Shown: positions 1-64,000 of the stretch, piece after piece | How the letters are laid out: each line of letters starts with the position of its first letter | How positions within the stretch are numbered: the first letter of the stretch is position 1 | DNA from: Crocinitomicaceae bacterium | Lineage (GTDB): Bacteria > Bacteroidota > Bacteroidia > Flavobacteriales_D > Crocinitomicaceae | Assembly: GCA_044361115.1 (NCBI GenBank) | Contig: JBIKJH010000001.1 | Location: 228,593 to 292,592, forward strand | DNA: 64,000 bases | Direction: 5' to 3' | The notes under the pieces: generated by a model | Database searches by the model: none | What the model saw: the letters and a program-made list of their open reading frames with translations, nothing else | Told to the model about the DNA's origin: nothing | Made by a program: the position numbers and the translations under genes

Positions 1-1300
1 CAGCTTTTAGGACTGAATCAATTGAATTCGATAAGTCCAACAATTCCAATACTGCGTCTTTTTCTTCTTGGTTAATTTCAGCTGCGAAACCGTCTTTCAA
101 GGATTTGAAAACCAAATTATTCCAAACAACGCTGTCGTGTCCCCACGTCACATCTGGTAAATGCAAGGAATGCTCACATATAATAACAATTGCCAAAAGA
201 ACATCTTTGAAATTCTCTATCGGGAACTCATCGAAACTGCGGAATTCAAATCCACTTTGGTACATTTTCTCTTGATTGAAATCGAGACCGATATCCGACA
301 ATAAATCGTAATCCAAGGCATGTTCGATTTGATCGCGCCACCAAATGTTGTCTTCTTTTTCGAATTTCAACAACTTTCTAAATTCTTCAACTTGATAGGT
401 CAAAATTTTTCCTTTCGCCATTGATTTATTGTAGGTTCCAACGCCTGTGTAGCGAGACATTGCGTTACGCATAGAACCCATCGCAAATTTCTGGTTCAAG
501 TTGTGTTTTTGACTGATGACTGCCATAATATCTGGACTTCCCAAAGTCGCGATGAACAAAGGCTCAAACCATTGCAGCAAGTAAATCGCATTGGAATGAA
601 CAGCATCAAATTTAGGGTAATCAACGATGCGGCTGTGCTCTGTCAAAGTTGGCAAAGTCAAATGAATGTGGTACGTTCCGTTGTTGAACAAGACAATGTT
701 TTCTTGGTTCGACATGAACATGTTGAGTCCGCTATTGTAATCTGGAAAATGTAATTTTTCTCCCAAAACTTCGGATTCGTTAAGTTTATCGATGAACAGT
801 TTTTTCGTTGCTTTTAATTCATCGCACGATTCAGTAATTGTTCTATTTTCAAAGTATTTCGTCACAAATTCAATCGAATCGCCATCAAAATTGACAGAAC
901 CCATCGGGTTGTTTTTTTGCGTCAACATGCTTTTGATGTTGTATGGTTGTCCTTCCAAGAAGACTTCCAAAATAGATTTCCCCAAAAATGCAGGATTATC
1001 GACTAAGGGATTTGTCAATGCAACCGTTCGGTGTTGATAATTTAAATCAATTTTATCGAGCGAGTGACTGTTGATCATGCGCGTCACCGTGTACGTTTTA
1101 TTTTTGTCGAAACCAGCTTCCAGCACAGGTGCTAAACTTCCTGATTGGTAACATTTGCGGTAATCGATGCTGTAACGTTCGCAGCCAATTTTCTCCTGAA
1201 CGAAGGTGCCAGAAACCTCCAATGCGTTTTCGAATTGCAAATAGGTTTCGTTTTCTAATCCAATTCCCCAATAGATTTTATTTTTTTGATTCACGCTCAT
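1..1300 (-). CDS. hypothetical protein, possibly an amidoligase/GCS-like carboxylate-amine ligase; C-terminus runs off the left edge (not in the supplied ORF track)
   Basis: My own reverse-strand translation from the ATG at 1300-1298 gives MSVNQKNKIYWGIGLENETYLQFENALEVSG...SIEFVTKYF...NGTYHIHLTLPT... with no stop seen down to position 1. The pattern GhExE / ExV[ST] / GxHhH recalls amidoligase and GCS2 ligases. This is unverified. Confidence 0.6.
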   Translation of the reverse strand, partial: MSVNQKNKIYWGIGLENETYLQFENALEVSGTFVQEKIGCERYSIDYRKCYQSGSLAPVLEAGFDKNKTYTVTRMINSHSLDKIDLNYQHRTVALTNPLVDNPAFLGKSILEVFLEGQPYNIKSMLTQKNNPMGSVNFDGDSIEFVTKYFENRTITESCDELKATKKLFIDKLNESEVLGEKLHFPDYNSGLNMFMSNQENIVLFNNGTYHIHLTLPTLTEHSRIVDYPKFDAVHSNAIYLLQWFEPLFIATLGSPDIMAVISQKHNLNQKFAMGSMRNAMSRYTGVGTYNKSMAKGKILTYQVEEFRKLLKFEKEDNIWWRDQIEHALDYDLLSDIGLDFNQEKMYQSGFEFRSFDEFPIENFKDVLLAIVIICEHSLHLPDVTWGHDSVVWNNLVFKSLKDGFAAEINQEEKDAVLELLDLSNSIDSVLKA

Positions 1301-1353
1301 TGATACTGATTGACTTATTAATGTTGATAGTTGTTGATTAAATTCTTGTTGAT

Positions 1354-2127
1354 TTAATCGTGGTAATAGAACACGTGAGAAGAATATCGCTCGTGATTCC
1401 ACCAGTCTTTTCGGGCTTTCGCGAAATAGGTGTAATTCAACTTTCCGGCTTGCGATTGCAAAGGATAGAGCACCACTCCATCCACACGGTATGCTTTTTT
1501 CTTCTTCGTTTCAGGAACTATCGGAACAATGTGTCCTGACAATCCGCGTATTTTACGTTTGGCACAAATCATTCCAATTCCACCCTCCATGTTCACTTTT
1601 TCTTGAATCTCGTCCAGGTTCGACATGCGTTTCCAACCGAAGCTAGGTCCCCATTTCAACAACCAATCGTGGATTGCACTAGAATAAATTGGTTCAACCG
1701 TTTCATTCATTACAGGAACAACTTCTTCACCGTTCAACACACGTTCAAGGGCTTCTGGTGTCCACCAAACTGTCGGCAAATAGACCTTCGAGAAATAACA
1801 AAAATCGTAGGAATAGACATTGCAATAGGTATCTTCAACCGTGCGTTGATAGCGTAAACTATTTGTGACATCCAATTTTTTTATCAACTTTCGGATGCTT
1901 TTGCGTTTTGATTCAGCGTTTGTTAGATCACGATATGGTATGGATTCATCACAAATTGGGTGGGATTTCACAAGCTGTGTATCCAAGCGTGAATCGGGGT
2001 GCGGCGCTAAACTAGCGCTCTTAATCCTTGAATCTATAATCGGTTCCTCGAAGGGAGGAGTTGTACTTTGTTTTATCGTTTCTTTTTCCATTTTGGCTGG
2101 TTTGGTATGAAGCTTCATGAATGCCAT
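1354..2127 (-). CDS. hypothetical protein, possibly a papain-like (Cys/His) amidase fold
   Basis: ORF 1354..2295. I placed the start at the internal ATG (MAFMKLHT) because the longer form overlaps the upstream lipoprotein gene. 'TYCNVYSYDF' and 'GHIVPIVPE' resemble the Cys and His motifs of NlpC/P60-CHAP-like enzymes. This is a weak call. Confidence 0.55.
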   Translation of the reverse strand: MAFMKLHTKPAKMEKETIKQSTTPPFEEPIIDSRIKSASLAPHPDSRLDTQLVKSHPICDESIPYRDLTNAESKRKSIRKLIKKLDVTNSLRYQRTVEDTYCNVYSYDFCYFSKVYLPTVWWTPEALERVLNGEEVVPVMNETVEPIYSSAIHDWLLKWGPSFGWKRMSNLDEIQEKVNMEGGIGMICAKRKIRGLSGHIVPIVPETKKKKAYRVDGVVLYPLQSQAGKLNYTYFAKARKDWWNHERYSSHVFYYHD

Positions 2128-2160
2128 AGAGGCGCGAATGGATAAATTTACGAAATAATT

Positions 2161-2262
2161 AGAGATGAACGTTAGAGTGATTAACGAGGAGTGATTAACG
2201 TTATAGTGATGAGAGATGAATCCGCCGTGGCGGAAGAGATGAACGATGAACGATGAGATTGA
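2161..2262. repeat. imperfect short direct repeats in an intergenic region
   Basis: 'gagtgattaacg' occurs twice and 'gatgaacgat' twice, with a small hairpin ccgccgtggcgg. Confidence 0.5.
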
Positions 2263-2273
2263 AACCAATTCGA

Positions 2274-3026
2274 TTATTTCACAGTAACAACACATTCAAT
2301 CCTGGTTGGAACGGACTTATTGTATTTTTCTGTTGGTTTAAGGCTTGCGAAAAGGATTGTATCGATTCCAGGTGATGTGGCAATAAACATTTTGGAAACG
2401 GTTATGCTACAACCTTCACACTCTTTTTTTGCTGGCGGAACAACTACTTTCGTATCAAAATAGATTAGATGTTTGAGTTTATCTTGGTTGGGTAGGCAAT
2501 AATTACAGCAGGTATTTTCATTGAAGTACAAATTCAAGGTATCGCCATCGTTTAATGTGTAGTTCTCTTTATTTTTGAAACGAAGCTGTTCCCAATGCTC
2601 CATTGCTTTCTGATAAAATTCTTGCACACGCGCACTGTCCGCATCAATGTATACCTTGAAGCTGGAATCGTTGTGTTTGTAAATTGTGAGGTATGAAGCG
2701 TAGGTTAATTTTGTACTGAGATCTGTTAATGCTATGGAATCGATGTCTGTTGCAAAGAAGGCTGAGTGAACTTCTTTCTCTCCATCCTCGAGCCAATAAT
2801 AGGCAATTCGCTGCGAAGTAATAAATGCTCCGGCAGATTTAAGTCCGCCCCAACCGCCATTGCTTTCAAACAATTCAATTTTTTCCTCCGGTGACAAAAT
2901 CCCCAAGGATTCGATGAATGCATGATCTTCGGGAGAGATGTTTTTTTCCGTCGGGGGGTTAGTACATCCTGAAAGGGAAACCAGTAAAATCAAACAAAAA
3001 GCAATTCGGATATGGATAAATTTCAT
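2274..3026 (-). CDS. lipoprotein, function unknown
   Basis: MKFIHIRIAFCLILLVSLSGC has a signal peptide plus lipobox (LSGC). Confidence 0.7.
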   Translation of the reverse strand: MKFIHIRIAFCLILLVSLSGCTNPPTEKNISPEDHAFIESLGILSPEEKIELFESNGGWGGLKSAGAFITSQRIAYYWLEDGEKEVHSAFFATDIDSIALTDLSTKLTYASYLTIYKHNDSSFKVYIDADSARVQEFYQKAMEHWEQLRFKNKENYTLNDGDTLNLYFNENTCCNYCLPNQDKLKHLIYFDTKVVVPPAKKECEGCSITVSKMFIATSPGIDTILFASLKPTEKYNKSVPTRIECVVTVK

Positions 3027-3065
3027 GTAACAAATAAACAAAATTCTGTCACTCTATATTCTAAA

Positions 3066-4415
3066 TCACATTCCCGGCATTCCGCCTTTCATGCCTTTCA
3101 TTTGTTTCATCATGGACATCATGTTCTTCGGATTGCTCATCATTTTCATCATCTTTTTCGTGTCTTCGAACTGTTTCATTAGTTTGTTTACTTCTTGAAT
3201 GTTCGTTCCACTACCTTTGGCCAAACGATTTTTACGTTGACCATTGATGAGTTGCGGATTTGCGCGCTCTTGTGGTGTCATTGATAAGATAATCGCTTCG
3301 ATGTGCTTGAATGCGTCGTCTTGAATGTCAACATCCTTCATGGCTTTTCCCATTCCCGGAATCATTCCCATCAAGTCTTTCACATTCCCCATTTTCTTGA
3401 TTTGTTGCAATTGCCCCAAGAAATCGTTGAAATCAAATTGATCTTTTTGTATGCGTTTTTGAAGTTTACGTGCTTCTTCTTCGTCGAATTGTTCTTGTGC
3501 GCGTTCAACTAACGATACAACGTCACCCATTCCAAGAATACGATCGGCCATACGTTGCGGATAGAAAACATCCAAGGCATCCATCTTCTCGCCTGTTCCG
3601 ACAAACTTGATCGGTTTCTCAACGATTGCTTTAATAGACAAGGCAGCTCCACCGCGTGTATCACCGTCTAATTTCGTTAATACAACTCCGTCGAAGTTAA
3701 TTTTTTCGTTGAAGGCTTTCGCCGTGTTCACTGCATCTTGACCTGTCATGGAATCCACCACAAACAATGTCTCAGTTGGCTGAATTGCCTCTTTTACACG
3801 CGCAATTTCATCCATCATTTGCTCATCGATGGCTAAACGTCCGGCAGTATCGACAATCACAACATTGAATCCTTTGCTTTTAGCATGTTGAATTGCCGCA
3901 GTAGCAATTTTAACAGGATCTTTTTCTTCTTTGTTGGAATAAACTTCTACTGATAGTTGTTCTCCCAAGACATGTAATTGGTCAATCGCAGCAGGACGAT
4001 AAACGTCACACGCAACCAACAATACATTCTTGCCTTTTTTCGTTTTCAAATAGCTCGCCAACTTTCCTGAGAAGGTTGTTTTACCAGAACCTTGAAGTCC
4101 TGACATCAAAATAATACCTGGATTTCCTTTAATGTTGATTTCAGACTCGTTTCCTCCCATCAATTCTACCAACTCTTCGTGGCAGATTTTAATCATCAAC
4201 TGACTAGGAGAAACCGATTTCAATACATCGCGACCAAGGGCTTTTTCCTTAACGGTGTTTGTGAAATCTTTCGCAGTTTTAAAGTTAACGTCGGCATCTA
4301 GCAAGGCACGGCGCACTTCTTTCAAGGTCTCAGCAACATTGATTTCTGTTATTTGTCCATGTCCTTTTAGAACTTTAAACGCTCTTTCAAACTTATCGGT
4401 AAGATTTTCAAACAT
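3066..4415 (-). CDS. ffh: signal recognition particle protein Ffh
   Basis: SRP54 GTPase motifs GLQGSGKTT, DTAGR and TKLDGD, plus a Met-rich C-terminal M domain. Confidence 0.97.
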   Translation of the reverse strand: MFENLTDKFERAFKVLKGHGQITEINVAETLKEVRRALLDADVNFKTAKDFTNTVKEKALGRDVLKSVSPSQLMIKICHEELVELMGGNESEINIKGNPGIILMSGLQGSGKTTFSGKLASYLKTKKGKNVLLVACDVYRPAAIDQLHVLGEQLSVEVYSNKEEKDPVKIATAAIQHAKSKGFNVVIVDTAGRLAIDEQMMDEIARVKEAIQPTETLFVVDSMTGQDAVNTAKAFNEKINFDGVVLTKLDGDTRGGAALSIKAIVEKPIKFVGTGEKMDALDVFYPQRMADRILGMGDVVSLVERAQEQFDEEEARKLQKRIQKDQFDFNDFLGQLQQIKKMGNVKDLMGMIPGMGKAMKDVDIQDDAFKHIEAIILSMTPQERANPQLINGQRKNRLAKGSGTNIQEVNKLMKQFEDTKKMMKMMSNPKNMMSMMKQMKGMKGGMPGM

Positions 4416-4480
4416 TTTATTTCGATTTTAAGGTGCAAAAGTAGAGAAAAAAGCGTCAAGAACAAAGATGAATTTGGTTT

Positions 4481-4773
4481 TTTCAACGCAGAGATTTTTT
4501 TTCAACACAGAGGAGATTGAGGACGAAGAGAACGCGGAGAATTATCTTAGTCCAAGCAATAAAAACTCAGCGTACCTCAGCGTGCTTTGTGCCTTTGCGT
4601 TTATTTTTCAACGCAGAGATTTGTGAGGACGAAGAGAGCGCGGAGATTTTTTTTTTGATAGACCAATCTTTCTATACTTTGTTTTTCACCACAGAGGCAC
4701 AGAGAGCAAGGTGAATTAACTTGACTATTGCAATAAAATCTCGGCGAAACTTAGCGCTCTTTGTGCCTTTCAC
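4481..4773. repeat. composite REP-like intergenic repeat cluster
   Basis: ttcaac[g/a]cagag occurs at 4482, 4501 and 4607, with the related ttcaccacagaggcacagagagc at 4685. gaggacgaagaga[a/g]cgcggaga occurs at 4519 and 4625. The (G.U-tolerant) complementary agcg..ctttgtgcctttc/g occurs at 4576 and 4750. Confidence 0.75.
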
Positions 4774-4804
4774 TTCGTGGCTGCTGCGCGGTGCGTTAAA
4801 AACG

Positions 4805-6733
4805 CTACACAGTTACGGCATTGAGCTTCGAGTTGCGGCGACTGTAAGCGAAATAAATCACTAAGCCTAAGACCAACCACCCCATGAAATACAACCAGTT
4901 TGATAATTGGATCTGACTCATCATGTACAAACATGACAACAAACCCAACAATGGTATCAATGAAAGATTCTTTGCAATTGAAGCAAACGTAATGAAGATA
5001 GTGAATAGAATGAAAATCCATGTTGGAATCTTGTGCGCGAAATGATTAAATCCATGCTTATACAATTCTGTTTTGTTAAATCCAACTGCAATTACATCCG
5101 CAGAGAAATCCTTGAATTCTGCTTTTTCGTAATATGCTGTGATGTCTCCACCCACTTCTTTCATTTCCTTTGGATTCGAAGCTTCCAAATTCGTTTTTAA
5201 TTCAAGTGTTTGTTTCGGCGCTAATTCGTCAATGATTTCTTCTTTTGACTTCAATTCTTTGTCATTTTGCAAGAATGCCATTGTTTCTGCTTTGTATGTA
5301 GTAAACAATAAAACGATCGTTCCTACCAATAAAACAGGCATCACATATTTTCCATTCACATAGGGTGTTCTGAATTTTCCACGTGGAATATCTGGTTTAT
5401 TTTGAAGCACCAATACACCGCCACACACCAATACAAATGCGAACAATGTGCCGATCGAACATAAATCAGTAACCATGGTCAAGTTCATAAACAAGGCTGG
5501 CACAGCTACAACAAAACCAACCACAACTGTAGCATACGAAGGTGTTTTGAATTTCGGATGAATGCGTGAGAATTTCTTTGGTAACAAACCATCACGACTC
5601 ATGCTCATCCAAATACGTGGCTGTCCCATTTGGAATACTAACAAGACCGAAGCCATAGCGACAACAGCACTCACAGCAATGATTCCAGACATCCATTTCA
5701 AATTGATTTTCTCAAACACAAAAGCCAATGGATCGCCCACCGCCAACTCTTTGTAAGAAACAATTCCAGTAAGAATGAGCGCTATGATAATGTATAAAAC
5801 AGTACAAATGATAATCGCCCACATCATTCCGCGCGGTAAATCGCGCTGGGGATTTTCACATTCCTCAGCAGTAGTTGAAATAGCGTCAAAACCAATATAA
5901 GCAAAGAAAACGGCAGAAACTCCTTTCAAAATTCCTCCTACGCCATTTGGTGCAAAGGGACTCCAATTTTTAGTATCCACATAGAAAATTCCGACAGCAA
6001 TGACCAAGAGGATAATCGCCAATTTGACAATTACCATGGCATTTGAGGCATTGCGACTTTCTTTCATTCCGCGGTAAACCAACCATGTAATCAAGACTAT
6101 AATGAACAGCGCAGGTAAATCAAAAATTAGGTGAAAACCAAAAATAGTAGGTGAAGTTGTCCATGCAGCATGTGCTGCTTGCAAGCTACCATCCAATGAA
6201 GTAAAAGGTTTACCACCTTGTGTTAGTGCCATTACTTTTTCGTAACCATTTGATGCAGTAAGGTAATCTGTTTGAATCCATTGTGGTAAATTTATGTTCA
6301 ATCCTTCGAGCATTCCTGTGAAATAGTCGCTCCAAGATATGGCAACCGTAATATTTCCAATGGCATATTCCATGATCAAGGCCCAACCGATAATCCATGC
6401 GATGATTTCACCAAAGGCCACATACGAATACGTGTAAGCACTGCCCGAAACAGGAACCATTGATGCAAATTCAGCATACGCGAATGCTGCAAATCCACAC
6501 GCAATTGCTGTAAACAAGAACAAGAAAATAACTGCTGGTCCACCTTGCGAACTTGCTTCACCGATGGTACTGAAAATTCCAGCTCCAATAATTGCGGCAA
6601 TGCCAAAGGCTGCTAAATCGCGAACTTTCAGGTGCTTTCCAAGTGAGCCATGTGAACCGTCAGCTTGTCCAGCTTCCACTTGTTGCATGATATCTTGAAC
6701 TGTCTTTTTGCGAAATAAATCATTGAAACCCAT
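4805..6733 (-). CDS. amino acid permease (APC superfamily) with a C-terminal extension
   Basis: 642 aa and polytopic. The N-terminal core is typical of cationic amino-acid/APC transporters (LKVRDLAAFGIAAIIGAGIFS...). Confidence 0.88.
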   Translation of the reverse strand: MGFNDLFRKKTVQDIMQQVEAGQADGSHGSLGKHLKVRDLAAFGIAAIIGAGIFSTIGEASSQGGPAVIFLFLFTAIACGFAAFAYAEFASMVPVSGSAYTYSYVAFGEIIAWIIGWALIMEYAIGNITVAISWSDYFTGMLEGLNINLPQWIQTDYLTASNGYEKVMALTQGGKPFTSLDGSLQAAHAAWTTSPTIFGFHLIFDLPALFIIVLITWLVYRGMKESRNASNAMVIVKLAIILLVIAVGIFYVDTKNWSPFAPNGVGGILKGVSAVFFAYIGFDAISTTAEECENPQRDLPRGMMWAIIICTVLYIIIALILTGIVSYKELAVGDPLAFVFEKINLKWMSGIIAVSAVVAMASVLLVFQMGQPRIWMSMSRDGLLPKKFSRIHPKFKTPSYATVVVGFVVAVPALFMNLTMVTDLCSIGTLFAFVLVCGGVLVLQNKPDIPRGKFRTPYVNGKYVMPVLLVGTIVLLFTTYKAETMAFLQNDKELKSKEEIIDELAPKQTLELKTNLEASNPKEMKEVGGDITAYYEKAEFKDFSADVIAVGFNKTELYKHGFNHFAHKIPTWIFILFTIFITFASIAKNLSLIPLLGLLSCLYMMSQIQLSNWLYFMGWLVLGLVIYFAYSRRNSKLNAVTV

Positions 6734-6792
6734 TCTTCTCCTATTTTCATTACTTATGAGGTTAAAAATAGAAAAAAAAACTGACGCGCGAC

Positions 6793-9156
6793 TTAGCGTT
6801 TTCGTTTCGGATTGTAGAACATGAAAATCAACACGGGAAGTAAAGTAAGTTCTGTTATCAAAGCTACAAACAGGGTGATACAGAGCAACAAGCCCATGTA
6901 GAACGTTCCGTTAAAACTTGAAAAAACCAACATAAAGAAACCACTACACAAGACCAAAGAAGTTAGAATCATTGCTTTTCCAGTCGTCAAATAGGCCGAT
7001 TTCAAGGCATAATTCTTGGATTTCCCTTTGAGTCCTTCGAACTTAAATTTCCCGAGTATGTGAATCGTATCATCTATGGCAATTCCGAGTGCAATCGTGA
7101 AAATAATTGCTGTACTAATTTTCAAATCCACACCACAAAAACCCATTATGCCGCTAATGACCAACAAAGGAATTAAATTCGGAATCATACTAATAACCAT
7201 CATGCGAACAGACTTGTACAAAAAACCCATAATCAAAGCAACCAGCACAATTTCAAAAGACAGTCCTTGTACCAGATTCTCTGCTAAATAACGCATGTTT
7301 TTATCGAATAAATGGGCTGTTCCCGTAACTTTAAATTCAAGTTTACCCTTCAAAGCTAAGCCATTTGTAAAACGCTTAAATTCTACATTTTTCTTCACAA
7401 TCGCATGATTCCCTATATCTGGAAAATTCCCGTTGATGCGTGACACACGTTCGTCTTCATCCAACAATATACGCAAATACTTTCCTTTATTAATACCTCG
7501 TATAGCTCTTCGGTATTTTTTCAATTCGCGCTTTGTTTGGGGTAATTGATATTCCGTAGGATTCCCGCCATGCGCGGAACGATTCACTACTTTCAAGGTT
7601 CCAACTAAAGAATTTTTTATTTCTGCACCATAAACACTTTCAAGGTAATTTTCTACTTTCTCTATTTCCTGTAAAACGTCTAAATCCCACAAGGTCATTG
7701 AAGAATCTTTTATAATCACAGCCACTTCAAAAGGACGAATACCACCGTAATGTTTGTCCAGGTAATTAAAATCCTGCTTTAAGGGTTCATCAGCGCGCAA
7801 ATCATCCATGAGGAAATTGTTCGTTTTCATGAAACTCAAGCCTATCAAACTGACAATACAAACCACTGCGTATATTACCAAGATGATTTTTCGCTTGCGC
7901 AAGACAAAAATGAACCAACGACGCAAATGACGATGCCACACATTTTCACTGCGTTTTTCCGCTATAAACAAAGGTGAGGGAAATAAATACAATAATACAG
8001 GCAACAACACCATAGTAATCACGAAAGCTATAAATACGCCGATTCCAGCAACAATACCAAAGACTTGAATCGGTTGTACGTTTACAAAATAAAGTGTAAA
8101 AAATCCGAGTGAGGTTGTCACAGCTGTAACGAAAGTCGAAAAACCAACTTCTTTTAAGGTTATTTTTATTGCTTCCAATTTGCTGTGATTTTCACGCAAG
8201 GCATCGAGGTACTTGGAGACGAGGTGAATCACATCCGACATTCCGACTACAAACATGATACACGGCAATGTTACAAGTAGAATATTAATCGGCTCATCAA
8301 ACCAACCCATTAAGCCAATAACCCATACTGTTGAGAGTAAAATAACAAAAAGCGGAATAAAAATACCCCAGAAGGATCGAAAGGCGATAATCAAAAAGAT
8401 AACAATCAGAACTGCACTCAAGCAGAGGAAAAAGATCATTTCATAAATCATTTTCTCAACGTAGAGTTTTTGTCCAACCGTTCGACCAGCAATATGCACC
8501 CCTTCAAACTGGTATGTACCGACAATCGAATTGAGTTTAGCAAGCATCACATCACTTTCTTTTTTAACGATGTAGTCTTTATGACGAATAAAAATACACA
8601 GCGATTTCCCGTCTTTTGAAACGAGTGAATTGATTAGTTCTTTTGAATTATAAATGCGCGTTGAATCTTGTTTGAGTAGCTTTCGATTAAAATGGATGTA
8701 GGGGTTTTCCGCTTTAATTCCACCCGGTAAAATCAGCGTTTCATTCTGATTGGTGATGGAAGCAACTAACAAAACGTGTGGAACCTTCGCTTTCAGTTCT
8801 TTGGTGAGTTGGTCGACTTTCTTGAGAAACGAAAGGTCAAAAATCCCCTTCTTGTGTTCAATCGCAATCAGAAGAAAATCATTGTCTGATTCAAACTTTG
8901 CGCGATGTTGTCTGAAAAATACCGATTCTTCGTCGTTTGCGGGAAAGAATTTCTCAAAATCGTAATCAAATCGCAATTTGAATAAACCTGCTGAAACAAC
9001 AACCGTAGCAGCTAAAACAAGTAAAAAAATTATTCTTGCTCTCTTTTTTAATCCCTTTTCCCCAACCTTTTCCAAATTCCTGCCGTTTTTAGGTTTAAAC
9101 AAATGTAAACAGCATATTCCATTTAAATGATTTTTTTGCCGTTTAATAGGAAACAC
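6793..9156 (-). CDS. RND/MMPL-family exporter (SSD-type membrane protein)
   Basis: 787 aa with two blocks of ~6 TM helices separated by soluble loops, which is the MMPL-like layout. The start is uncertain: GTG at 9156 or TTG near 9075. Confidence 0.8.
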   Translation of the reverse strand: MFPIKRQKNHLNGICCLHLFKPKNGRNLEKVGEKGLKKRARIIFLLVLAATVVVSAGLFKLRFDYDFEKFFPANDEESVFFRQHRAKFESDNDFLLIAIEHKKGIFDLSFLKKVDQLTKELKAKVPHVLLVASITNQNETLILPGGIKAENPYIHFNRKLLKQDSTRIYNSKELINSLVSKDGKSLCIFIRHKDYIVKKESDVMLAKLNSIVGTYQFEGVHIAGRTVGQKLYVEKMIYEMIFFLCLSAVLIVIFLIIAFRSFWGIFIPLFVILLSTVWVIGLMGWFDEPINILLVTLPCIMFVVGMSDVIHLVSKYLDALRENHSKLEAIKITLKEVGFSTFVTAVTTSLGFFTLYFVNVQPIQVFGIVAGIGVFIAFVITMVLLPVLLYLFPSPLFIAEKRSENVWHRHLRRWFIFVLRKRKIILVIYAVVCIVSLIGLSFMKTNNFLMDDLRADEPLKQDFNYLDKHYGGIRPFEVAVIIKDSSMTLWDLDVLQEIEKVENYLESVYGAEIKNSLVGTLKVVNRSAHGGNPTEYQLPQTKRELKKYRRAIRGINKGKYLRILLDEDERVSRINGNFPDIGNHAIVKKNVEFKRFTNGLALKGKLEFKVTGTAHLFDKNMRYLAENLVQGLSFEIVLVALIMGFLYKSVRMMVISMIPNLIPLLVISGIMGFCGVDLKISTAIIFTIALGIAIDDTIHILGKFKFEGLKGKSKNYALKSAYLTTGKAMILTSLVLCSGFFMLVFSSFNGTFYMGLLLCITLFVALITELTLLPVLIFMFYNPKRKR

Positions 9157-9206
9157 TTGATTTATTCAATTGGTTTTAAGTATGTTTGAAAAAAAATAAA
9201 TACAAG

Positions 9207-10250
9207 ATGAAAAAACATTTACTCTTCACTGCCTTACTATTTTCGGCCGCTGCACAGGCGCAGCAATTGGATGCATCGAATGAGCCAACCGTTGGAACAA
9301 CTCAAATAATGTACTTATTGGATACATTAACAGATGCTTATCCAAATGTTACAGGTACCGGAGTTACATGGGATTATTCTAACATCGTTGGAATGAACAT
9401 GGACACACGAACCATTGAAATTTTAGATGCTGCAGCAACTCCTTTCGCTTCATCATTCCCTACCTCTACGAAAGTGATGAGCATTGAGGGTTCAATATCA
9501 AATTATTATAACACGAGTGCAACTGAGCGCGTTTCTCAAGGATTTGTATACGAAGAACCTGCGTTCGGAACTGTTTTGGCTACATTCGAAACAGACAATG
9601 AAACGTCAATTCAATATCCGTTTGCGAATGGGGATAATTTTACAGACAATTTCGCGGGAACAATCGCATTCGATTTCAATGGTCTTCCTCAAAACCCACC
9701 ATCCACTGGTGTTGCTCATGCTGCAATCGATGGACAAGGAACATTGTTATTGCCAAACTCAACTTCATTGAGTAATGTAATTCGTTATATAATGGTTGAT
9801 ACTGTTTTTACACAAGTAAACTTTATCGGGCCAATGGACATTGAATTTGTTCGCACACAATATGAATATTACGATGTTGCAAATAACACATTACCCGTTT
9901 TTATTCACACAGTAGTTGCTATTTCATTAGCAGGTGGTGGAATGCCATTAATGTCTCAAACGAATGTTGTTTCCTCTGTTGCTCCAGATTATAACTTAGG
10001 AATCAATGATGCAAAATCTGCTGAATTCTCTGTTTACCCAAATCCATCTGAAGGGTTGGTTACGTTTAAAGGAAATTTTGCGACTGATGCAACAGCCACA
10101 ATTTTTGATCAAACAGGTCGTGTTGTTTACACAGTTCAATCATTGTCGAATGGAACAACAATCGATATGACTTCAATAAACAAAGGAATCTACCTTGTAA
10201 ACATGACAAACAACGGTGTTGAATCAACACAAACCGTCGTAATCAAGTAA
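9207..10250 (+). CDS. secreted protein with a T9SS C-terminal sorting domain
   Basis: Signal peptide MKKHLLFTALLFSAAAQAQ. The C-terminus FSVYPNPSEGLVTF...GIYLVNMTNNGVESTQTVVIK is a typical type A Por-secretion CTD. Confidence 0.85.
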   Translation: MKKHLLFTALLFSAAAQAQQLDASNEPTVGTTQIMYLLDTLTDAYPNVTGTGVTWDYSNIVGMNMDTRTIEILDAAATPFASSFPTSTKVMSIEGSISNYYNTSATERVSQGFVYEEPAFGTVLATFETDNETSIQYPFANGDNFTDNFAGTIAFDFNGLPQNPPSTGVAHAAIDGQGTLLLPNSTSLSNVIRYIMVDTVFTQVNFIGPMDIEFVRTQYEYYDVANNTLPVFIHTVVAISLAGGGMPLMSQTNVVSSVAPDYNLGINDAKSAEFSVYPNPSEGLVTFKGNFATDATATIFDQTGRVVYTVQSLSNGTTIDMTSINKGIYLVNMTNNGVESTQTVVIK

Positions 10251-10270
10251 CAAAACAAAATTTATAGTAA

Positions 10271-10300
10271 ACGTCCCGCATAAACGGGACGTTTTTTTTT
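10271..10300 (+). terminator. rho-independent terminator
   Basis: Perfect 8-bp stem acgtcccg-cataa-cgggacgt followed by T9. Confidence 0.85.
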
Positions 10301-10396
10301 GCCTAAATGGAAAAAAATTGCTCAAGGCATGTTACCTTTAACACGAAAACAAGTTATTGTGCAGATGATCTTCTGCCTAATAATAAACACAACACA

Positions 10397-12661
10397 ATGA
10401 AATACATATACATTCTCTTCGTCCTGTTTCCTTTTCTAAACGTTGCACAATTGAACGAAGGATTGTCTGCAGAAGAACGTGCGTATTTGTTTCACATTGT
10501 AAAGAAAAGTCCGATTTTGGATAATTCAATTGGACGCTATTTCGATTATCAAGGGCCAGCTATTCGCTTCTATAACAAAGAAATCAACTATGATTCAGTA
10601 GAAATCATCATCATGAATAATCCTGCATCGTTGATTATTCGAAACGAAGAAATTGCGAAATCTCCAAAGGGAATTATTTCTGAAGCGGCCAATAAAATGG
10701 CGATTTGGGAATTAAATAAAGTGTTGTTGGCAAAGCGCGGAAGTGACAAAGAACTTGAACCTTACCAAGGGAAGTATGCTGAATTCGAGCAAATGCTCAT
10801 TGCTGTACTTCCGCCAAATGCGTTAAAAGCCAAAGGCGAATCCCTTGAACCTCATCCGAAAGTTATCTCGGTAATTAACCCAAGTTTATCCTTAGATGAT
10901 CGCACGGCCTTAATCGAAACTTTGCGCTTTTTGGATGCTAACGATCGATTGGTGACACTGAATGCAATCAATGAAACGATAAATCAATACGTTGAAAAAC
11001 GGACAGAAGAGATTTACCGGGCAATGGGTGGAGAAGCAATTGTCTTTCAAAACGTGCTAGTTGCTGCAGGCGATGGAAGCGCTACTTCTGGTTTATTGGA
11101 AGAACGTGAAAAAGATGAAAAAGGTCGCTGGAACAAAGGTCTACCAAAAGCGATTGGTTTGTTTCCTTATCAATTAAAACTGTCAACACCTGTACCTAAA
11201 AAAGAACAACAAATTGAGTCTGCCCTATTTACAATCAGTGATTTTGAAACAATAGGTGACAATCGTTTAACCAATCTGCACTTCGATGTTTGGGGCTACA
11301 ATTCTAAAAAGCAAACAACCGTTGTTGTTGAGAAAAATGGTTTGAGTTATCATTTATTTGGTGCTGGAGACACCCGTTTTCTATCGCCTGATTCGTCTTT
11401 CTCGGAAGGAACAACCTTTTATTCCATCATCGCCGATATGGAATTCAATAAAATTGCCAAGTTGTATGAAATGATTTACGGCAAAAAAGGATTTGATTAT
11501 TGGATTGAATACAATAAGAAGAAAAAAGATGAAACTGAACTTGAAATTGAAAAAGGTGAGCATAGTTATACGGATATGACTCAATCAACCATTACGACAA
11601 GTAATAAAGCGCCAAGAGATGTGAAAAAAGCCAAGAAAAAAGCGCGTAAAACACCCTATGGAGGAGGCCCCGTTGACTATCAACCAACAACAGATTCAAA
11701 TAAAAAAGACCGCCGTAAAAAACAACAAACAATTGTCGATTTGTACAACTTGTTTGACGAATACGGTCGTAAAATCAAAGAATTAGAAAAACAAAAACAA
11801 GAAGCAATTGATCTGATGGCTATCTACCAACAGCGTTTGGATGTATTCAAATCGATGATGGGCTATCGCTGGGCGAGTTACACCGAACAAGACGGCATAT
11901 ACACCTTTGAAGATTCTACAACCTTCGATATGCTGACGCAAGAATTTCAATTTCCTGCCTCTGCTAAAAAAGAAGCCTTTGAAGTTCGTCTGATTGCCAT
12001 TCCTGAATCATGCTTATCGAAGCAAGCAGATGAAGTGATGTTGCACATTAACATGACTGACGCTGAACCAAACTACAATGCACGCATTCAAATTGAATTG
12101 CAAGATGTTTTTGCCTCTGATGCGTTTAATTTAGACAGAAAGTTGTTCACCCAAAAAGACAGTGTAGCGCTTTTGCAATTCTTTGAAGGAATGTTAGACA
12201 AAAAAGTACCGTTCTCCATCATTGCTCGAGGACAAGGAATCGGCGAGTGGAATGGCTGTAGAACAGTGAAATGTAACAATCCTGTTGAATTAAATGCCTA
12301 CCCATCAAGTAGAAATGATTCAACGTTTTTGCGCTTAAGACGCTCGGAATTGTTTGTGCATTTAGATCGTCAAATTCGCATGGAAGTGAATTCTTACACC
12401 GATCCAGTTGCTTCCAACTTGCAAATTTCAGATGTTGACTTGCAATCCTTAGTGGCGAAATACAAATTATCGAAAAACGACATTTTAAGTGTAATGCGCA
12501 CAGCAACAATTCTTAACAAATTGAAAGACGAAGTCAATGTCTACGCTGGCACCTATTTATCGCGCGAAAATGCTAAAATTGTCATTGATCGTTTCAACAA
12601 AGAATGGGCGAAGACAAAAATTGCCGTTGGAGCAACTTCTGTCAAATTAATTGATTTGTGA
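10397..12661 (+). CDS. large secreted hypothetical protein with a Lys-rich central segment
   Basis: The ATG at 10397 gives the signal peptide MKYIYILFVLFPFLNVAQ. I recognised no domain. There is a basic, coiled central region (KKAKKKARK...KELEKQKQEAIDL). Confidence 0.75.
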   Translation: MKYIYILFVLFPFLNVAQLNEGLSAEERAYLFHIVKKSPILDNSIGRYFDYQGPAIRFYNKEINYDSVEIIIMNNPASLIIRNEEIAKSPKGIISEAANKMAIWELNKVLLAKRGSDKELEPYQGKYAEFEQMLIAVLPPNALKAKGESLEPHPKVISVINPSLSLDDRTALIETLRFLDANDRLVTLNAINETINQYVEKRTEEIYRAMGGEAIVFQNVLVAAGDGSATSGLLEEREKDEKGRWNKGLPKAIGLFPYQLKLSTPVPKKEQQIESALFTISDFETIGDNRLTNLHFDVWGYNSKKQTTVVVEKNGLSYHLFGAGDTRFLSPDSSFSEGTTFYSIIADMEFNKIAKLYEMIYGKKGFDYWIEYNKKKKDETELEIEKGEHSYTDMTQSTITTSNKAPRDVKKAKKKARKTPYGGGPVDYQPTTDSNKKDRRKKQQTIVDLYNLFDEYGRKIKELEKQKQEAIDLMAIYQQRLDVFKSMMGYRWASYTEQDGIYTFEDSTTFDMLTQEFQFPASAKKEAFEVRLIAIPESCLSKQADEVMLHINMTDAEPNYNARIQIELQDVFASDAFNLDRKLFTQKDSVALLQFFEGMLDKKVPFSIIARGQGIGEWNGCRTVKCNNPVELNAYPSSRNDSTFLRLRRSELFVHLDRQIRMEVNSYTDPVASNLQISDVDLQSLVAKYKLSKNDILSVMRTATILNKLKDEVNVYAGTYLSRENAKIVIDRFNKEWAKTKIAVGATSVKLIDL

Positions 12662-12692
12662 TTTATAATTCGTGATTTGTGATTAGTGACTA
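12651..12692. repeat. GTGATTY heptamer array (about 6 units)
   Basis: ttgattt gtgattt ataattc gtgattt gtgatta gtgacta, spanning the stop codon of the upstream CDS. Confidence 0.7.
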
Positions 12693-12767
12693 GGAATTTA
12701 AGAACAAAACTATTTTTTTGAATTGAAGTTTAATGCAATTCATCAATTACAAATCATGAATCCTGAA

Positions 12768-14201
12768 TTACGAATCTCCGAAGAAGTCTTCCGTAAAGTT
12801 TACCAAATACAATTTCTCAGTGGCACGCGTTACAGCTGTATATAACCAACGATGGTATTCCTTGTTTATTGATTCTGGTTCTATGTAGCCTTGATCGATG
12901 AACACTTGTTCCCATTGTCCACCTTGTGATTTGTGACAGGTGATGGCATAGGCATATTTCACTTGAAGCGCATTGAAATAGGGATTTTTTAAAATCAGTT
13001 CATACCGTTTCTTTTTGTTGCGTTCATGCTGATAATCTTGCTCAATGGCAAAAAACAACTCTTTTAAACGACTTCGCGAAATCGATGGAGCTTCCACTTG
13101 CAGGGCTTCCATAAACACCAAAACTTCCAGTTCTGCTAGCTCTTCATAGTCAATGAATTTAACGATTACACGCGCAAATTCAAAACCATATAGTTCTTCA
13201 ACGTTTTTAACGCGTAAGACTTTCAGCGCTTCACCATTGGCGATGAAACCCATTTTCGATTGATCATCAATCCAATAATAATTGTTCTTCACAACCATTA
13301 AACAATCGCCTGCACACAAGGCTTCTTCGTACCACAACAAGCGCGAGCGAATCTGATTGTTATAGGCATTTGCGCGTTTATTTGAACGCGTTATGATAAT
13401 CGTTTCTTCTGCCCCGCTGAATGAATATGCTGCTTCCAAAGCATCCTGAAATTCATCTCCTGGTAAACGTACAAAATCTGTATAACCTTTTGTCTGAAAT
13501 TGAGGATGGTCGTCATCGTCTAAGGAACGTAATTCTGTTGCATTGGCTAATATTCCTGATTCATTTGCTTGTCGCAACACTTCAGTCAAGGAAAATTCTG
13601 TGATGTTTAATGCAACATAATTGTTCTTCAAAAAATTGGCATCCAAAGCTGGTGAATAGTCACAACCAACAGGTGGTAACTGACCTTCATCACCGAGTAG
13701 AATCAAACGGCAATTCTTTCCTGAAAAGACATATTCGAACAAATCATCCAATAAATTTCGGTTTGAAATACTTCCATCAGTTAACAATGAATGATCGCCA
13801 ATCATTGATGCTTCATCAACTATAAAAACAGTGTTCGTATGCAGATTTGGTGCGAGCATCATTCCTGAAAACTCATCCACTTTCGAATTACGTCGATAAA
13901 TTTGTTTATGGATTGTAAACGCTTCTTTGGAAGACCGCGCACTCAGCACTTTTGCTGCTCGACCAGTTGGTGCCAATAAACGCGATTTCACTTTAAAATG
14001 CGTTAAGGTCTTCACAAAAGCACCTAAAACAGTCGTTTTTCCCGTTCCAGCATACCCTTTCAACAAAAACAGTGGATGCGACTCTTTCAATTTCATGAAA
14101 CGCTCCAATTCATCTATCAAGTGGCTTTGATCGAATGTTGGTGCATGTTCAAAAAACTGTGTTATTTGCAGTTTGAATATTGAAGATTCAGGATTTTCCA
14201 C
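12768..14201 (-). CDS. RecD/Pif1-like SF1 DNA helicase (AAA_30 / UvrD_C_2 type)
   Basis: Walker A GYAGTGKTT, Walker B FIVDEASM, and C-terminal AITCHKSQGGQW. Confidence 0.88.
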   Translation of the reverse strand: MENPESSIFKLQITQFFEHAPTFDQSHLIDELERFMKLKESHPLFLLKGYAGTGKTTVLGAFVKTLTHFKVKSRLLAPTGRAAKVLSARSSKEAFTIHKQIYRRNSKVDEFSGMMLAPNLHTNTVFIVDEASMIGDHSLLTDGSISNRNLLDDLFEYVFSGKNCRLILLGDEGQLPPVGCDYSPALDANFLKNNYVALNITEFSLTEVLRQANESGILANATELRSLDDDDHPQFQTKGYTDFVRLPGDEFQDALEAAYSFSGAEETIIITRSNKRANAYNNQIRSRLLWYEEALCAGDCLMVVKNNYYWIDDQSKMGFIANGEALKVLRVKNVEELYGFEFARVIVKFIDYEELAELEVLVFMEALQVEAPSISRSRLKELFFAIEQDYQHERNKKKRYELILKNPYFNALQVKYAYAITCHKSQGGQWEQVFIDQGYIEPESINKEYHRWLYTAVTRATEKLYLVNFTEDFFGDS

Positions 14202-14428
14202 AGCTTAAAGGTAAAGAGATTTTACGTGGAACGGAATTAGAATTGATTAGAATTTTCAATTTATGACAGAAATCCCCAATGACAGTAACAGTTACAGCTT
14301 ATTCGCTCAGTCGTTCTGTCTGGTAAGAAATTAAGAATTGAATTTTCATTTGCAACTAGTTGGAAAGCCACAGAAGGGTCAGAACTGAAACCCTTCTATA
14401 AGTCAATAAAATTGGGAGTTATAAGTAA

Positions 14429-14476
14429 CATTGTTAATTTGTAATGTTGTTAATTTGTAATGTTGTTAATTTGCAA
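14429..14476. repeat. three copies of a 16-bp tandem repeat
   Basis: (ca)ttgttaatttgtaa tgttgttaatttgtaa tgttgttaatttgcaa. Confidence 0.8.
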
Positions 14477-15219
14477 CATAACTATCTTGCTATGCTTCAA
14501 AAAATGCAAATCATTCTACAGACTCAAAAAACCGAAACTTTAATTACTTTCAACTAAAAGTATTGAAACATGCTCAAACGCATCAATCTACCTCTGGTAA
14601 CACTGATCATTTTGCAAATGTTTTTTTTTACCCATAGTTTGCACTATTCTTTTTAAGAAGAGCGGACCGGTGGGTGTTTCTTACATGCTTTTGCCTATTT
14701 AAATTCCAGTAAATGCATTACTTATTCAAGCACTTTTGACTTTCAAACGTAAATTCCGCTCTCACCCCGGATTTTTAACAAGAAATATGCTCGGTGTAGC
14801 TTGGATAACTTATTGGACACTTAGAATTTTCGGATGTTTATAACTAACCGATTTTCGATATGAATAATTGAACATAAAGAAAACCACAATTAATACCTAT
14901 CTTACACCAATAAATACTCCACTTTTGAGGATTCTTGCTAAAAGACGGAAAATTCTCACCCATCATCAAGTAACTGTTCATCTTACGCCAGACTCAAAGG
15001 TCACTGCATTCAAAAACATGCACATTTGCATAAAAGCCTATATGCGCATCGACTCTATTGACCTTCAGTAATTTACGCACAGATCTATTCACCAATACCT
15101 AGGAATTATGTAAGAAAGACTTATAAAAATGTAAGCATAATCAAAGGCTAATTATAGACCTTTGACTGAAACCAATGGCAAGACCAACTGAATAATCGAT
15201 TACCGATAAAAATGCACAC

Positions 15220-15975
15220 ATGACCAAAAAAAAATGTTTAGGAATTTGGATGGATCATTCAACTGCCCATTTGATGGAATTTACTTCGAACATTAAAACA
15301 CATGTTTTTTCGAACACTTTTGATCATCAAGAAAAGGTGGTGACACTTAAACTAAGTGAACGAAAAATGCACAATAAAGAACAGCAAGAACAACATGCTT
15401 TTTACGAGGAATTAATAAATCAGTTGAAATTATACGGTGAAATTTTGCTCTTTGGACCAACGGATGCAAAGTTGGAATTACTGAATTTAATCAAATCAGA
15501 TCTTGCCTTCTCAACTATTAAAATCACGGTAAAAAATAGTGATAAAATGACAGAAGCTCAAGAACATGCATTTGTGAAAGAATACTTCACACAAAAAAAC
15601 AAAACAGAATACAAAAATTACATCATGGACAATAAAAAAGAAATAGAGAAAGCAAAAGCACATATCGTAGTTGCGCTTATAGAATACATTCCAAATGCAG
15701 TTGTTTCTAAAACAATCATCAAGAAAACAACGGGGAACATTACAGCTACATCCTTTGACATTGGCGAAGAACTAGGTGAAAAAACCTTACCTTTTGATAC
15801 CTATGTTCAAATCATTGATGGTACAGCCGAAGTTGTGATCAACGACAAACAACTACAATTGAGTTTAGGTGAAGGCATCATTATTCCGGCCCATGCAAAA
15901 CACAGTTTCAATGCAAATGAACAATTCAAAATGCTTACAACTGTTATTAAAAGCGGTTACGAAGACTTAAATTAA
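15220..15975 (+). CDS. two-module protein: an N-terminal module of unknown function fused to a C-terminal cupin barrel
   Basis: The C-terminal ~115 aa (..FDTYVQIIDGTAEVVINDKQLQLSLGEGIIIPAHAKHSF..) looks like cupin_2. The N-terminal ~130 aa (GIWMDHSTAHLMEF...LLFGPTDAKLEL) resembles host-attachment/baeRF-like proteins, recalled from memory only. An internal ATG lies at 15625. Confidence 0.7.
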   Translation: MTKKKCLGIWMDHSTAHLMEFTSNIKTHVFSNTFDHQEKVVTLKLSERKMHNKEQQEQHAFYEELINQLKLYGEILLFGPTDAKLELLNLIKSDLAFSTIKITVKNSDKMTEAQEHAFVKEYFTQKNKTEYKNYIMDNKKEIEKAKAHIVVALIEYIPNAVVSKTIIKKTTGNITATSFDIGEELGEKTLPFDTYVQIIDGTAEVVINDKQLQLSLGEGIIIPAHAKHSFNANEQFKMLTTVIKSGYEDLN

Positions 15976-15980
15976 GAAAC

Positions 15981-16106
15981 ATGGCGAAAGAAAAAGAAGG
16001 AAAGAAAAAGTCAGATAAGACGGCCCCTTTAAAAACAACCAAAGAAAAGAAGGCTGCAAAAACAGCTAAGCGCAATGAAAAAAACGCAAATAGTAGTTTA
16101 GTATAA
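15981..16106 (+). CDS. small Lys-rich basic protein (41 aa), below the ORF-track cutoff
   Basis: MAKEKEGKKKSDKTAPLKTTKEKKAAKTAKRNEKNANSSLV. It is tightly packed between neighbouring genes, 5 nt after the upstream stop. Confidence 0.4.
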   Translation: MAKEKEGKKKSDKTAPLKTTKEKKAAKTAKRNEKNANSSLV

Positions 16107-16117
16107 ATTCAACAGCG

Positions 16118-17209
16118 ATGATAACAGTTAAAAAGGAAGGAATTCTCCTGAGTAAAACAGAACGAGCATTTGAAAATGAAGGAGTATTGAATCCTGCTGT
16201 TATCCGCGTTGGGAATCGAATTTTGGTGTTTTACCGTGCAGTAGAACGAGGAAATTTTTCTACCATTGGTCTGTGTACCTTGCGTAAACCCTTAAAAGTT
16301 GCACACCGAGATAAACAACCCTTATTGTCTCCTGAAGCAGCTTACGAAAAACATGGAATTGAAGACCCGCGAATCGTTTACATTGAAGGAACATATTATT
16401 TGAGCTATACTGCCTATGATGGTATTAACGCACTTGGCGCATTGGCAACCTCAAACGATTTGAAAACGTGGAAACGCCACGGAATTATTGTTCCAATGAT
16501 CAATTTCGAAGAATTTCTAGAACTGAAAGATCCAAAATTCGAAATGAACGAAAAATACGTGCGTTATAACAATTATCAAAAGACACATTTACCAAAGGAT
16601 AACAAAGTATTCCTTTGGGACAAAAACTTGGTTATTTTTCCGCGCAAAATAAATGGTAAATTTTGTTTTTTACACCGCATCAAACCAGACATTCAAATTG
16701 TAGTTTCAGTCAATTCCTTTGAAGAATTAACACCTGAATTTTGGCATGCTTATTTTTCTGATTTCAACAATTACATTGTATTGGAACCAAAATATGAACA
16801 TGAAGCAAGTTACATCGGAAGTGGCTGTCCACCAATTGAAACCAAAGATGGTTGGTTGATTATTTATCATGGTGTTCAAGATAAAATTGATGGCTATGTA
16901 TACTCTGCCTGCGCCGCATTATTAGATTTAAAAAATCCACAAATAGAACTGGCACGTTTACCATATCCCCTATTCTTTCCTGAAAAATCTTGGGAATTAA
17001 AAGGCGAAGTAAACAATGTTTGCTTCCCGACAGGAGCGATAATTGAAGATGAAACGCTTTACATCTATTATGGTGCTGCGGATGAGCGAATTGCTGTCGC
17101 TTCTTTAAATATAAATGAATTGCTCGCAGAACTTACTGCAACCAATATAAATCACTCAAATAATGAACACCTTACTGCAAATTTACCAACCCGAAACCAT
17201 CCCGTTTAA
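16118..17209 (+). CDS. GH130-family glycoside phosphorylase/hydrolase (DUF377-type beta-propeller)
   Basis: GVLNPAVIRVGNRILVFYRAV, IEDPRIV..GTYYLSYTAYDG, WDKNLVIFPRKINGKF, DGWLIIYHGV, LYIYYGAADERIAVAS. Confidence 0.85.
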   Translation: MITVKKEGILLSKTERAFENEGVLNPAVIRVGNRILVFYRAVERGNFSTIGLCTLRKPLKVAHRDKQPLLSPEAAYEKHGIEDPRIVYIEGTYYLSYTAYDGINALGALATSNDLKTWKRHGIIVPMINFEEFLELKDPKFEMNEKYVRYNNYQKTHLPKDNKVFLWDKNLVIFPRKINGKFCFLHRIKPDIQIVVSVNSFEELTPEFWHAYFSDFNNYIVLEPKYEHEASYIGSGCPPIETKDGWLIIYHGVQDKIDGYVYSACAALLDLKNPQIELARLPYPLFFPEKSWELKGEVNNVCFPTGAIIEDETLYIYYGAADERIAVASLNINELLAELTATNINHSNNEHLTANLPTRNHPV

Positions 17210-19463
17210 AACGCAAACAGAAAAATTACTCACAAAAAACCTGCTGCCTTCCACCATTAAAAAAGTTCAACCCTTAGACGTTCTATGCATTACTTCCTTT
17301 CCACCAAGAGAATGCGGAATTGCCACCTACTCACAAGATTTATTGAATGCACTAGCCAATAAATTCGATGATTTTAACTTAACAGTTTGTGCTTTAGAAA
17401 ACAAAAATGAACAACATCACTATACTGAAGCTCCCAACTTTATTTTAAATACGGACACTAAAAATGCGTTCTTAAAACTAGCATTTCAACTCAATAAAAA
17501 TGAAACGTTAAGTGCCGTCATCTTGCAACATGAATTCGGCTTTTTCATTAAGCATGAGAAAGAACTAATCGAGTTTGTAAGAACACTCGAAAAACCCTTA
17601 ATTATCGTTTTCCACACTGTTTTACCGAATCCATCGACCAAATTATTGCAAAACGTCACCACACTAATTGATCAGTCGGATGCAATTGTTGTAATGACCA
17701 ATCATGCCAAAGAAATTTTGCTGAACACTTATTCTGCAGCTCCGCATAAAATAAGTGTGATTCAGCATGGTACACATTTAATTACGTCGGCCAATAAAAA
17801 AGATTTAAAGTTAAAACATAGATTTACTGGTCGAAAAGTCTTGTCTACATTTGGTTTATTAAGTTCCGGAAAAAGTATCGAAACAACCCTAAATGCCTTG
17901 CCTTCTGTTATCGAGAATAATCCATCCGTTTTGTTTTTAATCATCGGAAAAACGCACCCAACAGTGATGAAAGAAGAGGGTGAAAAATACCGTAAATCGC
18001 TTGAAAAGAAAGTAAAATCGTTGAAGCTTGAAAAGAACGTTCAATTCATCAATCAGTATCTTCCATTGAATTTATTATTGGAATATTTGCAGTTGACCGA
18101 TATCTATTTGTTTACATCAAATGATCCAAACCAAGCTGTAAGTGGAACATTTTCGTATGCCATAAGTTGTGGTTGTCCGATTATCTCTACGCCCATTCCT
18201 CACGCCAGTGAAATATTAAGTCCAGAAACAGGTCGACTGATTGATTTTCAAGATTCGAATGCCTTAAGTGTCGCAATAACGGAATTGTTCAATGATACTC
18301 CGATGCGCAATTTAATGAGTTCAAATGCACTTCAAAAAATGGCACCTTGCGCCTGGGAAAATTCGGCTATTTCTCATGCCAGATTAATTCAAAACATTTG
18401 CAATAAACCCCTCAATTTAAACTTTAAAACACCGCCAATTAACTTAAATCATATACGAAAATTAACAACCAATTTTGGTATGATTCAATTTTCTGAACAC
18501 CAGCATCCTGACTTAAATTCTGGCTACACACTTGATGATAATGCGCGCGCGCTAGTTGCAATGTGTATGCATTTTCAATTGACAAAAAATCAATCGGATG
18601 TAAATCTCATTGAAACCTATCTCCATTTCATTGGGCACTGTATGCAGCCGTACGGTACATTTCTCAATTACGTAAACGAATCCTATATTTTTACTGAACA
18701 AAACGAAGAAGTTAATTTGGATGATGCGAATGGACGAGCAATTTGGGCCTTAGGATTTGTAGTCTCTATGCAAAACGATCTTCCACCACGATTTTCAGAG
18801 ATGGCATCTGAATTGATTGAAATGGCTAGTCAACAATTAAGAGAAATTCATTCTCCCAGAGCAATGGCATTTATTATAAAAGGGCTCTATTATGAAAACT
18901 CGGGAAATTACGATTGGTTGATCACGGAATTTGCGAATCGTTTAATACGTATGTATGAACACGAAGCTGATAATGATTGGCATTGGTTTGAAAGTTCAAT
19001 GACGTATGGTAACAGTATCCTTCCAGAAGCATTGTTATGCGCTTGGAGTGTAACAAACATTCCAATTTACAAAGGAATTGCAAAAGTGAGTTTTGGGTTT
19101 TTATTGTCAAAAATAATGCGTGGTTCAAAAGTGAAAGTCATCACTAACAAAGGTTGGTTACACCGTGGTTCTGAAGAAACAAGTTACGTTTTAGGTGGTG
19201 AACAAGCTATTGATGTAGCCTACACGCTCATGGCATTACAAAAATTCTACGATGTTTTTAAACTGGAACATTACAAAGAACAAATGCCAATCGTTTTTTC
19301 ATGGTTTTTGGGAAACAATCACTTGAATCAAATTATGTACAACCCGACTACTGGTGGCTGTTATGACGGCTTAGAAGAAACTGAAATCAACCTCAACCAA
19401 GGTGCGGAATCAACCGTAAGTTATTTATTAGCGCGTTTGACCATGGAGAAGATTACTGAATGA
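17163..19463 (+). CDS. GT4-type glycosyltransferase fused to a large C-terminal domain
   Basis: The N-terminal ~400 aa match the group-1 glycosyltransferase pattern (..FGLLSSGKSIE.., ..SNDPNQAVSGTFSYAISCGCPIISTP..). A C-terminal ~350 aa extension follows. The ORF overlaps the GH130 gene by 47 nt, so the start is uncertain. Confidence 0.8.
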   Translation: MNTLLQIYQPETIPFKTQTEKLLTKNLLPSTIKKVQPLDVLCITSFPPRECGIATYSQDLLNALANKFDDFNLTVCALENKNEQHHYTEAPNFILNTDTKNAFLKLAFQLNKNETLSAVILQHEFGFFIKHEKELIEFVRTLEKPLIIVFHTVLPNPSTKLLQNVTTLIDQSDAIVVMTNHAKEILLNTYSAAPHKISVIQHGTHLITSANKKDLKLKHRFTGRKVLSTFGLLSSGKSIETTLNALPSVIENNPSVLFLIIGKTHPTVMKEEGEKYRKSLEKKVKSLKLEKNVQFINQYLPLNLLLEYLQLTDIYLFTSNDPNQAVSGTFSYAISCGCPIISTPIPHASEILSPETGRLIDFQDSNALSVAITELFNDTPMRNLMSSNALQKMAPCAWENSAISHARLIQNICNKPLNLNFKTPPINLNHIRKLTTNFGMIQFSEHQHPDLNSGYTLDDNARALVAMCMHFQLTKNQSDVNLIETYLHFIGHCMQPYGTFLNYVNESYIFTEQNEEVNLDDANGRAIWALGFVVSMQNDLPPRFSEMASELIEMASQQLREIHSPRAMAFIIKGLYYENSGNYDWLITEFANRLIRMYEHEADNDWHWFESSMTYGNSILPEALLCAWSVTNIPIYKGIAKVSFGFLLSKIMRGSKVKVITNKGWLHRGSEETSYVLGGEQAIDVAYTLMALQKFYDVFKLEHYKEQMPIVFSWFLGNNHLNQIMYNPTTGGCYDGLEETEINLNQGAESTVSYLLARLTMEKITE

Positions 19464-19608
19464 AATTAGCTACCTTGAAACCATTCTTTTGAACTGATGA
19501 TTCCCATTGCAAAAAGAATCTATCCTCCCCAAACAACAAAGATGGCATTGAGATAATAAAGAGATGTAGAAGATTTGTTTTCTTACTCACCTTTTTTGTT
19601 AGGTGTCT

Positions 19609-19690
19609 AAAAAATCATCATTCGATTGATTGAACGAAGCCAGGTCAAAGGAAATGGTTGGCAATTGATTGAATGATGATTTTTTCTTTT
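19609..19690 (+). terminator. long-loop hairpin followed by a T-tract (terminator-like or structured RNA)
   Basis: aaaaatcatcattc ... gaatgatgattttt (a stem of about 13 bp with a loop of about 45 nt), then ttttttcttttt. Confidence 0.35.
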
Positions 19691-19818
19691 TCCAAAACAC
19701 TTTTATCGCTTTTCATTCGATTAATAAATTAATTTTAATCCACTATATCGCCTTTTAAGGACAAAAGTTCTACCAAAAAATCCGTACTTTTAACTTCAAG
19801 TTAAGGAAATCAAAAAAC

Positions 19819-20574
19819 GTGAAACATTTATCCATCGAATTATCCGAAGCAGCGGTGCGCTTTTCTGTTATAGAAAATGATGCTGTAAAAGCCTATGACT
19901 ATATCTTTACGGATAAAAAAGACTATCGCTACAAAGAACAATTGGATGACTTTTTGGTCCAATCAGGATTAAAAAATAGCGATTTTGATGAAACAACGGT
20001 TTCGTGGTCAAACAAGCGATCTTGTATGATCCCAACCAATATTTTTGGAGAAAGTAAACCGGATAGCATTTTGAAATTGTGCTATGGAGAAGATATTCCA
20101 ACGAATCATATTGATTATAATCGAATACCAGAGCATGGAATGGTAAATATTTACGAAATTCCATTGTGGGTCAAATCATTTTTTGTGATTCGCTATCCAC
20201 GTTCAATTATTCAACATGAAGGCTCCCATTTGTTGCGTGGAATTTTTGCAGAAAACACACACAAATTGAAAACTACACTTCTTGTTTACGACCAGTTTGT
20301 ATTAATTACAATTCTGAAAGAAAACAAATTGGAATTCTACAGTGCATTTGATTACAATGAAAATGAAGATATCATTTATCATACGCTGTTTACCCTTCAA
20401 CAAAAAGGTCTCAACACCGAAGTTGGTACCTTACAAATTTATACAGGCGTTGGGTCATCTATCAATCAAATCGAAGAGTTACATTCAAAATTCAGCGCTT
20501 TTGCTGATTTAAAATCATCAACAATCATTGTCAATACAGACTTGATTACTAAATCTCAACAACTGTGCGTATAA
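19819..20574 (+). CDS. hypothetical protein (DUF3822-like; usual upstream neighbour of rsmD in Bacteroidota)
   Basis: GTG start. It overlaps rsmD by 10 nt. The family assignment is from memory of this gene order only. Confidence 0.65.
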   Translation: MKHLSIELSEAAVRFSVIENDAVKAYDYIFTDKKDYRYKEQLDDFLVQSGLKNSDFDETTVSWSNKRSCMIPTNIFGESKPDSILKLCYGEDIPTNHIDYNRIPEHGMVNIYEIPLWVKSFFVIRYPRSIIQHEGSHLLRGIFAENTHKLKTTLLVYDQFVLITILKENKLEFYSAFDYNENEDIIYHTLFTLQQKGLNTEVGTLQIYTGVGSSINQIEELHSKFSAFADLKSSTIIVNTDLITKSQQLCV

Positions 20575-21122
20575 TAAGTGGAACATTAAAAGCTCGCCGT
20601 TTTTCCGTACCAAAAAGCTTTCCTTCACGACCAACAACTGACTTTGCAAAAGAAGGATTGTTCAATGTATTGGAACACCAAATGGCTTTGTATGATTTGG
20701 AAATTCTAGATCTTTGCGCTGGAACAGGAAATATTTCATTTGAATTTATATCGCGTGAGGCAGGAAATCTAACTGCTGTTGATATGAACTCAAACTGTTT
20801 GCGTTTTATCACTAAGAATGCCGCTGAATTGGGAATTAAAGAACACTTAGAAACAATTAAAGCTGATATTTTATTTTACCTCCGTAAAACTGAACGAAAG
20901 TTTGATTTGATTTTTGCCGATCCGCCATATGACTATAAGTTCCACCATGAAATTGCAGAAATCGTTTTTGAACGTAATTTATTGGTCGAAGGTGGATTAT
21001 TGATTATCGAGCACGGACGTCATACAAAATTGGAAGACAAAAAGCATTTCGATTTAGTGCGACAATATGGAAACGTTTATTTTAGTTTCTTCAGAAAAGA
21101 AGTCCAAGAAATTGCTGATTAA
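20565..21122 (+). CDS. rsmD: 16S rRNA (guanine966-N2)-methyltransferase RsmD
   Basis: N-terminal MRIISGTLKARRF, SAM motif LDLCAGTGNISFE, and catalytic FADPPYDY. Confidence 0.9.
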   Translation: MRIISGTLKARRFSVPKSFPSRPTTDFAKEGLFNVLEHQMALYDLEILDLCAGTGNISFEFISREAGNLTAVDMNSNCLRFITKNAAELGIKEHLETIKADILFYLRKTERKFDLIFADPPYDYKFHHEIAEIVFERNLLVEGGLLIIEHGRHTKLEDKKHFDLVRQYGNVYFSFFRKEVQEIAD

Positions 21123-21133
21123 TATAAAATGTG

Positions 21134-21592
21134 ATGAAAAAAATAGGTTTATTTCCAGGATCATTTGATCCATTCACAAAAGGTCATGAAGCTGTAGTGC
21201 GGAATGCCTTATGTTTATTTGATGAAATCATTATCGCTATTGGGGTAAACACTTCGAAAAACTATTTATTTGACCTTGACAAACGTAAAAGTCATATTCG
21301 CTCCTTGTTCGAGCATGAATCACGGCTACACATTGCAAGCTATTCGAGTTTAACAGTTGATTTTTGTAAAGAAATTGGCGCAACACATATCGTTCGCGGA
21401 TTGCGCGATTCCAAAGATTTTGAATATGAACGTTCAATTGCACACATGAATACTATGCTCAGTGGCATTGAAACAGTGTTTTTATTGACGAATCAAGAAA
21501 ATGCTGCCATAAACGCAACAATTGTAAGAGAAATATTCAAAAACAACGGCGATATTTCCTTGTTTGTAACCAATGCCAATCTACTCGTTTAA
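21134..21592 (+). CDS. coaD: phosphopantetheine adenylyltransferase
   Basis: GLFPGSFDPFTKGHEAVV (the HxGH-type nucleotidyltransferase motif). Size is ~152 aa. Confidence 0.93.
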   Translation: MKKIGLFPGSFDPFTKGHEAVVRNALCLFDEIIIAIGVNTSKNYLFDLDKRKSHIRSLFEHESRLHIASYSSLTVDFCKEIGATHIVRGLRDSKDFEYERSIAHMNTMLSGIETVFLLTNQENAAINATIVREIFKNNGDISLFVTNANLLV

Positions 21593-21636
21593 ACTGTGGT
21601 ACAAATTATGCAACGGTAGATCAAAAATAACCAGAC

Positions 21637-23103
21637 ATGCTAAAACATCTTCTTCTTTCTTGCTGCTTAATTGCTTTCACTCTTGTTGGTTTTTGCCAAG
21701 ACAAAAAGCTTGTAACAATTAATGGAACTGCACCAAGTTATGTCGGTCAGACCATATCGTTCATGGCTATTGAAGATTATTTTTCTATGATGGAAAGTCG
21801 CATAGCATCAACAACGGTTTTACCTGATAGTACCTTTACCGTTAGCTTTTATGCCAATGAAACACAAAAAATCATCGTTCGTGCAAGTAAAAACAAGAGT
21901 TTTTTATACATACAACCGAATGGCGTTTACGACATTTACATTCCAGCCAAAGACAAATTTGAACCCTATCGTCCGAGTGGGAATAATGTTGAAATCACTT
22001 TTTTCAATTTAGATTCCACAGATATCAACTACACCATTCTTCAATTTCAACGTTGGTCCGATGATTTCATTGGAAATTACTTCTACTTGCGGCAATCGAA
22101 ACCCTTAGAATTTGCAACAAAAATGGATGAATTTAAATCCATTGTTGAGAAAAAATACAAGTTGAACGATACACTTGAAAAATTCCAAAAAGGCTCACCT
22201 GAAAATTATTTAAAAGTATTCGTTCGTTACAGTTTTGCTTCGATGGACAACATCCAATTCGCAGCAGAACGCAATCGCTTTGAAAAACATGATTTCTACA
22301 TTAAACATTCTCCCGTTGAATATCAGAATGACGAATACATGTCCTATATCAATGCATTTTACGAAAAAATGACGCCACGCTTGTCTATGGAAACGAACAA
22401 CCGCGTCTATTTGGGCTTGCTTAAAAGTAGTCCAACCTTGATCATGCGCGCTTTGGGTTCTGAGTATACACTGATTAATATGCGTCTTCGTGAAATGGTA
22501 ATGATAAAAATGTTGTCGGAAGAATTTTATTCCAAAGATTTTCCACAAACGAATATTTTGACCGTTATGGACAGTGTTGCAAATCACAGTTTGTTCGATG
22601 CAAACGCGGTTATAGCCAGAAATATGAAATTGCGGTTAACAGAGTTAACTGTAGGAGGAAAAGCACCTGATTTTGTACTAAAAAATACGGCTGGTGAAAC
22701 CAAATTATTGACGAATTACGGCAAGAAACATTTGTACATTCACTTCTATGACCCATCTTCTTCAAAAAGCACACTTGAGCTTGATCCTTTGGAAAAGTTG
22801 TATGAAACGTATAAAGAAGACATACAATTCATTACTGTTTATCCAAAAAAAGAGTATAAACCAGAAGATTTAAAAAATTATTTGGATGTAATTCCTTGGG
22901 AAAAATTCCAAGTAGATGAAGCAAATGCCGTTTGGAAAAACTTTAAAATTGAAACATTCCCAAGCTATGTTTTGATTGATGGTTATGGTTATGTTGTTGG
23001 AGCTCCAGCTTTAGGCCCTATGCCGAATGGGTCCTATGAAACAATCGACAAAAGCTTTTTCTATATTCAGAAAGTAAACACAGAATTACGCGACGGTAAT
23101 TGA
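21637..23103 (+). CDS. TlpA/redoxin-like domain protein with an N-terminal extension; the CxxC motif is absent
   Basis: A C-terminal thioredoxin-fold signature is present (GKAPDFVLKNTAGETKLLTNYGKKHLYIHFYDPSSSKS...FPSYVLIDGYGYVV). The position where CxxC would sit reads SSSK. Confidence 0.75.
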   Translation: MLKHLLLSCCLIAFTLVGFCQDKKLVTINGTAPSYVGQTISFMAIEDYFSMMESRIASTTVLPDSTFTVSFYANETQKIIVRASKNKSFLYIQPNGVYDIYIPAKDKFEPYRPSGNNVEITFFNLDSTDINYTILQFQRWSDDFIGNYFYLRQSKPLEFATKMDEFKSIVEKKYKLNDTLEKFQKGSPENYLKVFVRYSFASMDNIQFAAERNRFEKHDFYIKHSPVEYQNDEYMSYINAFYEKMTPRLSMETNNRVYLGLLKSSPTLIMRALGSEYTLINMRLREMVMIKMLSEEFYSKDFPQTNILTVMDSVANHSLFDANAVIARNMKLRLTELTVGGKAPDFVLKNTAGETKLLTNYGKKHLYIHFYDPSSSKSTLELDPLEKLYETYKEDIQFITVYPKKEYKPEDLKNYLDVIPWEKFQVDEANAVWKNFKIETFPSYVLIDGYGYVVGAPALGPMPNGSYETIDKSFFYIQKVNTELRDGN

Positions 23104-23150
23104 TTCGTAGGTGAACTAGAAAATGTACTTTTGTACAAATTATATGCATC

Positions 23151-23738
23151 ATGAGATTCAATCTTTCAGAGGTCAACGAACTAATTCGCAACAGACGTAC
23201 GATTTATCCAGAGCAATTCAGTGATCGTAAAGTTCATAAAGAGCAAATCGAACTTATTCTAAACAACGCACAATGGGCGCCAACACATGGAAACACACAA
23301 CCCTGGCGCTTCAAGGTCTATTTGGAAGATGGGCGACAAAAATTAGCCGATTTTCTTGGTAAAACCTATTTGGAACTTACACCAAAAGAGCAGCAAAATG
23401 ATATGAAATTGGCTAAAATGCTTACGCGTCCCATGAAATCATCCGTGGTAATTGCTGTATGCATGGAACGTCAAACTGAAGAAAAAATTCTGGAAATTGA
23501 AGAAATTGAAGCTGTTGCATGCGCCATTCAAAACATGCATTTAACGTGCACTGCATATGGATTAGGAGGGTTTTGGGCAACGCCAAAATTAATCTATTCA
23601 ACTCAAATGAATGAATTTTTAGGCCTTGGAGAAAAAGACAAATGTTTAGGTTTGTTTTACATCGGTTATCCAGCAATTGAATGGCCAAAAGCGCATCGCA
23701 AACCATTAGAATATACGACTAACTGGATTGTTGATTAA
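23151..23738 (+). CDS. nitroreductase family protein
   Basis: RRTIYPEQF..., NAQWAPTHGNTQPWRF. Confidence 0.88.
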   Translation: MRFNLSEVNELIRNRRTIYPEQFSDRKVHKEQIELILNNAQWAPTHGNTQPWRFKVYLEDGRQKLADFLGKTYLELTPKEQQNDMKLAKMLTRPMKSSVVIAVCMERQTEEKILEIEEIEAVACAIQNMHLTCTAYGLGGFWATPKLIYSTQMNEFLGLGEKDKCLGLFYIGYPAIEWPKAHRKPLEYTTNWIVD

Positions 23739-23807
23739 CTCAATAAAAACTACCATTCAATCATTCACGACTTTTATTCCAAATAAAATAGTTTTCTTCG
23801 CGTTGTT

Positions 23808-24572
23808 ATGACAATGAAAATTAAGCTTTTACTTATTACACTTTTAATAGTTGGCGCGGCAACCTCTCAATCAAATCAGAAAAGAGAGAAATTCCCGTCT
23901 TACTTTGGCCTGCAAGTTAAACCTGTTTTTCCAACACAGTTTATTGGTTCTCCAACAACTACATTTTCCGACGGTGAATTCTCGACTACCGTTAATCAAA
24001 AAATTGGTTATTCATTCGGTGGAACAGTGCGGGCAGGATTTACAAAATTATTGGCCTTAGAAACGGGTATTAATTTCACACAACGGAATTATGGAATCGA
24101 AATGTCAATTGCTGATTCAAATGTATTTGCAAGTAATTCAATAAGTTTTATTCAATATGATGTGCCGATTAATTTACTGGTGTACGTGCAGTTAAGTGAA
24201 CGCTTTTACATGAATGCATCTTTAGGACCAGCAATTACATTTAAACCATCAGATGTTGGTGTCATTACATTGCCAGGTGGATCATTTTCTTTTGCTCATA
24301 CGGGCGTTATTCGAAGAAAGGCTGGAATTGAATTGAATGCGAATTTTGGTTTTGAATTTAGAACCGATAAAATTGGCTTCTTTTACCTCGGTGGCTCTGG
24401 TCGTATTCCAATTGCCCCTTTATTTGATATGGTAGCGCAATACAAATACCAAGGAATGAAAAAAGTGGCCTATGCCGAAATTGATGGATCGTATCTTTCC
24501 ATAGATTTAAAATACTTTTTTCCTAATATTCGGAACAGCGGTGTACAATTTCAAAACGGACCAATCTTATAA
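23808..24572 (+). CDS. outer-membrane beta-barrel protein
   Basis: Signal peptide MTMKIKLLLITLLIVGAATSQ. Alternating beta-strand pattern and an aromatic C-terminal region. Confidence 0.7.
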   Translation: MTMKIKLLLITLLIVGAATSQSNQKREKFPSYFGLQVKPVFPTQFIGSPTTTFSDGEFSTTVNQKIGYSFGGTVRAGFTKLLALETGINFTQRNYGIEMSIADSNVFASNSISFIQYDVPINLLVYVQLSERFYMNASLGPAITFKPSDVGVITLPGGSFSFAHTGVIRRKAGIELNANFGFEFRTDKIGFFYLGGSGRIPIAPLFDMVAQYKYQGMKKVAYAEIDGSYLSIDLKYFFPNIRNSGVQFQNGPIL

Positions 24573-24574
24573 AC

Positions 24575-25048
24575 ATGGAACAAGAAATAGCTTATTGGGT
24601 AGAAAAATTGGAAATGCTACCACATCCAGAAGGTGGCTTTTACAAGGAAACGTATCGTTCTAACGAAACAATTCCTGGGACAAATCGTCAACTAATGACA
24701 GGAATTTATTTCTTGTTGACTTCCGAAAATGTTTCCCGTTTTCATCGGATTAAGAGTGATGAAATTTGGTTTTTTCACGCTGGAAGCCCACTAGTTGTAC
24801 ATACCCTTGATGAAAATGGTCACAGGCAACAGCATGTAGGCTTGGATTTGAATGCTGGTCAGCAGCCACAATTTTTGGTTCCAAAAAACACCATCTTTGG
24901 CTCCTCTGTTCTTCACGAAAACAGCTACTCGCTCGTTTCCTGTGCCGTTGCACCTGGATTTGATTTCGAAGATTTCGAATTGTTTACCAAAGCAGATTTA
25001 CTTCCTTTATTTCCAGAATGCGAAGCAATAATTGAACGACTTACCTAA
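24575..25048 (+). CDS. cupin (DUF985-type) protein
   Basis: L.PHPEGGFYKETYRS...FHRIKSDEIWFFHAG. Confidence 0.8.
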   Translation: MEQEIAYWVEKLEMLPHPEGGFYKETYRSNETIPGTNRQLMTGIYFLLTSENVSRFHRIKSDEIWFFHAGSPLVVHTLDENGHRQQHVGLDLNAGQQPQFLVPKNTIFGSSVLHENSYSLVSCAVAPGFDFEDFELFTKADLLPLFPECEAIIERLT

Positions 25049-26839
25049 TTAAATCGTTCTCAACCAATAGTTGCGCAATTGCGTTTTTTTAGCATCACTT
25101 GCGTTTACTTTGAACACATATTGAGGCTTCAAGTAATTTTCGATTGAAACTTCGAGCTCCAATAAAATTTCATCGCGCGATATTAAGATGGAGAATTTAT
25201 CTCCAGCCGATAAACCTGCCACAAAATTTTCAAAAGCCTTTTGATCAACGCGATAGCCATTGCAGCCAATGATTTCGTCATTTACACTAAGTCCAGCATT
25301 TTCAGCAGATGAATTTGAACGAATTGAACGAACGATTACCTTACCACCATCTTCGCGCAAACTTGTTCCTAATGAGGGTTTAGCATAACCTACACTTTCA
25401 ACATTTATTCCAAGCAATCCAAACGTTTCATTTAACGGTGTAACTTCAGTTCCATCAACGTATTTAGCAAAAAAGTCATCCATATTTTCTCCCATGAATT
25501 TCCCTAATTCATCTTTGAATTCTTTTTCTGAAAAACCCCGGTTCAATTCTTTATAATACTTATTATACAGTACGCGCAAGAAATGATCGAGTGACTTTTC
25601 ACCTTTGTATTTTGAAATGATTTTTGCGTCTAATTGTGCTGCCAACATTCCACCACGTGAATAATAGGTCATCGTTGTATTGGCGCTGTTTTCATTCGGA
25701 CGATAGGCCTTCACCCACGCATCAAAACTTGCATGAGCAACTGGCTGAACACGACTCCCTACTGAACCTTCAACATAATTAACAGTTGATTGCATGCGAC
25801 TAATGTAGTCTTCCGAAGTGATAAAACCTGCTCGCCGAACAATTAAATCCTCGTAGTAAGAAGTCCAACCTTCCATCACCCATAAAAGGCTTGTATAGTT
25901 TTCTTCATCATAGTTGAAAGGTCCTAACTCAATTGGACGAATACGTTTTACGTTCCATAAATGGAAATATTCATGTGCAACAAGTGCCAAAAAGTCAACA
26001 TAAGCCGAACCTTCGTACGTCCAACGATTCACACTTAAGGTTGTTGAATTGGTATGTTCTAATCCACCTTGACCATCAACAACATTGTGAATGATGAAGG
26101 TGTATTTTTTGTTTGGATTTTCACCAACTATTGATGTAGCAGCCTCAACCACTTTTGCCATATCCGCTTGCAAACGTGGAATAGCGTAATTTCCTTCACC
26201 AAAAATAGCAACCGTATGTTGAACTCCCGATGCTTTAAATTCAAACACTTCATGGTTTCCAATTTCAATCGGACAATCCACTAATTGATCGTAATTATCG
26301 AATTTAAAGACCTCTGAACCATCACTAGCGACACTTTCAGCATTTTTTTCCAAAGCAGTTGTAATGCGCTTAAAATTCGCGTGTTTAAAAATCTCTAAGC
26401 TTCCTTTTTTATCTTTAAAACCTTCTACGTACATGAAAACACCAGATCCGCTTATATACCCATGTGTTAAATCCAAAAAGCTTGTGCGCACCGATAATTC
26501 AAACGAATAAACTTCATACTGAACGCGTACCTTTTTTGCGGAACCTCGAGCAATAGACCAAGCGTTTTTTGTTTGCTTTGTTACTGCAAGTGCTTTTCCA
26601 TTTTCATCGAAAGCTTTTACCAAATCGACATTTCTTGAAAATTCGCGCACCAAATAGGAACCGGGAGCCCAAACTGGCATTTTTACGACCAATTCACTTT
26701 GCTTAAAATCCACTAAATTCATTTCCACTTGGAAGTAATGATTTTGGGGTTTTGTCATTCGCAATTTGTACGAAATTTCTTGACTAAAAGCGGTTGTAAA
26801 TGAAAAGAAAGCAACAAAAAGGAAACTACTTAAACGCAT
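25049..26839 (-). CDS. M61 glycyl aminopeptidase with a C-terminal PDZ domain
   Basis: HExxH at VAHEYFHLWNVKRIRP, and a PDZ-like GLSVNDEIIGCNGYRV. Confidence 0.88.
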   Translation of the reverse strand: MRLSSFLFVAFFSFTTAFSQEISYKLRMTKPQNHYFQVEMNLVDFKQSELVVKMPVWAPGSYLVREFSRNVDLVKAFDENGKALAVTKQTKNAWSIARGSAKKVRVQYEVYSFELSVRTSFLDLTHGYISGSGVFMYVEGFKDKKGSLEIFKHANFKRITTALEKNAESVASDGSEVFKFDNYDQLVDCPIEIGNHEVFEFKASGVQHTVAIFGEGNYAIPRLQADMAKVVEAATSIVGENPNKKYTFIIHNVVDGQGGLEHTNSTTLSVNRWTYEGSAYVDFLALVAHEYFHLWNVKRIRPIELGPFNYDEENYTSLLWVMEGWTSYYEDLIVRRAGFITSEDYISRMQSTVNYVEGSVGSRVQPVAHASFDAWVKAYRPNENSANTTMTYYSRGGMLAAQLDAKIISKYKGEKSLDHFLRVLYNKYYKELNRGFSEKEFKDELGKFMGENMDDFFAKYVDGTEVTPLNETFGLLGINVESVGYAKPSLGTSLREDGGKVIVRSIRSNSSAENAGLSVNDEIIGCNGYRVDQKAFENFVAGLSAGDKFSILISRDEILLELEVSIENYLKPQYVFKVNASDAKKTQLRNYWLRTI

Positions 26840-26906
26840 ATTTGAAATTATTTAAATCCAAAGATAAGATTTGAATTATATTTACACTAATCAAAACCAC
26901 ATCAAT

Positions 26907-27758
26907 ATGCGTTCCATTCTTGCACTCACACTCTTTTCGGTCTTCTTGACTGCCTGTTCTTCAGAACCAAAGAATGCACAAACAACAGCTGAAAATTCAG
27001 ATTTAGAAACAAAAATTGCCCAATTGGAGAAAGAAAATGCTGCCAAAGACGAGCTAATCAATGAGTCTTTGGAGTTTTATTCTGACATTCAATCTAACCT
27101 TGAATCCATTGAATTAAAAAAGGATGAATTGCGCATCAAATCAACAAATGCTGAATTATCTGAAGATGATAAGCTATGGATTTTAGATCAAATTAAACAA
27201 ATCAACTTCTTGCGTGAAGAAAATGCGAAGAAAGTGAACCAACTTAACGAGAAATTGAAAGTAAATGGATTAAAAGTCAACGAACTCGAGTCAATGGTCG
27301 ATGATTTGGTGAAAAACATGAAAGCCAAAGACGAACAAATTGAAATGTTACAAACAGAATTAGGTTCCTTGGACAAAGCCTATTCAAGGTTATTTGATGC
27401 TTATCAAGAAAAAGCCCAGCTGGTCGAAGAATTAACAGATGATTTGAATACGGTATACTATTCTTATGGAACGGAGGAAGAATTGGTGAAAAATCAAGTT
27501 ATTGATCGCAAAAATGGATTTATTGGTATTGGAAAGAGAATCAAATTGATGGATAATTTCAATCAAAAATATTTCTCAAAAATCGATTTAAATCAAGAAA
27601 AAGAGATTTTTATTGAAGGTAAAGAATTAAAGTTTGTGACGGATCATCCGTCAAGTTCTTATAAGCTCATGAAGGTCGGTAAAAACACTAAAATCAAGAT
27701 TATCAATCCAAACGACTTCTGGAAAATTTCGAAGTATTTAGTAGTTATTGTTGAGTGA
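26907..27758 (+). CDS. coiled-coil lipoprotein
   Basis: MRSILALTLFSVFLTAC lipobox, followed by heptad-rich sequence. Confidence 0.7.
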   Translation: MRSILALTLFSVFLTACSSEPKNAQTTAENSDLETKIAQLEKENAAKDELINESLEFYSDIQSNLESIELKKDELRIKSTNAELSEDDKLWILDQIKQINFLREENAKKVNQLNEKLKVNGLKVNELESMVDDLVKNMKAKDEQIEMLQTELGSLDKAYSRLFDAYQEKAQLVEELTDDLNTVYYSYGTEEELVKNQVIDRKNGFIGIGKRIKLMDNFNQKYFSKIDLNQEKEIFIEGKELKFVTDHPSSSYKLMKVGKNTKIKIINPNDFWKISKYLVVIVE

Positions 27759-27759
27759 T

Positions 27760-27985
27760 ACTTTAGGATATTAAGACTTTAAGACAAAGGACTTCAGGAC
27801 AGCAAGACTTCAGGACATCAAGACATCAAGACATCAAGACATCAAGACTTTAGGACTTTAGGAAGAAAGACAAAGTACAAAAGACTTAGAATGTTAGAAT
27901 AAAGAATTCCAGTGATTTAATACTAACAAGTCTTTTAGCGAAGCGGTCTTTTGTCTTACAGCGAAGCGGTCCTTTGTCCTTACTC
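27760..27985. repeat. intergenic repeat block: an 8-bp tandem array plus long-range inverted repeats
   Basis: 'atcaagac' occurs 4 times at ~27807-27848, with 'gacttcaggac' and 'gactttagga' variants. aagacaaaggac (27781) is complementary to gtcctttgtc-ctt (27970). aagacaaag.acaaaagac is complementary to gtcttttgtctt (27946). Confidence 0.75.
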
Positions 27986-27988
27986 AAA

Positions 27989-28630
27989 CTACAGGTGATA
28001 AAACGAAAACTCCTTCGAATCATACACTTCTTCGAACAAATGAGGATAATGTGCTTTCATTTCAGCGTTCATTAATTCAATAGGCACATCGTTAAACGTT
28101 CCATAAAAGTGTTTGTATTCCATGAATTTCTTGCCTTGATCAAATTCCTGAAAGAGTGAATCTGTTTCTCCGTCCCAATCCAATGGCTTTACACCTGATA
28201 CACGGCAAATGCGTTGATCAAAAGCGGGAGTGCACTTCACCCAAACACCATTTAAATACACATCAACAAAACCGTGGAAAACAATCTCATCACGTCGCAA
28301 ATAGTTTGTTAATTTTTCTACACCAATATGATTTGTAACTATCGCATACCCCAAGCGAGACGGAATGTCAAACTTACGTAAACAGGCCGCGAGAACAGAC
28401 GATTTCTCGACACACCATGAACGCTTTTTAGATAAAACCTTGGAAGCCGTCAAGCCTTCATGTGTCAAATCGAGGTGATATGGGTCATACAAAAACGCAT
28501 CCCTTACCAAATAATACAAGGCTATAGCTTTTTCTTTTTCAGGCTGATTTGAATCAATTTCAGCGGTGAACGCATCAAAGGAAATATCCTGAAAATTAAG
28601 AAACGCTGTTTCACATAAATATTCCTTCAT
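27989..28630 (-). CDS. transglutaminase-like cysteine peptidase superfamily protein
   Basis: RSWCVEKSSVLAACLRKFDIPSRLGY (Cys motif) and HGFVDVYLNGVWVKCTP (His/Asp). Confidence 0.8.
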   Translation of the reverse strand: MKEYLCETAFLNFQDISFDAFTAEIDSNQPEKEKAIALYYLVRDAFLYDPYHLDLTHEGLTASKVLSKKRSWCVEKSSVLAACLRKFDIPSRLGYAIVTNHIGVEKLTNYLRRDEIVFHGFVDVYLNGVWVKCTPAFDQRICRVSGVKPLDWDGETDSLFQEFDQGKKFMEYKHFYGTFNDVPIELMNAEMKAHYPHLFEEVYDSKEFSFYHL

Positions 28631-28677
28631 AATCGCTAAGAATTCTTGTATTTTTGAAATACAATTTTAGGCATAAA

Positions 28678-29268
28678 ATGGAAACCCAACAAACGGAACA
28701 TCACGAAACATTATTGGACAATCCGATTCCCTTGTTACTGCGTGCTAAAAGATTTCTGTTTGGTGAAGAAAAACCAGATGGATACACGCAAGTTACCTTT
28801 TACATAAATCTTGTTTTGTGGGCTATTTTTTTTCTATGGAGTTGTATTAGTTATTTTGCCATATCGCTTCGAACGCTTATAGAAGAACAAAAATCGATTC
28901 CCGTAGAAGGAATTTTAATGAATCGTGGCATCGAACTGGGATTTCAGCCCAATGATTTTTTAGATCGTTTAACGACCTTTCATCTGATAAGCATCTTATG
29001 TTGGATTGCCGTCTTAGTTGGGCTCATTTTTCTTTGGAGAAAAGATCTTCGTTTTGTTTACTATTATTTTGGTGGTACAGCAATTTACATCGGAATGATG
29101 CTTTTTTACTTGAACTTAAGTTACTACACAGAGGACACAACGTTCTTTGATAAAATTTCGTTTATCGCAATGAATGCCTTTGGAGTAATGTATTATTTCT
29201 TGTTGAAAAAAGAAAAAAATGGAGGCAGTCTCAGCTTTTTTGGTGAAGAAGATTCAGACGACGAATAA
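28678..29268 (+). CDS. integral membrane protein, unknown function
   Basis: About 4-5 predicted TM helices. I preferred the ATG at 28678 over the TTG at 28654. Confidence 0.6.
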   Translation: METQQTEHHETLLDNPIPLLLRAKRFLFGEEKPDGYTQVTFYINLVLWAIFFLWSCISYFAISLRTLIEEQKSIPVEGILMNRGIELGFQPNDFLDRLTTFHLISILCWIAVLVGLIFLWRKDLRFVYYYFGGTAIYIGMMLFYLNLSYYTEDTTFFDKISFIAMNAFGVMYYFLLKKEKNGGSLSFFGEEDSDDE

Positions 29269-29749
29269 CGCCCTCAGGCGTTTGTTCCTCATGCTCAAAG
29301 ATAAGGTGAGCTTTAGAATATACCACTTCACGTTCAATTACCTTTTCTTCAATATAAGAAAGAAGCTCTTTATGGCTTTTTTGAGCCACTAATGGACGTA
29401 GTTCAGTATCCTTTGTTAAACGCTTGGCCAAGGTTCTTATATCGTGTTTTAAATAAATCGTAGAACCGATTGCATTCAATGTTTCCATTAAATTATTAAA
29501 ACATGGCAAACCACCGCCAACAGCTAATACATAGGATGAATTTTTCGGCAGTTTATCAATCGCTTCTTTTTCCAAATTTCTAAAGTATAATTCACCATGA
29601 TTCAAGAAAATGGAAGAAATTGATGAGTCAGTCCTTTTTTCAATAAGGGCGTCAGAATCGTAGAAAGGTAAACCTAACTTTTCAGCAAGCGCTTTGCCAA
29701 GCGTCGTTTTGCCAGCCCCCATAAAACCTACAAGTATGATTCGCTCCAT
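29231..29749 (-). CDS. aroK: shikimate kinase
   Basis: ILVGFMGAGKTTLGKALA P-loop, VLAVGGG, ~170 aa. Confidence 0.9.
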   Translation of the reverse strand: MERIILVGFMGAGKTTLGKALAEKLGLPFYDSDALIEKRTDSSISSIFLNHGELYFRNLEKEAIDKLPKNSSYVLAVGGGLPCFNNLMETLNAIGSTIYLKHDIRTLAKRLTKDTELRPLVAQKSHKELLSYIEEKVIEREVVYSKAHLIFEHEEQTPEGVIRRLNLLHQKS

Positions 29750-29862
29750 ATGACAAAGTAAATAAAATAGTTCGATATCAACTAATTATAAGTCTTCACT
29801 CCTATTTTCCAGTAACTTAGAAAGGGTACGAAAAAAAAAGAAAAAAAAATCAATTAATTTCC

Positions 29863-29892
29863 TTGTAAAAACAAATAATACACATATCTTTG
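29863..29892 (+). promoter_or_regulatory. Bacteroidetes-type promoter (-33 TTG / -7 TAnnTTTG) for tRNA-Lys
   Basis: ccTTGtaaaa...N19...TATCTTTG (29885-29892), ~43 nt upstream of the tRNA. Confidence 0.5.
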
Positions 29893-29934
29893 CACCCGCA
29901 ATAACGATTGAGAAATTGTTAACAAAAACTTAAT

Positions 29935-30007
29935 GATTCCGTAGCTCAGCTGGTAGAGCAATACACTTTTAATGTATGGGCCCTGGGTTCGAATCCCAGC
30001 GGGATCA
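29935..30007 (+). tRNA. tRNA-Lys (anticodon TTT)
   Basis: GATTCCGTAGCTCAGCTGGTAGAGC...CTTTTAA anticodon loop...GGTTCGAATCCCAGCGGGATCA. The cloverleaf folds by eye. Confidence 0.93.
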
Positions 30008-30013
30008 CAAGAA

Positions 30014-30040
30014 AGTCTCCTTTTTAAGGGGGCTTTTTTT
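30014..30040 (+). terminator. terminator after tRNA-Lys
   Basis: agtctcc-tttttaa-gggggct (with G.U pairs) followed by T7. Confidence 0.6.
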
Positions 30041-30213
30041 GTTTAAATAATTCAGAATTGACACTACTTTCGCAGATTCGAATTCATTTGGGGAAATCAA
30101 AAAAACACAACTAAATCGGCAGCAAATAAGCCAGCAGAATTTTTAATCTATCTTGCTTGATGGAAAACAACTTAAACCTTGTTACCATTCTATTTAAGCC
30201 CTGTTTCATTTTG

Positions 30214-30462
30214 ATGAAAAGAACAAATAAAACAGCAAATTTTTTGACAATTAATAGGTTTAAAAATAACAAATTTCATGTCCATTTTTATTTGAATAAA
30301 CAAAGACATAAAAATGAACTTTATCCCCTCTACATTCACATCTATGTCGAAAGCGCTCGATCCGAAATTGCGAGCACTCAGCATGTAAATCTGAAGTCTT
30401 GGGAAAGCGTCAAAATCTGCCTAAAACCAAGCGTACAAAATGCAATTTGCTTGAACAGTTAA
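30214..30462 (+). pseudogene. truncated tyrosine integrase (Arm DNA-binding N-terminal region only)
   Basis: MKRTNKTANF..FHVHFYLNKQRHKNELYPLYIHIYVESARSEIASTQHVNLKSWES matches the pattern 'V.FYL.K....PLY..I....R.E..T......W' of Bacteroidetes integrase N-termini. It stops after 82 aa, so the catalytic domain is absent. Confidence 0.55.
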
Positions 30463-30579
30463 ATCCGCAATTTACAATGAAAACAGTGTAAACATTATAT
30501 TAAACTAGTAGCAAATTAACACCACGACATTGTATGGAGTAGTCGAGGAAAAAGGTCAGCGTCAAATATGATTTCCCCG

Positions 30580-30831
30580 CTATAAATTCCGGAATATTCT
30601 TTTTATCCCTGCTAAACAAACATATGTTGAAACAAGAAAAATTGCTAAGGTTAGTAAAACAATTATAATTTTTATCCAGTCAATCGATAATAAGTCTGCA
30701 AAAGCCAAACCTATGATTGCAAAAGTGATGGTAAAGAAAGCTAAAGCGATTGAAAAAAAAATCATTTTTTTGAAATGTTCATAGTCCATAATCCAATGGT
30801 TAATTTGAATTTGCAAAGGATGTGAAAGCAT
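30580..30831 (-). CDS. small membrane protein
   Basis: 83 aa with two hydrophobic helices. Confidence 0.45.
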   Translation of the reverse strand: MLSHPLQIQINHWIMDYEHFKKMIFFSIALAFFTITFAIIGLAFADLLSIDWIKIIIVLLTLAIFLVSTYVCLAGIKRIFRNL

Positions 30832-30847
30832 GGCGTAATTATTTGCT

Positions 30848-31066
30848 TCACTGTACTTTTTTAAGAAGAATCAAATTGCCTAATTCACTTTTATGAGCAC
30901 TTAAGGAGCTTGAATTGACATAGTAGTTCAAGGCATTCTTGATTTTGTTTTCCAAGGTGTGTAAAACAAAGAAAACGATCGCTATGAACAAAAGTATTAT
31001 GGATGCTTCCGCTTGTACAAGACTGGTAAGCACATAATAAAAAGTAGTTTCTTTCATAATCAACAT
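30848..31066 (-). CDS. small membrane protein
   Basis: 72 aa with one or two hydrophobic helices. It sits directly upstream of 30580..30831 on the same strand. Confidence 0.4.
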   Translation of the reverse strand: MLIMKETTFYYVLTSLVQAEASIILLFIAIVFFVLHTLENKIKNALNYYVNSSSLSAHKSELGNLILLKKVQ

Positions 31067-31185
31067 TCAGCTTTAAAGTGCGGGGAGGTACCACACAATA
31101 GCATCGTTTTTTTGTAAACCTTTTATTCCTTTGTCACAGATCCATCTGTTAATTCAACTGAGCTGCGAGACGCTAGGCATTTAAG

Positions 31186-32265
31186 TTAATGTGAAATAAT
31201 TAAGGTTCCAAGACATTGTTGCTCACTGAATAACAAATAATATCCATTTGATAGTTCTTGAACAGCTATTTGTTGATTCTCCATGGTACAAACAACTTCT
31301 TTAACGATTCTTCCGTCAAATGAAATAAGCTTGATTCTTTCTATATTTCCCTGGATTTGTATATAATCACTTGCTGGATTCGGAAAAAATGACGGCTGCA
31401 ATTGGCCTATTTCTGGAATAGTCAAATCAATACACGCAATATTCTGGTTATCAAGAAGTGTACTAAAACTTGAAAATACCGTTTGCCTCATTTTTTCTTT
31501 TTGTCCTTTTGTAAACATGTTTTGACATCCAAAATGATAAGACATGAAGTTCTCGATCATATCAGGTGCATCTTCATTCCAAAAGGCAAAATCACTGTTA
31601 CATGTATTAATTGTAATATCTGCTGGCGAGCATGTACTTGAGGGTCCTATATTTTCATTCGAACAGGGTGTGTCATTAATGTTATCTGAGTCAAACGTAT
31701 GTAACAACCCAAAATAATGTCCTACTTCATGTGTTGCTAAATTTGCAAAAATAGAGGCTGATGTTGAAAAGTCTTTATTGATAATACAACCCACTGGCTC
31801 ATTGACTACAAAAACCATATCACCTGGAATAATAGCGTAACCGCCCATAACTTCTGCGCTTTGAGGTCCCCAAGAATAAATCCAAAGATTGAAAAAATTT
31901 GTAACGTCCCATTTTGGCGAAATCATTGTAGGGAATGCAAAATCACCGAATAAACTTGTCATATTCGTTTGTGCTCTAACAATGCCGGAGGTAGACTGCC
32001 CATTAGGATCGAGTGTCGCTAAACAGAGCTTTATTTCCGTGTTGGCGCGTAAGGTGTCAAAAATTTCACGTGAAATCATGGAATTAGTAGATGCTCCTTT
32101 TAAATTTTCATTCACTTGAATCAAAAGTTGGTGAACCTCTGCATCGGTCATATTTTGAGATGCTTCATTGTAGACAATATGAACAACTGTTGGAATTGTC
32201 AGTTCTTGACCAATTGTATTAAAGGAAGCCAGTATTATTGCAAGAATAGATAATTTTCTAATCAT
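31186..32265 (-). CDS. M43-like zinc metalloprotease with a T9SS C-terminal domain
   Basis: Signal peptide, HEVGHYFGLLHTFD zincin motif, and C-terminal FFPNPASDYIQIQG...NGYYLL sorting domain. Confidence 0.82.
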   Translation of the reverse strand: MIRKLSILAIILASFNTIGQELTIPTVVHIVYNEASQNMTDAEVHQLLIQVNENLKGASTNSMISREIFDTLRANTEIKLCLATLDPNGQSTSGIVRAQTNMTSLFGDFAFPTMISPKWDVTNFFNLWIYSWGPQSAEVMGGYAIIPGDMVFVVNEPVGCIINKDFSTSASIFANLATHEVGHYFGLLHTFDSDNINDTPCSNENIGPSSTCSPADITINTCNSDFAFWNEDAPDMIENFMSYHFGCQNMFTKGQKEKMRQTVFSSFSTLLDNQNIACIDLTIPEIGQLQPSFFPNPASDYIQIQGNIERIKLISFDGRIVKEVVCTMENQQIAVQELSNGYYLLFSEQQCLGTLIISH

Positions 32266-32384
32266 CGGACTTAATTTTTAAATTATGTAAATAAGTTTCA
32301 CTTCAGTTAGTGCTTCATGGAGTGGTTCATTATTTATTCAGCCTATTCAGGCTACTTAGTAGGATTTAATTCAGTTGACCTAAC

Positions 32385-33257
32385 TTAAAACTTGTACTTT
32401 ATAATTGGATGATTTGATGATAATTTTCTATACACTAATACATTGAAATTATAATACGAATCTTTTCCATCTTTTCCGCGTGTTTCACCCGTGTAATCAA
32501 TGGTTTCATTTAAAGCTGGATTGGCTAAATAAGCCTCATTTGAATTTTGAAATAGATTTGGAGAACAATAGGTTCCGCCAACATCATCAATATAATCAGA
32601 GTAGGTTTTAAAATAAGTAGCTTCAACTCCTATTTGCCAGTACTTATTTACATTATACTTAGCACCAACTCCAAATGGAATGATTAATGTGTTTCGGCGG
32701 TATTTTGTTTTCCCGGGAATTCTACCTTGCCCTTCTGTACCAATGGGTTGAAGTGCCACCCATTTATCATCAACTTTTGCTTTTGGATTGAAAAAAGTGA
32801 CCCCTAAGCCTGAAAAAACATAAACACTTGATAAAAATTTTTTGGACGAAAATTGCTTATACGATTTATGTTTCGGTTGAAATAGACTAATATTCATTCT
32901 ACTTTCCAAACTGACGTAATTTGATCTAAAGTGTAAATTTCTATTTTGTCTAGAGGGCTCTTGTGTAAATTCGTCATTTCCTTTGAATATTCCGTAGGTT
33001 AAAAAAGAAGATGAACAAAACCACCGATTCAATTCAATCAAATATCCTGCTTTTAAATTAAAGGTAGTTGACCTAAAATCTAAATCGCGCAAACTATGCG
33101 CCTGTCCTAATTGATCCGAGCCACCCAAATCGCCAAGAAACTGATTCAAACCGGCACTTACTGCTATTTGTTTGTAGCCAGTGAAGTCATTAAATTGCGC
33201 TGTTAATTGATTTTGACAACACACGATAACGAATAAAATCCAAAAATACTTTTTCAA
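32385..33257 (-). CDS. outer-membrane beta-barrel protein (DUF6089-like)
   Basis: Signal peptide MKKYFWILFVIVCCQNQLTAQ, beta-strand periodicity, and a terminal aromatic residue (..IIKYKF). Confidence 0.65.
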   Translation of the reverse strand: MKKYFWILFVIVCCQNQLTAQFNDFTGYKQIAVSAGLNQFLGDLGGSDQLGQAHSLRDLDFRSTTFNLKAGYLIELNRWFCSSSFLTYGIFKGNDEFTQEPSRQNRNLHFRSNYVSLESRMNISLFQPKHKSYKQFSSKKFLSSVYVFSGLGVTFFNPKAKVDDKWVALQPIGTEGQGRIPGKTKYRRNTLIIPFGVGAKYNVNKYWQIGVEATYFKTYSDYIDDVGGTYCSPNLFQNSNEAYLANPALNETIDYTGETRGKDGKDSYYNFNVLVYRKLSSNHPIIKYKF

Positions 33258-33314
33258 TGTTCAATGTTTTTAAATTAGTATTCAAAGTTGATTGAACTTT
33301 CTTAAAAACATATA

Positions 33315-33330
33315 TACCTAATCATCGGTA
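33315..33330. promoter_or_regulatory. island 7-2-7 palindrome, upstream of the OMP gene
   Basis: TACCTAA-TC-ATCGGTA, ~60 nt upstream of the ATG at 33257. Confidence 0.5.
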
Positions 33331-33351
33331 AAATCAACTATTTTTTTCTTT

Positions 33352-33372
33352 TACCTAGCAATAGGATGGGTA
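33352..33372. promoter_or_regulatory. island 7-2-7 palindrome plus an extra half-site, heading unit A
   Basis: TACCTAG-CA-ATAGGAT, overlapped by ATGGGTA. Confidence 0.5.
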
Positions 33373-33492
33373 TAAAAAGCCGATAACAATTAATTTTGGT
33401 CTGATTACATAGGACTGATCATATGAGTAGTAGTTAGGAGACATTGGTAACATTGTCGAAAATGGGTTCATTCATTTGAACCCATTTTTTTT
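33373..33492 (+). ncRNA. candidate small RNA, unit A (motif, then ~110 nt, then terminator)
   Basis: No ORF longer than 5 codons. It ends in aaatgggttc-attcattt-gaacccattt followed by a T-tract (33460-33492). Confidence 0.4.
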
Positions 33493-33729
33493 ATCCATTT
33501 AGCTCCGAAGCAACTGATTTGAAAATCGTTAAACGACATTCGAAAGAAACCATCAATTGAAGAATGCTTTACATAAAAAGAAACTCTTGAGAAGCGTTTG
33601 AATGAATATCTCCCTAAAATTGCGCGCATTTCAGAGGTGTAAATTGAACCGTAATAAATTATTGAAACCGAATTACAAGGATAACAGAACGTTCATAATT
33701 ACACCATCACCTAAAAATAGAATAGTTGC

Positions 33730-33903
33730 TCAAAGAAATACCAACACTGCTTCTACTGCAATAGTACCATTGGCTTCTAATTGCAATAATTGTCCAGTTT
33801 GAATTGTAGTAGGATGGTTTCCTACTTTTACTTGGGAAGCTGTCCTTGTTGTAAATACTCCTACTAGAAGAAGTAAGAGTAAATAATTGTTTGATTTGTT
33901 CCT
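33730..33903 (-). pseudogene. orphan 5' fragment of a paralogue of the glycine-rich gene (35230..36693)
   Basis: The reverse strand reads (AGG)NKSNNYLLLLLLVGVFTTRTASQVKVGNHPTTIQTGQLLQLEANG...stop. Compare MNKSNSYLFLLLLVGLFTTKAAAQVKIGNNPTTIGNSSLLELES. AGG replaces the ATG. Confidence 0.7.
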
Positions 33904-33917
33904 GCTATATTAGGTTA

Positions 33918-35162
33918 TTAATTCATTTCTTCTAGTACCCAAGTACTATTTGTATTCTTTAAATAATAAAGCGAAGGGGTACCTCTGGTAACATATTTTA
34001 AATAGCTATCTTTTTCCTCCGGGTGATAAAAAACTATGCTAGGATATTTATCTTCTTCAATTTGTGTACTTTCGGTTTCACACTTGGTACAAATGGCTAA
34101 CACCTTCTGTGTGGTATTTTTTAGTTGTTCTAATACCTCTTTACACGAACCACAACTGTTAGAATAAAAAAGTAGCACAATTTTATTCTCGTTTGTTTGA
34201 ATGAAGGATTTTATAGGTATTGGAATATCAAAAGGTTGTCCTATTTTAAAATTTTCATGCATTAAAAGTTTGGATTCCCATGCAATTAATTGATTTTCAC
34301 TAGCCTTTTTTAGTTGTAACATTTTTTTTAGAGCTATAACAAAATAAGTATTAGTACTATTATAATCGTAATTAGTATTAATCCAGTTATCTATAAAGAC
34401 TATGCCTTCTTCGGTTTTACCGATGTTAAAAAGTAAACTATCTATAAAACCTTCAAAATGGCTGAGCTCATTTTCATGCACTTTTTTCTGGTCTATCCAC
34501 CATTTATTTAAAACCCTATTCATCAATGGCGTATGAAATAAATAGGATTCATTGGGTGTAAGATTGTTCCAAAATGTACTTAAATAGACACTATTATCTG
34601 AATTTTCTAGATACATTAAATAATTATCCCATTGGGTACTGTTGTTTTTTATACTCTCCTCCAGCTCCTTTAGCTGTTGATTAATGTTTTGACCCAAAGT
34701 ATCTTTAAGGTTAAACAAACCGTAATCTTTGAAAACCAATTGATTATCGATATTAAATTTTAGCTGTTGCTGGAGTAAATTCCATTTAAATTTCGATTGG
34801 TTAAGTACAAACGATTGCGGCGCATTATCAAAAAACACATAATTGTTAGATGGATTCCAAAAAATAGTGTGTGTATTTTCATTACTGTCTATCACTACAT
34901 CTATAAAAGAAGATTCTTGAAGTATATGATCCTTAGCATAATAAATAGAGTAGATGCCCTCCTTAAGGGTTCGAACATCTAATATTGCTTTACCCTCCGT
35001 TACATTGGCTTGACTAAGGGGTTGATTTTTGGTATTGTTTGGGTAATATGAAAACAAATACACATGTCCTTCCTTAAAAGCAGGAGGTAAATACACTGTT
35101 ATTTGAGCCCTTGCAGACACCAAACACACAAAGCATAGCGCTATGTAAATTAACTTTTTCAT
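33918..35162 (-). CDS. secreted thioredoxin-fold protein (CGSC) with an N-terminal domain of unknown function
   Basis: Signal peptide MKKLIYIALCFVCLVSARAQ. The C-terminal region LLFYSNSCGSCKEVLEQL...TPSLYYL is thioredoxin-like. Confidence 0.75.
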   Translation of the reverse strand: MKKLIYIALCFVCLVSARAQITVYLPPAFKEGHVYLFSYYPNNTKNQPLSQANVTEGKAILDVRTLKEGIYSIYYAKDHILQESSFIDVVIDSNENTHTIFWNPSNNYVFFDNAPQSFVLNQSKFKWNLLQQQLKFNIDNQLVFKDYGLFNLKDTLGQNINQQLKELEESIKNNSTQWDNYLMYLENSDNSVYLSTFWNNLTPNESYLFHTPLMNRVLNKWWIDQKKVHENELSHFEGFIDSLLFNIGKTEEGIVFIDNWINTNYDYNSTNTYFVIALKKMLQLKKASENQLIAWESKLLMHENFKIGQPFDIPIPIKSFIQTNENKIVLLFYSNSCGSCKEVLEQLKNTTQKVLAICTKCETESTQIEEDKYPSIVFYHPEEKDSYLKYVTRGTPSLYYLKNTNSTWVLEEMN

Positions 35163-35176
35163 ATTCTGTTTTAGTA

Positions 35177-35218
35177 AACAGCAACACCCCATTTCTTTGT
35201 GAATGGGGTGTTACTGTT
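35177..35218 (-). terminator. intercistronic hairpin (15-bp stem, one mismatch)
   Basis: aacagcaacacccca-tttctttgtgaa-tggggtgttactgtt, between the stop at 35230 and the start at 35162. There is no clear U-tract. Confidence 0.4.
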
Positions 35219-35229
35219 TGTATTTTATA

Positions 35230-36693
35230 TTAAGGGCAGGTATAAGTAATTACAACCCTTCCATCACCACCAGAACCTCCAGTTGAATCATTACAAGCAG
35301 AATTTATTCCCCCTCCAGCTCCTGAGCCACCTGGTTGTGCACCATTACCTCCATTTCCACTTGAAGATGTACCACCAGCCCCTCCTGAAGGACCCGCACC
35401 AGCTACTCCTCCTCTTCCATTGACATTACAAGATGAAAAAGTGCCATTTACACCACTAGCTCCATTAGTATTTACATCTCCTCCTGTAGCCGTAACAGCA
35501 ACACCGCCTCCAAAAGGAGTAGTACCTTCACCGCCACGACCGCCACGTGCAGTTATGGTGTTAGAGGCATAAGTAATAATAGAATTGCCCCCTGCAACTC
35601 CATCCGCTGTAGTTATACCTCCACTACCTCCATTACCTACAGTATAGCTTATGCTAGTATTACCTGATGAAACCGTATAAAGTTTTAGGGTATAAGCACC
35701 ACTACCCCCTGAACCTCCGATTTGATCGGGTGCACAACCCCCGCAAGCGCCACCGCCACCACCGCCAGCGCCATACGCTTCTGCTTGGAATGATACGATA
35801 TCTGTGCCAGGAATTGTAAGAGTGCCTGAACCTGATGAATTGAAGGTTCTCCTGTAGTCATTAACTGTATATAGTTTTCCAACTCTATAATTGGTGCCAG
35901 TTTTTAAAGCATGTATGTAAACATTACCTGTATTTACTCCTGTTAGCAAACCAGTAGATGAGTTAATAGTAGCATTACCGGTATTATTCGATACCCAACT
36001 AGACAAACCTGTTCCTGTAGCAGTTTGTGTACAGGTCGTTAAAATAGTTTTACTTAAGGTAGGCGTTACAGTTACATCTAAGGTATTTGAACAGGTTAAC
36101 CCATTCTTTACAAAAGTAGCAGTTACCACCCCTGTTGATGGCACTGTGCCGCCTAGGGTGTAGGTAATGGTGAGCGAACCACCACCTGGTATTGCAGTAG
36201 TGGTAGAAGGAGATACAGAAGCGATGGTTAAACCCGATGCCCCTGATAATGTTACATCAGATGTAGCAGGTGTAATAGAACCCTCAAACAAAGAATTGTT
36301 TACTAACGTTACTTTAAAAGATTTAGCTCCTAAAATACTTACAGACTCCCCAGGTGCATAAGTACCCAGAAAACCATTGGTGTTAGGATCGCAGTTGGCA
36401 GAAATTGCACTTGGACCACCCCCACTTAGGCAACCCGACCATGCTCCGTTTTCATAACTTTTTGCGCATTTAGACGACATGTCATACACAAACATTCCAT
36501 CTACAGGGTTTGCTATAGCACTGGTATTTGCAACTCTGGGTAATACTAGCCCTTTGTTGGTGCTTTCCAGTTCTAACAGCGAACTGTTGCCGATGGTGGT
36601 AGGGTTGTTACCAATTTTTACTTGGGCAGCAGCCTTTGTTGTAAATAATCCTACTAATAGTAGTAAGAATAGATAACTGTTTGATTTGTTCAT
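35230..36693 (-). CDS. secreted protein with a C-terminal glycine-rich domain (phage-fibre-associated type); distant member of the island N-terminal family
   Basis: Signal peptide, then QVKIGNNPTTIGNSSLLELESTNKGLVLPRV. C-terminal AYGAGGGGGGACGG..GGSGGSGAY..VGNGGSGG..ARGGRGGEG..GGAGG..GGSGGDGRVVITYTCP. Confidence 0.8.
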   Translation of the reverse strand: MNKSNSYLFLLLLVGLFTTKAAAQVKIGNNPTTIGNSSLLELESTNKGLVLPRVANTSAIANPVDGMFVYDMSSKCAKSYENGAWSGCLSGGGPSAISANCDPNTNGFLGTYAPGESVSILGAKSFKVTLVNNSLFEGSITPATSDVTLSGASGLTIASVSPSTTTAIPGGGSLTITYTLGGTVPSTGVVTATFVKNGLTCSNTLDVTVTPTLSKTILTTCTQTATGTGLSSWVSNNTGNATINSSTGLLTGVNTGNVYIHALKTGTNYRVGKLYTVNDYRRTFNSSGSGTLTIPGTDIVSFQAEAYGAGGGGGGACGGCAPDQIGGSGGSGAYTLKLYTVSSGNTSISYTVGNGGSGGITTADGVAGGNSIITYASNTITARGGRGGEGTTPFGGGVAVTATGGDVNTNGASGVNGTFSSCNVNGRGGVAGAGPSGGAGGTSSSGNGGNGAQPGGSGAGGGINSACNDSTGGSGGDGRVVITYTCP

Positions 36694-36726
36694 AATATAT
36701 TATTTATTTTTAGTTTAAGTTTTTTT

Positions 36727-36799
36727 TCTTTGTGTTCTTTGTGTTCTTTGTGTTCTTTGTGTTCTTTGTGTTCATTGTGTTCTTTTTGTCTTTGTAGTG
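36727..36799. repeat. 9-bp tandem repeat (gtgttcttt, about 6-7 units)
   Basis: tctttgtgttctttgtgttctttgtgttctttgtgttctttgtgttcattgtgttcttt... It directly abuts the homology breakpoint of the neighbouring gene fragment. Confidence 0.85.
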
Positions 36800-36845
36800 T
36801 TTTTTATTTACCAAGGAGGCACTGAGGGCCCTGAGATTTTTAGTT

Positions 36846-37033
36846 TTTAGTTCATTTCCTGTTAAGCGAGGAGCCATAATACCATCTGCAATGGTCGTAG
36901 CTCAAGGGTCTCCAACAACCTGAAGCCTTGTATGCGGACTTATCGTTCCTTCGCCAACTTGTGCATGTACTTGTGCGCTGAAAAAGAGTGCACTGAAAAA
37001 GAGAATGTTTGTTTTCATAAAGTTGTATTTCAT
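36846..37033 (-). pseudogene. orphan 5' fragment of a tail-fibre-like paralogue (in-frame stop, truncated)
   Basis: MKYNFMKTNILFFSALFFSAQVHAQVGEGTISPHTRLQVVGDP*ATTIADGIMAPRLTGNELK. There are long identical nucleotide runs with 38684-38800, for example ttcatttcctgttaagcgaggagccataat. Confidence 0.8.
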
Positions 37034-37063
37034 ATATTATTTGGTTTGCTTTTATTTACTAAT

Positions 37064-37101
37064 TCAAAGAAATCGAATCTAAGCTGATTCGATTTCTTTG
37101 A
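37064..37101 (-). terminator. 14-bp perfect hairpin 22 nt after the stop of the 37123 gene
   Basis: caaagaaatcgaat-ctaagctg-attcgatttctttg. There is no U-tract on either strand. Confidence 0.45.
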
Positions 37102-37122
37102 AATGGGATTAAAAAAATGGGT

Positions 37123-38853
37123 TTACTTCTTTGTTAATTTCTCTACCAAGCCCTTCAACTCGTCTAGTTGTTTTTGCTGGTCTTCTAGCTGGACTTGTTG
37201 CTTTTCTATTTGGACTTGTTGATTAACATTCTGAGCTTGCTGTTTTTCTAGTTGTAACAACAATCCCTTTGTAGCACTCAAATTAAGTATGGTAAGACGG
37301 TCATAATCTATATTGCGGAAATCTGACACCTCTTTACCATAGACAAATGCTTCTTTAGTAGTTAACTTAGTGTTGATACTTAGTTGATTGTTAGCTGTAG
37401 CTACAACTTGCGCTGTTTTCTCGGTTTCTACTTTGTTTTCCAACACATAAAACTTAATTACATCACCCACCGCAATATCACTGCTATTAATTCCCATAAA
37501 AACAGTTTGTTCTCCAACGGTTTTTACCTCAGCTTTGCTGTATACATTGGGGATGAATTCTTTGCCTTTTAATACTGCTTCTGGAAATACGGCCTCTACA
37601 TCTTGCGCAAAAACACCTGTTTTGATGCCATCACCTTTTGTTTTTGTATCTTTATAACTGTATTTTAAGATGTTTAATTTAGCAACGGTGTTTAACGACG
37701 CCATATGATCTACTGTTCCTTGTTTTACTTTAATACGTGCATCCGAATAGGCTCTAAATTCATGACCTGTTGCAATCAGACCTGTAGCGTAGATACTCGC
37801 AGGTGTATTAACCGATGAAGCTGTTCCATTGCCTACATTGTTTAAGTATCCATAGTTACCAGACATGTTACTTCCACCTACTCCATTTACGTGAAGCTTT
37901 GCAATAACAGTAGTTGTATTTATACCCACATTTCCTGCGGTAGTAATCATTAATCGAGGTTGCCCAACTGATTCATCCGCAATAGCAAAGGAACCAACAA
38001 AATCTGGTCTTGAAGCCACAGACCACGTTCTATTTGTGCCTACACTTTCTAAATACAAGGCACTTGAAGCATAATTGCCACTTGTACCTTTTATGTGTAA
38101 CCTTGATAAAGGCGTAGTTATACCCATTCCAATATAACCGTCGTCTGTAATTCTCATCCTCTCTACAGCGACAGAACCAGCTGGAGATGAACCAAAGGCT
38201 AAATGATGATTATGGTTTATAGAACCTGTATGGATACCTTCGATATATGCACCTCTTCCAGATCCTGAACCCATTAGAATTCTTGAACTGTGACTTACAC
38301 CTGTCCCACCAGTGGAATTATTGCCTATGACCAATCCTGGAAATATATTTGATACAGAAGAACCTCTGATCTCCAAACTTAGGTTTGGAGTATTGGTACC
38401 AATTCCAACTCTGTCGTTCGTTCCATCAATAAACAAGGTGTTGTTATCAAAATTTAGGTTATCGGTTACACCTACGGTTCTTCCCGCTCCGACTGTTCCG
38501 TTGGTGGTGTATAGGTTTTCCATTGCTGTTCCAGGTACCAATTTTTGCCAAACCGTTCCATCGAAATAGTAGTAACCCACCGATAAAACATTCGCTGTTT
38601 TGGTGGTTGGACCTGTAACGGCAGATGTTATGTAGACCATGGCACCGATTTCATCCGTTCCGTAAACTGCATCCTTCGCTTTTAGTTCATTTCCTGTTAA
38701 GCGAGGAGCCATAATGCCATCTGCAATGGTCGTAATTCCGGGGTCTCCAACAACCTGAAGCGTTGTCTGCGGACTTGTCGTTCCTACGCCAACTTGACTT
38801 TGCGCGTATTGGTTTACGGATATTAGTGCAGCGATAATAAAAATTTGTTTCAT
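37123..38853 (-). CDS. tail-fibre-like secreted protein with a C-terminal S74 intramolecular-chaperone domain (P1)
   Basis: The ATG at 38853 gives the signal peptide MKQIFIIAALISVNQYAQSQ. Repeated G.VGIGT..P...L.V.G motifs are present. Also SDARIK...GVFAQDVEAVFPEAV (endosialidase-chaperone signature) and a terminal coiled coil. Confidence 0.85.
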   Translation of the reverse strand: MKQIFIIAALISVNQYAQSQVGVGTTSPQTTLQVVGDPGITTIADGIMAPRLTGNELKAKDAVYGTDEIGAMVYITSAVTGPTTKTANVLSVGYYYFDGTVWQKLVPGTAMENLYTTNGTVGAGRTVGVTDNLNFDNNTLFIDGTNDRVGIGTNTPNLSLEIRGSSVSNIFPGLVIGNNSTGGTGVSHSSRILMGSGSGRGAYIEGIHTGSINHNHHLAFGSSPAGSVAVERMRITDDGYIGMGITTPLSRLHIKGTSGNYASSALYLESVGTNRTWSVASRPDFVGSFAIADESVGQPRLMITTAGNVGINTTTVIAKLHVNGVGGSNMSGNYGYLNNVGNGTASSVNTPASIYATGLIATGHEFRAYSDARIKVKQGTVDHMASLNTVAKLNILKYSYKDTKTKGDGIKTGVFAQDVEAVFPEAVLKGKEFIPNVYSKAEVKTVGEQTVFMGINSSDIAVGDVIKFYVLENKVETEKTAQVVATANNQLSINTKLTTKEAFVYGKEVSDFRNIDYDRLTILNLSATKGLLLQLEKQQAQNVNQQVQIEKQQVQLEDQQKQLDELKGLVEKLTKK

Positions 38854-38958
38854 GAAAAATTGAAATAGAGTGAATAAATGGACCACGTTGTTTAATCGTT
38901 ATTTGCTTAACCAATTCAAATAATGCGTGAAATTAGCTGGGTCTGCCTTAGGGGGGTA

Positions 38959-38974
38959 TACCTACTACTAGGTT
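38959..38974. promoter_or_regulatory. island 7-2-7 palindrome upstream of P1
   Basis: TACCTAC-TA-CTAGGTT, ~105 nt upstream of the ATG at 38853. Confidence 0.5.
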
Positions 38975-39338
38975 ATTTCACTAATTGGTTGAATAACTTT
39001 CAATTGCACCTAAATCTCTGCAGCGACAAACAAGCTGATTTGAGTCAATGAATGAATGGATTGATTCTTTCCTGTAAAAATAACGCTAACGAAGTTTAGT
39101 TGATTGTATATTATTTGGATGGTTGTGTACGTGCTGACAAACTTCTTCCGCGATACATTGTATCACTCCGATTCTTTATTCACCAGTGTTTCCAATTGCT
39201 TTTTGAAAAAGTTGGATTTGTTAAATAAGTCTCAATATTCGGGATTTTAAAATAGTTGGGGTTATCCATTTCCCATTTAATTAAAAAAATTAATTTTATG
39301 CCCTTAAATATTGATTATGAATAACATTACTACCATAA

Positions 39339-39370
39339 TACCTAATATTGGGTATACCTACCAATGGGAT
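39339..39370. promoter_or_regulatory. two abutting island palindromes upstream of the sensor kinase
   Basis: TACCTAA-TA-TTGGGTA, immediately followed by TACCTAC-CA-ATGGGAT. The second ends 35 nt before the ATG at 39405. Confidence 0.55.
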
Positions 39371-39404
39371 AATCGCATTAGTTTTGGTCTTAAATAAAAA
39401 TAAA

Positions 39405-41369
39405 ATGACCGCTCACGTTAAATTTAGAATGCTGCTTTTTACCCTTGCTCTAGCGTTCAGCCACACCACTTTTGCATTGCAAAATCCGTTTTTTAAAAAC
39501 ATTCCACAATTAACGGATCCCGAAGTTTATTTGAAACAAATTAAACACTTTGCCGAAACAGATGATTGTTTGATTCATACCAAGCATTTTATGAAAATTT
39601 ATGCGCGTAATGGGTTAAAACTTTTACCTCAGCATATTAATGAACTCCGCGCAATTAATAAATTATTAATTAGCAAATCGACTGAATATAGGGGCTATGC
39701 TATTTATTCGAATGCCTTATGTTTTTTCTCTGAAGGCAACTATCAGCAGGCTTTAACCATTTTAAATAAGGAACTAGTTAAACTTGGTAAAAAAGGAAAT
39801 CCAGAGCTTAAGTTTTATTTAGTAGGGTTGAAAGCATCGTGTTATTACTTTCTTGGAGACTTTGACCAATCAACTAAATTTTACTTGAAGGCCTTAAAAA
39901 CGTATAAGGTGGAGTATGATCGAAAGTATACCATTTATCAAAACATTGGATCTAATTTTTATGCTCTACGTTTGTCGGATAAAGCGCTTGAATACTATTT
40001 AAAAGCAGATGAACATTATAAGCATAAAAAAAATGATATACTGATGTTTATCACTTGGATCTATACAGATTTTCAGGATTTTAAAAATGCGGATAAGTAT
40101 GCTGGCTATTTAATAGCGAATCAATCAATGATGACGGATTTTGAATTAACAGCACTATACGAAACACTGGCTAAAATTGAACATATTAAACAAAATAACG
40201 TGAAAGCTTTAGAGCTGATGGATCAATCAATAGCTATCCTAAAAAATAACAATGTTTCTACTTTCGATTTGATAAATATAGATTATATATTAATCTCAAA
40301 GTTGGCTATTAAAGGTGAAATTTTAATGGATTTAAAGAAGTATAGCGCAGCCTTAGATGTTTTTAATGAAGGTTTGGCAATTGCTAAAAAAACCAATAGG
40401 ACAATAAGTGAAATTGAAATTTATCAAAATCTATACAATGTATCCAAATTATTAGGTCAAAATGACAAGGCTCTTTTTTATTTAGAGCGTTTTAATAAAT
40501 TAGAAGACGATCTACATAAAAAAGAACTTAAAAGTGAAATTGTCAAGCTTGAACGGGTGTACAATTTTGAAAAGAAAAATACGGATATAAAAATTCTGCA
40601 AAATGATAAAAAAATCAAGCAAATTGAAATTCAAAAATCCAAGCAGTATATACTTTTGTTAACTATCACAATCTTACTTGTTTCAATTGGTTTGTTCACA
40701 CTTTTCAAATTGAATATTGATAGCAAGAAAAAAAATGCGCTGAAGATAGATTTACTAGTAAAGAATACAGAATTACAGTTAGTGAAATCACAATTGATGG
40801 GACAAGAAATTGAAAAATCGCGCATTTCACAAGAATTACATGATGGGGTGGCAAATAATCTTTTATCCTTGATATATGCGAATGAAAATACGCTAAAAGA
40901 ACCTTTACGGGCAATTTATAACGAAATACGCATTATTTCCCATAACTTATCGACTGTTGCAATTCGGAACAATAGTTCATTAAAGGAAATAGTGCTGGAA
41001 CTATTTTATCGTATTTTTGACGAACAAGAAGTGACGCTTGACTTGATATGGGATAAAAAAAATGAAACATTTATGTGTGAAGAAGAGGTTAATTTAGTGC
41101 TTTATCGTGTTTTTCAAGAGTTGTTTATCAACATTGTAAAGCATGCTGAAGCAACCTCTGTGATTATTGAATTTCAAAAAGATGCACATGAGTTTACAAT
41201 CGTTATTGCAGATGATGGAAAGGGTCCTGATAAAAAAACGCAAGGAATTGGACTTAGCAATATTGAGGATCGAATTAAAACGATAACTGGTCGTTTTAGT
41301 ATTCTTTTTAACACCCAATACAAGCAAAAGACAATGGGTGCTGTTTCAAGTATTGTTATTCCTATTTAA
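39405..41369 (+). CDS. TPR-containing sensor histidine kinase (HisKA_3 / HATPase_c)
   Basis: Signal/TM segment, TPR-like helical repeats, TM helix ILLLTITILLVSIGLFTLF, H-box SRISQELHDGVANNL, and ATPase motifs ADDGKG..GIGLSNIEDR. Confidence 0.88.
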   Translation: MTAHVKFRMLLFTLALAFSHTTFALQNPFFKNIPQLTDPEVYLKQIKHFAETDDCLIHTKHFMKIYARNGLKLLPQHINELRAINKLLISKSTEYRGYAIYSNALCFFSEGNYQQALTILNKELVKLGKKGNPELKFYLVGLKASCYYFLGDFDQSTKFYLKALKTYKVEYDRKYTIYQNIGSNFYALRLSDKALEYYLKADEHYKHKKNDILMFITWIYTDFQDFKNADKYAGYLIANQSMMTDFELTALYETLAKIEHIKQNNVKALELMDQSIAILKNNNVSTFDLINIDYILISKLAIKGEILMDLKKYSAALDVFNEGLAIAKKTNRTISEIEIYQNLYNVSKLLGQNDKALFYLERFNKLEDDLHKKELKSEIVKLERVYNFEKKNTDIKILQNDKKIKQIEIQKSKQYILLLTITILLVSIGLFTLFKLNIDSKKKNALKIDLLVKNTELQLVKSQLMGQEIEKSRISQELHDGVANNLLSLIYANENTLKEPLRAIYNEIRIISHNLSTVAIRNNSSLKEIVLELFYRIFDEQEVTLDLIWDKKNETFMCEEEVNLVLYRVFQELFINIVKHAEATSVIIEFQKDAHEFTIVIADDGKGPDKKTQGIGLSNIEDRIKTITGRFSILFNTQYKQKTMGAVSSIVIPI

Positions 41370-41380
41370 TACTACAAGTG

Positions 41381-42049
41381 ATGTTAGATATACTTCTCGT
41401 AGATGATCATAAATTATTCCTCGAAGGAATCAAGGGTATTTTAATTCAAAATCCAAAAGTAAATAGCGTTACTATGTTGACCGAACCCAAAAAAGTATTG
41501 CCTTTTTTGATTTCGCATAAAACGGATGTTTTGTTTACCGACTTAAATATGCCTGATTTCGACGGAATTGACTTAATACAAAAAGTAAGAAATGAACATC
41601 CTAAAGTAAAAATTTGTGTTCTGACAATGTATTATAACTTTAATCTGTTGGCCTCACTAAAAAAGCACCATGTTGATGCTTATTTACATAAAAGTATGGA
41701 GGTTTCAGAGTTTGACGATGCACTGGAAGCCATTAACAGAAATGAACGTTATTATTCCTATGAACCTGCAAAAGTTAATCAAGCGTACGATCTTATTGTA
41801 AACAAGGAAAAAGAAGGCGAAAACATTAAAGACGATTTTATCCGAAAACACATGCTTTCACCACGCGAATTTGAGGTATTGAAATTAATTGTTGAAAATT
41901 ATTCCACAAAAGAAATTGCTGAGAAACTCTTCTTATCCGAACTAACAATATCAACGTATAGGAAATACATCATTAAAAAAACGGGATGTAAAACGGCCGT
42001 TGAATTGTATAAATATGCACTTGATGCCGGAATAATGAAACACGATTAG
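41381..42049 (+). CDS. NarL/FixJ (LuxR-type HTH) response regulator
   Basis: REC domain ILLVDDHKLF...DLNMPDFDG. C-terminal GerE HTH LSPREFEVLKLIVENYSTKEIAEKLFLSELTISTYRKYI. Confidence 0.9.
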   Translation: MLDILLVDDHKLFLEGIKGILIQNPKVNSVTMLTEPKKVLPFLISHKTDVLFTDLNMPDFDGIDLIQKVRNEHPKVKICVLTMYYNFNLLASLKKHHVDAYLHKSMEVSEFDDALEAINRNERYYSYEPAKVNQAYDLIVNKEKEGENIKDDFIRKHMLSPREFEVLKLIVENYSTKEIAEKLFLSELTISTYRKYIIKKTGCKTAVELYKYALDAGIMKHD

Positions 42050-42449
42050 CGTTTCAATCATTCGATTTCGCTATTTTTTTATTTAGATTTTCGACACAAA
42101 CAATGCCTGTAATTCTATTATAAGTAACATGTTAATTCTCCCTACTGGGATTGATATTTCTTCATACCTATCCTCTTGTTGACCAAGCAAAAAGTCATTT
42201 ACGCGAGTGCTACTATGACATACAAATTCAATCTTTATTCAATAATGCCATAAGGGTTAGTAAAATAAAATCTAAATCTATTGCGCTTTTTGCGTCGTTT
42301 GAACATGCAACTCAATATCTTTCAACAAGGCTTATTCACCGGAGCAAAATTCCGATAAAAGAAAAACCCAACAGTGAGAACTTACGTCTTACTGTTGAGT
42401 CTATCAATTGAAAAGAACAATTGTTCCTTGAATTCAGTTTAGTTGTCGG

Positions 42450-42558
42450 TTAAATGCAGCGTCTTTTCTGGTTTGTTGTACCTATTCCTACCTGTGCATG
42501 CCCCAATTCAGCGCAAATAATTATTAGAAGTGCTACTGAATTTTCCTTAAGCCGTCAC
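42450..42558 (-). pseudogene. orphan 5' fragment of a tail-fibre-like paralogue
   Basis: The reverse strand reads (V)TALKENSVALLIIICAELGHAQVGIGTTNQKRRCI*. Compare the P2 N-terminus ..LVCVGLANAQVGIGTTNPQTT. It lies directly 3' of P2. Confidence 0.6.
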
Positions 42559-42595
42559 AAAATTCAAATCAATCAACATTCGATTTAAAGGAGTT

Positions 42596-44119
42596 TTACT
42601 TTTGCTTCTCTTTCTTTAAATCTTCAATTTCTTTTCTCAAAGTCTCTATTTGAACTTGTTGATCCTGAATTGCCTTAACCAAAAGAGGTGTCAATTTTCC
42701 ATAATCAACCCCCCATGGGTTTTTAGTTTCATCTTCTCCACCCGCAGAAACTGCGTTAGGATAAATACCGTGGAGTTGTTGTGCCAAAAATCCAGTTTGT
42801 GGGTCTTCATGGTTTTTATCTGTTTTATAATAATAATCAGCCACTTTTATTTTCATCAAGTCATTAATACCATAAGCTGTTTCTTTGATGTTTTCTTTTA
42901 AACGAATATCAGAGGTTGTAGTGTAATTAACACCACCAAAAGCGATTGGATTAATTCTGCCTATAACTGAACCTCCTGCACTTTTAAACGAAATCAATTG
43001 ATTTGTAACACCATTAGTTGTTGAAGTAGTTTGAATACTCACAACTCCATCTAAATTTGTACCATTCCCAATTACATCCAAATCAGCGTTAGGAACGATA
43101 ACACCAATTCCGATATGTCCTTTTTCGTCCATTCTAAGTCCACTGATAGTTCCGGCTGATGACCATGGTGCAATAACTAATCCGTTAGTACTATTAGAAG
43201 CGTTATTATTGTCTGTACTAAAAATTATTCGTGCATCTCCAGCTTGCACAATGTCATTAAATGCGTTAACGGTAGATGATTTGGGTTCGAAAGATAGAAA
43301 TGAACCATTATTAGTTAAGCGCATTGCCGTGTTACCACTTGTAGTGATATCATCATTGGTAACTGATAATTTAAACAAGGGATTTGTTGTCCCAATACCC
43401 ACATTCCCATTGGCCAATATTCTCATTTTCTCTGTAGGTGCCGCACCAGAGCTTGTGGCAAATGCTAAATCATGATCATTATTTATAACGCCTGTATGGA
43501 TACCTTCTACATATGCACCTCGTGCTGCTCCAGAACCTAATATAATCCTTGCGCTATGACTTGTACCTCCAGTTGCACTCGTATTTCGTAATAATAAACC
43601 CGAAAAAACATTCGACCCATTGCTAGAGCCACTTATTTCCAAACTATTAGCGGGTGCTGTTGTACCGATACCAACTCTATTATTTGTGGCATCAATTACA
43701 AATGTACCAGCATCGAAATTCACAACATCGTCTACACCGACTGTTCTTCCTGTGCCAATCGTTCCATTTGTAGTATAGATATTTTCTTGTGCTGTACCAT
43801 TGACTAATTTTTGCCAAACGGTACCATCAAAATAAAAGTAGCCCGGTGATGTTACATTGATTGTTTTTGCAGATGCAGTTCCTACGGAAGCAGTAACATA
43901 AACAATGGCTCCGATTTCGTTTGAACTATACACAGCATCTTTCGCTTTCAGTTCATTTCCTGTTAAACGAGGAGCCATAACACCATCAGCTATTGTCGCA
44001 ACTCCAGGGTCCCCAACAACTTGTAACGTTGTCTGCGGATTTGTCGTTCCTATTCCTACCTGTGCATTCGCCAATCCGACACAAACTAAGGTAATTAATG
44101 TTGCTAGATTTTTTTTCAT
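42596..44119 (-). CDS. tail-fibre-like secreted protein with a C-terminal S74 intramolecular-chaperone domain (P2)
   Basis: N-terminal ~150 aa are near-collinear with P1 (TTLQVVGDPG, MAPRLTGNELKAKDAVY, FDGTVWQKLV, YTTNGT). Also SDIRLKENI...GFLAQQLHGIYPNAV and a terminal coiled coil. Confidence 0.85.
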   Translation of the reverse strand: MKKNLATLITLVCVGLANAQVGIGTTNPQTTLQVVGDPGVATIADGVMAPRLTGNELKAKDAVYSSNEIGAIVYVTASVGTASAKTINVTSPGYFYFDGTVWQKLVNGTAQENIYTTNGTIGTGRTVGVDDVVNFDAGTFVIDATNNRVGIGTTAPANSLEISGSSNGSNVFSGLLLRNTSATGGTSHSARIILGSGAARGAYVEGIHTGVINNDHDLAFATSSGAAPTEKMRILANGNVGIGTTNPLFKLSVTNDDITTSGNTAMRLTNNGSFLSFEPKSSTVNAFNDIVQAGDARIIFSTDNNNASNSTNGLVIAPWSSAGTISGLRMDEKGHIGIGVIVPNADLDVIGNGTNLDGVVSIQTTSTTNGVTNQLISFKSAGGSVIGRINPIAFGGVNYTTTSDIRLKENIKETAYGINDLMKIKVADYYYKTDKNHEDPQTGFLAQQLHGIYPNAVSAGGEDETKNPWGVDYGKLTPLLVKAIQDQQVQIETLRKEIEDLKKEKQK

Positions 44120-44160
44120 CCTATAAAATTTAAATTATCAACTAACGGTTGAGTCGTGTT

Positions 44161-45627
44161 TTACTCTATTTTCGAAATTTTGAAAGATTCAGAATGATTG
44201 TCATCAAATACGACGAGGTAATACAAGCCATTTGCGAATTCACTCATATCAATTGTTGTTTGAAATTGATCTTCCTGCAAGCTTATTTTTTCGATTGTTT
44301 GGCCATTTCCGTTGATTATTTGATAGCTAGAAATTGGGAATTCATTTGAAGCAAGGTTGAGTGCGTTGATTACTGGATTTGGAAAAACCTGAAAGACGTG
44401 TTCCTGGGCATCATCAATGCTGACTGAACGAATAGCTGAAAAGGTAAAATTTCCATCAAAATCTGTTTGTTTCAAGCGGTAATAACTTAAACCAGAATAC
44501 GGATCGATATCCTCACTTTCGTAGGCTCTTGTTCCTTGTGAAAAGCCAGCTCCATCAATCGTTGACACGAAATCCCAATCTTCACCATTTTGGGTGCGCT
44601 CTATGGTGAAATAGTCGTTGTTGATTTCGGAATACGTTTTCCATGTTAAATCCACTTTTCTTAACGCTTTATTGTAGACTGCATCGAAGTTCAACAGGGT
44701 AATTGGCAATGGATTGGCAGAGGTTGAGCTCGCTAAGGTAAAAGGGCTGAACGAAGTTACAGCGCTAGTTGTTTCAATTGTACCAGCAGTAGTATTTCCT
44801 GATGTTCCGCCATTGCCTAGATCCAACCACGTAGTTCCATCCCACTTTGCCACACGAAGGTCGTTAATGGCAGTTACACCACACGATGTATTTGAATCCC
44901 AAGATAAGTGCACCTTCACATTGGAAGAACCGTTGGTTCGATTCAACATCCAGTATTCACAACTCGAAATATGATCTAAAGTAAGGTCAAGTGAATTGTC
45001 GGCATAGGTTGGACCTGGATCTGCGTGGATATACGAACATTCAAACCGGTCTGTCGAATTGCTGGGTGCAGTTATAGAAACTTCTCGTACATACGTCCCA
45101 TCACCAACAGGAAATGTAAATGCCGTATTTCCAATTTTAGCAACCGTACCAACGATATGAGAATCATTGGAAGAATTGAAATGGGCTGCTGTATTGCGAA
45201 AAACCAGCTGATTATTGCCTGTTACAATATTTCCATTAACAAACGTAATTTCTTTAGAAACTTGTAAATCATTATTCGAAATCGGTGAAATTCCACTTGA
45301 AATGTTATTCATTTCAATATCGGAATAAAGCGAAAAAAAGCAATCGATTAGAATTCCGTTCGCATCGATTGTTTGTGTGTTTGTACCACGGAATTCGATT
45401 TCTCCATCTCCCGTCACACTTGAATTTGAATTGAACGAAATATTATCCGATTCAATGCGTAAAACACCATCATTATCCAACACACCTTGTTGATTAGTTA
45501 GTATATCAGTTTCTCCTATTGTTACAGTTGCGTTTGGCCCAATATACATGTCTGTGCCTAAGAAGAATTGCCCATTCGAAATGAATGTCATAAGCACAAG
45601 GCTTATAGTACTAAGTAACTTTTTCAT
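44161..45627 (-). CDS. secreted protein with a T9SS C-terminal sorting domain
   Basis: Signal peptide MKKLLSTISLVLMTFISNGQ. C-terminal VFPNPVINALNLAS...NGLYYLVVFDDNHSESFKISKIE. Confidence 0.8.
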   Translation of the reverse strand: MKKLLSTISLVLMTFISNGQFFLGTDMYIGPNATVTIGETDILTNQQGVLDNDGVLRIESDNISFNSNSSVTGDGEIEFRGTNTQTIDANGILIDCFFSLYSDIEMNNISSGISPISNNDLQVSKEITFVNGNIVTGNNQLVFRNTAAHFNSSNDSHIVGTVAKIGNTAFTFPVGDGTYVREVSITAPSNSTDRFECSYIHADPGPTYADNSLDLTLDHISSCEYWMLNRTNGSSNVKVHLSWDSNTSCGVTAINDLRVAKWDGTTWLDLGNGGTSGNTTAGTIETTSAVTSFSPFTLASSTSANPLPITLLNFDAVYNKALRKVDLTWKTYSEINNDYFTIERTQNGEDWDFVSTIDGAGFSQGTRAYESEDIDPYSGLSYYRLKQTDFDGNFTFSAIRSVSIDDAQEHVFQVFPNPVINALNLASNEFPISSYQIINGNGQTIEKISLQEDQFQTTIDMSEFANGLYYLVVFDDNHSESFKISKIE

Positions 45628-45655
45628 AATTGTTTTGATTTTAGATTAATAAGGC

Positions 45656-46819
45656 TTAATTCCCTAGATAAATAAAAGTGTTTACACTTAAGCTCTTTGG
45701 TGTAATGTCTAATGCGGTACCACTGCCTCCCAAAGGAACATTATGGGTATGACCTGGTAATGCACTGCCTGAAAAGGTGTGCGTATGATTTGGTTCTGCA
45801 TCTGTCGAAACTAAATTTCCAGATGCACCGTCCGAAAAAACACCAGGGGTTGGTCCACCTGTTACACCTGTCCTATACCTAATAAAAGCACTCAAATTAT
45901 GCGAATGCGCACCGCCGCCGCCGATAGTACCGCTTGGGGTACCTGCAGTAACTGAAGCTGCTGTTAAATTTATATTGGGTAAATTGGCTTGCGTGATTGT
46001 TTTACTGTTTGATCCACTTACACTTCCCAGCGCTGTTCCATTTTGAATTAAACAAGAGTTTGTTGCATCAGGCAAGTTTGTAACAATACCAAGCGCCGTA
46101 GCTCGGATTTGCTGATCTGCAGAAAGTGTAGACTTTACTCTACCGTCTAGCTTGACCCATCCGCCATGATCGACAGTTTGGATACCCGTTTTAATATCAC
46201 CATAGGTCATATTGGGAACATTTACCCAGTTTGGTGCACTTCCAGCACCGTTACTTACCAAGACCTGACCAGCAGTGCCAGCGGTATTATTTGGCATCAA
46301 TGCTCCCGAGAATTTAACATTTCCAGTAAGATCTAATTTTTCTGTTGGTGTAGATGTGCCGATACCAATTCGGTTATTTGTTCCATCAAGAAATAAGGTT
46401 CCGGCATCGAAATTCACGGTATTTGTTACATTGACCGTTCTTCCACTTCCAATTGTTCCGTTAGTCGTATAAATATTGTCAGTACTAGAACCTGTAACGA
46501 TTCGTTGCCAAACACTGCCATCGTAATAAAAATAGCCTGTCGAATTCACGTTCGTTGTTTTCGCAGAGGCAGAAGTAACTGCAGCAGAAACATAAACGAT
46601 TGTTCCCCTGTGATCTGACCCGTAAACAGCATCTTTCGCTTTCAGTTCGTTTCCTGTCAATGTGGGTGCAATCATTCCATCGGCGATTGTACTGTTTGTA
46701 GGCGCTCCTTTTACGTCTAAGGTTGTTGCTGGAGATGTTGTGCCAATCCCTACTTGTGAGAAGGCATTAAATTGTACACTGATTACTAGTGCTGCAATTG
46801 GTAAAAATTTTTTAAACAT
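45656..46819 (-). CDS. secreted protein with the shared N-terminal module and a phage tail-collar (MdpB-like) C-terminal domain (P3)
   Basis: N-terminal QVGIGTTSPATTL..LTGNELKAKDAVYGS..NIYTTNGTIGSGRTV..DGTNNRIGIGT. C-terminal GDIKTG...GWVKLDGR...LPD...HSH..HTHTF..GHTHNV...LSVNTFIYLGN. Confidence 0.8.
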   Translation of the reverse strand: MFKKFLPIAALVISVQFNAFSQVGIGTTSPATTLDVKGAPTNSTIADGMIAPTLTGNELKAKDAVYGSDHRGTIVYVSAAVTSASAKTTNVNSTGYFYYDGSVWQRIVTGSSTDNIYTTNGTIGSGRTVNVTNTVNFDAGTLFLDGTNNRIGIGTSTPTEKLDLTGNVKFSGALMPNNTAGTAGQVLVSNGAGSAPNWVNVPNMTYGDIKTGIQTVDHGGWVKLDGRVKSTLSADQQIRATALGIVTNLPDATNSCLIQNGTALGSVSGSNSKTITQANLPNINLTAASVTAGTPSGTIGGGGAHSHNLSAFIRYRTGVTGGPTPGVFSDGASGNLVSTDAEPNHTHTFSGSALPGHTHNVPLGGSGTALDITPKSLSVNTFIYLGN

Positions 46820-46910
46820 AATTAAAATTTGTAGTGTGGTTTTTAAAATAACCTGTTAATAAACAATTAATAATGAGAGCAAAATTATCAGGGTCTTACA
46901 ACTTCATATC

Positions 46911-46926
46911 TACCTACTGCTAGGTA
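46911..46926. promoter_or_regulatory. island 7-2-7 palindrome upstream of the P3-P5-P2 operon
   Basis: TACCTAC-TG-CTAGGTA, ~95 nt upstream of the ATG at 46819. It is near-perfectly symmetric. Confidence 0.55.
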
Positions 46927-47426
46927 TATTTTTAACAAATGCAAAAAAAGTTTTTGCCCAAAAATTTATCTAGGAAAGTAGTTCACTTTATTTTAGTGAA
47001 ATTGCATATGGATTTTGAAGTGTTAAGATGATACGTTATTTAATACATTGAGCGAAATAGCCAAACCAATTAAAATGTTGCACAAGCGCTACATAATTCT
47101 GTAATATGTTTTCTTCTTTTTTGAAGCATTTCAATGTCATAGGTTCGTTTAAAAGAGGAATAAATGGAAAAAAAGAGAATCCATTTGAATATTTTCAATG
47201 ACAACTTTTGAATTTAAGTCGTTGCAACATAAAGTAACATCGCCAATTGGCAAAAACACCAATTGATCGATCAGCAAGTTGCATCCCATTTTAAATCGTT
47301 TTTGAATCAATTTTGTTCCTTCATTTACCTTACCATTTTTGAGGTTGGATTCTAGGATTGATGAAATCACCTTGCTGCATAAAACCTAAGTGTAGGATAG
47401 TTAACTCATTCCATTTTGACATGGTA

Positions 47427-47547
47427 AAATAAAAAAGCCCACCTTTTACTCGAGGTGGGCTCCAAAGTAATCTTAATTACTTGTACCTAACTTTACTAAC
47501 CACTACACTAGCATACAATTTTAAGGACTCTCAACAATAAACTATTA
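47427..47547 (-). ncRNA. candidate small RNA, unit B
   Basis: Downstream (minus strand) of the palindrome at 47548-47563. It has no meaningful ORF and ends in agcccacc-N10-ggtgggct followed by TTTTTTATTTT on the minus strand (47427-47461). Confidence 0.45.
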
Positions 47548-47563
47548 TACCTATTAGTAGGTT
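47548..47563. promoter_or_regulatory. island 7-2-7 palindrome heading unit B
   Basis: TACCTAT-TA-GTAGGTT. Confidence 0.5.
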
Positions 47564-47731
47564 ATTATTAATTTAATCGCGTCATTTTTGCTTCTCGGAG
47601 AAAGAGGCAAACAAACCTAAAAATGACGAAACTCCAGTTTTAATAAACCCTGCAGGATCTTTTTTTTGTCTACAATAGGTTGTTTTTTTGAAATGTGATG
47701 CATGGATCATTCGGTTAAGATTTATGCAATT

Positions 47732-47747
47732 TACCTACCAATGGGTA
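47732..47747. promoter_or_regulatory. island 7-2-7 palindrome upstream of the S8 protease
   Basis: TACCTAC-CA-ATGGGTA, ending 44 nt before the ATG at 47791. The right half is exactly AKRRGTA. Confidence 0.55.
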
Positions 47748-47790
47748 TAGTTGTTGTGAGCTGATAGCCATCAACTTTGCGCAAAAAAAC

Positions 47791-49893
47791 ATGAAGTTAA
47801 GTTGGTTTACGTTTGTCTTTTTATTAATTGGTCATCAACTCTATTGTCAAGAAAATTATACAATTTGGGTAACAAGTAAAAGTGATAATTTAGCGTCCAA
47901 TCGCCCAAAAGAATTCGATCATTATTCTTTGATAAAACTATCGAAAGCATTTCCATCCTCGAAAATGGCAAACTTGCAAAAGGTTTATGAACTTGAATTT
48001 TCAACGAATGCTCAGGCCCTTATTGATTCAATAAATAGTGGCGTTTACACCGATTTATATTATGCTGTTCAAGCGCCCGAACTAGCGCCGCTGTTTGTGC
48101 CCAATGATTATGCCTTGGTTAGTGGACCAAATTATGCGCTGGGATTGATAAATGCGTCGAGTGCTTGGGAGCTGACCCATGGTGACAGTTTAATTCGCAT
48201 TGGTATTTTGGATACTAATTATGATCTAAATCATGAGGATTTGCAAACTAAAATTGCTTTTATCGAACCTACGAACACCAATTCACAAACAGTTCATGGA
48301 ACGGCCGTTGCGATAACAGCTGCGGGAGGAACAAATAACAATGTTGGTATCAGTTCAATTGGTTTTAACACAAAAGTTGAATTGCGGTCAATGAATTATA
48401 ATCAGATTTTGGAGGCTTCGTATTCAGGCGCCAAGGTAATTAATTTAAGTTGGGCTTCTGGATGTGCATATAATCAATATTGCCAGGATATAATTGATGA
48501 GGCCTATTTCAATGGATCAATAATTGTTGCTGCGGCAGGAAACGGAAGCACATGTGGAGGAGCAACAAACTATGTTTATCCAGCAAGTTTTAATCATGTT
48601 TTTTCAGTAAGTAGTATTGGACCTTTGAATAATCATGAGCGAACCATCGGAATTCCGAGTACAACACATCAACACAATGATAGTGTAGATCTTTGTGCTC
48701 CTGGGTATGATGTATTATTGTCTACTGCAAACGGTGTTTACTTAACTGGGAATGGAACTTCCTTTGCGGCACCATTTGTATCTGGTACAATTGCGCTTAT
48801 GCTCGCGGTTAATCCATGTTTAAATTTTGAGCAAATCGATGAGATTTTTAAATTATCCTCTTTTGATTTGGATACCATTAATCCGAGTTATTCTGGCCTT
48901 TTGGGTCATGGCCGGTTGGATGCAGGTTTAGCTGTTTCGTTGGCGGCCAATTATTCAACCATTCCCTTTAACTACCACGAATCATTTAGTTGTTCAGATT
49001 CAAGCTATACTGTACTAATTGACAATGTAGGAGCTTCAAATTACGACGTTGTTTGGGAGGATGGAACTATTGGTAATACTTTAACAGCGGTTTCTGAAGG
49101 TTCACTAGTACGGGGGGAAATAATATCAACAGAAGGCTGCTTCTCAACATTCGAACTAAGTTTAGATTCAATTGCGCCCTTGGAAATTATAACTGAAAAA
49201 ACGGATGTTACGTGCTTTGGTCAAAACAGCGCTAGTATTTCTGCTGAACTGAACTCATCAGATATTGCCTATAGCTGGAGTAACGGAGAAACTGGATTAC
49301 ACTTGAATAATTTATATGCTGGAAACTATACTTTAACCGTTTACCGATATGAGGATTGTATCGATAGTATAGAATTTACAATTACACAACCTGAAGAAAT
49401 TGTAATTGACATTGCTATTGAACAAACTAGCCTAGCGGGTCCCATTACACTTCATTCAATTATCAATGGCGGTGTACCTGACTATACGTACAGCTGGAAT
49501 ACGGGTGAAACGGACAGCCTACTTCAAGGCGTTTTAGGAGGATTTTATGAACTTGAAGTGACTGATTTTAAGGGTTGTACAGATAGCAAAAATATATACG
49601 TCCCAGCTCATACATTTAACGTCCTGAATAGCCCAAATGCGAACAATTACGCTCTTATAGAGAATACTGTTGTAAATAACGAGTTGTATTATTATGACAA
49701 ACGCTTGTATTTCAGTTCACTTGACATAGAAGCGTATTCTTTGTACAATTCAATTGGTCAAAAAGTGCAAATCAACGTTGAGAAAAACGATAATTTCTTC
49801 GATTTATCTGGTCTAGTCAGTGGTAACTATTTCGTTTTTATATTCTTAAAGAATGGAAAGCAAATTTCAATGCCAATTCTTGTTTACGAATAA
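47791..49893 (+). CDS. S8 subtilisin-family peptidase with SprB repeats and a T9SS C-terminal domain
   Basis: Catalytic triad contexts GILDTN, HGTAVA and GTSFAAPFVSG. SprB-type repeats (TCFGQNSASI..YSWSNGETG..AGNYTLTV). A CTD at the end. Confidence 0.88.
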   Translation: MKLSWFTFVFLLIGHQLYCQENYTIWVTSKSDNLASNRPKEFDHYSLIKLSKAFPSSKMANLQKVYELEFSTNAQALIDSINSGVYTDLYYAVQAPELAPLFVPNDYALVSGPNYALGLINASSAWELTHGDSLIRIGILDTNYDLNHEDLQTKIAFIEPTNTNSQTVHGTAVAITAAGGTNNNVGISSIGFNTKVELRSMNYNQILEASYSGAKVINLSWASGCAYNQYCQDIIDEAYFNGSIIVAAAGNGSTCGGATNYVYPASFNHVFSVSSIGPLNNHERTIGIPSTTHQHNDSVDLCAPGYDVLLSTANGVYLTGNGTSFAAPFVSGTIALMLAVNPCLNFEQIDEIFKLSSFDLDTINPSYSGLLGHGRLDAGLAVSLAANYSTIPFNYHESFSCSDSSYTVLIDNVGASNYDVVWEDGTIGNTLTAVSEGSLVRGEIISTEGCFSTFELSLDSIAPLEIITEKTDVTCFGQNSASISAELNSSDIAYSWSNGETGLHLNNLYAGNYTLTVYRYEDCIDSIEFTITQPEEIVIDIAIEQTSLAGPITLHSIINGGVPDYTYSWNTGETDSLLQGVLGGFYELEVTDFKGCTDSKNIYVPAHTFNVLNSPNANNYALIENTVVNNELYYYDKRLYFSSLDIEAYSLYNSIGQKVQINVEKNDNFFDLSGLVSGNYFVFIFLKNGKQISMPILVYE

Positions 49894-49965
49894 CAATAAA
49901 AAATATTCAAGTCTTTATCTAATGGAATTCATTTCGGTGAAAAAGAGTGCAAATACTTTATGAAA

Positions 49966-49982
49966 TACCCAATGATTAGGTA
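49966..49982. promoter_or_regulatory. island palindrome (7-3-7 variant) heading unit C
   Basis: TACCCAA-TGA-TTAGGTA. Confidence 0.45.
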
Positions 49983-50096
49983 GATCAATACTTTGCTTTT
50001 TAAGCTAACTTTATATGAGGGACTTATGGTTTCAGTTCCCTTTTATGTTTTTCAATAACAGGTGTTGAAGATTTCAATGCCTGTTATTCTTTTTCT
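49983..50096 (+). ncRNA. candidate small RNA, unit C
   Basis: About 110 nt whose only ORF is a 17-codon one not conserved in the other units. It ends in aataacagg-N17-cctgttatt followed by cttttt (50054-50096). Confidence 0.4.
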
Positions 50097-50203
50097 GTAA
50101 GCCACCACATCTGCTAAGAAATGTTTATAAAGTCTTTTTCCATTTCGTAAACACAACTCATATTTTCCTTTAACAGCGTGAAATTGGGCTATTATTACCA
50201 AAA

Positions 50204-51136
50204 TTACGAAAGGTGTAATTCAACCATTTTCATATAGAATTTTAGGCATTCTTTAATATGAATAAGAATCATATATTCATTGTTTATTGGTTGGATAGTG
50301 ATCGTGAAGTTTTCATAATTGATGTATTTACTAGATGTAGATTTTAGACCCGGTAGGGATAAGGTTGAAAAGAAATCTTTGTACAACTTGTTGATTTCGA
50401 TGCTATTTAATGGGCTCGACACAATAGCAGTAATAAAAACTCCACTGCATCTATCCAGGTACATACAATTTGTAAAATGATCAATTTGATAAGAAAACTC
50501 GTGTTTTCTTTTTGAAACAGCTTTTAAACGATAGAATACTTCCCTTAGTTCATTTAACACAATATTCTCAGCTGCTCTTGTATCGAATGCATCATTTTTG
50601 GTTTCCACTTGTGGATAAAATGTAGAAAAGTATTCTTTACCAACTACCACTTTCATGGAATTGATTTTCACAAGTGATTCAGCCAATGGACTAAAAAGAA
50701 AATGCCCGGATCCAGCAATTGGATAAGGTAATGTTACTTTAGAAAATTGGTTATTTTGACTAGCTTGGTGATTTTGAAGGTTGTAATCATACCATGATGC
50801 AAATGTAAAAGCCCTACTCATGTCAATTATTTTAATTTGTTTGTCTCTTGAATCGATTGTTGCAAAGTTTTTGCGGACTGAATCTGGATTAGCACATACC
50901 AAGAGTGTATCCAATTTTTCAAAATTAAATTTGGATCTAAATTTGAAATTTCGATCGACTTGGTCTTTTTCTCTAACATCTTTTTCAAAAAAATCCTTTT
51001 CTAATGCTCTTTTGTCAATTTGTTGATCGATTACACATTGAATGGTATCAAGATTTTTTATGCGTAATAAGGAATTGAATAATTTTTTCGATTGCTGATT
51101 CTTGGATAAGAATAAGCCTACTTTTCTGCGTGGCAT
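50204..51136 (-). CDS. hypothetical protein; possible degenerate ArgC-like (N-acetyl-gamma-glutamyl-phosphate reductase fold) pseudoenzyme
   Basis: It looks collinear with ArgC landmarks recalled from memory: LLVCANPDS / IKIIDMSRAF (cf. iDLSaDfR), LPYPIAGSGHFLFSPLAE (cf. NPGCYpT..L.L.PL), and SGVFITAIV (cf. RGI.aT). The GxxGxxG motif and the catalytic Cys are missing. Confidence 0.6.
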   Translation of the reverse strand: MPRRKVGLFLSKNQQSKKLFNSLLRIKNLDTIQCVIDQQIDKRALEKDFFEKDVREKDQVDRNFKFRSKFNFEKLDTLLVCANPDSVRKNFATIDSRDKQIKIIDMSRAFTFASWYDYNLQNHQASQNNQFSKVTLPYPIAGSGHFLFSPLAESLVKINSMKVVVGKEYFSTFYPQVETKNDAFDTRAAENIVLNELREVFYRLKAVSKRKHEFSYQIDHFTNCMYLDRCSGVFITAIVSSPLNSIEINKLYKDFFSTLSLPGLKSTSSKYINYENFTITIQPINNEYMILIHIKECLKFYMKMVELHLS

Positions 51137-51200
51137 GTATTGATTTTTTTAGTGTACTAATTTCAACCTCAAAAATCCTTTTATTTGCTTAATCCATGTA

Positions 51201-51216
51201 TACCTACTTGTAGGAA
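51201..51216. promoter_or_regulatory. island 7-2-7 palindrome upstream of the ArgC-like gene
   Basis: TACCTAC-TT-GTAGGAA, ~65 nt upstream of the ATG at 51136. Confidence 0.5.
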
Positions 51217-51312
51217 GATTCTAACTAATTTGAAAAAATCTACATTCTTGAGTTGATCTAGCAAATAAAAGAATGAACAACTGAAGTAATTAAGCGAAAG
51301 TATCTTTACCGA

Positions 51313-51461
51313 ATAAAAAAGTCTCTGAACATTAACTATCCAGAGACTTTGCCGAAAATTAACTGATTCGTCAGTATGCCTTACCTAAACTTAACAATTG
51401 TAATTACGAACCATTCATAATTAATTGGTTCAAACTTCATGTTATTTGAGTTATTTGAGAC
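51313..51461 (-). ncRNA. candidate small RNA, unit D
   Basis: Downstream (minus strand) of the palindrome at 51462-51477. It ends in agtctctg-N13-cagagact followed by TTTTTTATT on the minus strand (51313-51348). The only ORF is a 19-codon one. Confidence 0.45.
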
Positions 51462-51477
51462 CTACCTATTTATAGGG
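51462..51477. promoter_or_regulatory. island 7-2-7 palindrome heading unit D
   Basis: TACCTAT-TT-ATAGGGA. Confidence 0.5.
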
Positions 51478-51561
51478 AATTTTAAAAATAAGGATCTGAC
51501 TATCTGCTCAGACACTACAATAATCCGAGCACCAGGATAGAATTCTAAGCATAAAAATAGA

Positions 51562-52209
51562 TCATGAAATCTTTCTCCAAAACGTCAATGTTTCCCCAAA
51601 AGCACTTTTTACCAATTCAAATGAAGGTGGAAATTGTGTTTTTGATGTCCAATATGAAGCGATTCTGGTGCCAACACTTAGCGAATCAAACTGTTTGTAG
51701 ACATAAGCGCTATAGGTTTCGTACTCTTTTAATCCTTCTTTCAACGCTTTATCCATTTGCGCAGTTGGGTCTTTTGACTCAAGAAAAGGGTTAAAAATAT
51801 AGAATGCGTTGTAATTCGAAAAATCAATGTTTAGAATGTCATCAGCAATGAATTCACAATTGTGTAAACCAAAACGTTTTGCACAATCATTGCCAATTTC
51901 AACGTGATATGTACGATGTTCAACACCTGTAAAATTTGCGTTGGATATTGCCGAAGCCACCAAACAAAATTTACCCGTTCCAGAACCAATATCCAAAATA
52001 GTTTTAGCGCCTTCTTCTGTTAAAAAAGCTGCTGCTTGTTGAGCAATGAAAACCGAAGTAAAATGGCGATTGGAATGTTCGCGAACATCTTCAGGAAAAA
52101 TCAAATCAAATTCTTCGTCGAAAACGGCAACTTTATTCTTTAGCTTACAAAAAACATCCATTCTTTCAGATTTTGAGTGCAAAGGTACGTTTTCGCAAAA
52201 TAATGGCAC
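51562..52209 (-). CDS. class I SAM-dependent methyltransferase
   Basis: Motif I ILDIGSGTGKFCL. Confidence 0.75.
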   Translation of the reverse strand: MPLFCENVPLHSKSERMDVFCKLKNKVAVFDEEFDLIFPEDVREHSNRHFTSVFIAQQAAAFLTEEGAKTILDIGSGTGKFCLVASAISNANFTGVEHRTYHVEIGNDCAKRFGLHNCEFIADDILNIDFSNYNAFYIFNPFLESKDPTAQMDKALKEGLKEYETYSAYVYKQFDSLSVGTRIASYWTSKTQFPPSFELVKSAFGETLTFWRKIS

Positions 52210-52255
52210 AAAAAAAGCGATTCAATCGAACCGCTTTCCTTCTAACTGATAACTG

Positions 52256-52561
52256 TTATCTGATTTTAGATTGCAATGAATGCCATCCTCCGCCATTGTG
52301 TGCATCAAAACCTTTCGATTTCAATATTCCTTTTGCCGAAGCACTTCTCATTCCAGATGCACAGCATGTAATGATTGTTTTATCCTTTTTCAATTTGCCT
52401 AAACTTCCGTCTAATGCTTGTAAGGGGATGTTGATAGAACCTTTGATATGTCCACCTTGGTATTCTGCTGGTGAGCGAACGTCAACAATTACCGCTCCTT
52501 GTTTTACTAACTCTTTTAAGTCCACTTTTGGCCCTCCGAATAATTTGTCTAAAAATCCCAT
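52256..52561 (-). CDS. rhodanese-like domain protein
   Basis: VIVDVRSPAEYQGGHIKGSINIP and the active-site loop CCASGMRS. Confidence 0.88.
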   Translation of the reverse strand: MGFLDKLFGGPKVDLKELVKQGAVIVDVRSPAEYQGGHIKGSINIPLQALDGSLGKLKKDKTIITCCASGMRSASAKGILKSKGFDAHNGGGWHSLQSKIR

Positions 52562-52565
52562 CTTC

Positions 52566-52829
52566 TTATTTGCTTAAATTATAATTCACATCCAACCACG
52601 AACCGCCATTTTCACATTCGTATCCTGCTTGTTTAAAATAGTGTGTTGCTTGTCCACTTCTATTTCCACTTGCGCAACAAAAAATGATTGGCTGCTTCAA
52701 TGCTTTTAATTCTTCTTCTCTTTCAACAATTTCTTGTAAAGGGATGTTGATTGAACCTGCAACATTTCCTCCCATAAATTCTGCTCTTGAACGTACGTCT
52801 ACTACTGTAAAGTCTTTGTTTTCCATCAT
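52566..52829 (-). CDS. rhodanese-like domain protein
   Basis: VVDVRSRAEFMGGNVAGSINIP and CCASGNRS. Confidence 0.88.
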   Translation of the reverse strand: MMENKDFTVVDVRSRAEFMGGNVAGSINIPLQEIVEREEELKALKQPIIFCCASGNRSGQATHYFKQAGYECENGGSWLDVNYNLSK

Positions 52830-53035
52830 TTTGATTTTTTTTGAATTTCTGATTCGATCATATTAAACAACAATCCACCCATGAAAATACCGTAAAGTGT
52901 GCTGTTGATTGGACTTGAAGTAATAGCACAAGAACCAGAGGAACAGCCAACGAAATAGTAATAACTATAACCTCCAATTGACCCGAGAATTGCTCCCACA
53001 ATTGTTAGTTTGTATTTTTTAAGTTTACTCGTCAT
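52826..53035 (-). CDS. small membrane protein with a CSSGSC motif, translationally coupled to the rhodanese genes
   Basis: Two TM helices. 4-nt overlap with the downstream rhodanese gene. Confidence 0.6.
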   Translation of the reverse strand: MTSKLKKYKLTIVGAILGSIGGYSYYYFVGCSSGSCAITSSPINSTLYGIFMGGLLFNMIESEIQKKSK

Positions 53036-53121
53036 TTAATTATTATTTCCACAAAGGTAAATCGACACATTCGAACAGAATGTATCAAAAGTTACAAACC
53101 CAAAAATTGATGAACTTATTT

Positions 53122-53805
53122 TTAAACCGCGGTTTGAAAAAATTGCCACAAGCTCTCTTCTGGAACTGGCGCAGTGATTGAAATTAGTTCTTTGCTTGTA
53201 GGATGTGTAAAGGTCAATGATCGAGCGTGCAAGCCTACCGATCCATCAGGATTTGATCGTCGCGCACCATATTTCACATCGCCTTTTATGATGCAACCAA
53301 TTGTAGACAATTGCACGCGAATCTGGTGATGTCTACCCGTTTCCAATCGAACTTCTAACAGGTGGTATTTATCTGAAGAAGCAATTAAGGTATACTGCAA
53401 AACGGCTCTTTTAGAACCTGGAGTTTCCGTTAAAGAGGCATAGGATTTATTCTGCTTCTCATTCTTTTTTAAGTAATGAGTTAATGTTGCAGAAGACTTT
53501 TCTGGCATGGATTCAACGATTGCCCAATACACTTTATTGGTTTCTTTGTCTCTAAATTGAGCATTCAATCGCTCCAAAGCCTTGCTGGTACGAGCAAAAA
53601 CTACTGCGCCACTGGTTGGACGATCCAAACGGTGAACAACCCCACAAAAAACATTTCCTGGTTTCTGGTACTTTTCTTTTAAATATGCTTTGATTGTGTC
53701 AGGCATTGTTTCATCACCCGTTTTATCGCCTTGAACAATGTCAGATGCTTTCTTGTTGACAACAATAAGGTGATTGTCTTCGTATAAAATGGTTAATTCA
53801 TTCAC
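53122..53805 (-). CDS. RluA-family pseudouridine synthase
   Basis: Catalytic motif VHRLDRPTSGAVVFA. Confidence 0.88.
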   Translation of the reverse strand: MNELTILYEDNHLIVVNKKASDIVQGDKTGDETMPDTIKAYLKEKYQKPGNVFCGVVHRLDRPTSGAVVFARTSKALERLNAQFRDKETNKVYWAIVESMPEKSSATLTHYLKKNEKQNKSYASLTETPGSKRAVLQYTLIASSDKYHLLEVRLETGRHHQIRVQLSTIGCIIKGDVKYGARRSNPDGSVGLHARSLTFTHPTSKELISITAPVPEESLWQFFQTAV

Positions 53806-53819
53806 AATCTAAAGAATTT

Positions 53820-53868
53820 GTGATTCGTGATTCGTGATTTGTGATTCGTGATTTGTGATTTGTGATTC
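53820..53868. repeat. GTGATTY heptamer tandem array (7 units)
   Basis: gtgattc gtgattc gtgattt gtgattc gtgattt gtgattt gtgattc, between the panB stop and the rluA-like start. Confidence 0.9.
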
Positions 53869-53885
53869 AAATCTTCAATTTTGAA

Positions 53886-54701
53886 TTAATATTGCTCTTT
53901 CTCATTTGGAAAATCTCCTGACTTCACATCCTTAATGTACTCTTGAAATGAACCCATCATTTGCTCGTACAAATTATTGTATTTACGCAAGAATCGTGGA
54001 CTAAACTCATTGTTGATTCCCAACATGTCGTGAACAACTAAAACCTGACCATCAACGCCATTTCCAGCACCAATACCAATGATAGGAATAGAAACTGTTT
54101 TAGCAACTAATTCAGCTAATTGGGCAGGAATTTTTTCCAAAACAATCGCAAAACAACCAGCTTCCTCTAAAGCTTTCGCATCTTCAATTAAGCGTTGTGC
54201 CTCTTGTTCTTCTTTCGCTCGAACAACATACGTTCCAAACTTATAGATTGATTGAGGTGTTAATCCAAGGTGCCCCATTACCGGAATTCCAGCAGTTAAA
54301 ATACGTTTAATCGATTCCAAAATCTCAATTCCACCTTCCATTTTTACAGCGTGTCCACCCGATTCTTTCATGATTTTAATCGCACTCGACAAGGCTTCTT
54401 TCGAATTTCCTTGGTAGGATCCAAATGGCATGTCAACAACAACTAAGGCCCTATTTACAGCTCTTACAACAGATGATGCATGATAGATCATTTGATCCAA
54501 GGTAATCGGTAAAGTCGTTTCGTGACCCGCCATTACATTCGAAGCAGAATCTCCAACCAAAATCACATCAATTCCCGCTTCATCAATGATACGCGCCATT
54601 GAAAAATCATACCCTGTTAACATAGAGATTTTTTCTCCACTGTTTTTCATTTCTTGTAAGGTGTGGGTCGTTACCTTCTTAACATTTTTGTGAACAGACA
54701 T
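53886..54701 (-). CDS. panB: 3-methyl-2-oxobutanoate hydroxymethyltransferase
   Basis: [27 protein letters not shown], and the conserved GHLGLTPQS. Confidence 0.93.
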
Positions 54702-54752
54702 ACGTTCTAATATTTACAGTAAAAGTAGAAAAAACTTAGCGAACCGAACCTT

Positions 54753-54808
54753 TAGATTCGTGATTCGTAATTCATGATTCGTGATTCGTGATTCGTGATT
54801 CATGATTA
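54753..54808. repeat. GTGATTY-family heptamer tandem array (8 units)
   Basis: tagattc gtgattc gtaattc atgattc gtgattc gtgattc gtgattc atgatta, upstream of panB. Confidence 0.9.
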
Positions 54809-54871
54809 GCCTCGCTTGGGCCTTCGGCAGTAATGATTTATAATTATCAATCGTTCATTCTAACTTTTCAA

Positions 54872-55840
54872 TTATTTATTGATTTCCTTTCCGATATGAA
54901 AAATCGCATCACCTTTGTATACCACAGGTGATTCATTTAAGCAAATTATATACCCTTTTGACGCTGCTTTCACCTTGCGTTCAATTTTTCCATAAGGATC
55001 TGTTACTATTCCGATGACATCACCTTTTTCGACTTTAGCGCCATTCGTTACTGTTGCTTGGAACATTCCAGAATTTGGTGAGCGCATCCATTTGCTTTCA
55101 CTCAGGAAAATAGGATTTCGATCTTTTGAAATATCTATTTTAAATGAGCGCATACCTAGGTGACTCAACATGCGTTTAACGCCATTCAAACCTTCTTCTA
55201 CAATCATTTCTTCGATAGAATTGGCTTTACCACCTTCAAATAAAAGCATTTTCTTCCCTTTTTTTGTAATGGATTCTCGGATTGTTTTCGGAATATAGGA
55301 AGAATTCAAAACGAAAGGTGGATTAAAAATCTTTGCTAATTCAACGCTATCGACATCTGACATGACACATCGAATTTGCGGAAAATTGTTTCGCTGAGCT
55401 GCCCCGGTATGAAAATCTAAAACATAATCCACATGTGGTGCTATTTCTTTCATGAAGTGGTAAGCAAACTGAGCTGCCAACGAACCCGATTCGCTACCAG
55501 GGAAACTGCGGTTCAAATCGCGACCATCCGGTAAATCTCGTTTTAAGTTGAGAAAACCAAAAATATTGAAGACAGGAAGACAAATAATTGTTCCAACTTG
55601 TGGTTTATTGAATCCTTTACGAATCACACGCCGAATAATTTCAATACCGTTTATTTCATCACCGTGTAAACCTGCCATCAACAGAACCGTTGGTCCATCC
55701 ACCTTAGCGCGTTCAACAATTACTGGTACTAAAATCGGAGTTGTAGTATGCAATTTCGCTACATCAAGGTTTAATTGCGCACCTTTACCTGGAAGAATTT
55801 CTTTCCCTAAAATGACAAATTTCTTGTGTTTCTCTTGCAT
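54872..55840 (-). CDS. succinylglutamate desuccinylase/aspartoacylase-family zinc hydrolase
   Basis: LLMAGLHGDEINGIEI (H..E zinc motif). It is a typical rimK neighbour. Confidence 0.82.
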   Translation of the reverse strand: MQEKHKKFVILGKEILPGKGAQLNLDVAKLHTTTPILVPVIVERAKVDGPTVLLMAGLHGDEINGIEIIRRVIRKGFNKPQVGTIICLPVFNIFGFLNLKRDLPDGRDLNRSFPGSESGSLAAQFAYHFMKEIAPHVDYVLDFHTGAAQRNNFPQIRCVMSDVDSVELAKIFNPPFVLNSSYIPKTIRESITKKGKKMLLFEGGKANSIEEMIVEEGLNGVKRMLSHLGMRSFKIDISKDRNPIFLSESKWMRSPNSGMFQATVTNGAKVEKGDVIGIVTDPYGKIERKVKAASKGYIICLNESPVVYKGDAIFHIGKEINK

Positions 55841-55842
55841 AC

Positions 55843-56721
55843 TTAACGGTTCACGTTTTTTTCAATGTACTGAATAATTTTACCTGCAATATTTTCTTGG
55901 GTTGTTTTTTCAATTCCTTCCAACCCTGGTGATGAATTCACTTCCAATACCAAGGGTCCGCGCTCTGACTGAAGCATGTCGACCCCGGCAATTCCTAATC
56001 CAACGGCTTTAGCAGCTAAAATTGCCGTGTATTTTTCTTCAACTGAAAGTTCGATAATACGGGAAGAACCACCACGGTGTAAATTCGATCTAAACTCACC
56101 CGGTTTTCCTTGGCGTTTCATGGCTCCCACTACTTCACCATCAACGACAAAGGCACGAATATCTGCACCTTTGGCTTCACGCACAAATTCTTGTACAATT
56201 ACGCGCGCTTTCAATCCATTAAATGCTTCCAATACCGATTGGGCAGCATTTTGATTTTCAGCCAATACAACGCCTAACCCTTGTGTTCCTTCCAATAATT
56301 TCAATACGACTGGCGCACCACCAGCGGATTCAACAACGTGTTCAACGTTCTTTGAATAATTCGTAAAAACCGTTTTCGGTAAGCCTATTCCTTCTTTCGA
56401 AAGTACTTGTAAGCATCTCAATTTATCGCGTGAATGCACAATTCCTCTGGAGCTCACAGCTGAGAAAACATTCATCATTTCAAATTGACGAACCACAGCT
56501 GTTCCATAAAACGTGACCGATGCTCCAATTCTTGGAATCACTGCATCAAATCCGGTCAAATAACTATCTCCATAATAGATCGATGGTCCACCTTGCTCAA
56601 TTTCGATGTTGCATTTTAAGTGATCAACAACGTGCGCTTCATGTCCGCGTTCAATTGCTGCTTCCACCAAACGGCGTGTAGAATATAAATTCGTATTGCG
56701 CGATAAAATTCCAATTTTCAT
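55843..56721 (-). CDS. rimK: RimK-family ATP-grasp alpha-L-glutamate ligase
   Basis: [18 protein letters not shown]..., and ATP-grasp motifs through ..[14 protein letters not shown]. Confidence 0.92.
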
Positions 56722-56722
56722 A

Positions 56723-57172
56723 TTATTCGTTCTTTTTTTTAGACACGTTCACTAAGGAAGTATCAATGATAAATCGTTTATTGAGTAGTTTTCTTCCCAA
56801 CAGAATGGGATAGCGCATTCCTTTTCGTTCGGTTAGTGAAAATTCAGTTCTTATTTTTCGCCCTAAGAGTTCAATTGAACATTTTATAAAATAGCGCAGT
56901 TGTTCTTGACCATTGGAGCTTTTAACTTTTTTTCTGCGATATTCTTGAAAGTAGTGCTTTTCATTATCATAAGCAAGATGGTTTTCATCCAAGAATATAA
57001 CTTCCAACACCATTGTACCTTCCAATTCCACCTCTTTGCAAGAACTAACATGAATACTTGAAGTATAGGCACCCGAATCGACTTTCACATCCACATGATA
57101 CAAACCAAACTGGGGCAGATTGGCGATTTCGCGGCGTCCAATGATTGTTTTCTCTCTTTCTTTCGGCTTCAT
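56723..57172 (-). CDS. RimK-associated retropepsin-like protease (DUF785 / 'ATP-dependent zinc protease')
   Basis: [13 protein letters not shown] aspartyl-protease-like motif. It is adjacent to rimK (2-nt gap). Confidence 0.8.
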
Positions 57173-57348
57173 ACTGAAATTTGAATGGGTAAATCTATTA
57201 AATTTGCACAATAGAAGTTGAGATTCTGCCTATTTTTGTGGCAGGTTTAAAATTTTCTAAAATAATTCTGCAATTATTCGATTGTTTTAGAAATAATTTG
57301 TAATATTGCACCCCCGTTTACGCGGTAGAACACAGATAAAAAAGAGTC

Positions 57349-57705
57349 ATGGATATTATTAGAGAAATTCAGAGCGAACTTGTTGAGGTAAAACAATTCC
57401 CTCAGTTTGGAGCAGGAGATACAATTACAGTTTCTTACAAAATTAAAGAAGGTAATAAAGAGCGTATTCAGCAATACCAAGGAGTTGTATTACAACGTCG
57501 TGGTTCTGGAACAACTGAAACGTTTACAGTTCGTAAAATGTCTGGAAACATTGGTGTTGAGCGTATCTTCCCTATTTCTTCTCCATTTTTAGACGAAATT
57601 GTTGTGAACAAAAAAGGTCGTGTACGTCGTGCTCGTATTTTCTACTTCCGTGGCTTGACTGGTAAAGCAGCTCGTATCAAAGAAAAAAGAAGATTCACAA
57701 ACTAA
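57349..57705 (+). CDS. rplS: 50S ribosomal protein L19
   Basis: [33 protein letters not shown]... Confidence 0.96.
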
Positions 57706-57728
57706 GATATTCGAATTATTCGATACTA

Positions 57729-57757
57729 GGCTTTCTCTAACGAGGAGGCCTTTTTTT
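57729..57757 (+). terminator. rho-independent terminator after rplS
   Basis: ggctttctc-taac-gaggaggcc (with G.U pairs) followed by T7. Confidence 0.7.
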
Positions 57758-57767
57758 ATTTAAGACA

Positions 57768-58532
57768 ATGGCGAAGAAAATAAAAACAACATTAAAGACG
57801 AAACGAACGAAGAAATCCGTTAAGCAATCAAAATTGGTTGTGATCAGTCTTTTGTTAATTGGATTGATTTTGGCCCTGCTCTATTATTACGTACAAGATG
57901 AGGAAACCATGAAGCGCAAAACAGTAATCGAATCGATACCAGCAGGATTCCCTTCTTTTGGAATTGATATTTCGCATCATCAAGGTGAAATTGATTGGGG
58001 AAAATTAATGGTTACGGAACATTACGACACGATTATTCAATTCGTTTACTGCAAAGCCACAGAGGGTTCTGATCATTTTGATACGCAATGGGAGCGCAAT
58101 AGGACTGAATTGCGTAAACTTGGAATTCCACACGGAGCCTACCATTTTTTTAATCCCAAATCTGAACCGCGTCCTCAGGCACAGCATTTCCTCAAGTATT
58201 GGAAGAAAGAAGACATGGATTTACCTCCTGTTTTAGATGTTGAAACGGAAGGTTTTTCTGACGCTGATTTAATTGCTAAAATGAAAATTTGGATGACGGT
58301 TGTTGAAAATGAAACAGGCATGCGTCCGATTATTTATTGCTCCTTAAATTACTTCGAAACAAAATTTATCAATGACTTCAAAGATTATAAATTCTGGATT
58401 GCAGCTTACAGTCGAAAACCAGCATTCATCGATGATAGCCGCATTATTCATTGGCAATATTCCGAAACAGGAGAATTACCTGGAATCGATGAGAAAGTAG
58501 ATTTTAACGTTTCAAAAATCGCTTACGAGTAA
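57768..58532 (+). CDS. GH25 muramidase (lysozyme) with an N-terminal membrane anchor
   Basis: GIDISHHQGEIDW, ATEGSDHFD, and a DxE-type region LDVETEG. Confidence 0.85.
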   Translation: MAKKIKTTLKTKRTKKSVKQSKLVVISLLLIGLILALLYYYVQDEETMKRKTVIESIPAGFPSFGIDISHHQGEIDWGKLMVTEHYDTIIQFVYCKATEGSDHFDTQWERNRTELRKLGIPHGAYHFFNPKSEPRPQAQHFLKYWKKEDMDLPPVLDVETEGFSDADLIAKMKIWMTVVENETGMRPIIYCSLNYFETKFINDFKDYKFWIAAYSRKPAFIDDSRIIHWQYSETGELPGIDEKVDFNVSKIAYE

Positions 58533-58538
58533 GAACAT

Positions 58539-60461
58539 TTGAAAAGCAAAGCAACGTTTGATTCGCTTTGTCGTTTAGAGAATGTGAATCGCTACTTAAT
58601 TTTGTTCGTATTTTTTTTTCTTTCTATTGCTAGTTGGAGTCAAGTAGACCAATCTGCGAATTCAAATTTAGAAACGGACGTTGAAGATACAATTCGCTTG
58701 TATTTAATTCCTACTCCACAAATTGACACAAGAGCGTTCATTCAGCCAATTACTGTTCCTCCTATCTCTTATCCACCACCTTACCCTCACGATTACCCTC
58801 CTTATGTTTGGCAATTTCCTATTTCACCTACAATTGGTTATCCTACAATTGGTTATTATATTGTACAACCAATCTGTGGGGAAACGCGCCACCCGAATGG
58901 AAAACTTTCAAGTCGAATTGCATGTAAAAAGGGTATTCGACATGGGAAATCAGAATATTTTAATGAGAAAGGTATAAAAACACAAGAAGATTATTACCTC
59001 CAAGGAAAGTTTATTTCTGGTAAATCCTATAATTCGAAAGGTAAATTGCTTTCATGGGTAAACTACGATGGAAAAGGTGAATTACACGGTATTAATTGGT
59101 CGTTCGATGAACAAGAACAGAAAAAAATTATCACACATTATTTGCATGGCATCGAACATGGTACACGACAAGAATTTCTAAATGGTAACTTGAATTTACA
59201 AGAAGAATACGATCATGGAACTGTCGTTGATAGGAAATATTATTTTGAAAATAATCGCCTATATGAACACATTGTTTACTACAATGGATCGATATTGGAG
59301 CATACAACATTTTATGAAAAAGGTGGGATAAACACTTATGCTTTAAGTGATTCAAGCGGAAACCGTGTCGTTGATTACACCAAAAATGAACGTGGAATTA
59401 TCAATTCCGAAAGACATTATTTAAACAATGCACCCGTAGGAACAACACTTGAATCATATGATGATTTAACTGGATATAAATTAACCGCAGACTACCAAAA
59501 CGGCTTTATTCAAGCTTCTTATGAATACAACAAATCAATTCTAGTTCGAAAAAAGCACTTTACAAATGGGCAATTTGATTCCTTGATTAGTTTCTATTCA
59601 ACTGGCGACACGTCAGAATTGCTGCTTGCTGGGTTGAAATACCATCAACAAAAATGGAATTCGAAACGTGAGAAAACCGACGATTATAGGTATTACCATG
59701 AGATTTTCTTTGGCAGCGGTCATTTCACAAAGCAAGATACGACGTATGTCTTCGAAGCACCGAATGATCCAAATTCGTATAATCAAGATCCGATTAAACT
59801 TTGGGTGATTTACAAAAACGACACCTTGCGCTTGGATTACATTAACAACAATAAAAACATTACTAACCAATCCGGTCCATTTGTTTTAAACCGAAATCAT
59901 TTTGTGTATGATTCAATTTCCAATTCATTTGTTCGTAACGGTCAATGGTCGAACTTCAACGGAAATGTGATAACAGAAGTGATCACCTATAAAAGCGGAA
60001 TTTTAGACGGTGGGTATATTCATTATAATGAATCGAATCCACCCATTCCAATTATTACAGGTCATTATGCAGCTGGACAAAAAGATGGCTTGTGGATCAC
60101 TAAATACGGGGAAACCGAAATGGCAAGCTATTCAAAAGGCATTTTAAACGGATCTTACAAAAGGTTTGACAGTCAAACGGTTTTACTTGAAAACGGAACA
60201 TTTAGCAACGGTCAAATAATTGGCGATTATATAACTTATCATAGCAATTCAAACAGGAAATCCGTCGTAACTTTTGCCCAAGGACAAGAAATTGGTCATG
60301 AAAAACGATTTGACTCCAACGACCGATTATTCAGTGAAGGTAGCATCAAGCGTAACTTGAATTCGAACTCCCCTAAACAATTCAAAGCAATAGGAAAATG
60401 GTTTTACTTTACCTATAAATCTAATGGGAAGGTGAAACGAAAGACTGTTAAAATCAAATAA
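58539..60461 (+). CDS. MORN-variant (YwqK-like) repeat protein
   Basis: Many G.x.Y...G repeats (GKSEYFNEKGI.., GELHGINWSF.., GIEHGTRQEF..). The start is non-ATG and uncertain (TTG 58539 or GTG 58584). Confidence 0.75.
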   Translation: MKSKATFDSLCRLENVNRYLILFVFFFLSIASWSQVDQSANSNLETDVEDTIRLYLIPTPQIDTRAFIQPITVPPISYPPPYPHDYPPYVWQFPISPTIGYPTIGYYIVQPICGETRHPNGKLSSRIACKKGIRHGKSEYFNEKGIKTQEDYYLQGKFISGKSYNSKGKLLSWVNYDGKGELHGINWSFDEQEQKKIITHYLHGIEHGTRQEFLNGNLNLQEEYDHGTVVDRKYYFENNRLYEHIVYYNGSILEHTTFYEKGGINTYALSDSSGNRVVDYTKNERGIINSERHYLNNAPVGTTLESYDDLTGYKLTADYQNGFIQASYEYNKSILVRKKHFTNGQFDSLISFYSTGDTSELLLAGLKYHQQKWNSKREKTDDYRYYHEIFFGSGHFTKQDTTYVFEAPNDPNSYNQDPIKLWVIYKNDTLRLDYINNNKNITNQSGPFVLNRNHFVYDSISNSFVRNGQWSNFNGNVITEVITYKSGILDGGYIHYNESNPPIPIITGHYAAGQKDGLWITKYGETEMASYSKGILNGSYKRFDSQTVLLENGTFSNGQIIGDYITYHSNSNRKSVVTFAQGQEIGHEKRFDSNDRLFSEGSIKRNLNSNSPKQFKAIGKWFYFTYKSNGKVKRKTVKIK

Positions 60462-60500
60462 TATTTGAATATTTGAATATTTGAATATTTGAATATTTGA
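60461..60500. repeat. five copies of an 8-bp tandem repeat filling the whole convergent intergenic gap
   Basis: atatttga x5, between the stop at 60459-60461 and the minus-strand stop at 60502-60504. Confidence 0.9.
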
Positions 60501-60501
60501 A

Positions 60502-62544
60502 TTACAATTTTTCAATAACAAAATCTGTACGACGATTAATTGCTCTGTTTTCCTCTGAAGTATTCTCCACTTTTGGGATGGTTTCACCGTAACCTTTTGC
60601 TGTTAGGCGTTTTGGATCAATTCCCAGAGAAACCAAATAGTCTCTCACCCCTTTCGCACGATTTTCGGATAAGGTCATATTTTTACCATCGTCTCCAACA
60701 TCATCTGTATGTCCTTGAATTGCTACAGAAATTGTTGGATTTTCTTTTAAGAATCGTGCGAAGCCTTTCAAAATGAATTTTGATTTATCATTCAATGCGT
60801 AAGAACTTGTAGCGTATAAAATGTCGTTAATTGTGTAGGCTGCGCCAACTTTAAGTTCTTTCACTGTCAAATCATTGTTGCGAATAGACACTTCTTCTGG
60901 TTTAATTTCTTCTTTGGTAATTAACTTAGAATCAAAAGCATGACCTTCTTTTTTAACAGTCACCATGACATCTTGTTTTGTATCTGTTTTTACAACAGCA
61001 GCATATTTACCATCATCACCATTTACTTTCACTTGTGTCACTTCATCCGAACCGGCATACGCAATTTCAATCGTAGCATCTTTCACTGGGGCTCCTTTTT
61101 CATCTTTTAACTCACCTTTTAAAATCGCTACTGATTTCGGACGTGCTTCTTCGTATAATTCAAACGAATAAATATTCCAGTTTCCACCAACGCGTGATGA
61201 ATAGTAGGCCAAATGTCCATCTGTAGAAACAAACAATCCAAGTTCATCTTCTTTCGAATTAATTGGATAACCAATATTTTTTGGTTCTGACCATTTACCA
61301 TTTTCTTCTCGGCAATAAAAAATATCTAAACCACCAACTCCTTTGCGCTTATCTGTGCACGATGAAACAAAGTACAATGTTTCACTATCTTGGTGTAAGA
61401 ATGGACTTTTATCCTTTCCATCCGTGTTAATTTCATCAAACGGTCTCACTTCTCCCCATGTTCCATCAGGTTGCCGTTTGGCAATGTAAATATCATTATC
61501 GCGCGATGTTGGGCGTGCAACAGTATAAAACAAGGTATTTCCATCTGCTGAAAGAGACGGTTGTGCCTCCCAACCATCAGGTGTGTTGATTTTTGAACCC
61601 ATATTTTTTAGCGGAGACCATTTGAAATCATTGCCACCTTCTCCTGTGCGCTCATAGGTCGTTGTATACAAATCACAATTTTGGTATTCTTTGCCGTAGA
61701 TTTGCTCTGTTTTACAGGCACAAATGATCATTTCTTTATTATCAACAGAAAGCGTTGCTGAACCATAATTCGAAAATGTCCCATCATTGAATGGTGCTTT
61801 TAAGGGATTCCCCATATTGAACAAATCCATAACACTTGCCCGATACGAAAACGTGAATTCTTCGACAACTCGCGACATTAAATCACCCAAATTCGCACGA
61901 TCTACTTTTCGCGTATAAAAAATCAACTCATTATCTGGAGAAATCATCGGGAAATATTCGTCTTTTGCGGAACTTACATTTTTTACCATTGTTGGCTCAA
62001 AAGGCACAGACGTTGAAAGAATTTCTTGCTCAGCTTCTAAACCATTCAACACTTCATTTACATCTTTTAGTTTTTTTGAATAATCTTCGGGAAAACGCGA
62101 ATTATCCGAATTTTTGAAGGCCTTAAATTCTTTGAACCATTTGATAGCCGTTTCTTGATCTTGCTGCGTATAATTGATGACTCCCAAGTAATAGGAACAG
62201 TTTGCATGATAATCCGAACAATTTTCCAAGGCCTTTTGAAACATTTCCTCTGCTTTTGAGAAGCTTTTATCACCCATTGCTGGATTTGGTTGTTTCTCAT
62301 AATAACTTAAACCAGCTTCGTATGCATACATTCCATATTCATAATACACCATTGCATTATCCGATGACTCGGCAATTGCTGAATTAAAATTATCTACAGC
62401 TGTTTTTGCATCTATGGCTTTTGAACCTGCCTCTATAAATTTTAATGCTTTTTTAGAAGGTGGTAAACACGATTCATCTTCTTCTTGAGAGAAAAGGGAA
62501 AAAGTAGTTATAAGCGCTAGAAATAAGAAATAATACTGTTTCAT
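60502..62544 (-). CDS. OmpA-family protein with TPR and TolB-like beta-propeller (PD40) regions
   Basis: The C-terminus IQGHTDDVGDDGKNMTLSENRAKGVRDYL...NRRTDFVI is an OmpA_C domain. A signal peptide is present. Confidence 0.88.
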   Translation of the reverse strand: MKQYYFLFLALITTFSLFSQEEDESCLPPSKKALKFIEAGSKAIDAKTAVDNFNSAIAESSDNAMVYYEYGMYAYEAGLSYYEKQPNPAMGDKSFSKAEEMFQKALENCSDYHANCSYYLGVINYTQQDQETAIKWFKEFKAFKNSDNSRFPEDYSKKLKDVNEVLNGLEAEQEILSTSVPFEPTMVKNVSSAKDEYFPMISPDNELIFYTRKVDRANLGDLMSRVVEEFTFSYRASVMDLFNMGNPLKAPFNDGTFSNYGSATLSVDNKEMIICACKTEQIYGKEYQNCDLYTTTYERTGEGGNDFKWSPLKNMGSKINTPDGWEAQPSLSADGNTLFYTVARPTSRDNDIYIAKRQPDGTWGEVRPFDEINTDGKDKSPFLHQDSETLYFVSSCTDKRKGVGGLDIFYCREENGKWSEPKNIGYPINSKEDELGLFVSTDGHLAYYSSRVGGNWNIYSFELYEEARPKSVAILKGELKDEKGAPVKDATIEIAYAGSDEVTQVKVNGDDGKYAAVVKTDTKQDVMVTVKKEGHAFDSKLITKEEIKPEEVSIRNNDLTVKELKVGAAYTINDILYATSSYALNDKSKFILKGFARFLKENPTISVAIQGHTDDVGDDGKNMTLSENRAKGVRDYLVSLGIDPKRLTAKGYGETIPKVENTSEENRAINRRTDFVIEKL

Positions 62545-62704
62545 ACGTTTGAAAAATCATAGTTCGTTGGGCAATTTCAAATACCGTACCCAAAAAATAG
62601 TATATCGAAAAATCGAAAGAAAGGTTACAGGAAAATGAAGAAACTACTACCTTAAATTATGACTTGTAGCACGTTTATATTATTTTAGCTACCAAATTGA
62701 AAAA

Positions 62705-64000
62705 ATGAAAAAACAACTATACATTTCGCTTTTTGCAATCAGTGTCATTTCGCCACTTTTTGGACAAAAAAAAGATACTAAAACAGCTGCTCCCCTTTTT
62801 GAATCCTCTACACTCGGAGGATTAAACTTTAGAATGGTTGGTCCAGCACTAACTTCTGGTCGCGTAATTGACATTGCTGTAAATCCAAAAAATCCGGATC
62901 ATTGGTACGTTGCTGCTGCCTGCGGCGGTGTTTGGACAACTACAAATCACGGAACAACATTCTCCCCAATTTTTGATAATTATGGTTCTTTTTCAATCGC
63001 TTGTGTAGAACTGGCGCCATCAAATTCAGCCACTGTTTGGGTTGGAACAGGAGAAAATAACAACCAACGATCGGTTTCTTACGGTGATGGTGTATACAAA
63101 TCAATAGACGGTGGAAAATCATTCACCAACATGGGATTGAAAAACTCAGAACATATTGGAAACATTATTATTCACCCTACGAATGAAAATATTCTTTGGG
63201 TTGCTGCTTATGGTCCTGTTTGGAGTTCAGGAGGTGAACGTGGTGTTTATAAATCAATGGACGGGGGTAAAACATGGGAACGCACCTTATTTGTTTCTGA
63301 TGAAACAGGAATTTCAGAAATAGCTATTGACCCAACAAATCCAGATATTTTATATGCAGCGGCTCATCAGCGCCGAAGACACGAATGGACATACATTGGT
63401 GGTGGACCAGAATCAGCCATGTTTAAATCAACAGATGGTGGGAAAAATTGGCGTAAAATCAACGTAGGATTACCAGAAGGTAAAATGGGAAGAATTGGAA
63501 TTGCCGTTTCTCCAGTTGATGGAAATTATGTTTACGCAATTGTAGAAGGTCGAGAAGACAAAGGAGGATTTTTCCGCTCAACAAATAGTGGTGAAAGTTG
63601 GACCAAAATGTCAGGTTTCAATACTTCAGGAAATTACTACCAAGAAATTATATGTGATGTGAAAGACAAAAACAAAGTCTTCGCGATGGATACCTACATG
63701 CATCACACAGAAGATGGAGGTAAAACATTTAAACAAACGGGTGAAAACCAAAAGCATGTAGATAATCATGCTTTATGGATTGATCCAAATAACACCGATC
63801 ACTGGTTAGCTGGATGTGATGGTGGAGTTTATGAAACGTATAATCATGCGCAGCAATGGAAATACTATTCTAATTTGCCAATTATTCAATTCTATAAAGT
63901 TGTAACTGATAATGCTTATCCATTCTACAATATTTATGGTGGAACGCAAGATAACAACTCAATGGGCGGACCTTCAGAAACCAATAATGTTGGCGGAATA
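62705..64000 (+). CDS. BNR/sortilin-type (VPS10-like) repeat glycosyl-hydrolase-like protein; partial, continues past the window end
   Basis: My own translation from the ATG at 62705 gives MKKQLYISLFAISVISPLFGQ... with repeated S.DGG.[ST]W motifs (KSIDGGKSF, KSMDGGKTWE, KSTDGGKNW, RSTNSGESW, TEDGGKTF). It is not listed in the ORF track because it has no stop in the window. Confidence 0.8.
   Translation, partial: MKKQLYISLFAISVISPLFGQKKDTKTAAPLFESSTLGGLNFRMVGPALTSGRVIDIAVNPKNPDHWYVAAACGGVWTTTNHGTTFSPIFDNYGSFSIACVELAPSNSATVWVGTGENNNQRSVSYGDGVYKSIDGGKSFTNMGLKNSEHIGNIIIHPTNENILWVAAYGPVWSSGGERGVYKSMDGGKTWERTLFVSDETGISEIAIDPTNPDILYAAAHQRRRHEWTYIGGGPESAMFKSTDGGKNWRKINVGLPEGKMGRIGIAVSPVDGNYVYAIVEGREDKGGFFRSTNSGESWTKMSGFNTSGNYYQEIICDVKDKNKVFAMDTYMHHTEDGGKTFKQTGENQKHVDNHALWIDPNNTDHWLAGCDGGVYETYNHAQQWKYYSNLPIIQFYKVVTDNAYPFYNIYGGTQDNNSMGGPSETNNVGGI

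Follow-up and report, generated by a model that had tools for sequence, protein, structure and literature searches.

Three orphan 5' fragments (stubs) in an island of fibre genes are probably truncation remnants, and the 5' modules that they share with full-length genes, arranged as direct repeats, probably drive the deletion, fusion and exchange of fibre genes among strains. This reading is built on the repeats themselves, on inactivating mutations in the stubs, on alternative arrangements of the locus in other assemblies and on the positions of the junctions between arrangements. All positions refer to the window, which is the whole 64-kb stretch of DNA that we analysed.

Features of the fibre island and its stubs (positions in the window)
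Feature	Position	Strand	Description
Block of frag3, Trx-like, P4, frag1, P1 and the P1 upstream region	33498..39226		absent whole in L016/L017
frag3	33730..33912	-	P4 5'-end copy (~10 nt upstream of the start to ~57 codons); directly after the Trx-like stop
Thioredoxin-like lipoprotein gene (Trx-like)	33918..35162	-	Pfam assignment; pairs with P4
P4, fibre-like gene	35230..36693	-	different N-terminal subtype; glycine-rich C-terminus; repeat shared with frag3 at the 5' end (36593-36702)
Non-homologous stretch, frag1 to P4 start	36694..36844	-	2x9-bp repeat and 9-bp VNTR
frag1	36845..36961	-	orphan N-terminal fibre module, 39 codons, in-frame TGA (self-BLASTN)
Spacer, start codons (37033, 37018) and signal peptide of frag1	36962..37062	-	MKTNILFFSALFFSAQVHA; unrelated to those of P1
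Hairpin, terminator-like	37063..37102	-	inverted repeat in self-BLAST; after the P1 stop codon, before frag1
P1, full-length fibre gene	37123..38886	-	signal peptide, N-module 38680-38796, beta-helical shaft, Peptidase_S74 chaperone (Pfam)
Histidine kinase and LuxR-type response regulator	39405..42049	+	between the two fibre blocks
frag2	42456..42598	-	decayed spacer, signal-peptide remnant (no ATG), first ~12-17 N-module codons; directly after the P2 stop
P2, full-length fibre gene	42596..44119	-	N-module 43946-44062, S74 chaperone
P3, fibre gene	45656..46819	-	N-module as in P1/P2

An island of fibre genes and its orphan 5' ends

Judged by their sequences, P1 to P4 appear to form an island of secreted phage-tail-fibre-like genes with a conserved N-terminal module and variable shafts and tips. 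All four carry a Pfam match to the N-terminal domain PF26696 (PTL_trimer) and have the layout of fibre proteins of that family, in which the domain follows the signal peptide and the C-terminus is variable and often of the S74 type. An HMM of the N-module built in this analysis recovered P1-P3 (E<1e-38) and frag1 (5e-7) and missed P4, which has the other subtype. Matches to PF13884 (Peptidase_S74) were found in P1 (E=5.5e-12) and P2 (4.9e-11); the C-terminal Pfam match of P4 was Gly_rich_2, and P3 had none in this PF13884/C-terminal search. Residues 175-370 of P1 match the sequence of Bd2133 (PDB 8OND, E=3e-7), and both P1 and P2 match tail-fibre PHROGs. The neighbours assigned by Pfam encode a T9SS-sorted protein, a two-component system, the Trx-like lipoprotein, an outer-membrane beta-barrel protein and peptidases.

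The three orphan 5' fragments described in the first-pass annotation of this DNA are real. In a self-BLASTN comparison, frag1 matched the N-module of P1 with 92.3% identity over 117 nt (E=1.6e-42), the core of frag2 (42472-42507) matched the 5' end of P2 (44040-44075) with 88.9% identity over 36 nt (E=1.3e-5), and frag3 (33803-33912) matched the 5' end of P4 with 80.9% identity over 110 nt (E=1.9e-22; 67% over 43 aa at the protein level). As that annotation had it, each stub directly follows its closest match, on the 3' side: frag1 after P1, frag2 after P2 and frag3 after the P4/Trx-like pair. Fibre genes and stubs all share one orientation, so the conserved 5' modules are direct repeats, and self-BLASTN of the 64-kb window found no inverted module copies.

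Frag1, which is 81% identical to P2 and 60% to P3, reads MK..FSAQVHAQVGEGTISPHTRLQVVGDP, a stop and then ATTIADGIMAPRLTGNELK, the TGA being codon 39 in the frame of a called 43-aa ORF. Its match to P1 is confined to the mature N-terminal module and the two signal peptides are dissimilar, so the similarity goes beyond the signal-peptide resemblance that had been named as a possible trivial cause. Homology to P1 stops at 36845, in line with the first description, and gives way to a 2x9-bp repeat at about 36815-36835 (CTCAGGGCC CTCAGTGCC) and a 9-bp VNTR at 36726-36795 (unit AACACAAAG; five copies in the window and L007, three in L001, four in L003 and two in L004). The 'REP-like element' reported beside frag1 was discarded as a dispersed repeat, since it occurs once in the window and is instead this 2x9-bp tandem duplication. 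The whole stretch between frag1 and the start of P4 showed no similarity to fibre-family proteins. Differences between frag1 and P1 comprise 7 nonsynonymous or nonsense and 2 synonymous changes, against 5 and 14 between P1 and P2 (Fisher p=0.017), a pattern of relaxed constraint, as in a pseudogene.

Frag2 reads ..ALLIIICAELGHAQVGIGTTNQKRRCI followed by a stop, and its start codon is missing in the window. Over the spacer and signal peptide it shares 62% identity with the upstream region of P2 itself, and its homologue in L004 and L005 has an ATG and directly follows the T9SS gene. Frag3 is, as first described, a copy of the P4 N-terminus whose ATG has become AGG (seen in the translation); it runs into a stop after 57 codons and is identical in L011-L013. 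No strain with another arrangement at the frag3 site was recovered, because a metagenome-contig scan with the Trx-like protein and an exact look-up of the 414-aa protein returned no match.

With a TGA and relaxed constraint in frag1, no ATG in frag2 and an AGG in frag3, the three stubs are best described as pseudogene remnants of fibre-gene 5' ends. Other, independently made assemblies of this strain type (L001/L006, L007, L008, L011-L013) contain them in near-identical form, and similar stubs are rare among 69 other loci of the fibre family. Rfam and tRNA scans found no match in the stubs. After each stub we found no remnant of a fibre 3' end, the sequence there matching no fibre gene or family protein. 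The impression that 5' ends only are left behind is not contradicted by this search, in which variable sequence, once decayed, could easily go unrecognised, and it is partly a matter of ascertainment, because within one window paralogy reveals just the conserved 5' part.

Alternative arrangements in related strains

Three types of arrangement came from the metagenomes ERZ27272088, JGI 3300034117, 3300059473, 3300051785 and 3300042314, SRR35795011 and SRR27335567. Two independent assemblies, L004 (JGI 3300051785) and L005 (SRR35795011), have flanks 96-97% identical to the window and lack the body of P2; L004 lacks the body of P1 as well. One hybrid stub is left per site, with junctions inside the 117-nt and 36-nt repeats. 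Homology in both runs from the T9SS gene into the upstream region of the P2 site and picks up again downstream of frag2, and in L004 the upstream region and signal peptide of P1 continue straight into the frag1 module. The hybrid stub at the P1 site of L004, seen in one short-read metagenome contig, holds all 9 frag1-specific changes, TGA included, and its crossover falls within 10 identical nt (CAAGTTGGCG) where the signal peptide meets the module. This site is unexpected, as simple RecA-type recombination predicts the 36-nt perfect run at the other end of the repeat. At the P2 site of L004, the spacer and signal peptide upstream of the stub are just 75% identical to the P2 version in the window, and this stub appears from its sequence to be no simple derivative of the window arrangement. 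The polarity in L004 would be loss rather than gain, with the reservation that the same junctions would arise if empty stubs were ancestral and P1 and P2 had been inserted. The tip of P3 is also swapped in L004, where the C-terminal ~100 aa differ and the last 11 aa are conserved.

In L003, a single 3.5-kb short-read metagenome contig, a P2-type 5' module is fused to the body of P1, and neither the P2 body nor frag2 nor the two-component genes are present. The 3' end of the T9SS gene is 100% identical to the window and the N-module 99-100% identical to that of P2 in the window; the switch into the P1 body falls within a 17-nt run (TTAACAGGAAATGAACT), and frag1 and then P4 follow downstream. 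In the sister species represented by L016/L017, whose kinase is 87% identical, both kinase and regulator still stand beside fibre and Trx-like genes, and their absence from L003 is therefore a derived deletion. L016, which also has a distant fibre and Trx-like pair, joins window position 33497 directly to 39227. Further arrangements were sought with the histidine kinase in genome contigs, which returned an unrelated Firmicute only, and by look-ups of P0161, P0165 and the T9SS protein, which returned none.

Exchange is also visible on a finer scale. Among strains with 97-100% identity in the flanks, spacer/signal-peptide segments from one position diverge by 25-38%, and identity between L003 and the window alternates between 100% and 60-88% in 100-nt patches. 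L003 has the spacer/signal-peptide segment of frag1 with 100% identity, and L004 lacks it. Taken together, the junctions of L004 and L005 inside repeats and the P2/P1 chimera of L003 bear out the earlier proposal of deletion or replacement through recombination between 5' modules.

It is extremely improbable that these patterns reflect chance or low-complexity similarity, or artefacts of metagenome assembly, with no biological repeat or polymorphism behind them. The core match of frag2 is just 36 nt, L003 is a single 3.5-kb contig, and in several assemblies contigs end within P4 or within the Trx-like gene, all of which would fit such a view. However, the E-values within the window are 1e-42, 1e-22 and 1e-5, several samples, assembled independently, contain the fragments, the junctions of L004 and L005 agree across two samples, and private variants surround the junctions in L003 and L004. 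In addition, the exact runs shared at the junctions (10-17 nt) are below typical assembler k-mer lengths; such k-mers are longer than this, and the ENA contig names carry k127/k141.

Possible loss, capture and function of the 5' ends

We infer the recombination pathway, and any selective benefit it may bring, from these arrangements. An earlier fibre gene would lose its body by non-homologous truncation, leaving behind the promoter-proximal spacer, the signal peptide and between 12 and 57 initial codons; module recombination between two intact genes gives chimeras and not stubs, and each stub would therefore need such an earlier truncation. A crossover between the module of a full gene and the downstream stub would then remove the gene body and leave one hybrid stub, as at P1 and P2 in L004/L005, and a crossover between the modules of two full genes would fuse the 5' end of one to the body of the other and delete everything between, as in L003. 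Gene conversion and short-tract exchange between modules would keep a stub similar to its upstream neighbour. The stubs would thus be substrates as much as products of the process, its outcome would be rapid presence/absence and chimeric variation of putative surface fibres within one species, and the short 'hypothetical' ORFs that follow fibre genes would be explained as recombination scars. The origin of the stubs counts against this explanation, because no intact parent of frag1 was found and what follows the stubs matches no fibre gene. A search with the repaired 58-aa peptide returned just the 43-aa ORF itself, and local searches with the spacer and signal peptide of frag1 recovered no intact parent gene.

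The same junctions could be read in the opposite direction, although we hold this to be unlikely: the stubs would be landing pads already in place, each supplying a promoter, signal peptide and opening codons of the module, and empty sites like those of L004 would be ancestral. Fibre genes would be captured at the conserved module, either from a circle of module, body, spacer and signal peptide that integrates by one crossover or by allelic replacement from another strain, and the 5' copy would be displaced downstream. A Campbell-type single crossover in the module would place a second spacer, signal peptide and module start right behind a full gene, which is the structure observed; the spacer and signal peptide of frag1 are unrelated to those of P1, yet the module is 92% identical; several junctions sit at the signal-peptide/module boundary; spacer/signal-peptide segments act as exchangeable units between strains; and the block from frag3 to the P1 upstream region is missing whole in the sister species. 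What speaks for loss instead is that neither a circular intermediate nor a donor array nor a recombinase turned up, that the outgroup points to loss and not gain in L003, and that deletion between direct repeats is mechanistically simpler. Moreover, the empty stubs too carry the truncation junction and stop codon common to all strains, and a prior deletion is therefore needed under capture as well. We think it quite unlikely that the module/signal-peptide boundary is a recombinase-independent attachment site, at which units of module, body, spacer and next signal peptide are excised and re-inserted and stubs are maintained as expression sites capturing new bodies by one homologous crossover. 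If this were true, fibres would be gained as well as lost, and the locus would be a cassette system for surface fibres in Bacteroidota.

A functional role for the fragments, either as small secreted peptides or as 5' leaders or promoters driving the next gene (the frag1 promoter driving P4, for example), seems very unlikely, even though it would account for the survival of 5' ends alone. The 43-codon ORF of frag1 has an ATG, a signal peptide and an unchanged stop in the window, L003 and L004, and its module part is 98-99% identical between strains. The Bacteroidetes TAnnTTTG motif was found upstream of P3 only; with none directly upstream of P4 and a hairpin after P1, P4 may depend on a promoter upstream of frag1. 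A sigma-70 consensus scan of the promoters gave nothing informative. Such roles are countered by frag2 and frag3, which lack start codons; by the convergent gene after frag2, which leaves it nothing to drive; by the heavily altered counterpart of frag2 in L004 (HERLGTIN..); and by the pseudogene substitution pattern of frag1.

Under the favoured reading of truncation and direct-repeat recombination, the locus is a sequence-level example of a conserved N-terminal anchor module doubling as a recombination substrate. In this uncultured freshwater flavobacterium, of the Flavobacteriia/Cryomorphaceae, strain types of one species have four fibres, two fibres, or a chimera minus the adjacent regulators. 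Phage-tail-fibre-like surface fibres are likely determinants of bacterial adhesion and of attachers (phages, grazers), and the locus offers a testable system for gene loss versus gene capture at repeated 5' modules.

Comparison with known modular surface-gene systems

In polymorphic toxin loci (Rhs, CdiA), the orphans are 3' toxin/immunity cassettes able to replace the expressed tip. The island is alike in that its tandem remnants share a conserved stretch with the full gene, allowing homologous recombination; it differs in that 5' ends are left as orphans, which have nothing to donate, and the outcome is gene loss or fusion and not tip replacement. The contrast with toxin-locus orphans drawn in the first-pass annotation is thus apt as description, but the long island genes hold no toxin or immunity domains by Pfam. 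We rejected the polymorphic-toxin orphan model on these grounds, and because no family member resembles what follows the stubs. The suggestion that the stubs are silent 5' donor copies was abandoned together with silent-cassette gene conversion of the pilE/pilS type, in which variable segments kept in silent copies are transferred to an expression locus: the stubs store the conserved module only, with no variable fibre sequence or diversity, and they carry inactivating mutations and show relaxed constraint.

Shufflons require inverted repeats and a dedicated recombinase, and are reversible. The surface-gene inversion systems of Bacteroides and Mycoplasma resemble the island in reshuffling variable bodies through crossovers within a conserved 5' part of the coding sequence. 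In the island, by contrast, all copies are direct, no recombinase gene is present and the outcomes are deletions. An invertible system was rejected accordingly, since self-BLAST found direct copies only, Pfam found no recombinase domain in the long island genes, and none was found in 33-47 kb, the sole integrase trace being a truncated Arm-DNA-bind_5 ORF at 30157-30462. An integron-like array, defined by an integrase gene, an attI site and promoterless cassettes bounded by attC, was likewise rejected, with no integrase in the island, no structured repeat bounding its genes in self-BLAST and a repeat scan, and no Rfam match across the spacers, and so was a DGR-like model, whose defining parts are absent.

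Phage tail-fibre genes are mosaic in a similar way: exchange occurs at conserved segments, and a tip can be replaced while its end is kept, as in P3. The island differs from phage tail fibres in being chromosomal, in its Sec-type signal peptides and in its direct repeats within one array, through which recombination alters gene content. It does not qualify as a prophage or tailocin tail-fibre module, as no neighbouring phage structural genes were seen; two weak relatives were found in IMG/VR.

Like the predicted fibres of the island, the mosaic adhesive trimer (MAT) fibres of Bdellovibrio bacteriovorus, Bd2133 among them, are secreted, cell-encoded, phage-tail-fibre-like trimers from a chimeric paralogue family with different tips. 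The title and abstract of the MAT report (PMC10769870) describe chimeric fibre proteins and prey recognition, and do not mention orphan 5' fragments or strain-level deletions. The island fibres belong to another phylum, Bacteroidota, and carry another N-terminal module, PF26696. The mechanism class is not new: what we describe is a variant of modular surface-gene recombination.

Fibre genes and their orphan 5' copies

The fibre island of the window (G+C ~36%) extends over ~33.5-46.9 kb and comprises all long minus-strand ORFs of that interval. Named members of the 90%-identity clusters to which the housekeeping proteins of the window belong derive from MAGs annotated as Flavobacteriia or Cryomorphaceae. 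Each of the four full-length fibre genes, P1 to P4, encodes a signal peptide followed by an N-terminal PF26696 domain ('PTL_trimer'; precomputed Pfam hits), and Pfam placed a Peptidase_S74 intramolecular chaperone at the C-terminal end of P1 and P2. Furthermore, P1 and P2 matched phage tail-fibre PHROGs, and the P1 shaft matched the Bdellovibrio fibre Bd2133 (PDB 8OND; PMC10769870). We found no phage structural genes near the island and no toxin or immunity domains in its genes by Pfam; P1-P4 are predicted to be cell-encoded, secreted, tail-fibre-like proteins. Residues ~12-65 of P1 and P3 (signal peptide and module start) also matched phrog_9563, 13535 and 28668, profiles of unknown function and only 85-153 positions, and therefore viral or prophage records may also list short ORFs that consist of the N-terminal module alone.

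Coordinates of fibre-island genes, repeats and related features (window positions unless a contig is named)
Feature	Position	Strand	Counterpart	Match (self-BLASTN) or remark
P3, fibre gene	45656-46819	minus		
T9SS-sorted protein	44161-45591	minus		
P2, fibre gene	42596-44119	minus		
TPR histidine kinase + LuxR-type response regulator	39405-42049	plus		
P1, fibre gene	37123-38886	minus		
P4, fibre-like gene	35230-36693	minus		
Thioredoxin-like lipoprotein	33918-35162	minus		
frag1 repeat	36845-36961		P1 38680-38796	92.3%, 117 nt, E=1.6e-42
frag2 repeat	42472-42507		P2 5' end 44040-44075	88.9%, 36 nt, E=1.3e-5
frag3 repeat	33803-33912		P4 5' end 36593-36702	80.9%, 110 nt, E=1.9e-22
P3 C-terminus swap	45688-46019		L004 10802-11125	
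L021 stubs	L021 59-178 and 1591-1692			unrelated metagenome contig

BLASTN of the window against itself recovered all three orphan minus-strand 5' fragments reported in the first-pass annotation, downstream of P1 (frag1), P2 (frag2) and the P4/thioredoxin-like pair (frag3), and the translations given there agreed with our direct reading of the sequence. Frag1 opens with a start codon of its own and a signal peptide that does not resemble the P1 one; next come 39 module codons interrupted by an in-frame TGA. Frag2 is an ATG-less signal-peptide remnant that runs into AQVGIGTTN and stops soon after; frag3 is a P4 N-terminus with its ATG changed to AGG and a stop after 57 codons. The closest relative of each stub is the gene directly upstream (identities of frag1: P1 92%, P2 81%, P3 60%). 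Since the frag1 match falls in the mature module, it does not reflect low-complexity signal-peptide resemblance. The spacer and signal peptide upstream of frag2 are 62% identical to their P2 counterparts, and the repeat unit of this pair therefore consists of spacer, signal peptide and module start. The element beside frag1 described as REP-like occurs once in the window and turned out to be a 2x9-bp tandem duplication.

The nine differences between frag1 and P1 comprise seven nonsynonymous or nonsense and two synonymous changes. Over these 117 nt the intact P1 and P2 differ mainly by synonymous changes (14, against 5 nonsynonymous; Fisher p=0.017). Because of the frag1 substitution pattern, the frag1 stop and the lost starts, all three fragments are classed as pseudogenes. 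Protein look-up and local searches of related loci did not find an intact parent of frag1; the sequences 3' of the stubs showed no similarity to the collected family proteins, and the stubs had no Rfam matches.

Rearranged strains and the conserved module

Comparison of the locus across strains, as the first-pass annotation had proposed, revealed alternative arrangements in two settings. Contigs L004 (JGI 3300051785) and L005 (SRR35795011), independent assemblies whose flanks are 96-97% identical to the window, lack the P2 body and carry a single stub after the T9SS gene. In this stub an ATG and a P2-like signal peptide precede the NQKRRCI-stop and downstream sequence of frag2. Beyond the kinase, and in L004 alone, the P1 upstream region and signal peptide continue straight into a frag1 module bearing 9/9 of the frag1-specific changes and the TGA; after it come the 2x9-bp repeat, a 9-bp array of reduced length and P4. 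The P1 body, the P1 hairpin and the spacer and signal peptide of frag1 are absent. From this layout, both indels end inside direct repeats formed by the 5' module of a full gene and the stub downstream of it. The crossover at the P1 site is restricted to the 10-nt sequence CAAGTTGGCG, where signal peptide and module meet. Simple RecA recombination would not be expected to use this position, as a perfect run of 36 nt is available at the opposite end of the repeat.

A third arrangement is seen in L003 (JGI 3300042314), where a T9SS 3' end 100% identical to the window is followed by a third spacer/signal-peptide variant and a module 99-100% identical to that of P2. Within a 17-nt run, TTAACAGGAAATGAACT, the sequence changes over to the P1 body, at most 17 nt from the end of the frag1-P1 homology, and continues into frag1 and P4. 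The P2 body, frag2, both regulatory genes and the P1 5' end are missing. This gene is a recombinant of the P2 and P1 modules, and its junction, like that of the L004 stub at the P1 site, falls at a module edge.

These natural variants lend direct support to the earlier proposal of deletion or replacement through conserved 5' modules. In the best-supported model, the conserved N-terminal module would be a direct-repeat recombination substrate whose recombination leads to fibre gene loss and fusion among co-existing strains, with orphan stubs acting as both scars and partners; each stub would also require a prior non-homologous truncation. For L004, the simplest mechanism would be loss of sequence from an ancestor resembling the window; insertion into an L004-like ancestor would yield the same junctions. 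Cassette capture, with stubs serving as landing pads, is considered unlikely; if true, it would make the finding more novel. The suggestion that stubs are silent 5' donor copies was not upheld, since they store only conserved sequence and cannot donate diversity. Shufflon and integron models also fail, because self-BLASTN found no inverted module copy and Pfam found no recombinase in the island.

Other traces of recombination are also present. Among the window, L003 and L004, whose flanks are 97-100% identical, the spacer/signal-peptide segment after the T9SS gene diverges by 25-38%. In P1 and P4 of L003, 100-nt patches of 100% identity to the window alternate with patches of 60-88%. In L004, P3 keeps its first ~270 residues and its final 11 (LSVNTFIYLGN), and the last ~100 residues are otherwise replaced by unrelated sequence, a tip swap between conserved segments.

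Variation within and between species

Look-ups of exact protein matches found this locus in several metagenomes. The contigs L001/L006, L007, L008 and L011-L013 contain the same fragments and match the window at 99.8-100% identity; their sole indel is two units of a 9-bp array, AACACAAAG (minus strand, 36726-36795), located 30-100 nt 5' of the P4 start. The array has five copies in the window and L007, four in L003, three in L001 and two in L004, and is in frame with the frag1 module through to a stop ~17 nt before the P4 ATG. Intergenic arrays with a 7-8 nt period occur at 12652-12689, 27760-27863, 53816-53868, 54755-54807 and 60460-60502, and (ATTCGTG)n near 54.8 kb is seemingly much longer in L004. 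Variable short arrays thus seem to characterise the genome as a whole and not the stub in particular, the 9-bp array being one of many. Contigs of at least four independent assemblies (L001/L006, L004, L007, L011/L012) stop within P4 or the thioredoxin-like gene (34028-36412), and the glycine-rich part of P4 in L003 has only 60-87% identity to its window counterpart, which hints at more strain heterogeneity in this region, beyond short-read assembly resolution.

The two-component genes are embedded within the island, and since their adjacency to fibre genes persists in a sister species (L016/L017; kinase 87% identical), they could regulate the fibres. There they lie between an outer-membrane protein gene and a fibre plus thioredoxin-like gene, the fibre being a different one with a Fib_succ_major-like C-terminus. 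From this order, the two-component genes belonged ancestrally to the fibre region, and hence their absence from L003 is a derived deletion. Window 33498-39226 is absent from the sister species as a single block, and so the island is fluid at the species level as well. The order of fibre then thioredoxin-like lipoprotein gene (window 33918-36693) recurs in L016 at 12902-15321 with a 463-aa, AhpC/Redoxin-like partner only 19% identical to that of the window, which suggests that the pairing is functional.

Between the response regulator and frag2, the spacer contains a plus-strand ORF of 86 codons (42151-42411), for which L004/L005 have an 83-aa gene call; the ORF has no convincing Pfam match, and its region is missing from the sister species. 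About 3 kb from the island, a truncated integrase N-terminal ORF (Arm-DNA-bind_5, 30157-30462) follows tRNA-Lys(TTT) (29935-30008), a pattern that marks an old integrative element; L016/L017 share the integrase fragment.

Occurrence of stubs and relation to known arrays

A scan of JGI metagenome contigs with the module alignment gave 69 loci, which were searched with a module HMM and with every gene's own 5' end, an approach of limited sensitivity for short or decayed stubs (the HMM misses even frag2 and frag3). Across all loci examined, window-like contigs included, 98 full-length genes were detected. Among the 69 loci, clear orphan 5' stubs beyond this species were found only in L021, where a family gene of 408 aa has a 39-codon module stub just before it and an interrupted 5' copy after it; L028 may contain a truncated gene. 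The short ORFs read in L014/L015 (an NCBI MAG with three tandem family genes and REP-rich spacers) included no stub. With clear stubs outside the species confined to L021, stubs arise occasionally and are not part of a design common to the family. Modular recombination is already known in surface-fibre and adhesin gene arrays, and the arrangement described here is a variant of the same kind.

Follow-up and report, generated by a model that had tools for sequence, protein, structure and literature searches.

Four secreted phage-tail-fibre-like proteins with a common N-terminal domain and three kinds of tip in a Bacteroidota chromosome

For the mosaic adhesive trimer (MAT) fibres of Bdellovibrio bacteriovorus, experiments have established a trimeric state, a surface or vesicle location, and S74 self-cleavage (Caulton et al., 2024, PMC10769870). 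These prey-binding fibres are the closest known analogue of the very large PTL_trimer family, to which the four proteins described here (P1–P4) belong. In both cases, a chromosomal, non-phage paralogue family encodes proteins in which a signal peptide is directly followed by a conserved β-rich N-domain (the N-domains being compared by layout), a β-helical shaft with NVGIGT..P-type units, and an end consisting of an S74 chaperone with an SDxxxK motif or of an unrelated tip, with tip exchange occurring in evolution (PMC10769870). The shaft of P2 resembled the Bdellovibrio Bd2133 structure (8OND; E 1.3e-4). The two systems differ in phylum, with no evidence of a predatory lifestyle for the host of P1–P4, and in length (387–576 aa for P1–P4 vs. 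~1,000 aa; Bd2133, 1,031 aa; Bd1334, 1,151 aa). Moreover, the PTL_trimer module can recur internally, and in the P1–P4 locus the fibre genes are paired with a gene for a T9SS cargo protein and with a two-component system of the NarL type. Phage S74 fibres and endosialidase-type spikes, such as the T4-like long tail fibre tip 6F45, share with P1 and P2 the S74 domain, its Ser/Lys motif, a C-terminal helix, and shaft units matching tail-fibre PHROGs, whereas P1 and P2 possess Sec signal peptides, a cellular N-module absent from the phage genomes searched, and no neighbouring virion genes.

Four secreted proteins resembling phage tail fibres are encoded in the window analysed here, a 64-kb stretch of a Bacteroidota chromosome; they have one common N-terminal domain and three kinds of tip. 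The four ORFs, previously recognised in an earlier note on this DNA, were confirmed, all on the minus strand:

37123..38853, minus strand: P1, 576 aa from ATG; signal peptide, PTL_trimer module, shaft, S74 chaperone containing an insertion, and C-terminal helix rich in Gln
42596..44119, minus strand: P2, 507 aa; signal peptide, PTL_trimer module, GIGT..P...L.V-repeat shaft, S74 chaperone, heptad-like C-terminal tail
45656..46819, minus strand: P3, 387 aa; signal peptide, PTL_trimer module (PF26696), shaft unit, linker, HxH-motif tip
35230..36693, minus strand: P4, 487 aa; signal peptide, divergent PTL_trimer module, weak Ig-like stretch, Gly-rich domain

An alternative GTG start of P1 is located at 38886. 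Pairwise BLAST showed that P1 and P2 were 45% identical over 472 aa (E 1e-105), P1 and P3 55% over 201 aa (E 3e-64), and P2 and P3 55.5% over 200 aa (E 4e-63). Besides the signal peptide, the N-terminal region reported as common to P1–P3 comprised ~175 aa at 55–66% identity, and the identical runs described for these N-termini were found in the sequences. Gln is the first residue of each of the four mature proteins, in keeping with the substrates of signal peptidase I in Bacteroidetes (PMC5837995, PMC10653852). We consider it probable that P1–P4 are chromosomal, Sec-exported fibre proteins built from phage tail-fibre parts and most likely trimeric, with S74 self-cleavage, ligand-binding tips, and non-programmed diversification. 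Each comprises, in this order, a signal peptidase I signal peptide, the removal of which leaves an N-terminal Gln; the ~85-aa PTL_trimer module (PF26696); a short shaft, the GIGT..P...L.V-type units of which also occur in phage fibres and Bdellovibrio Bd2133; and a tip.

The N-terminal parts were delimited as follows:

46496..46756, minus strand: P3 PTL_trimer module, aa 22–108 (AF2 core aa 45–105, pLDDT 92–97)
46295..46495, minus strand: P3 module B, a shaft unit (aa 109–175, by sliding identity) ending in NRIGIGT..P...L.L.G
36424..36624, minus strand: P4 PTL_trimer module, aa 24–90

Precomputed annotations assigned PF26696 ("PTL_trimer") to P1, P2, P3, and P4. The N-terminus of P4, for which a more distant version of the module had been proposed, gave no BLAST match to those of P1–P3; profile–profile comparison (hhalign probability 96.5%, E 8e-10) together with the PF26696 annotation identified it as the same module. 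According to sliding identity, the homology of P3 to P1 and P2 stops at the end of module B, which matched phrog_1417, phrog_5906, and cyanophage fibres. Monomer AF2 models were poor except in two cores. In the literature, we found neither a mention of PF26696 nor experimental data on any member of the family. A profile (A3) was built from the P3 module, and the module had no match among 50,697 phage genomes. At E ≤ 1e-10, the family included 3,121 cluster representatives, and it was widespread in Bacteroidota, often as tandem genes.

The shared N-terminus could be a generic export or retention tag on unrelated proteins, as its position might suggest: in 118 proteins from 78 genome loci, the module started at approximately residue 18–23, directly behind the signal peptide, which immediately precedes the module in nearly all members, and many different C-terminal domains follow. 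This explanation is very improbable in view of the ~85-aa domain predicted with pLDDT >92, which opens with the fibre shaft's own GIGT..P...L.V unit and occurred in at least two copies (2–4) along the chain in 63 of the 142 top family members. Furthermore, the partner domains recognised by Pfam among 112 scanned members, most of which had no recognised C-terminal domain, were mostly of fibre, oligomeric-head, or lectin types. The module is a folded domain specific to this cellular family. Its description as a conserved shaft base held with respect to the conserved N-terminal module; because of the internal recurrence in many family members, it is not simply a cell-proximal base.

The fourth part of these proteins, the tip, is of three types rather than the four initially counted, because S74 is common to P1 and P2:

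37570..37746, minus strand: P1 Peptidase_S74 domain; predicted cleavage serine S370 (SDARIK), codon 37744..37746
42749..42913, minus strand: P2 Peptidase_S74 domain, aa 403–457; predicted cleavage serine S403 (SDIRLK), codon 42911..42913
45659..46219, minus strand: P3 tip domain, aa 201–387; conserved proximal half, variable distal half with three HxH motifs
35242..35823, minus strand: P4 Gly-rich domain, aa 291–484

The S74 assignments exceeded the Pfam cut-off of 22 bits (P1, E 5e-12, 46 bits; P2, E 5e-11, 43 bits), with intact SDxxxK motifs. In an alignment, SDIRLK of P2 corresponded to SSDRRIK in chain 6F45 of a long tail fibre, within the cleavage region of a T4-like chaperone, and the shaft units of both proteins matched phage tail-fibre PHROGs. 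In P1 and P2, the S74 domain would serve as an intramolecular chaperone, driving the folding of the trimer before cleaving itself off at S370 and S403, respectively. The end of P4 scored 29.3 bits for Gly_rich_2 (cut-off, 24.3 bits), in agreement with its proposed glycine-rich nature, and is a Gly-rich domain of the phage-fibre type; P4 also matched phrog_863 (E 6e-21) and contains 10 cysteines.

The tip of P3 had been described as a collar/MdpB-like domain with a histidine cluster. The latter was found as three HxH motifs (aa 305, 345, and 357), as in metal-binding fibre tips of the T4 gp12/gp37 type (PF03335), and 8 of 20 homologues weakly matched the HxH Phage_fiber repeat. The P3 pattern GD.K.G....HGGW..LDGR...L....Q...A..LG....LPDA......NG parallels the motif of Collar (PF07484), and collar and MdpB proteins were enriched among weak BFVD matches. 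However, no Pfam match to Collar was detected in the P3 tip at E ≤ 0.1 or in any of the 20 homologues at E ≤ 10, and membership of P3 in this family is not established. The tip is homologous to the C-terminus of a protein of the T4-like Aeromonas phage avDM12-TAAL (hhalign 99.1%, E 5e-19), which retains LPDMRDRVPVG and gave a sub-threshold Collar match (E 0.07). No sequence or fold match was found in the PDB. Judging from its sequence, the tip appears remotely Collar-like without being a Pfam Collar member. In this phage-type tip, the three HxH motifs probably serve as ligands for metal ions along the axis of the trimer.

Three truncated N-module remnants, overlooked in the first reading, and a repeat array were found beside the intact genes:

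36836..37033, minus strand: psi1, N-module pseudogene that has a Met and signal peptide of its own and an in-frame stop; homology stops at LTGNELK
42465..42551, minus strand: psi2, decayed signal peptide and AQVGIGTTN, 3′ of P2 (tblastn E 1e-4)
33772..33912, minus strand: psi3, P4-like 5′ end without start codon
36726..36795, unstranded: 9-nt tandem repeat TTCTTTGTG, 7.9 copies, at the psi1 truncation junction just upstream of P4

psi1 shared 65% aa identity with P1 (aa 4–61) and 91% nucleotide identity at 38675–38796 (repeat D3); psi3 shared 67% aa identity with P4 (aa 2–44) and 81% nucleotide identity (repeat D4). As the remnants hold the conserved 5′ end and not the variable tips, they are decay products, not silent cassettes. 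Close relatives of P3 were 97% identical in aa 1–175 and only 20–23% identical in aa 276–365; the distal tip half was swapped out in the relatives P0003–P0007, and one relative contained an additional 123-aa shaft unit.

A programmed system (shufflon, invertible cassettes, DGR, or gene-conversion donors) might allow a single clone to change the tip that it expresses. The clustering of several paralogues and N-terminal fragments within 13 kb and the tip mosaics between strains would fit such a switch, as would the general enrichment of "tail fiber domain-containing protein" annotations near programmed inversions (PMC9881135). It is nevertheless extremely unlikely: no invertase, integrase, recombinase, or reverse transcriptase/DGR gene was found among the 39 largest ORFs of the window, all copies are co-directional, no long inverted repeats occur at the locus (only 18–30 nt hairpins or chance pairs), and the fragments hold the constant end. 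Paralogues were 55–85% identical in nucleotides, with longest exact matches of 13–23 nt, and no recent gene conversion was detected. In the original proposal of cassette diversification, the conserved module with differing phage-fibre-type C-termini outside a phage was borne out, but active swapping found no support among these old paralogues. Tip exchange is evolutionary and strain-level. Diversification would proceed as genes are duplicated or decay and as recombination occasionally replaces shaft units and tips, over evolutionary time and between strains, with no programmed switch.

We also considered that these genes are tail-fibre leftovers of a decaying prophage or tailocin. The shaft, S74, and Gly-rich parts match phage tail-fibre families, the P3 tip occurs in a T4-like phage, three copies are truncated, and a tRNA-Lys gene lies ~3.8 kb from psi3 (the nearest remnant) and ~5.2 kb from P4 (the nearest intact fibre gene). 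Against this, the reported lack of phage structural genes was confirmed for the 39 largest ORFs scanned in the 64 kb (no capsid, terminase, tail, baseplate, or integrase genes). All four proteins carry Sec signal peptides, which, to our knowledge, virion fibres lack; the N-module occurs in thousands of cellular proteins and in none of the phage genomes searched; and the intact ORFs have been conserved in different metagenome samples. A prophage origin of this kind is therefore hardly credible.

Putative regulatory elements accompany the fibre genes:

46911..46926, unstranded: perfect palindrome TACCTACTGCTAGGTA, 100 bp upstream of P3, one of 10 TACCTAnnnnTAGGTA sites
33315, 33352, 38959, 39339, 47548, 47732, 49475, 51201, and 51463: starts of the other TACCTAnnnnTAGGTA sites
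39348..41369, plus strand: TPR sensor histidine kinase (Pfam), between P1 and P2
41378..42049, plus strand: Response_reg+GerE (NarL/LuxR-type) regulator (Pfam), between P1 and P2

The 10 TACCTAnnnnTAGGTA sites compare with 1.09 ± 0.87 expected, and none of 100 shuffles reached 10. An orthologous locus (L083) contains three perfect copies of the palindrome, and the gene order P1/kinase/regulator/P2 was repeated in contigs of the same species. TACCTAnnnnTAGGTA marks a putative local regulon, in which the TPR sensor kinase and NarL-type regulator probably control expression by acting via this motif.

Domain profile searches and sequence inspection revealed no T9SS sorting domain, lipobox, or membrane anchor in P1–P4, which could be periplasmic or released. 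They may act as soluble or vesicle-borne lectins or antagonistic proteins instead of cell-attached adhesins, the released trimers binding distant targets as opsonin-like, aggregation, or bacteriocin-like factors. The missing anchors are compatible with this, as are the classical oligomeric binding heads to which the module is fused elsewhere in Bacteroidota (Fibrinogen_C, C1q, TNF, C-type lectin, B-lectin, and YadA head, besides S74); C1q, TNF, fibrinogen, and lectin heads are typical of soluble pattern-recognition proteins. Some MAT proteins of Bdellovibrio are likewise deposited in a vesicle (PMC10769870). We regard a soluble role as unlikely, since domain searches detected no toxin or enzyme domain in P1–P4 and the exit of a Sec-only protein from a diderm cell would be equally unexplained.

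A further gene lies between P3 and P2, 28 bp after the former and 41 bp before the latter:

44161..45627, minus strand: T9SS type-A cargo protein, 488 aa (Por_Secre_tail and TIGR04183 matches)

A PTL_trimer gene directly adjoined six of seven sampled homologues of this partner (38–44% identity) at 12–65 bp, upstream or downstream, with varying tips (S74, P4-like type, or small proteins), and the same pairing was found in three Chitinophagaceae loci. These observations raise the possibility of a two-part surface fibre, in which the T9SS-sorted protein is covalently surface-anchored and the adjacent P3 and P2 modules dock on it or ride out with it, the partner being the anchor and the fibres exchangeable heads. 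The lack of a sorting signal in the fibres themselves and the palindromic motif preceding the pair both here and in L083 would be in line with this arrangement, which we nonetheless find doubtful. The partner occurred in only 3 of 78 genome loci carrying the module and therefore cannot provide the display route for the family in general; no such gene adjoins P1 or P4, and the partner matched no characterised protein. Adjacency indicates co-inheritance or co-regulation rather than contact, and we know of no established case of piggy-back export via T9SS.

For P1–P4 as Sec-exported trimeric fibres, the preferred reading, the tips would be ligand-binding, with glycans or structures on the surface of other cells or particles as the probable targets, and the proteins may function as surface adhesins. 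Two new leads emerge from the locus: the T9SS-sorted protein as a conserved neighbour of PTL_trimer genes, and the palindrome with its putative regulon.

The four genes for the secreted, phage-tail-fibre-like proteins P1–P4 were present as intact, co-directional ORFs in a locus spanning 33.7–46.9 kb of the window:

45656..46819, minus strand: P3, intact ORF
42596..44119, minus strand: P2, intact ORF
37123..38853, minus strand: P1, intact ORF
35230..36693, minus strand: P4, intact ORF

P1, P2, and P3 had their first ~175–200 residues in common, with 45% identity over 472 aa between P1 and P2 (E 1e-105), 55% over 201 aa between P1 and P3 (E 3e-64), and 55.5% over 200 aa between P2 and P3 (E 4e-63). 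These identities of 45–55.5% bore out the earlier note, which had placed four ORFs at these coordinates and ascribed a shared N-terminus to P1–P3, and the identical runs quoted there were present in the alignment. Each of the four proteins opened with a signal peptide of the usual signal peptidase I type, as judged by eye from the sequence with the Q-rule, and the predicted mature N-terminus was Gln in all of them (QVG[IV]GTT in P1–P3 and QVKIGNN in P4). Under the Q-rule of Bacteroidetes, mature substrates of Sec and signal peptidase I carry an N-terminal Gln (PMC5837995, PMC10653852); thus, the N-termini of P1–P4 agree with export by this route. Neither a T9SS sorting domain (PF18962 or TIGR04183) nor a lipobox was present in P1–P4.

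The shared N-terminal module is already catalogued as PTL_trimer (PF26696), which was annotated on all of P1, P2, P3, and P4 by precomputed, unmarked matches with E≤1e-5. Pfam and NCBIfam scans of the module gave no match, PF26696 being newer than the Pfam release used. The N-terminus of P4 had no BLAST similarity to those of P1–P3 and, as a single sequence, no significant match to the module profile; a profile of P4-type N-termini then aligned with the P1–P3-type profile along the entire module (hhalign 96.5%, E 8e-10). Literature searches found no study of PF26696 or PTL_trimer, and those for S74 or "tail fiber domain-containing protein" in Bacteroidetes returned nothing relevant (PMC9950754 was unrelated).

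The C-terminal domains, or tips, were of three types instead of the four previously described, as both P1 and P2 ended in a Peptidase_S74 domain. The Pfam HMM scored 46.3 bits for P1 and 43.2 bits for P2, above the cut-off of 22, and the domain lay C-terminally with the shaft upstream. The residues S370 in P1 (SDARIK) and S403 in P2 (SDIRLK) open the motif SDxxxK, defined as the Ser–Lys catalytic motif of S74 (PMC10769870), and the score and motif together confirmed the S74 tips that had been proposed for these two proteins. In P2, the S74 region aligned with the chaperone of 6F45, a T4-like long tail fibre, and the shaft with the structure of the Bdellovibrio fibre Bd2133 (8OND; E 1.3e-4); both P1 and P2 matched phage tail-fibre PHROGs. 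The glycine-rich, phage-fibre-type tip assigned to P4 likewise held, with Gly_rich_2 (PF21722) at aa 291–484 scoring 29.3 bits against a gathering score of 24.3 and phrog_863 matching aa 179–483 (E 6e-21).

The tip of P3 required a different assignment. P3 consists of module A (the PTL_trimer module proper, aa 22–108), shaft unit B (aa 109–175), a linker, and tip C (aa 201–387). The earlier note had read this tip as a tail-collar/MdpB-like domain with an HSH/HTH cluster. Three HxH motifs were found in P3, and the HxH Phage_fiber repeat was matched weakly in eight of 20 homologues of the tip; membership in Pfam Collar was rejected, since PF07484 (gathering score, 24 bits) had no match in P3 at E≤0.1 and none in the 20 homologues even at E≤10. 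Over its full length, the tip was homologous to the C-terminal end of a hypothetical protein (so annotated) from avDM12-TAAL, a T4-like Aeromonas phage (hhalign 99.1%, E 5e-19; 18594..20471 of L082). The phage protein contains three CBM_5_12 repeats of chitin-binding type followed by the P3-like tip, keeps the sequence LPDMRDRVPVG, and has a sub-threshold Collar match (13.6 bits, E 0.07); the collar call is at most remotely right. This domain order suggests that the phage protein is an unannotated receptor-binding fibre. The AF2 model of the full-length P3 monomer was confident only at aa 45–105 and 210–250, and the model of the tip by itself was poor (pLDDT 53). When the P3 model was compared with the PDB by Foldseek, nothing scored below E 5 (the tip of a Bizionia phage fibre, 6OV6, appeared at E 6), and a comparison with BFVD returned only weak matches, in which collar, MdpB, and S74 proteins were over-represented. 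Searches of PDB sequences with P3, its tip profile, and the N-module profile gave no meaningful match.

Fibre tips of this kind could belong to a prophage or tailocin. The 39 largest ORFs of the window nevertheless included no capsid, tail, or baseplate gene, in line with the earlier note, and the other genes were those of an ordinary chromosome (helicase, glycosyltransferases, peptidases, panB, RimK, an OmpA-family protein, and similar). Because no virion gene cluster was found and all of P1–P4 carried signal peptides, we regard it as very unlikely that they are prophage or tailocin tail fibres. The sole tRNA found had no integrase or phage gene beside it:

29935..30008: tRNA-Lys(TTT), ~3.8 kb from the gene remnant psi3 and ~5.2 kb from P4

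PADLOC found no match to a defence system, and a sigma-70 promoter scan was uninformative (45 found versus 54 expected). The locus is flanked by genes for an S8 subtilase (47791..49893) and a T9SS-sorted M43 metallopeptidase (31186..32265). Exported thioredoxin-/AhpC-like proteins are encoded near the fibre genes and their T9SS partner in the window (33918..35192 and 21637..23103) and in contigs L083 (7876..9446) and L084 (5645..7057). P4 contains 10 Cys residues (P1, P2, and P3 contain zero, one, and one, respectively), and its gene adjoins one of these thioredoxin-/AhpC-like genes; a link of such neighbours with disulphide formation is possible.

The PTL_trimer module is widespread in Bacteroidota. 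Its profile matched 12,699 of 1.84 billion cluster representatives at E≤1e-3, 3121 at E≤1e-10, and 226 at E≤1e-30, the weakest tier probably reflecting in part the generic GIGT motif. A scan of GTDB species representatives, using a module alignment of five sequences as the query, found 270 relatives in Chryseobacterium, Epilithonimonas, Riemerella, Flavobacterium, Chitinophagaceae, Dysgonomonas, Belliella, and others. Identity of the module to these representatives was 56–61% at best, which indicates that the source species has no entry among them. By tblastn, module A had no match in 50,697 phage genomes, where matches were limited to the short shaft unit NRVGIGTT.P in cyanophage fibre proteins.

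Within this family, the module began at residue ~18–23 in 118 ORFs from 78 loci, 28 of which held tandem sets of two to four module genes. Among 142 top representatives, the first copy of the module started within 45 residues of the start in 129 of 138 proteins, and 63 of the 142 carried at least two full copies, in a sample biased to multi-copy proteins because scores add up. The module is therefore a structural element, standing first in the mature chain and able to occur again further along it, and the idea that it serves as a mere export tag was rejected on these grounds. Nor is it strictly the "shaft base" of the earlier note. Many longer members (P0130–P0274, e.g., P0130, P0131, and P0132) repeat the module two to four times, and P0132 repeats its second half (GD.VYV....T.NV..PGYYYYD...W) about six times. 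In a Pfam census of 112 family proteins, the majority had no recognised C-terminal domain; the domains found were Fibrinogen_C (10 proteins), S74, an ice-binding-like beta-roll, DUF5907, and COLFI (two each), and a YadA head, B-lectin, C-type lectin, C1q, and TNF domain (one each). The recognised partner domains are thus mostly fibre parts, oligomeric heads, or carbohydrate-binding heads. A regulator combining membrane-anchored TPR and AraC-type HTH regions is encoded near the fibre genes at 31 of the 78 loci, mostly in Chryseobacterium and relatives (Weeksellaceae; e.g., L003 10110..11864). Across L003–L080, recurrent neighbours further include two small HTH proteins (18–19 loci) and an HU-DNA_bdg+DUF4469 protein (11 loci).

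We then considered how the set varies. Nucleotide identity of the module among the paralogues was 55–85%, with longest exact matches of 13–23 nt, indicating that the paralogues are old; the homology of P3 to P1 and P2 ends after unit B. Three truncated 5'-end remnants of fibre genes lie in the same locus:

36836..37033: psi1, 91% DNA identity to the 5' end of P1, with an in-frame stop, ending at LTGNELK
36726..36795: 9-nt tandem repeat of 7.9 copies, adjoining psi1
42465..42551: psi2, keeping only AQVGIGTTN
33772..33912: psi3, P4-like 5' end without a start codon

These remnants record duplication and loss; since what they retain is the constant 5' part, they are not silent cassettes for tips. 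Both ORF fragments of psi1 recur among the gene calls from further samples of this species. Three close relatives of P3 showed genuine variation among metagenomic lineages that are closely related. P0002 is P3 with an extra 123-aa shaft unit, while P0003 and P0004 were 97% identical to P3 over aa 1–175, 85–90% over aa 176–275, and only 20–23% over aa 276–365, with the distal HxH half of the tip replaced and the last 22 residues still similar. Programmed variation by a shufflon, invertible cassettes, or a DGR is very unlikely, as the 39 largest ORFs of the 64-kb window included no invertase, integrase, or reverse transcriptase, the window had no long inverted repeats, and no recent gene-conversion tracts were found among the paralogues. 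The earlier observation was largely right as a whole; its mechanistic reading, diversification by cassette swapping, holds in the evolutionary sense attested by the mosaics P0002–P0004 and not as an active mechanism.

With neither a T9SS domain nor a lipobox in P1–P4 to account for passage across the outer membrane, the lead of greatest interest is a T9SS-sorted protein conserved beside such fibre genes. The gene at 44161..45627 (minus strand), between P3 and P2, encodes a T9SS type-A cargo protein with a sorting domain (PF18962/TIGR04183); its family has more than 2295 members, the nearest named ones being from Fluviicola, Cryomorphaceae, and Marivirga; the first two of these names give a loose placement of the source organism. 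In six of seven readable contigs, a PTL_trimer gene lay 12–65 bp from a partner homologue (38–44% identity). A P2-like fibre with S74 and SDQRLK was located downstream of the homologue in L083, ~470-aa proteins with the P4-type module were downstream in L085 and L086, and module proteins of 266–469 aa were upstream in L087, L088, and L089, showing that the coupling does not depend on the tip type. The pairing was also found at three Chitinophagaceae loci (L007, L009, and L011). The partner stood beside fibre genes in only three of the 78 module loci, which indicates that the coupling is lineage-restricted.

A TPR sensor kinase and a Response_reg+GerE regulator (41378..42049) are encoded between P1 and P2, and the palindrome TACCTAnnnnTAGGTA was enriched around them. 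Allowing up to two mismatches, 10 sites were found versus 1.09 ± 0.87 expected, a number reached in none of 100 shuffles, and all ten were confined to 33.3–51.5 kb of the window:

33315, 33352, 38959, 39339, 46911, 47548, 47732, 49475, 51201, 51463: 16-nt sites of TACCTAnnnnTAGGTA

Seven of the ten lay 2–114 bp upstream of a gene start, namely those of P1, P3, the kinase (where the site abuts the listed TTG start), the S8 peptidase (47791), 50204..51136, and, with two sites, the OMP gene at 32385..33257. Two more sites were intergenic, 236 and 334 bp upstream, and one lay within the S8 gene, which has two copies of the motif upstream. In L083, a contig of another species, three perfect copies (3844, 7750, and 8934) were located 126–157 bp upstream of the orthologous partner–fibre pair and of two redoxin genes whose products are T9SS-sorted. 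Leaving same-species contigs aside, no such copy was found in the ~0.9 Mb of the remaining loci. The 7-2-7 layout of TACCTAnnnnTAGGTA presumably resembles that of NarL-family sites, and the palindrome is a possible operator for the NarL-type regulator (41378..42049).

To our knowledge, the sole studied analogous system is that of the mosaic adhesive trimer (MAT) fibres of the predator Bdellovibrio, which is the closest known system to P1–P4. Both have a signal peptide followed directly by an N-terminal domain conserved across paralogues, a split into S74 members (P1 and P2 here) and members with other tips (P3 and P4), a related shaft (Bd2133/Bd3182 type), and tip swapping. The likeness is one of layout, shaft, and tips, which is too little to claim membership in the MAT family. 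The N-terminal domain of MAT comprises ~130 aa (PMC10769870) and is absent from the PDB, in which the N-module profile matched the generic GIGT motif only.

The domain architecture and its homologies, the distribution of the module, the mosaicism, the gene pairing, and the enrichment of the motif are direct observations. From the families involved and the MAT precedent (PMC10769870), we infer that the proteins form trimers, are cleaved, and bind ligands, as well as their location and regulation, and we regard the following account as the probable explanation. After Sec export, the proteins would fold into trimeric fibres, the S74 domains of P1 and P2 acting as self-cleaving folding chaperones and the phage-type tips of P3 and P4 folding without S74. 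The tips would bind external ligands, and the repertoire would change as genes are duplicated or decay and occasionally recombine at shaft units and inside tips.

A far more speculative proposal, which we consider unlikely as it stands, is that PTL_trimer fibres and a surface-anchored base formed by the T9SS-exported partner make up a two-part Bacteroidota organelle. Its phage-derived trimeric heads would be interchangeable (S74-matured fibres and HxH tips here; C1q, TNF, fibrinogen, and lectin heads elsewhere), and it would be regulated via TACCTAnnnnTAGGTA, with the dedicated TPR sensor kinase and NarL-type regulator as the switch in this lineage. Such an organelle would represent a new surface-display route for proteins without a T9SS signal and a bacterial counterpart to collectin- or ficolin-like recognition molecules.

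If the explanation in terms of Sec-exported trimeric fibres is correct, P1–P4 would belong to a very large, as yet unstudied Bacteroidota family of secreted fibres built from phage receptor-binding parts. This family would include at least ~3000 clusters (50% identity) at E≤1e-10, some of them probably with only the generic fibre repeat. The window would offer a compact test case, with two S74 fibres having clear predicted cleavage serines, an HxH tip that is naturally replaced between strains, a T9SS partner that is conserved, and a candidate pair of regulator and operator. Given the C1q, TNF, fibrinogen-like, and lectin domains among their heads, the members of the family would be clear candidates for a role in recognition, with cells, particles, or glycans as targets, in soil, freshwater, and host-associated communities.
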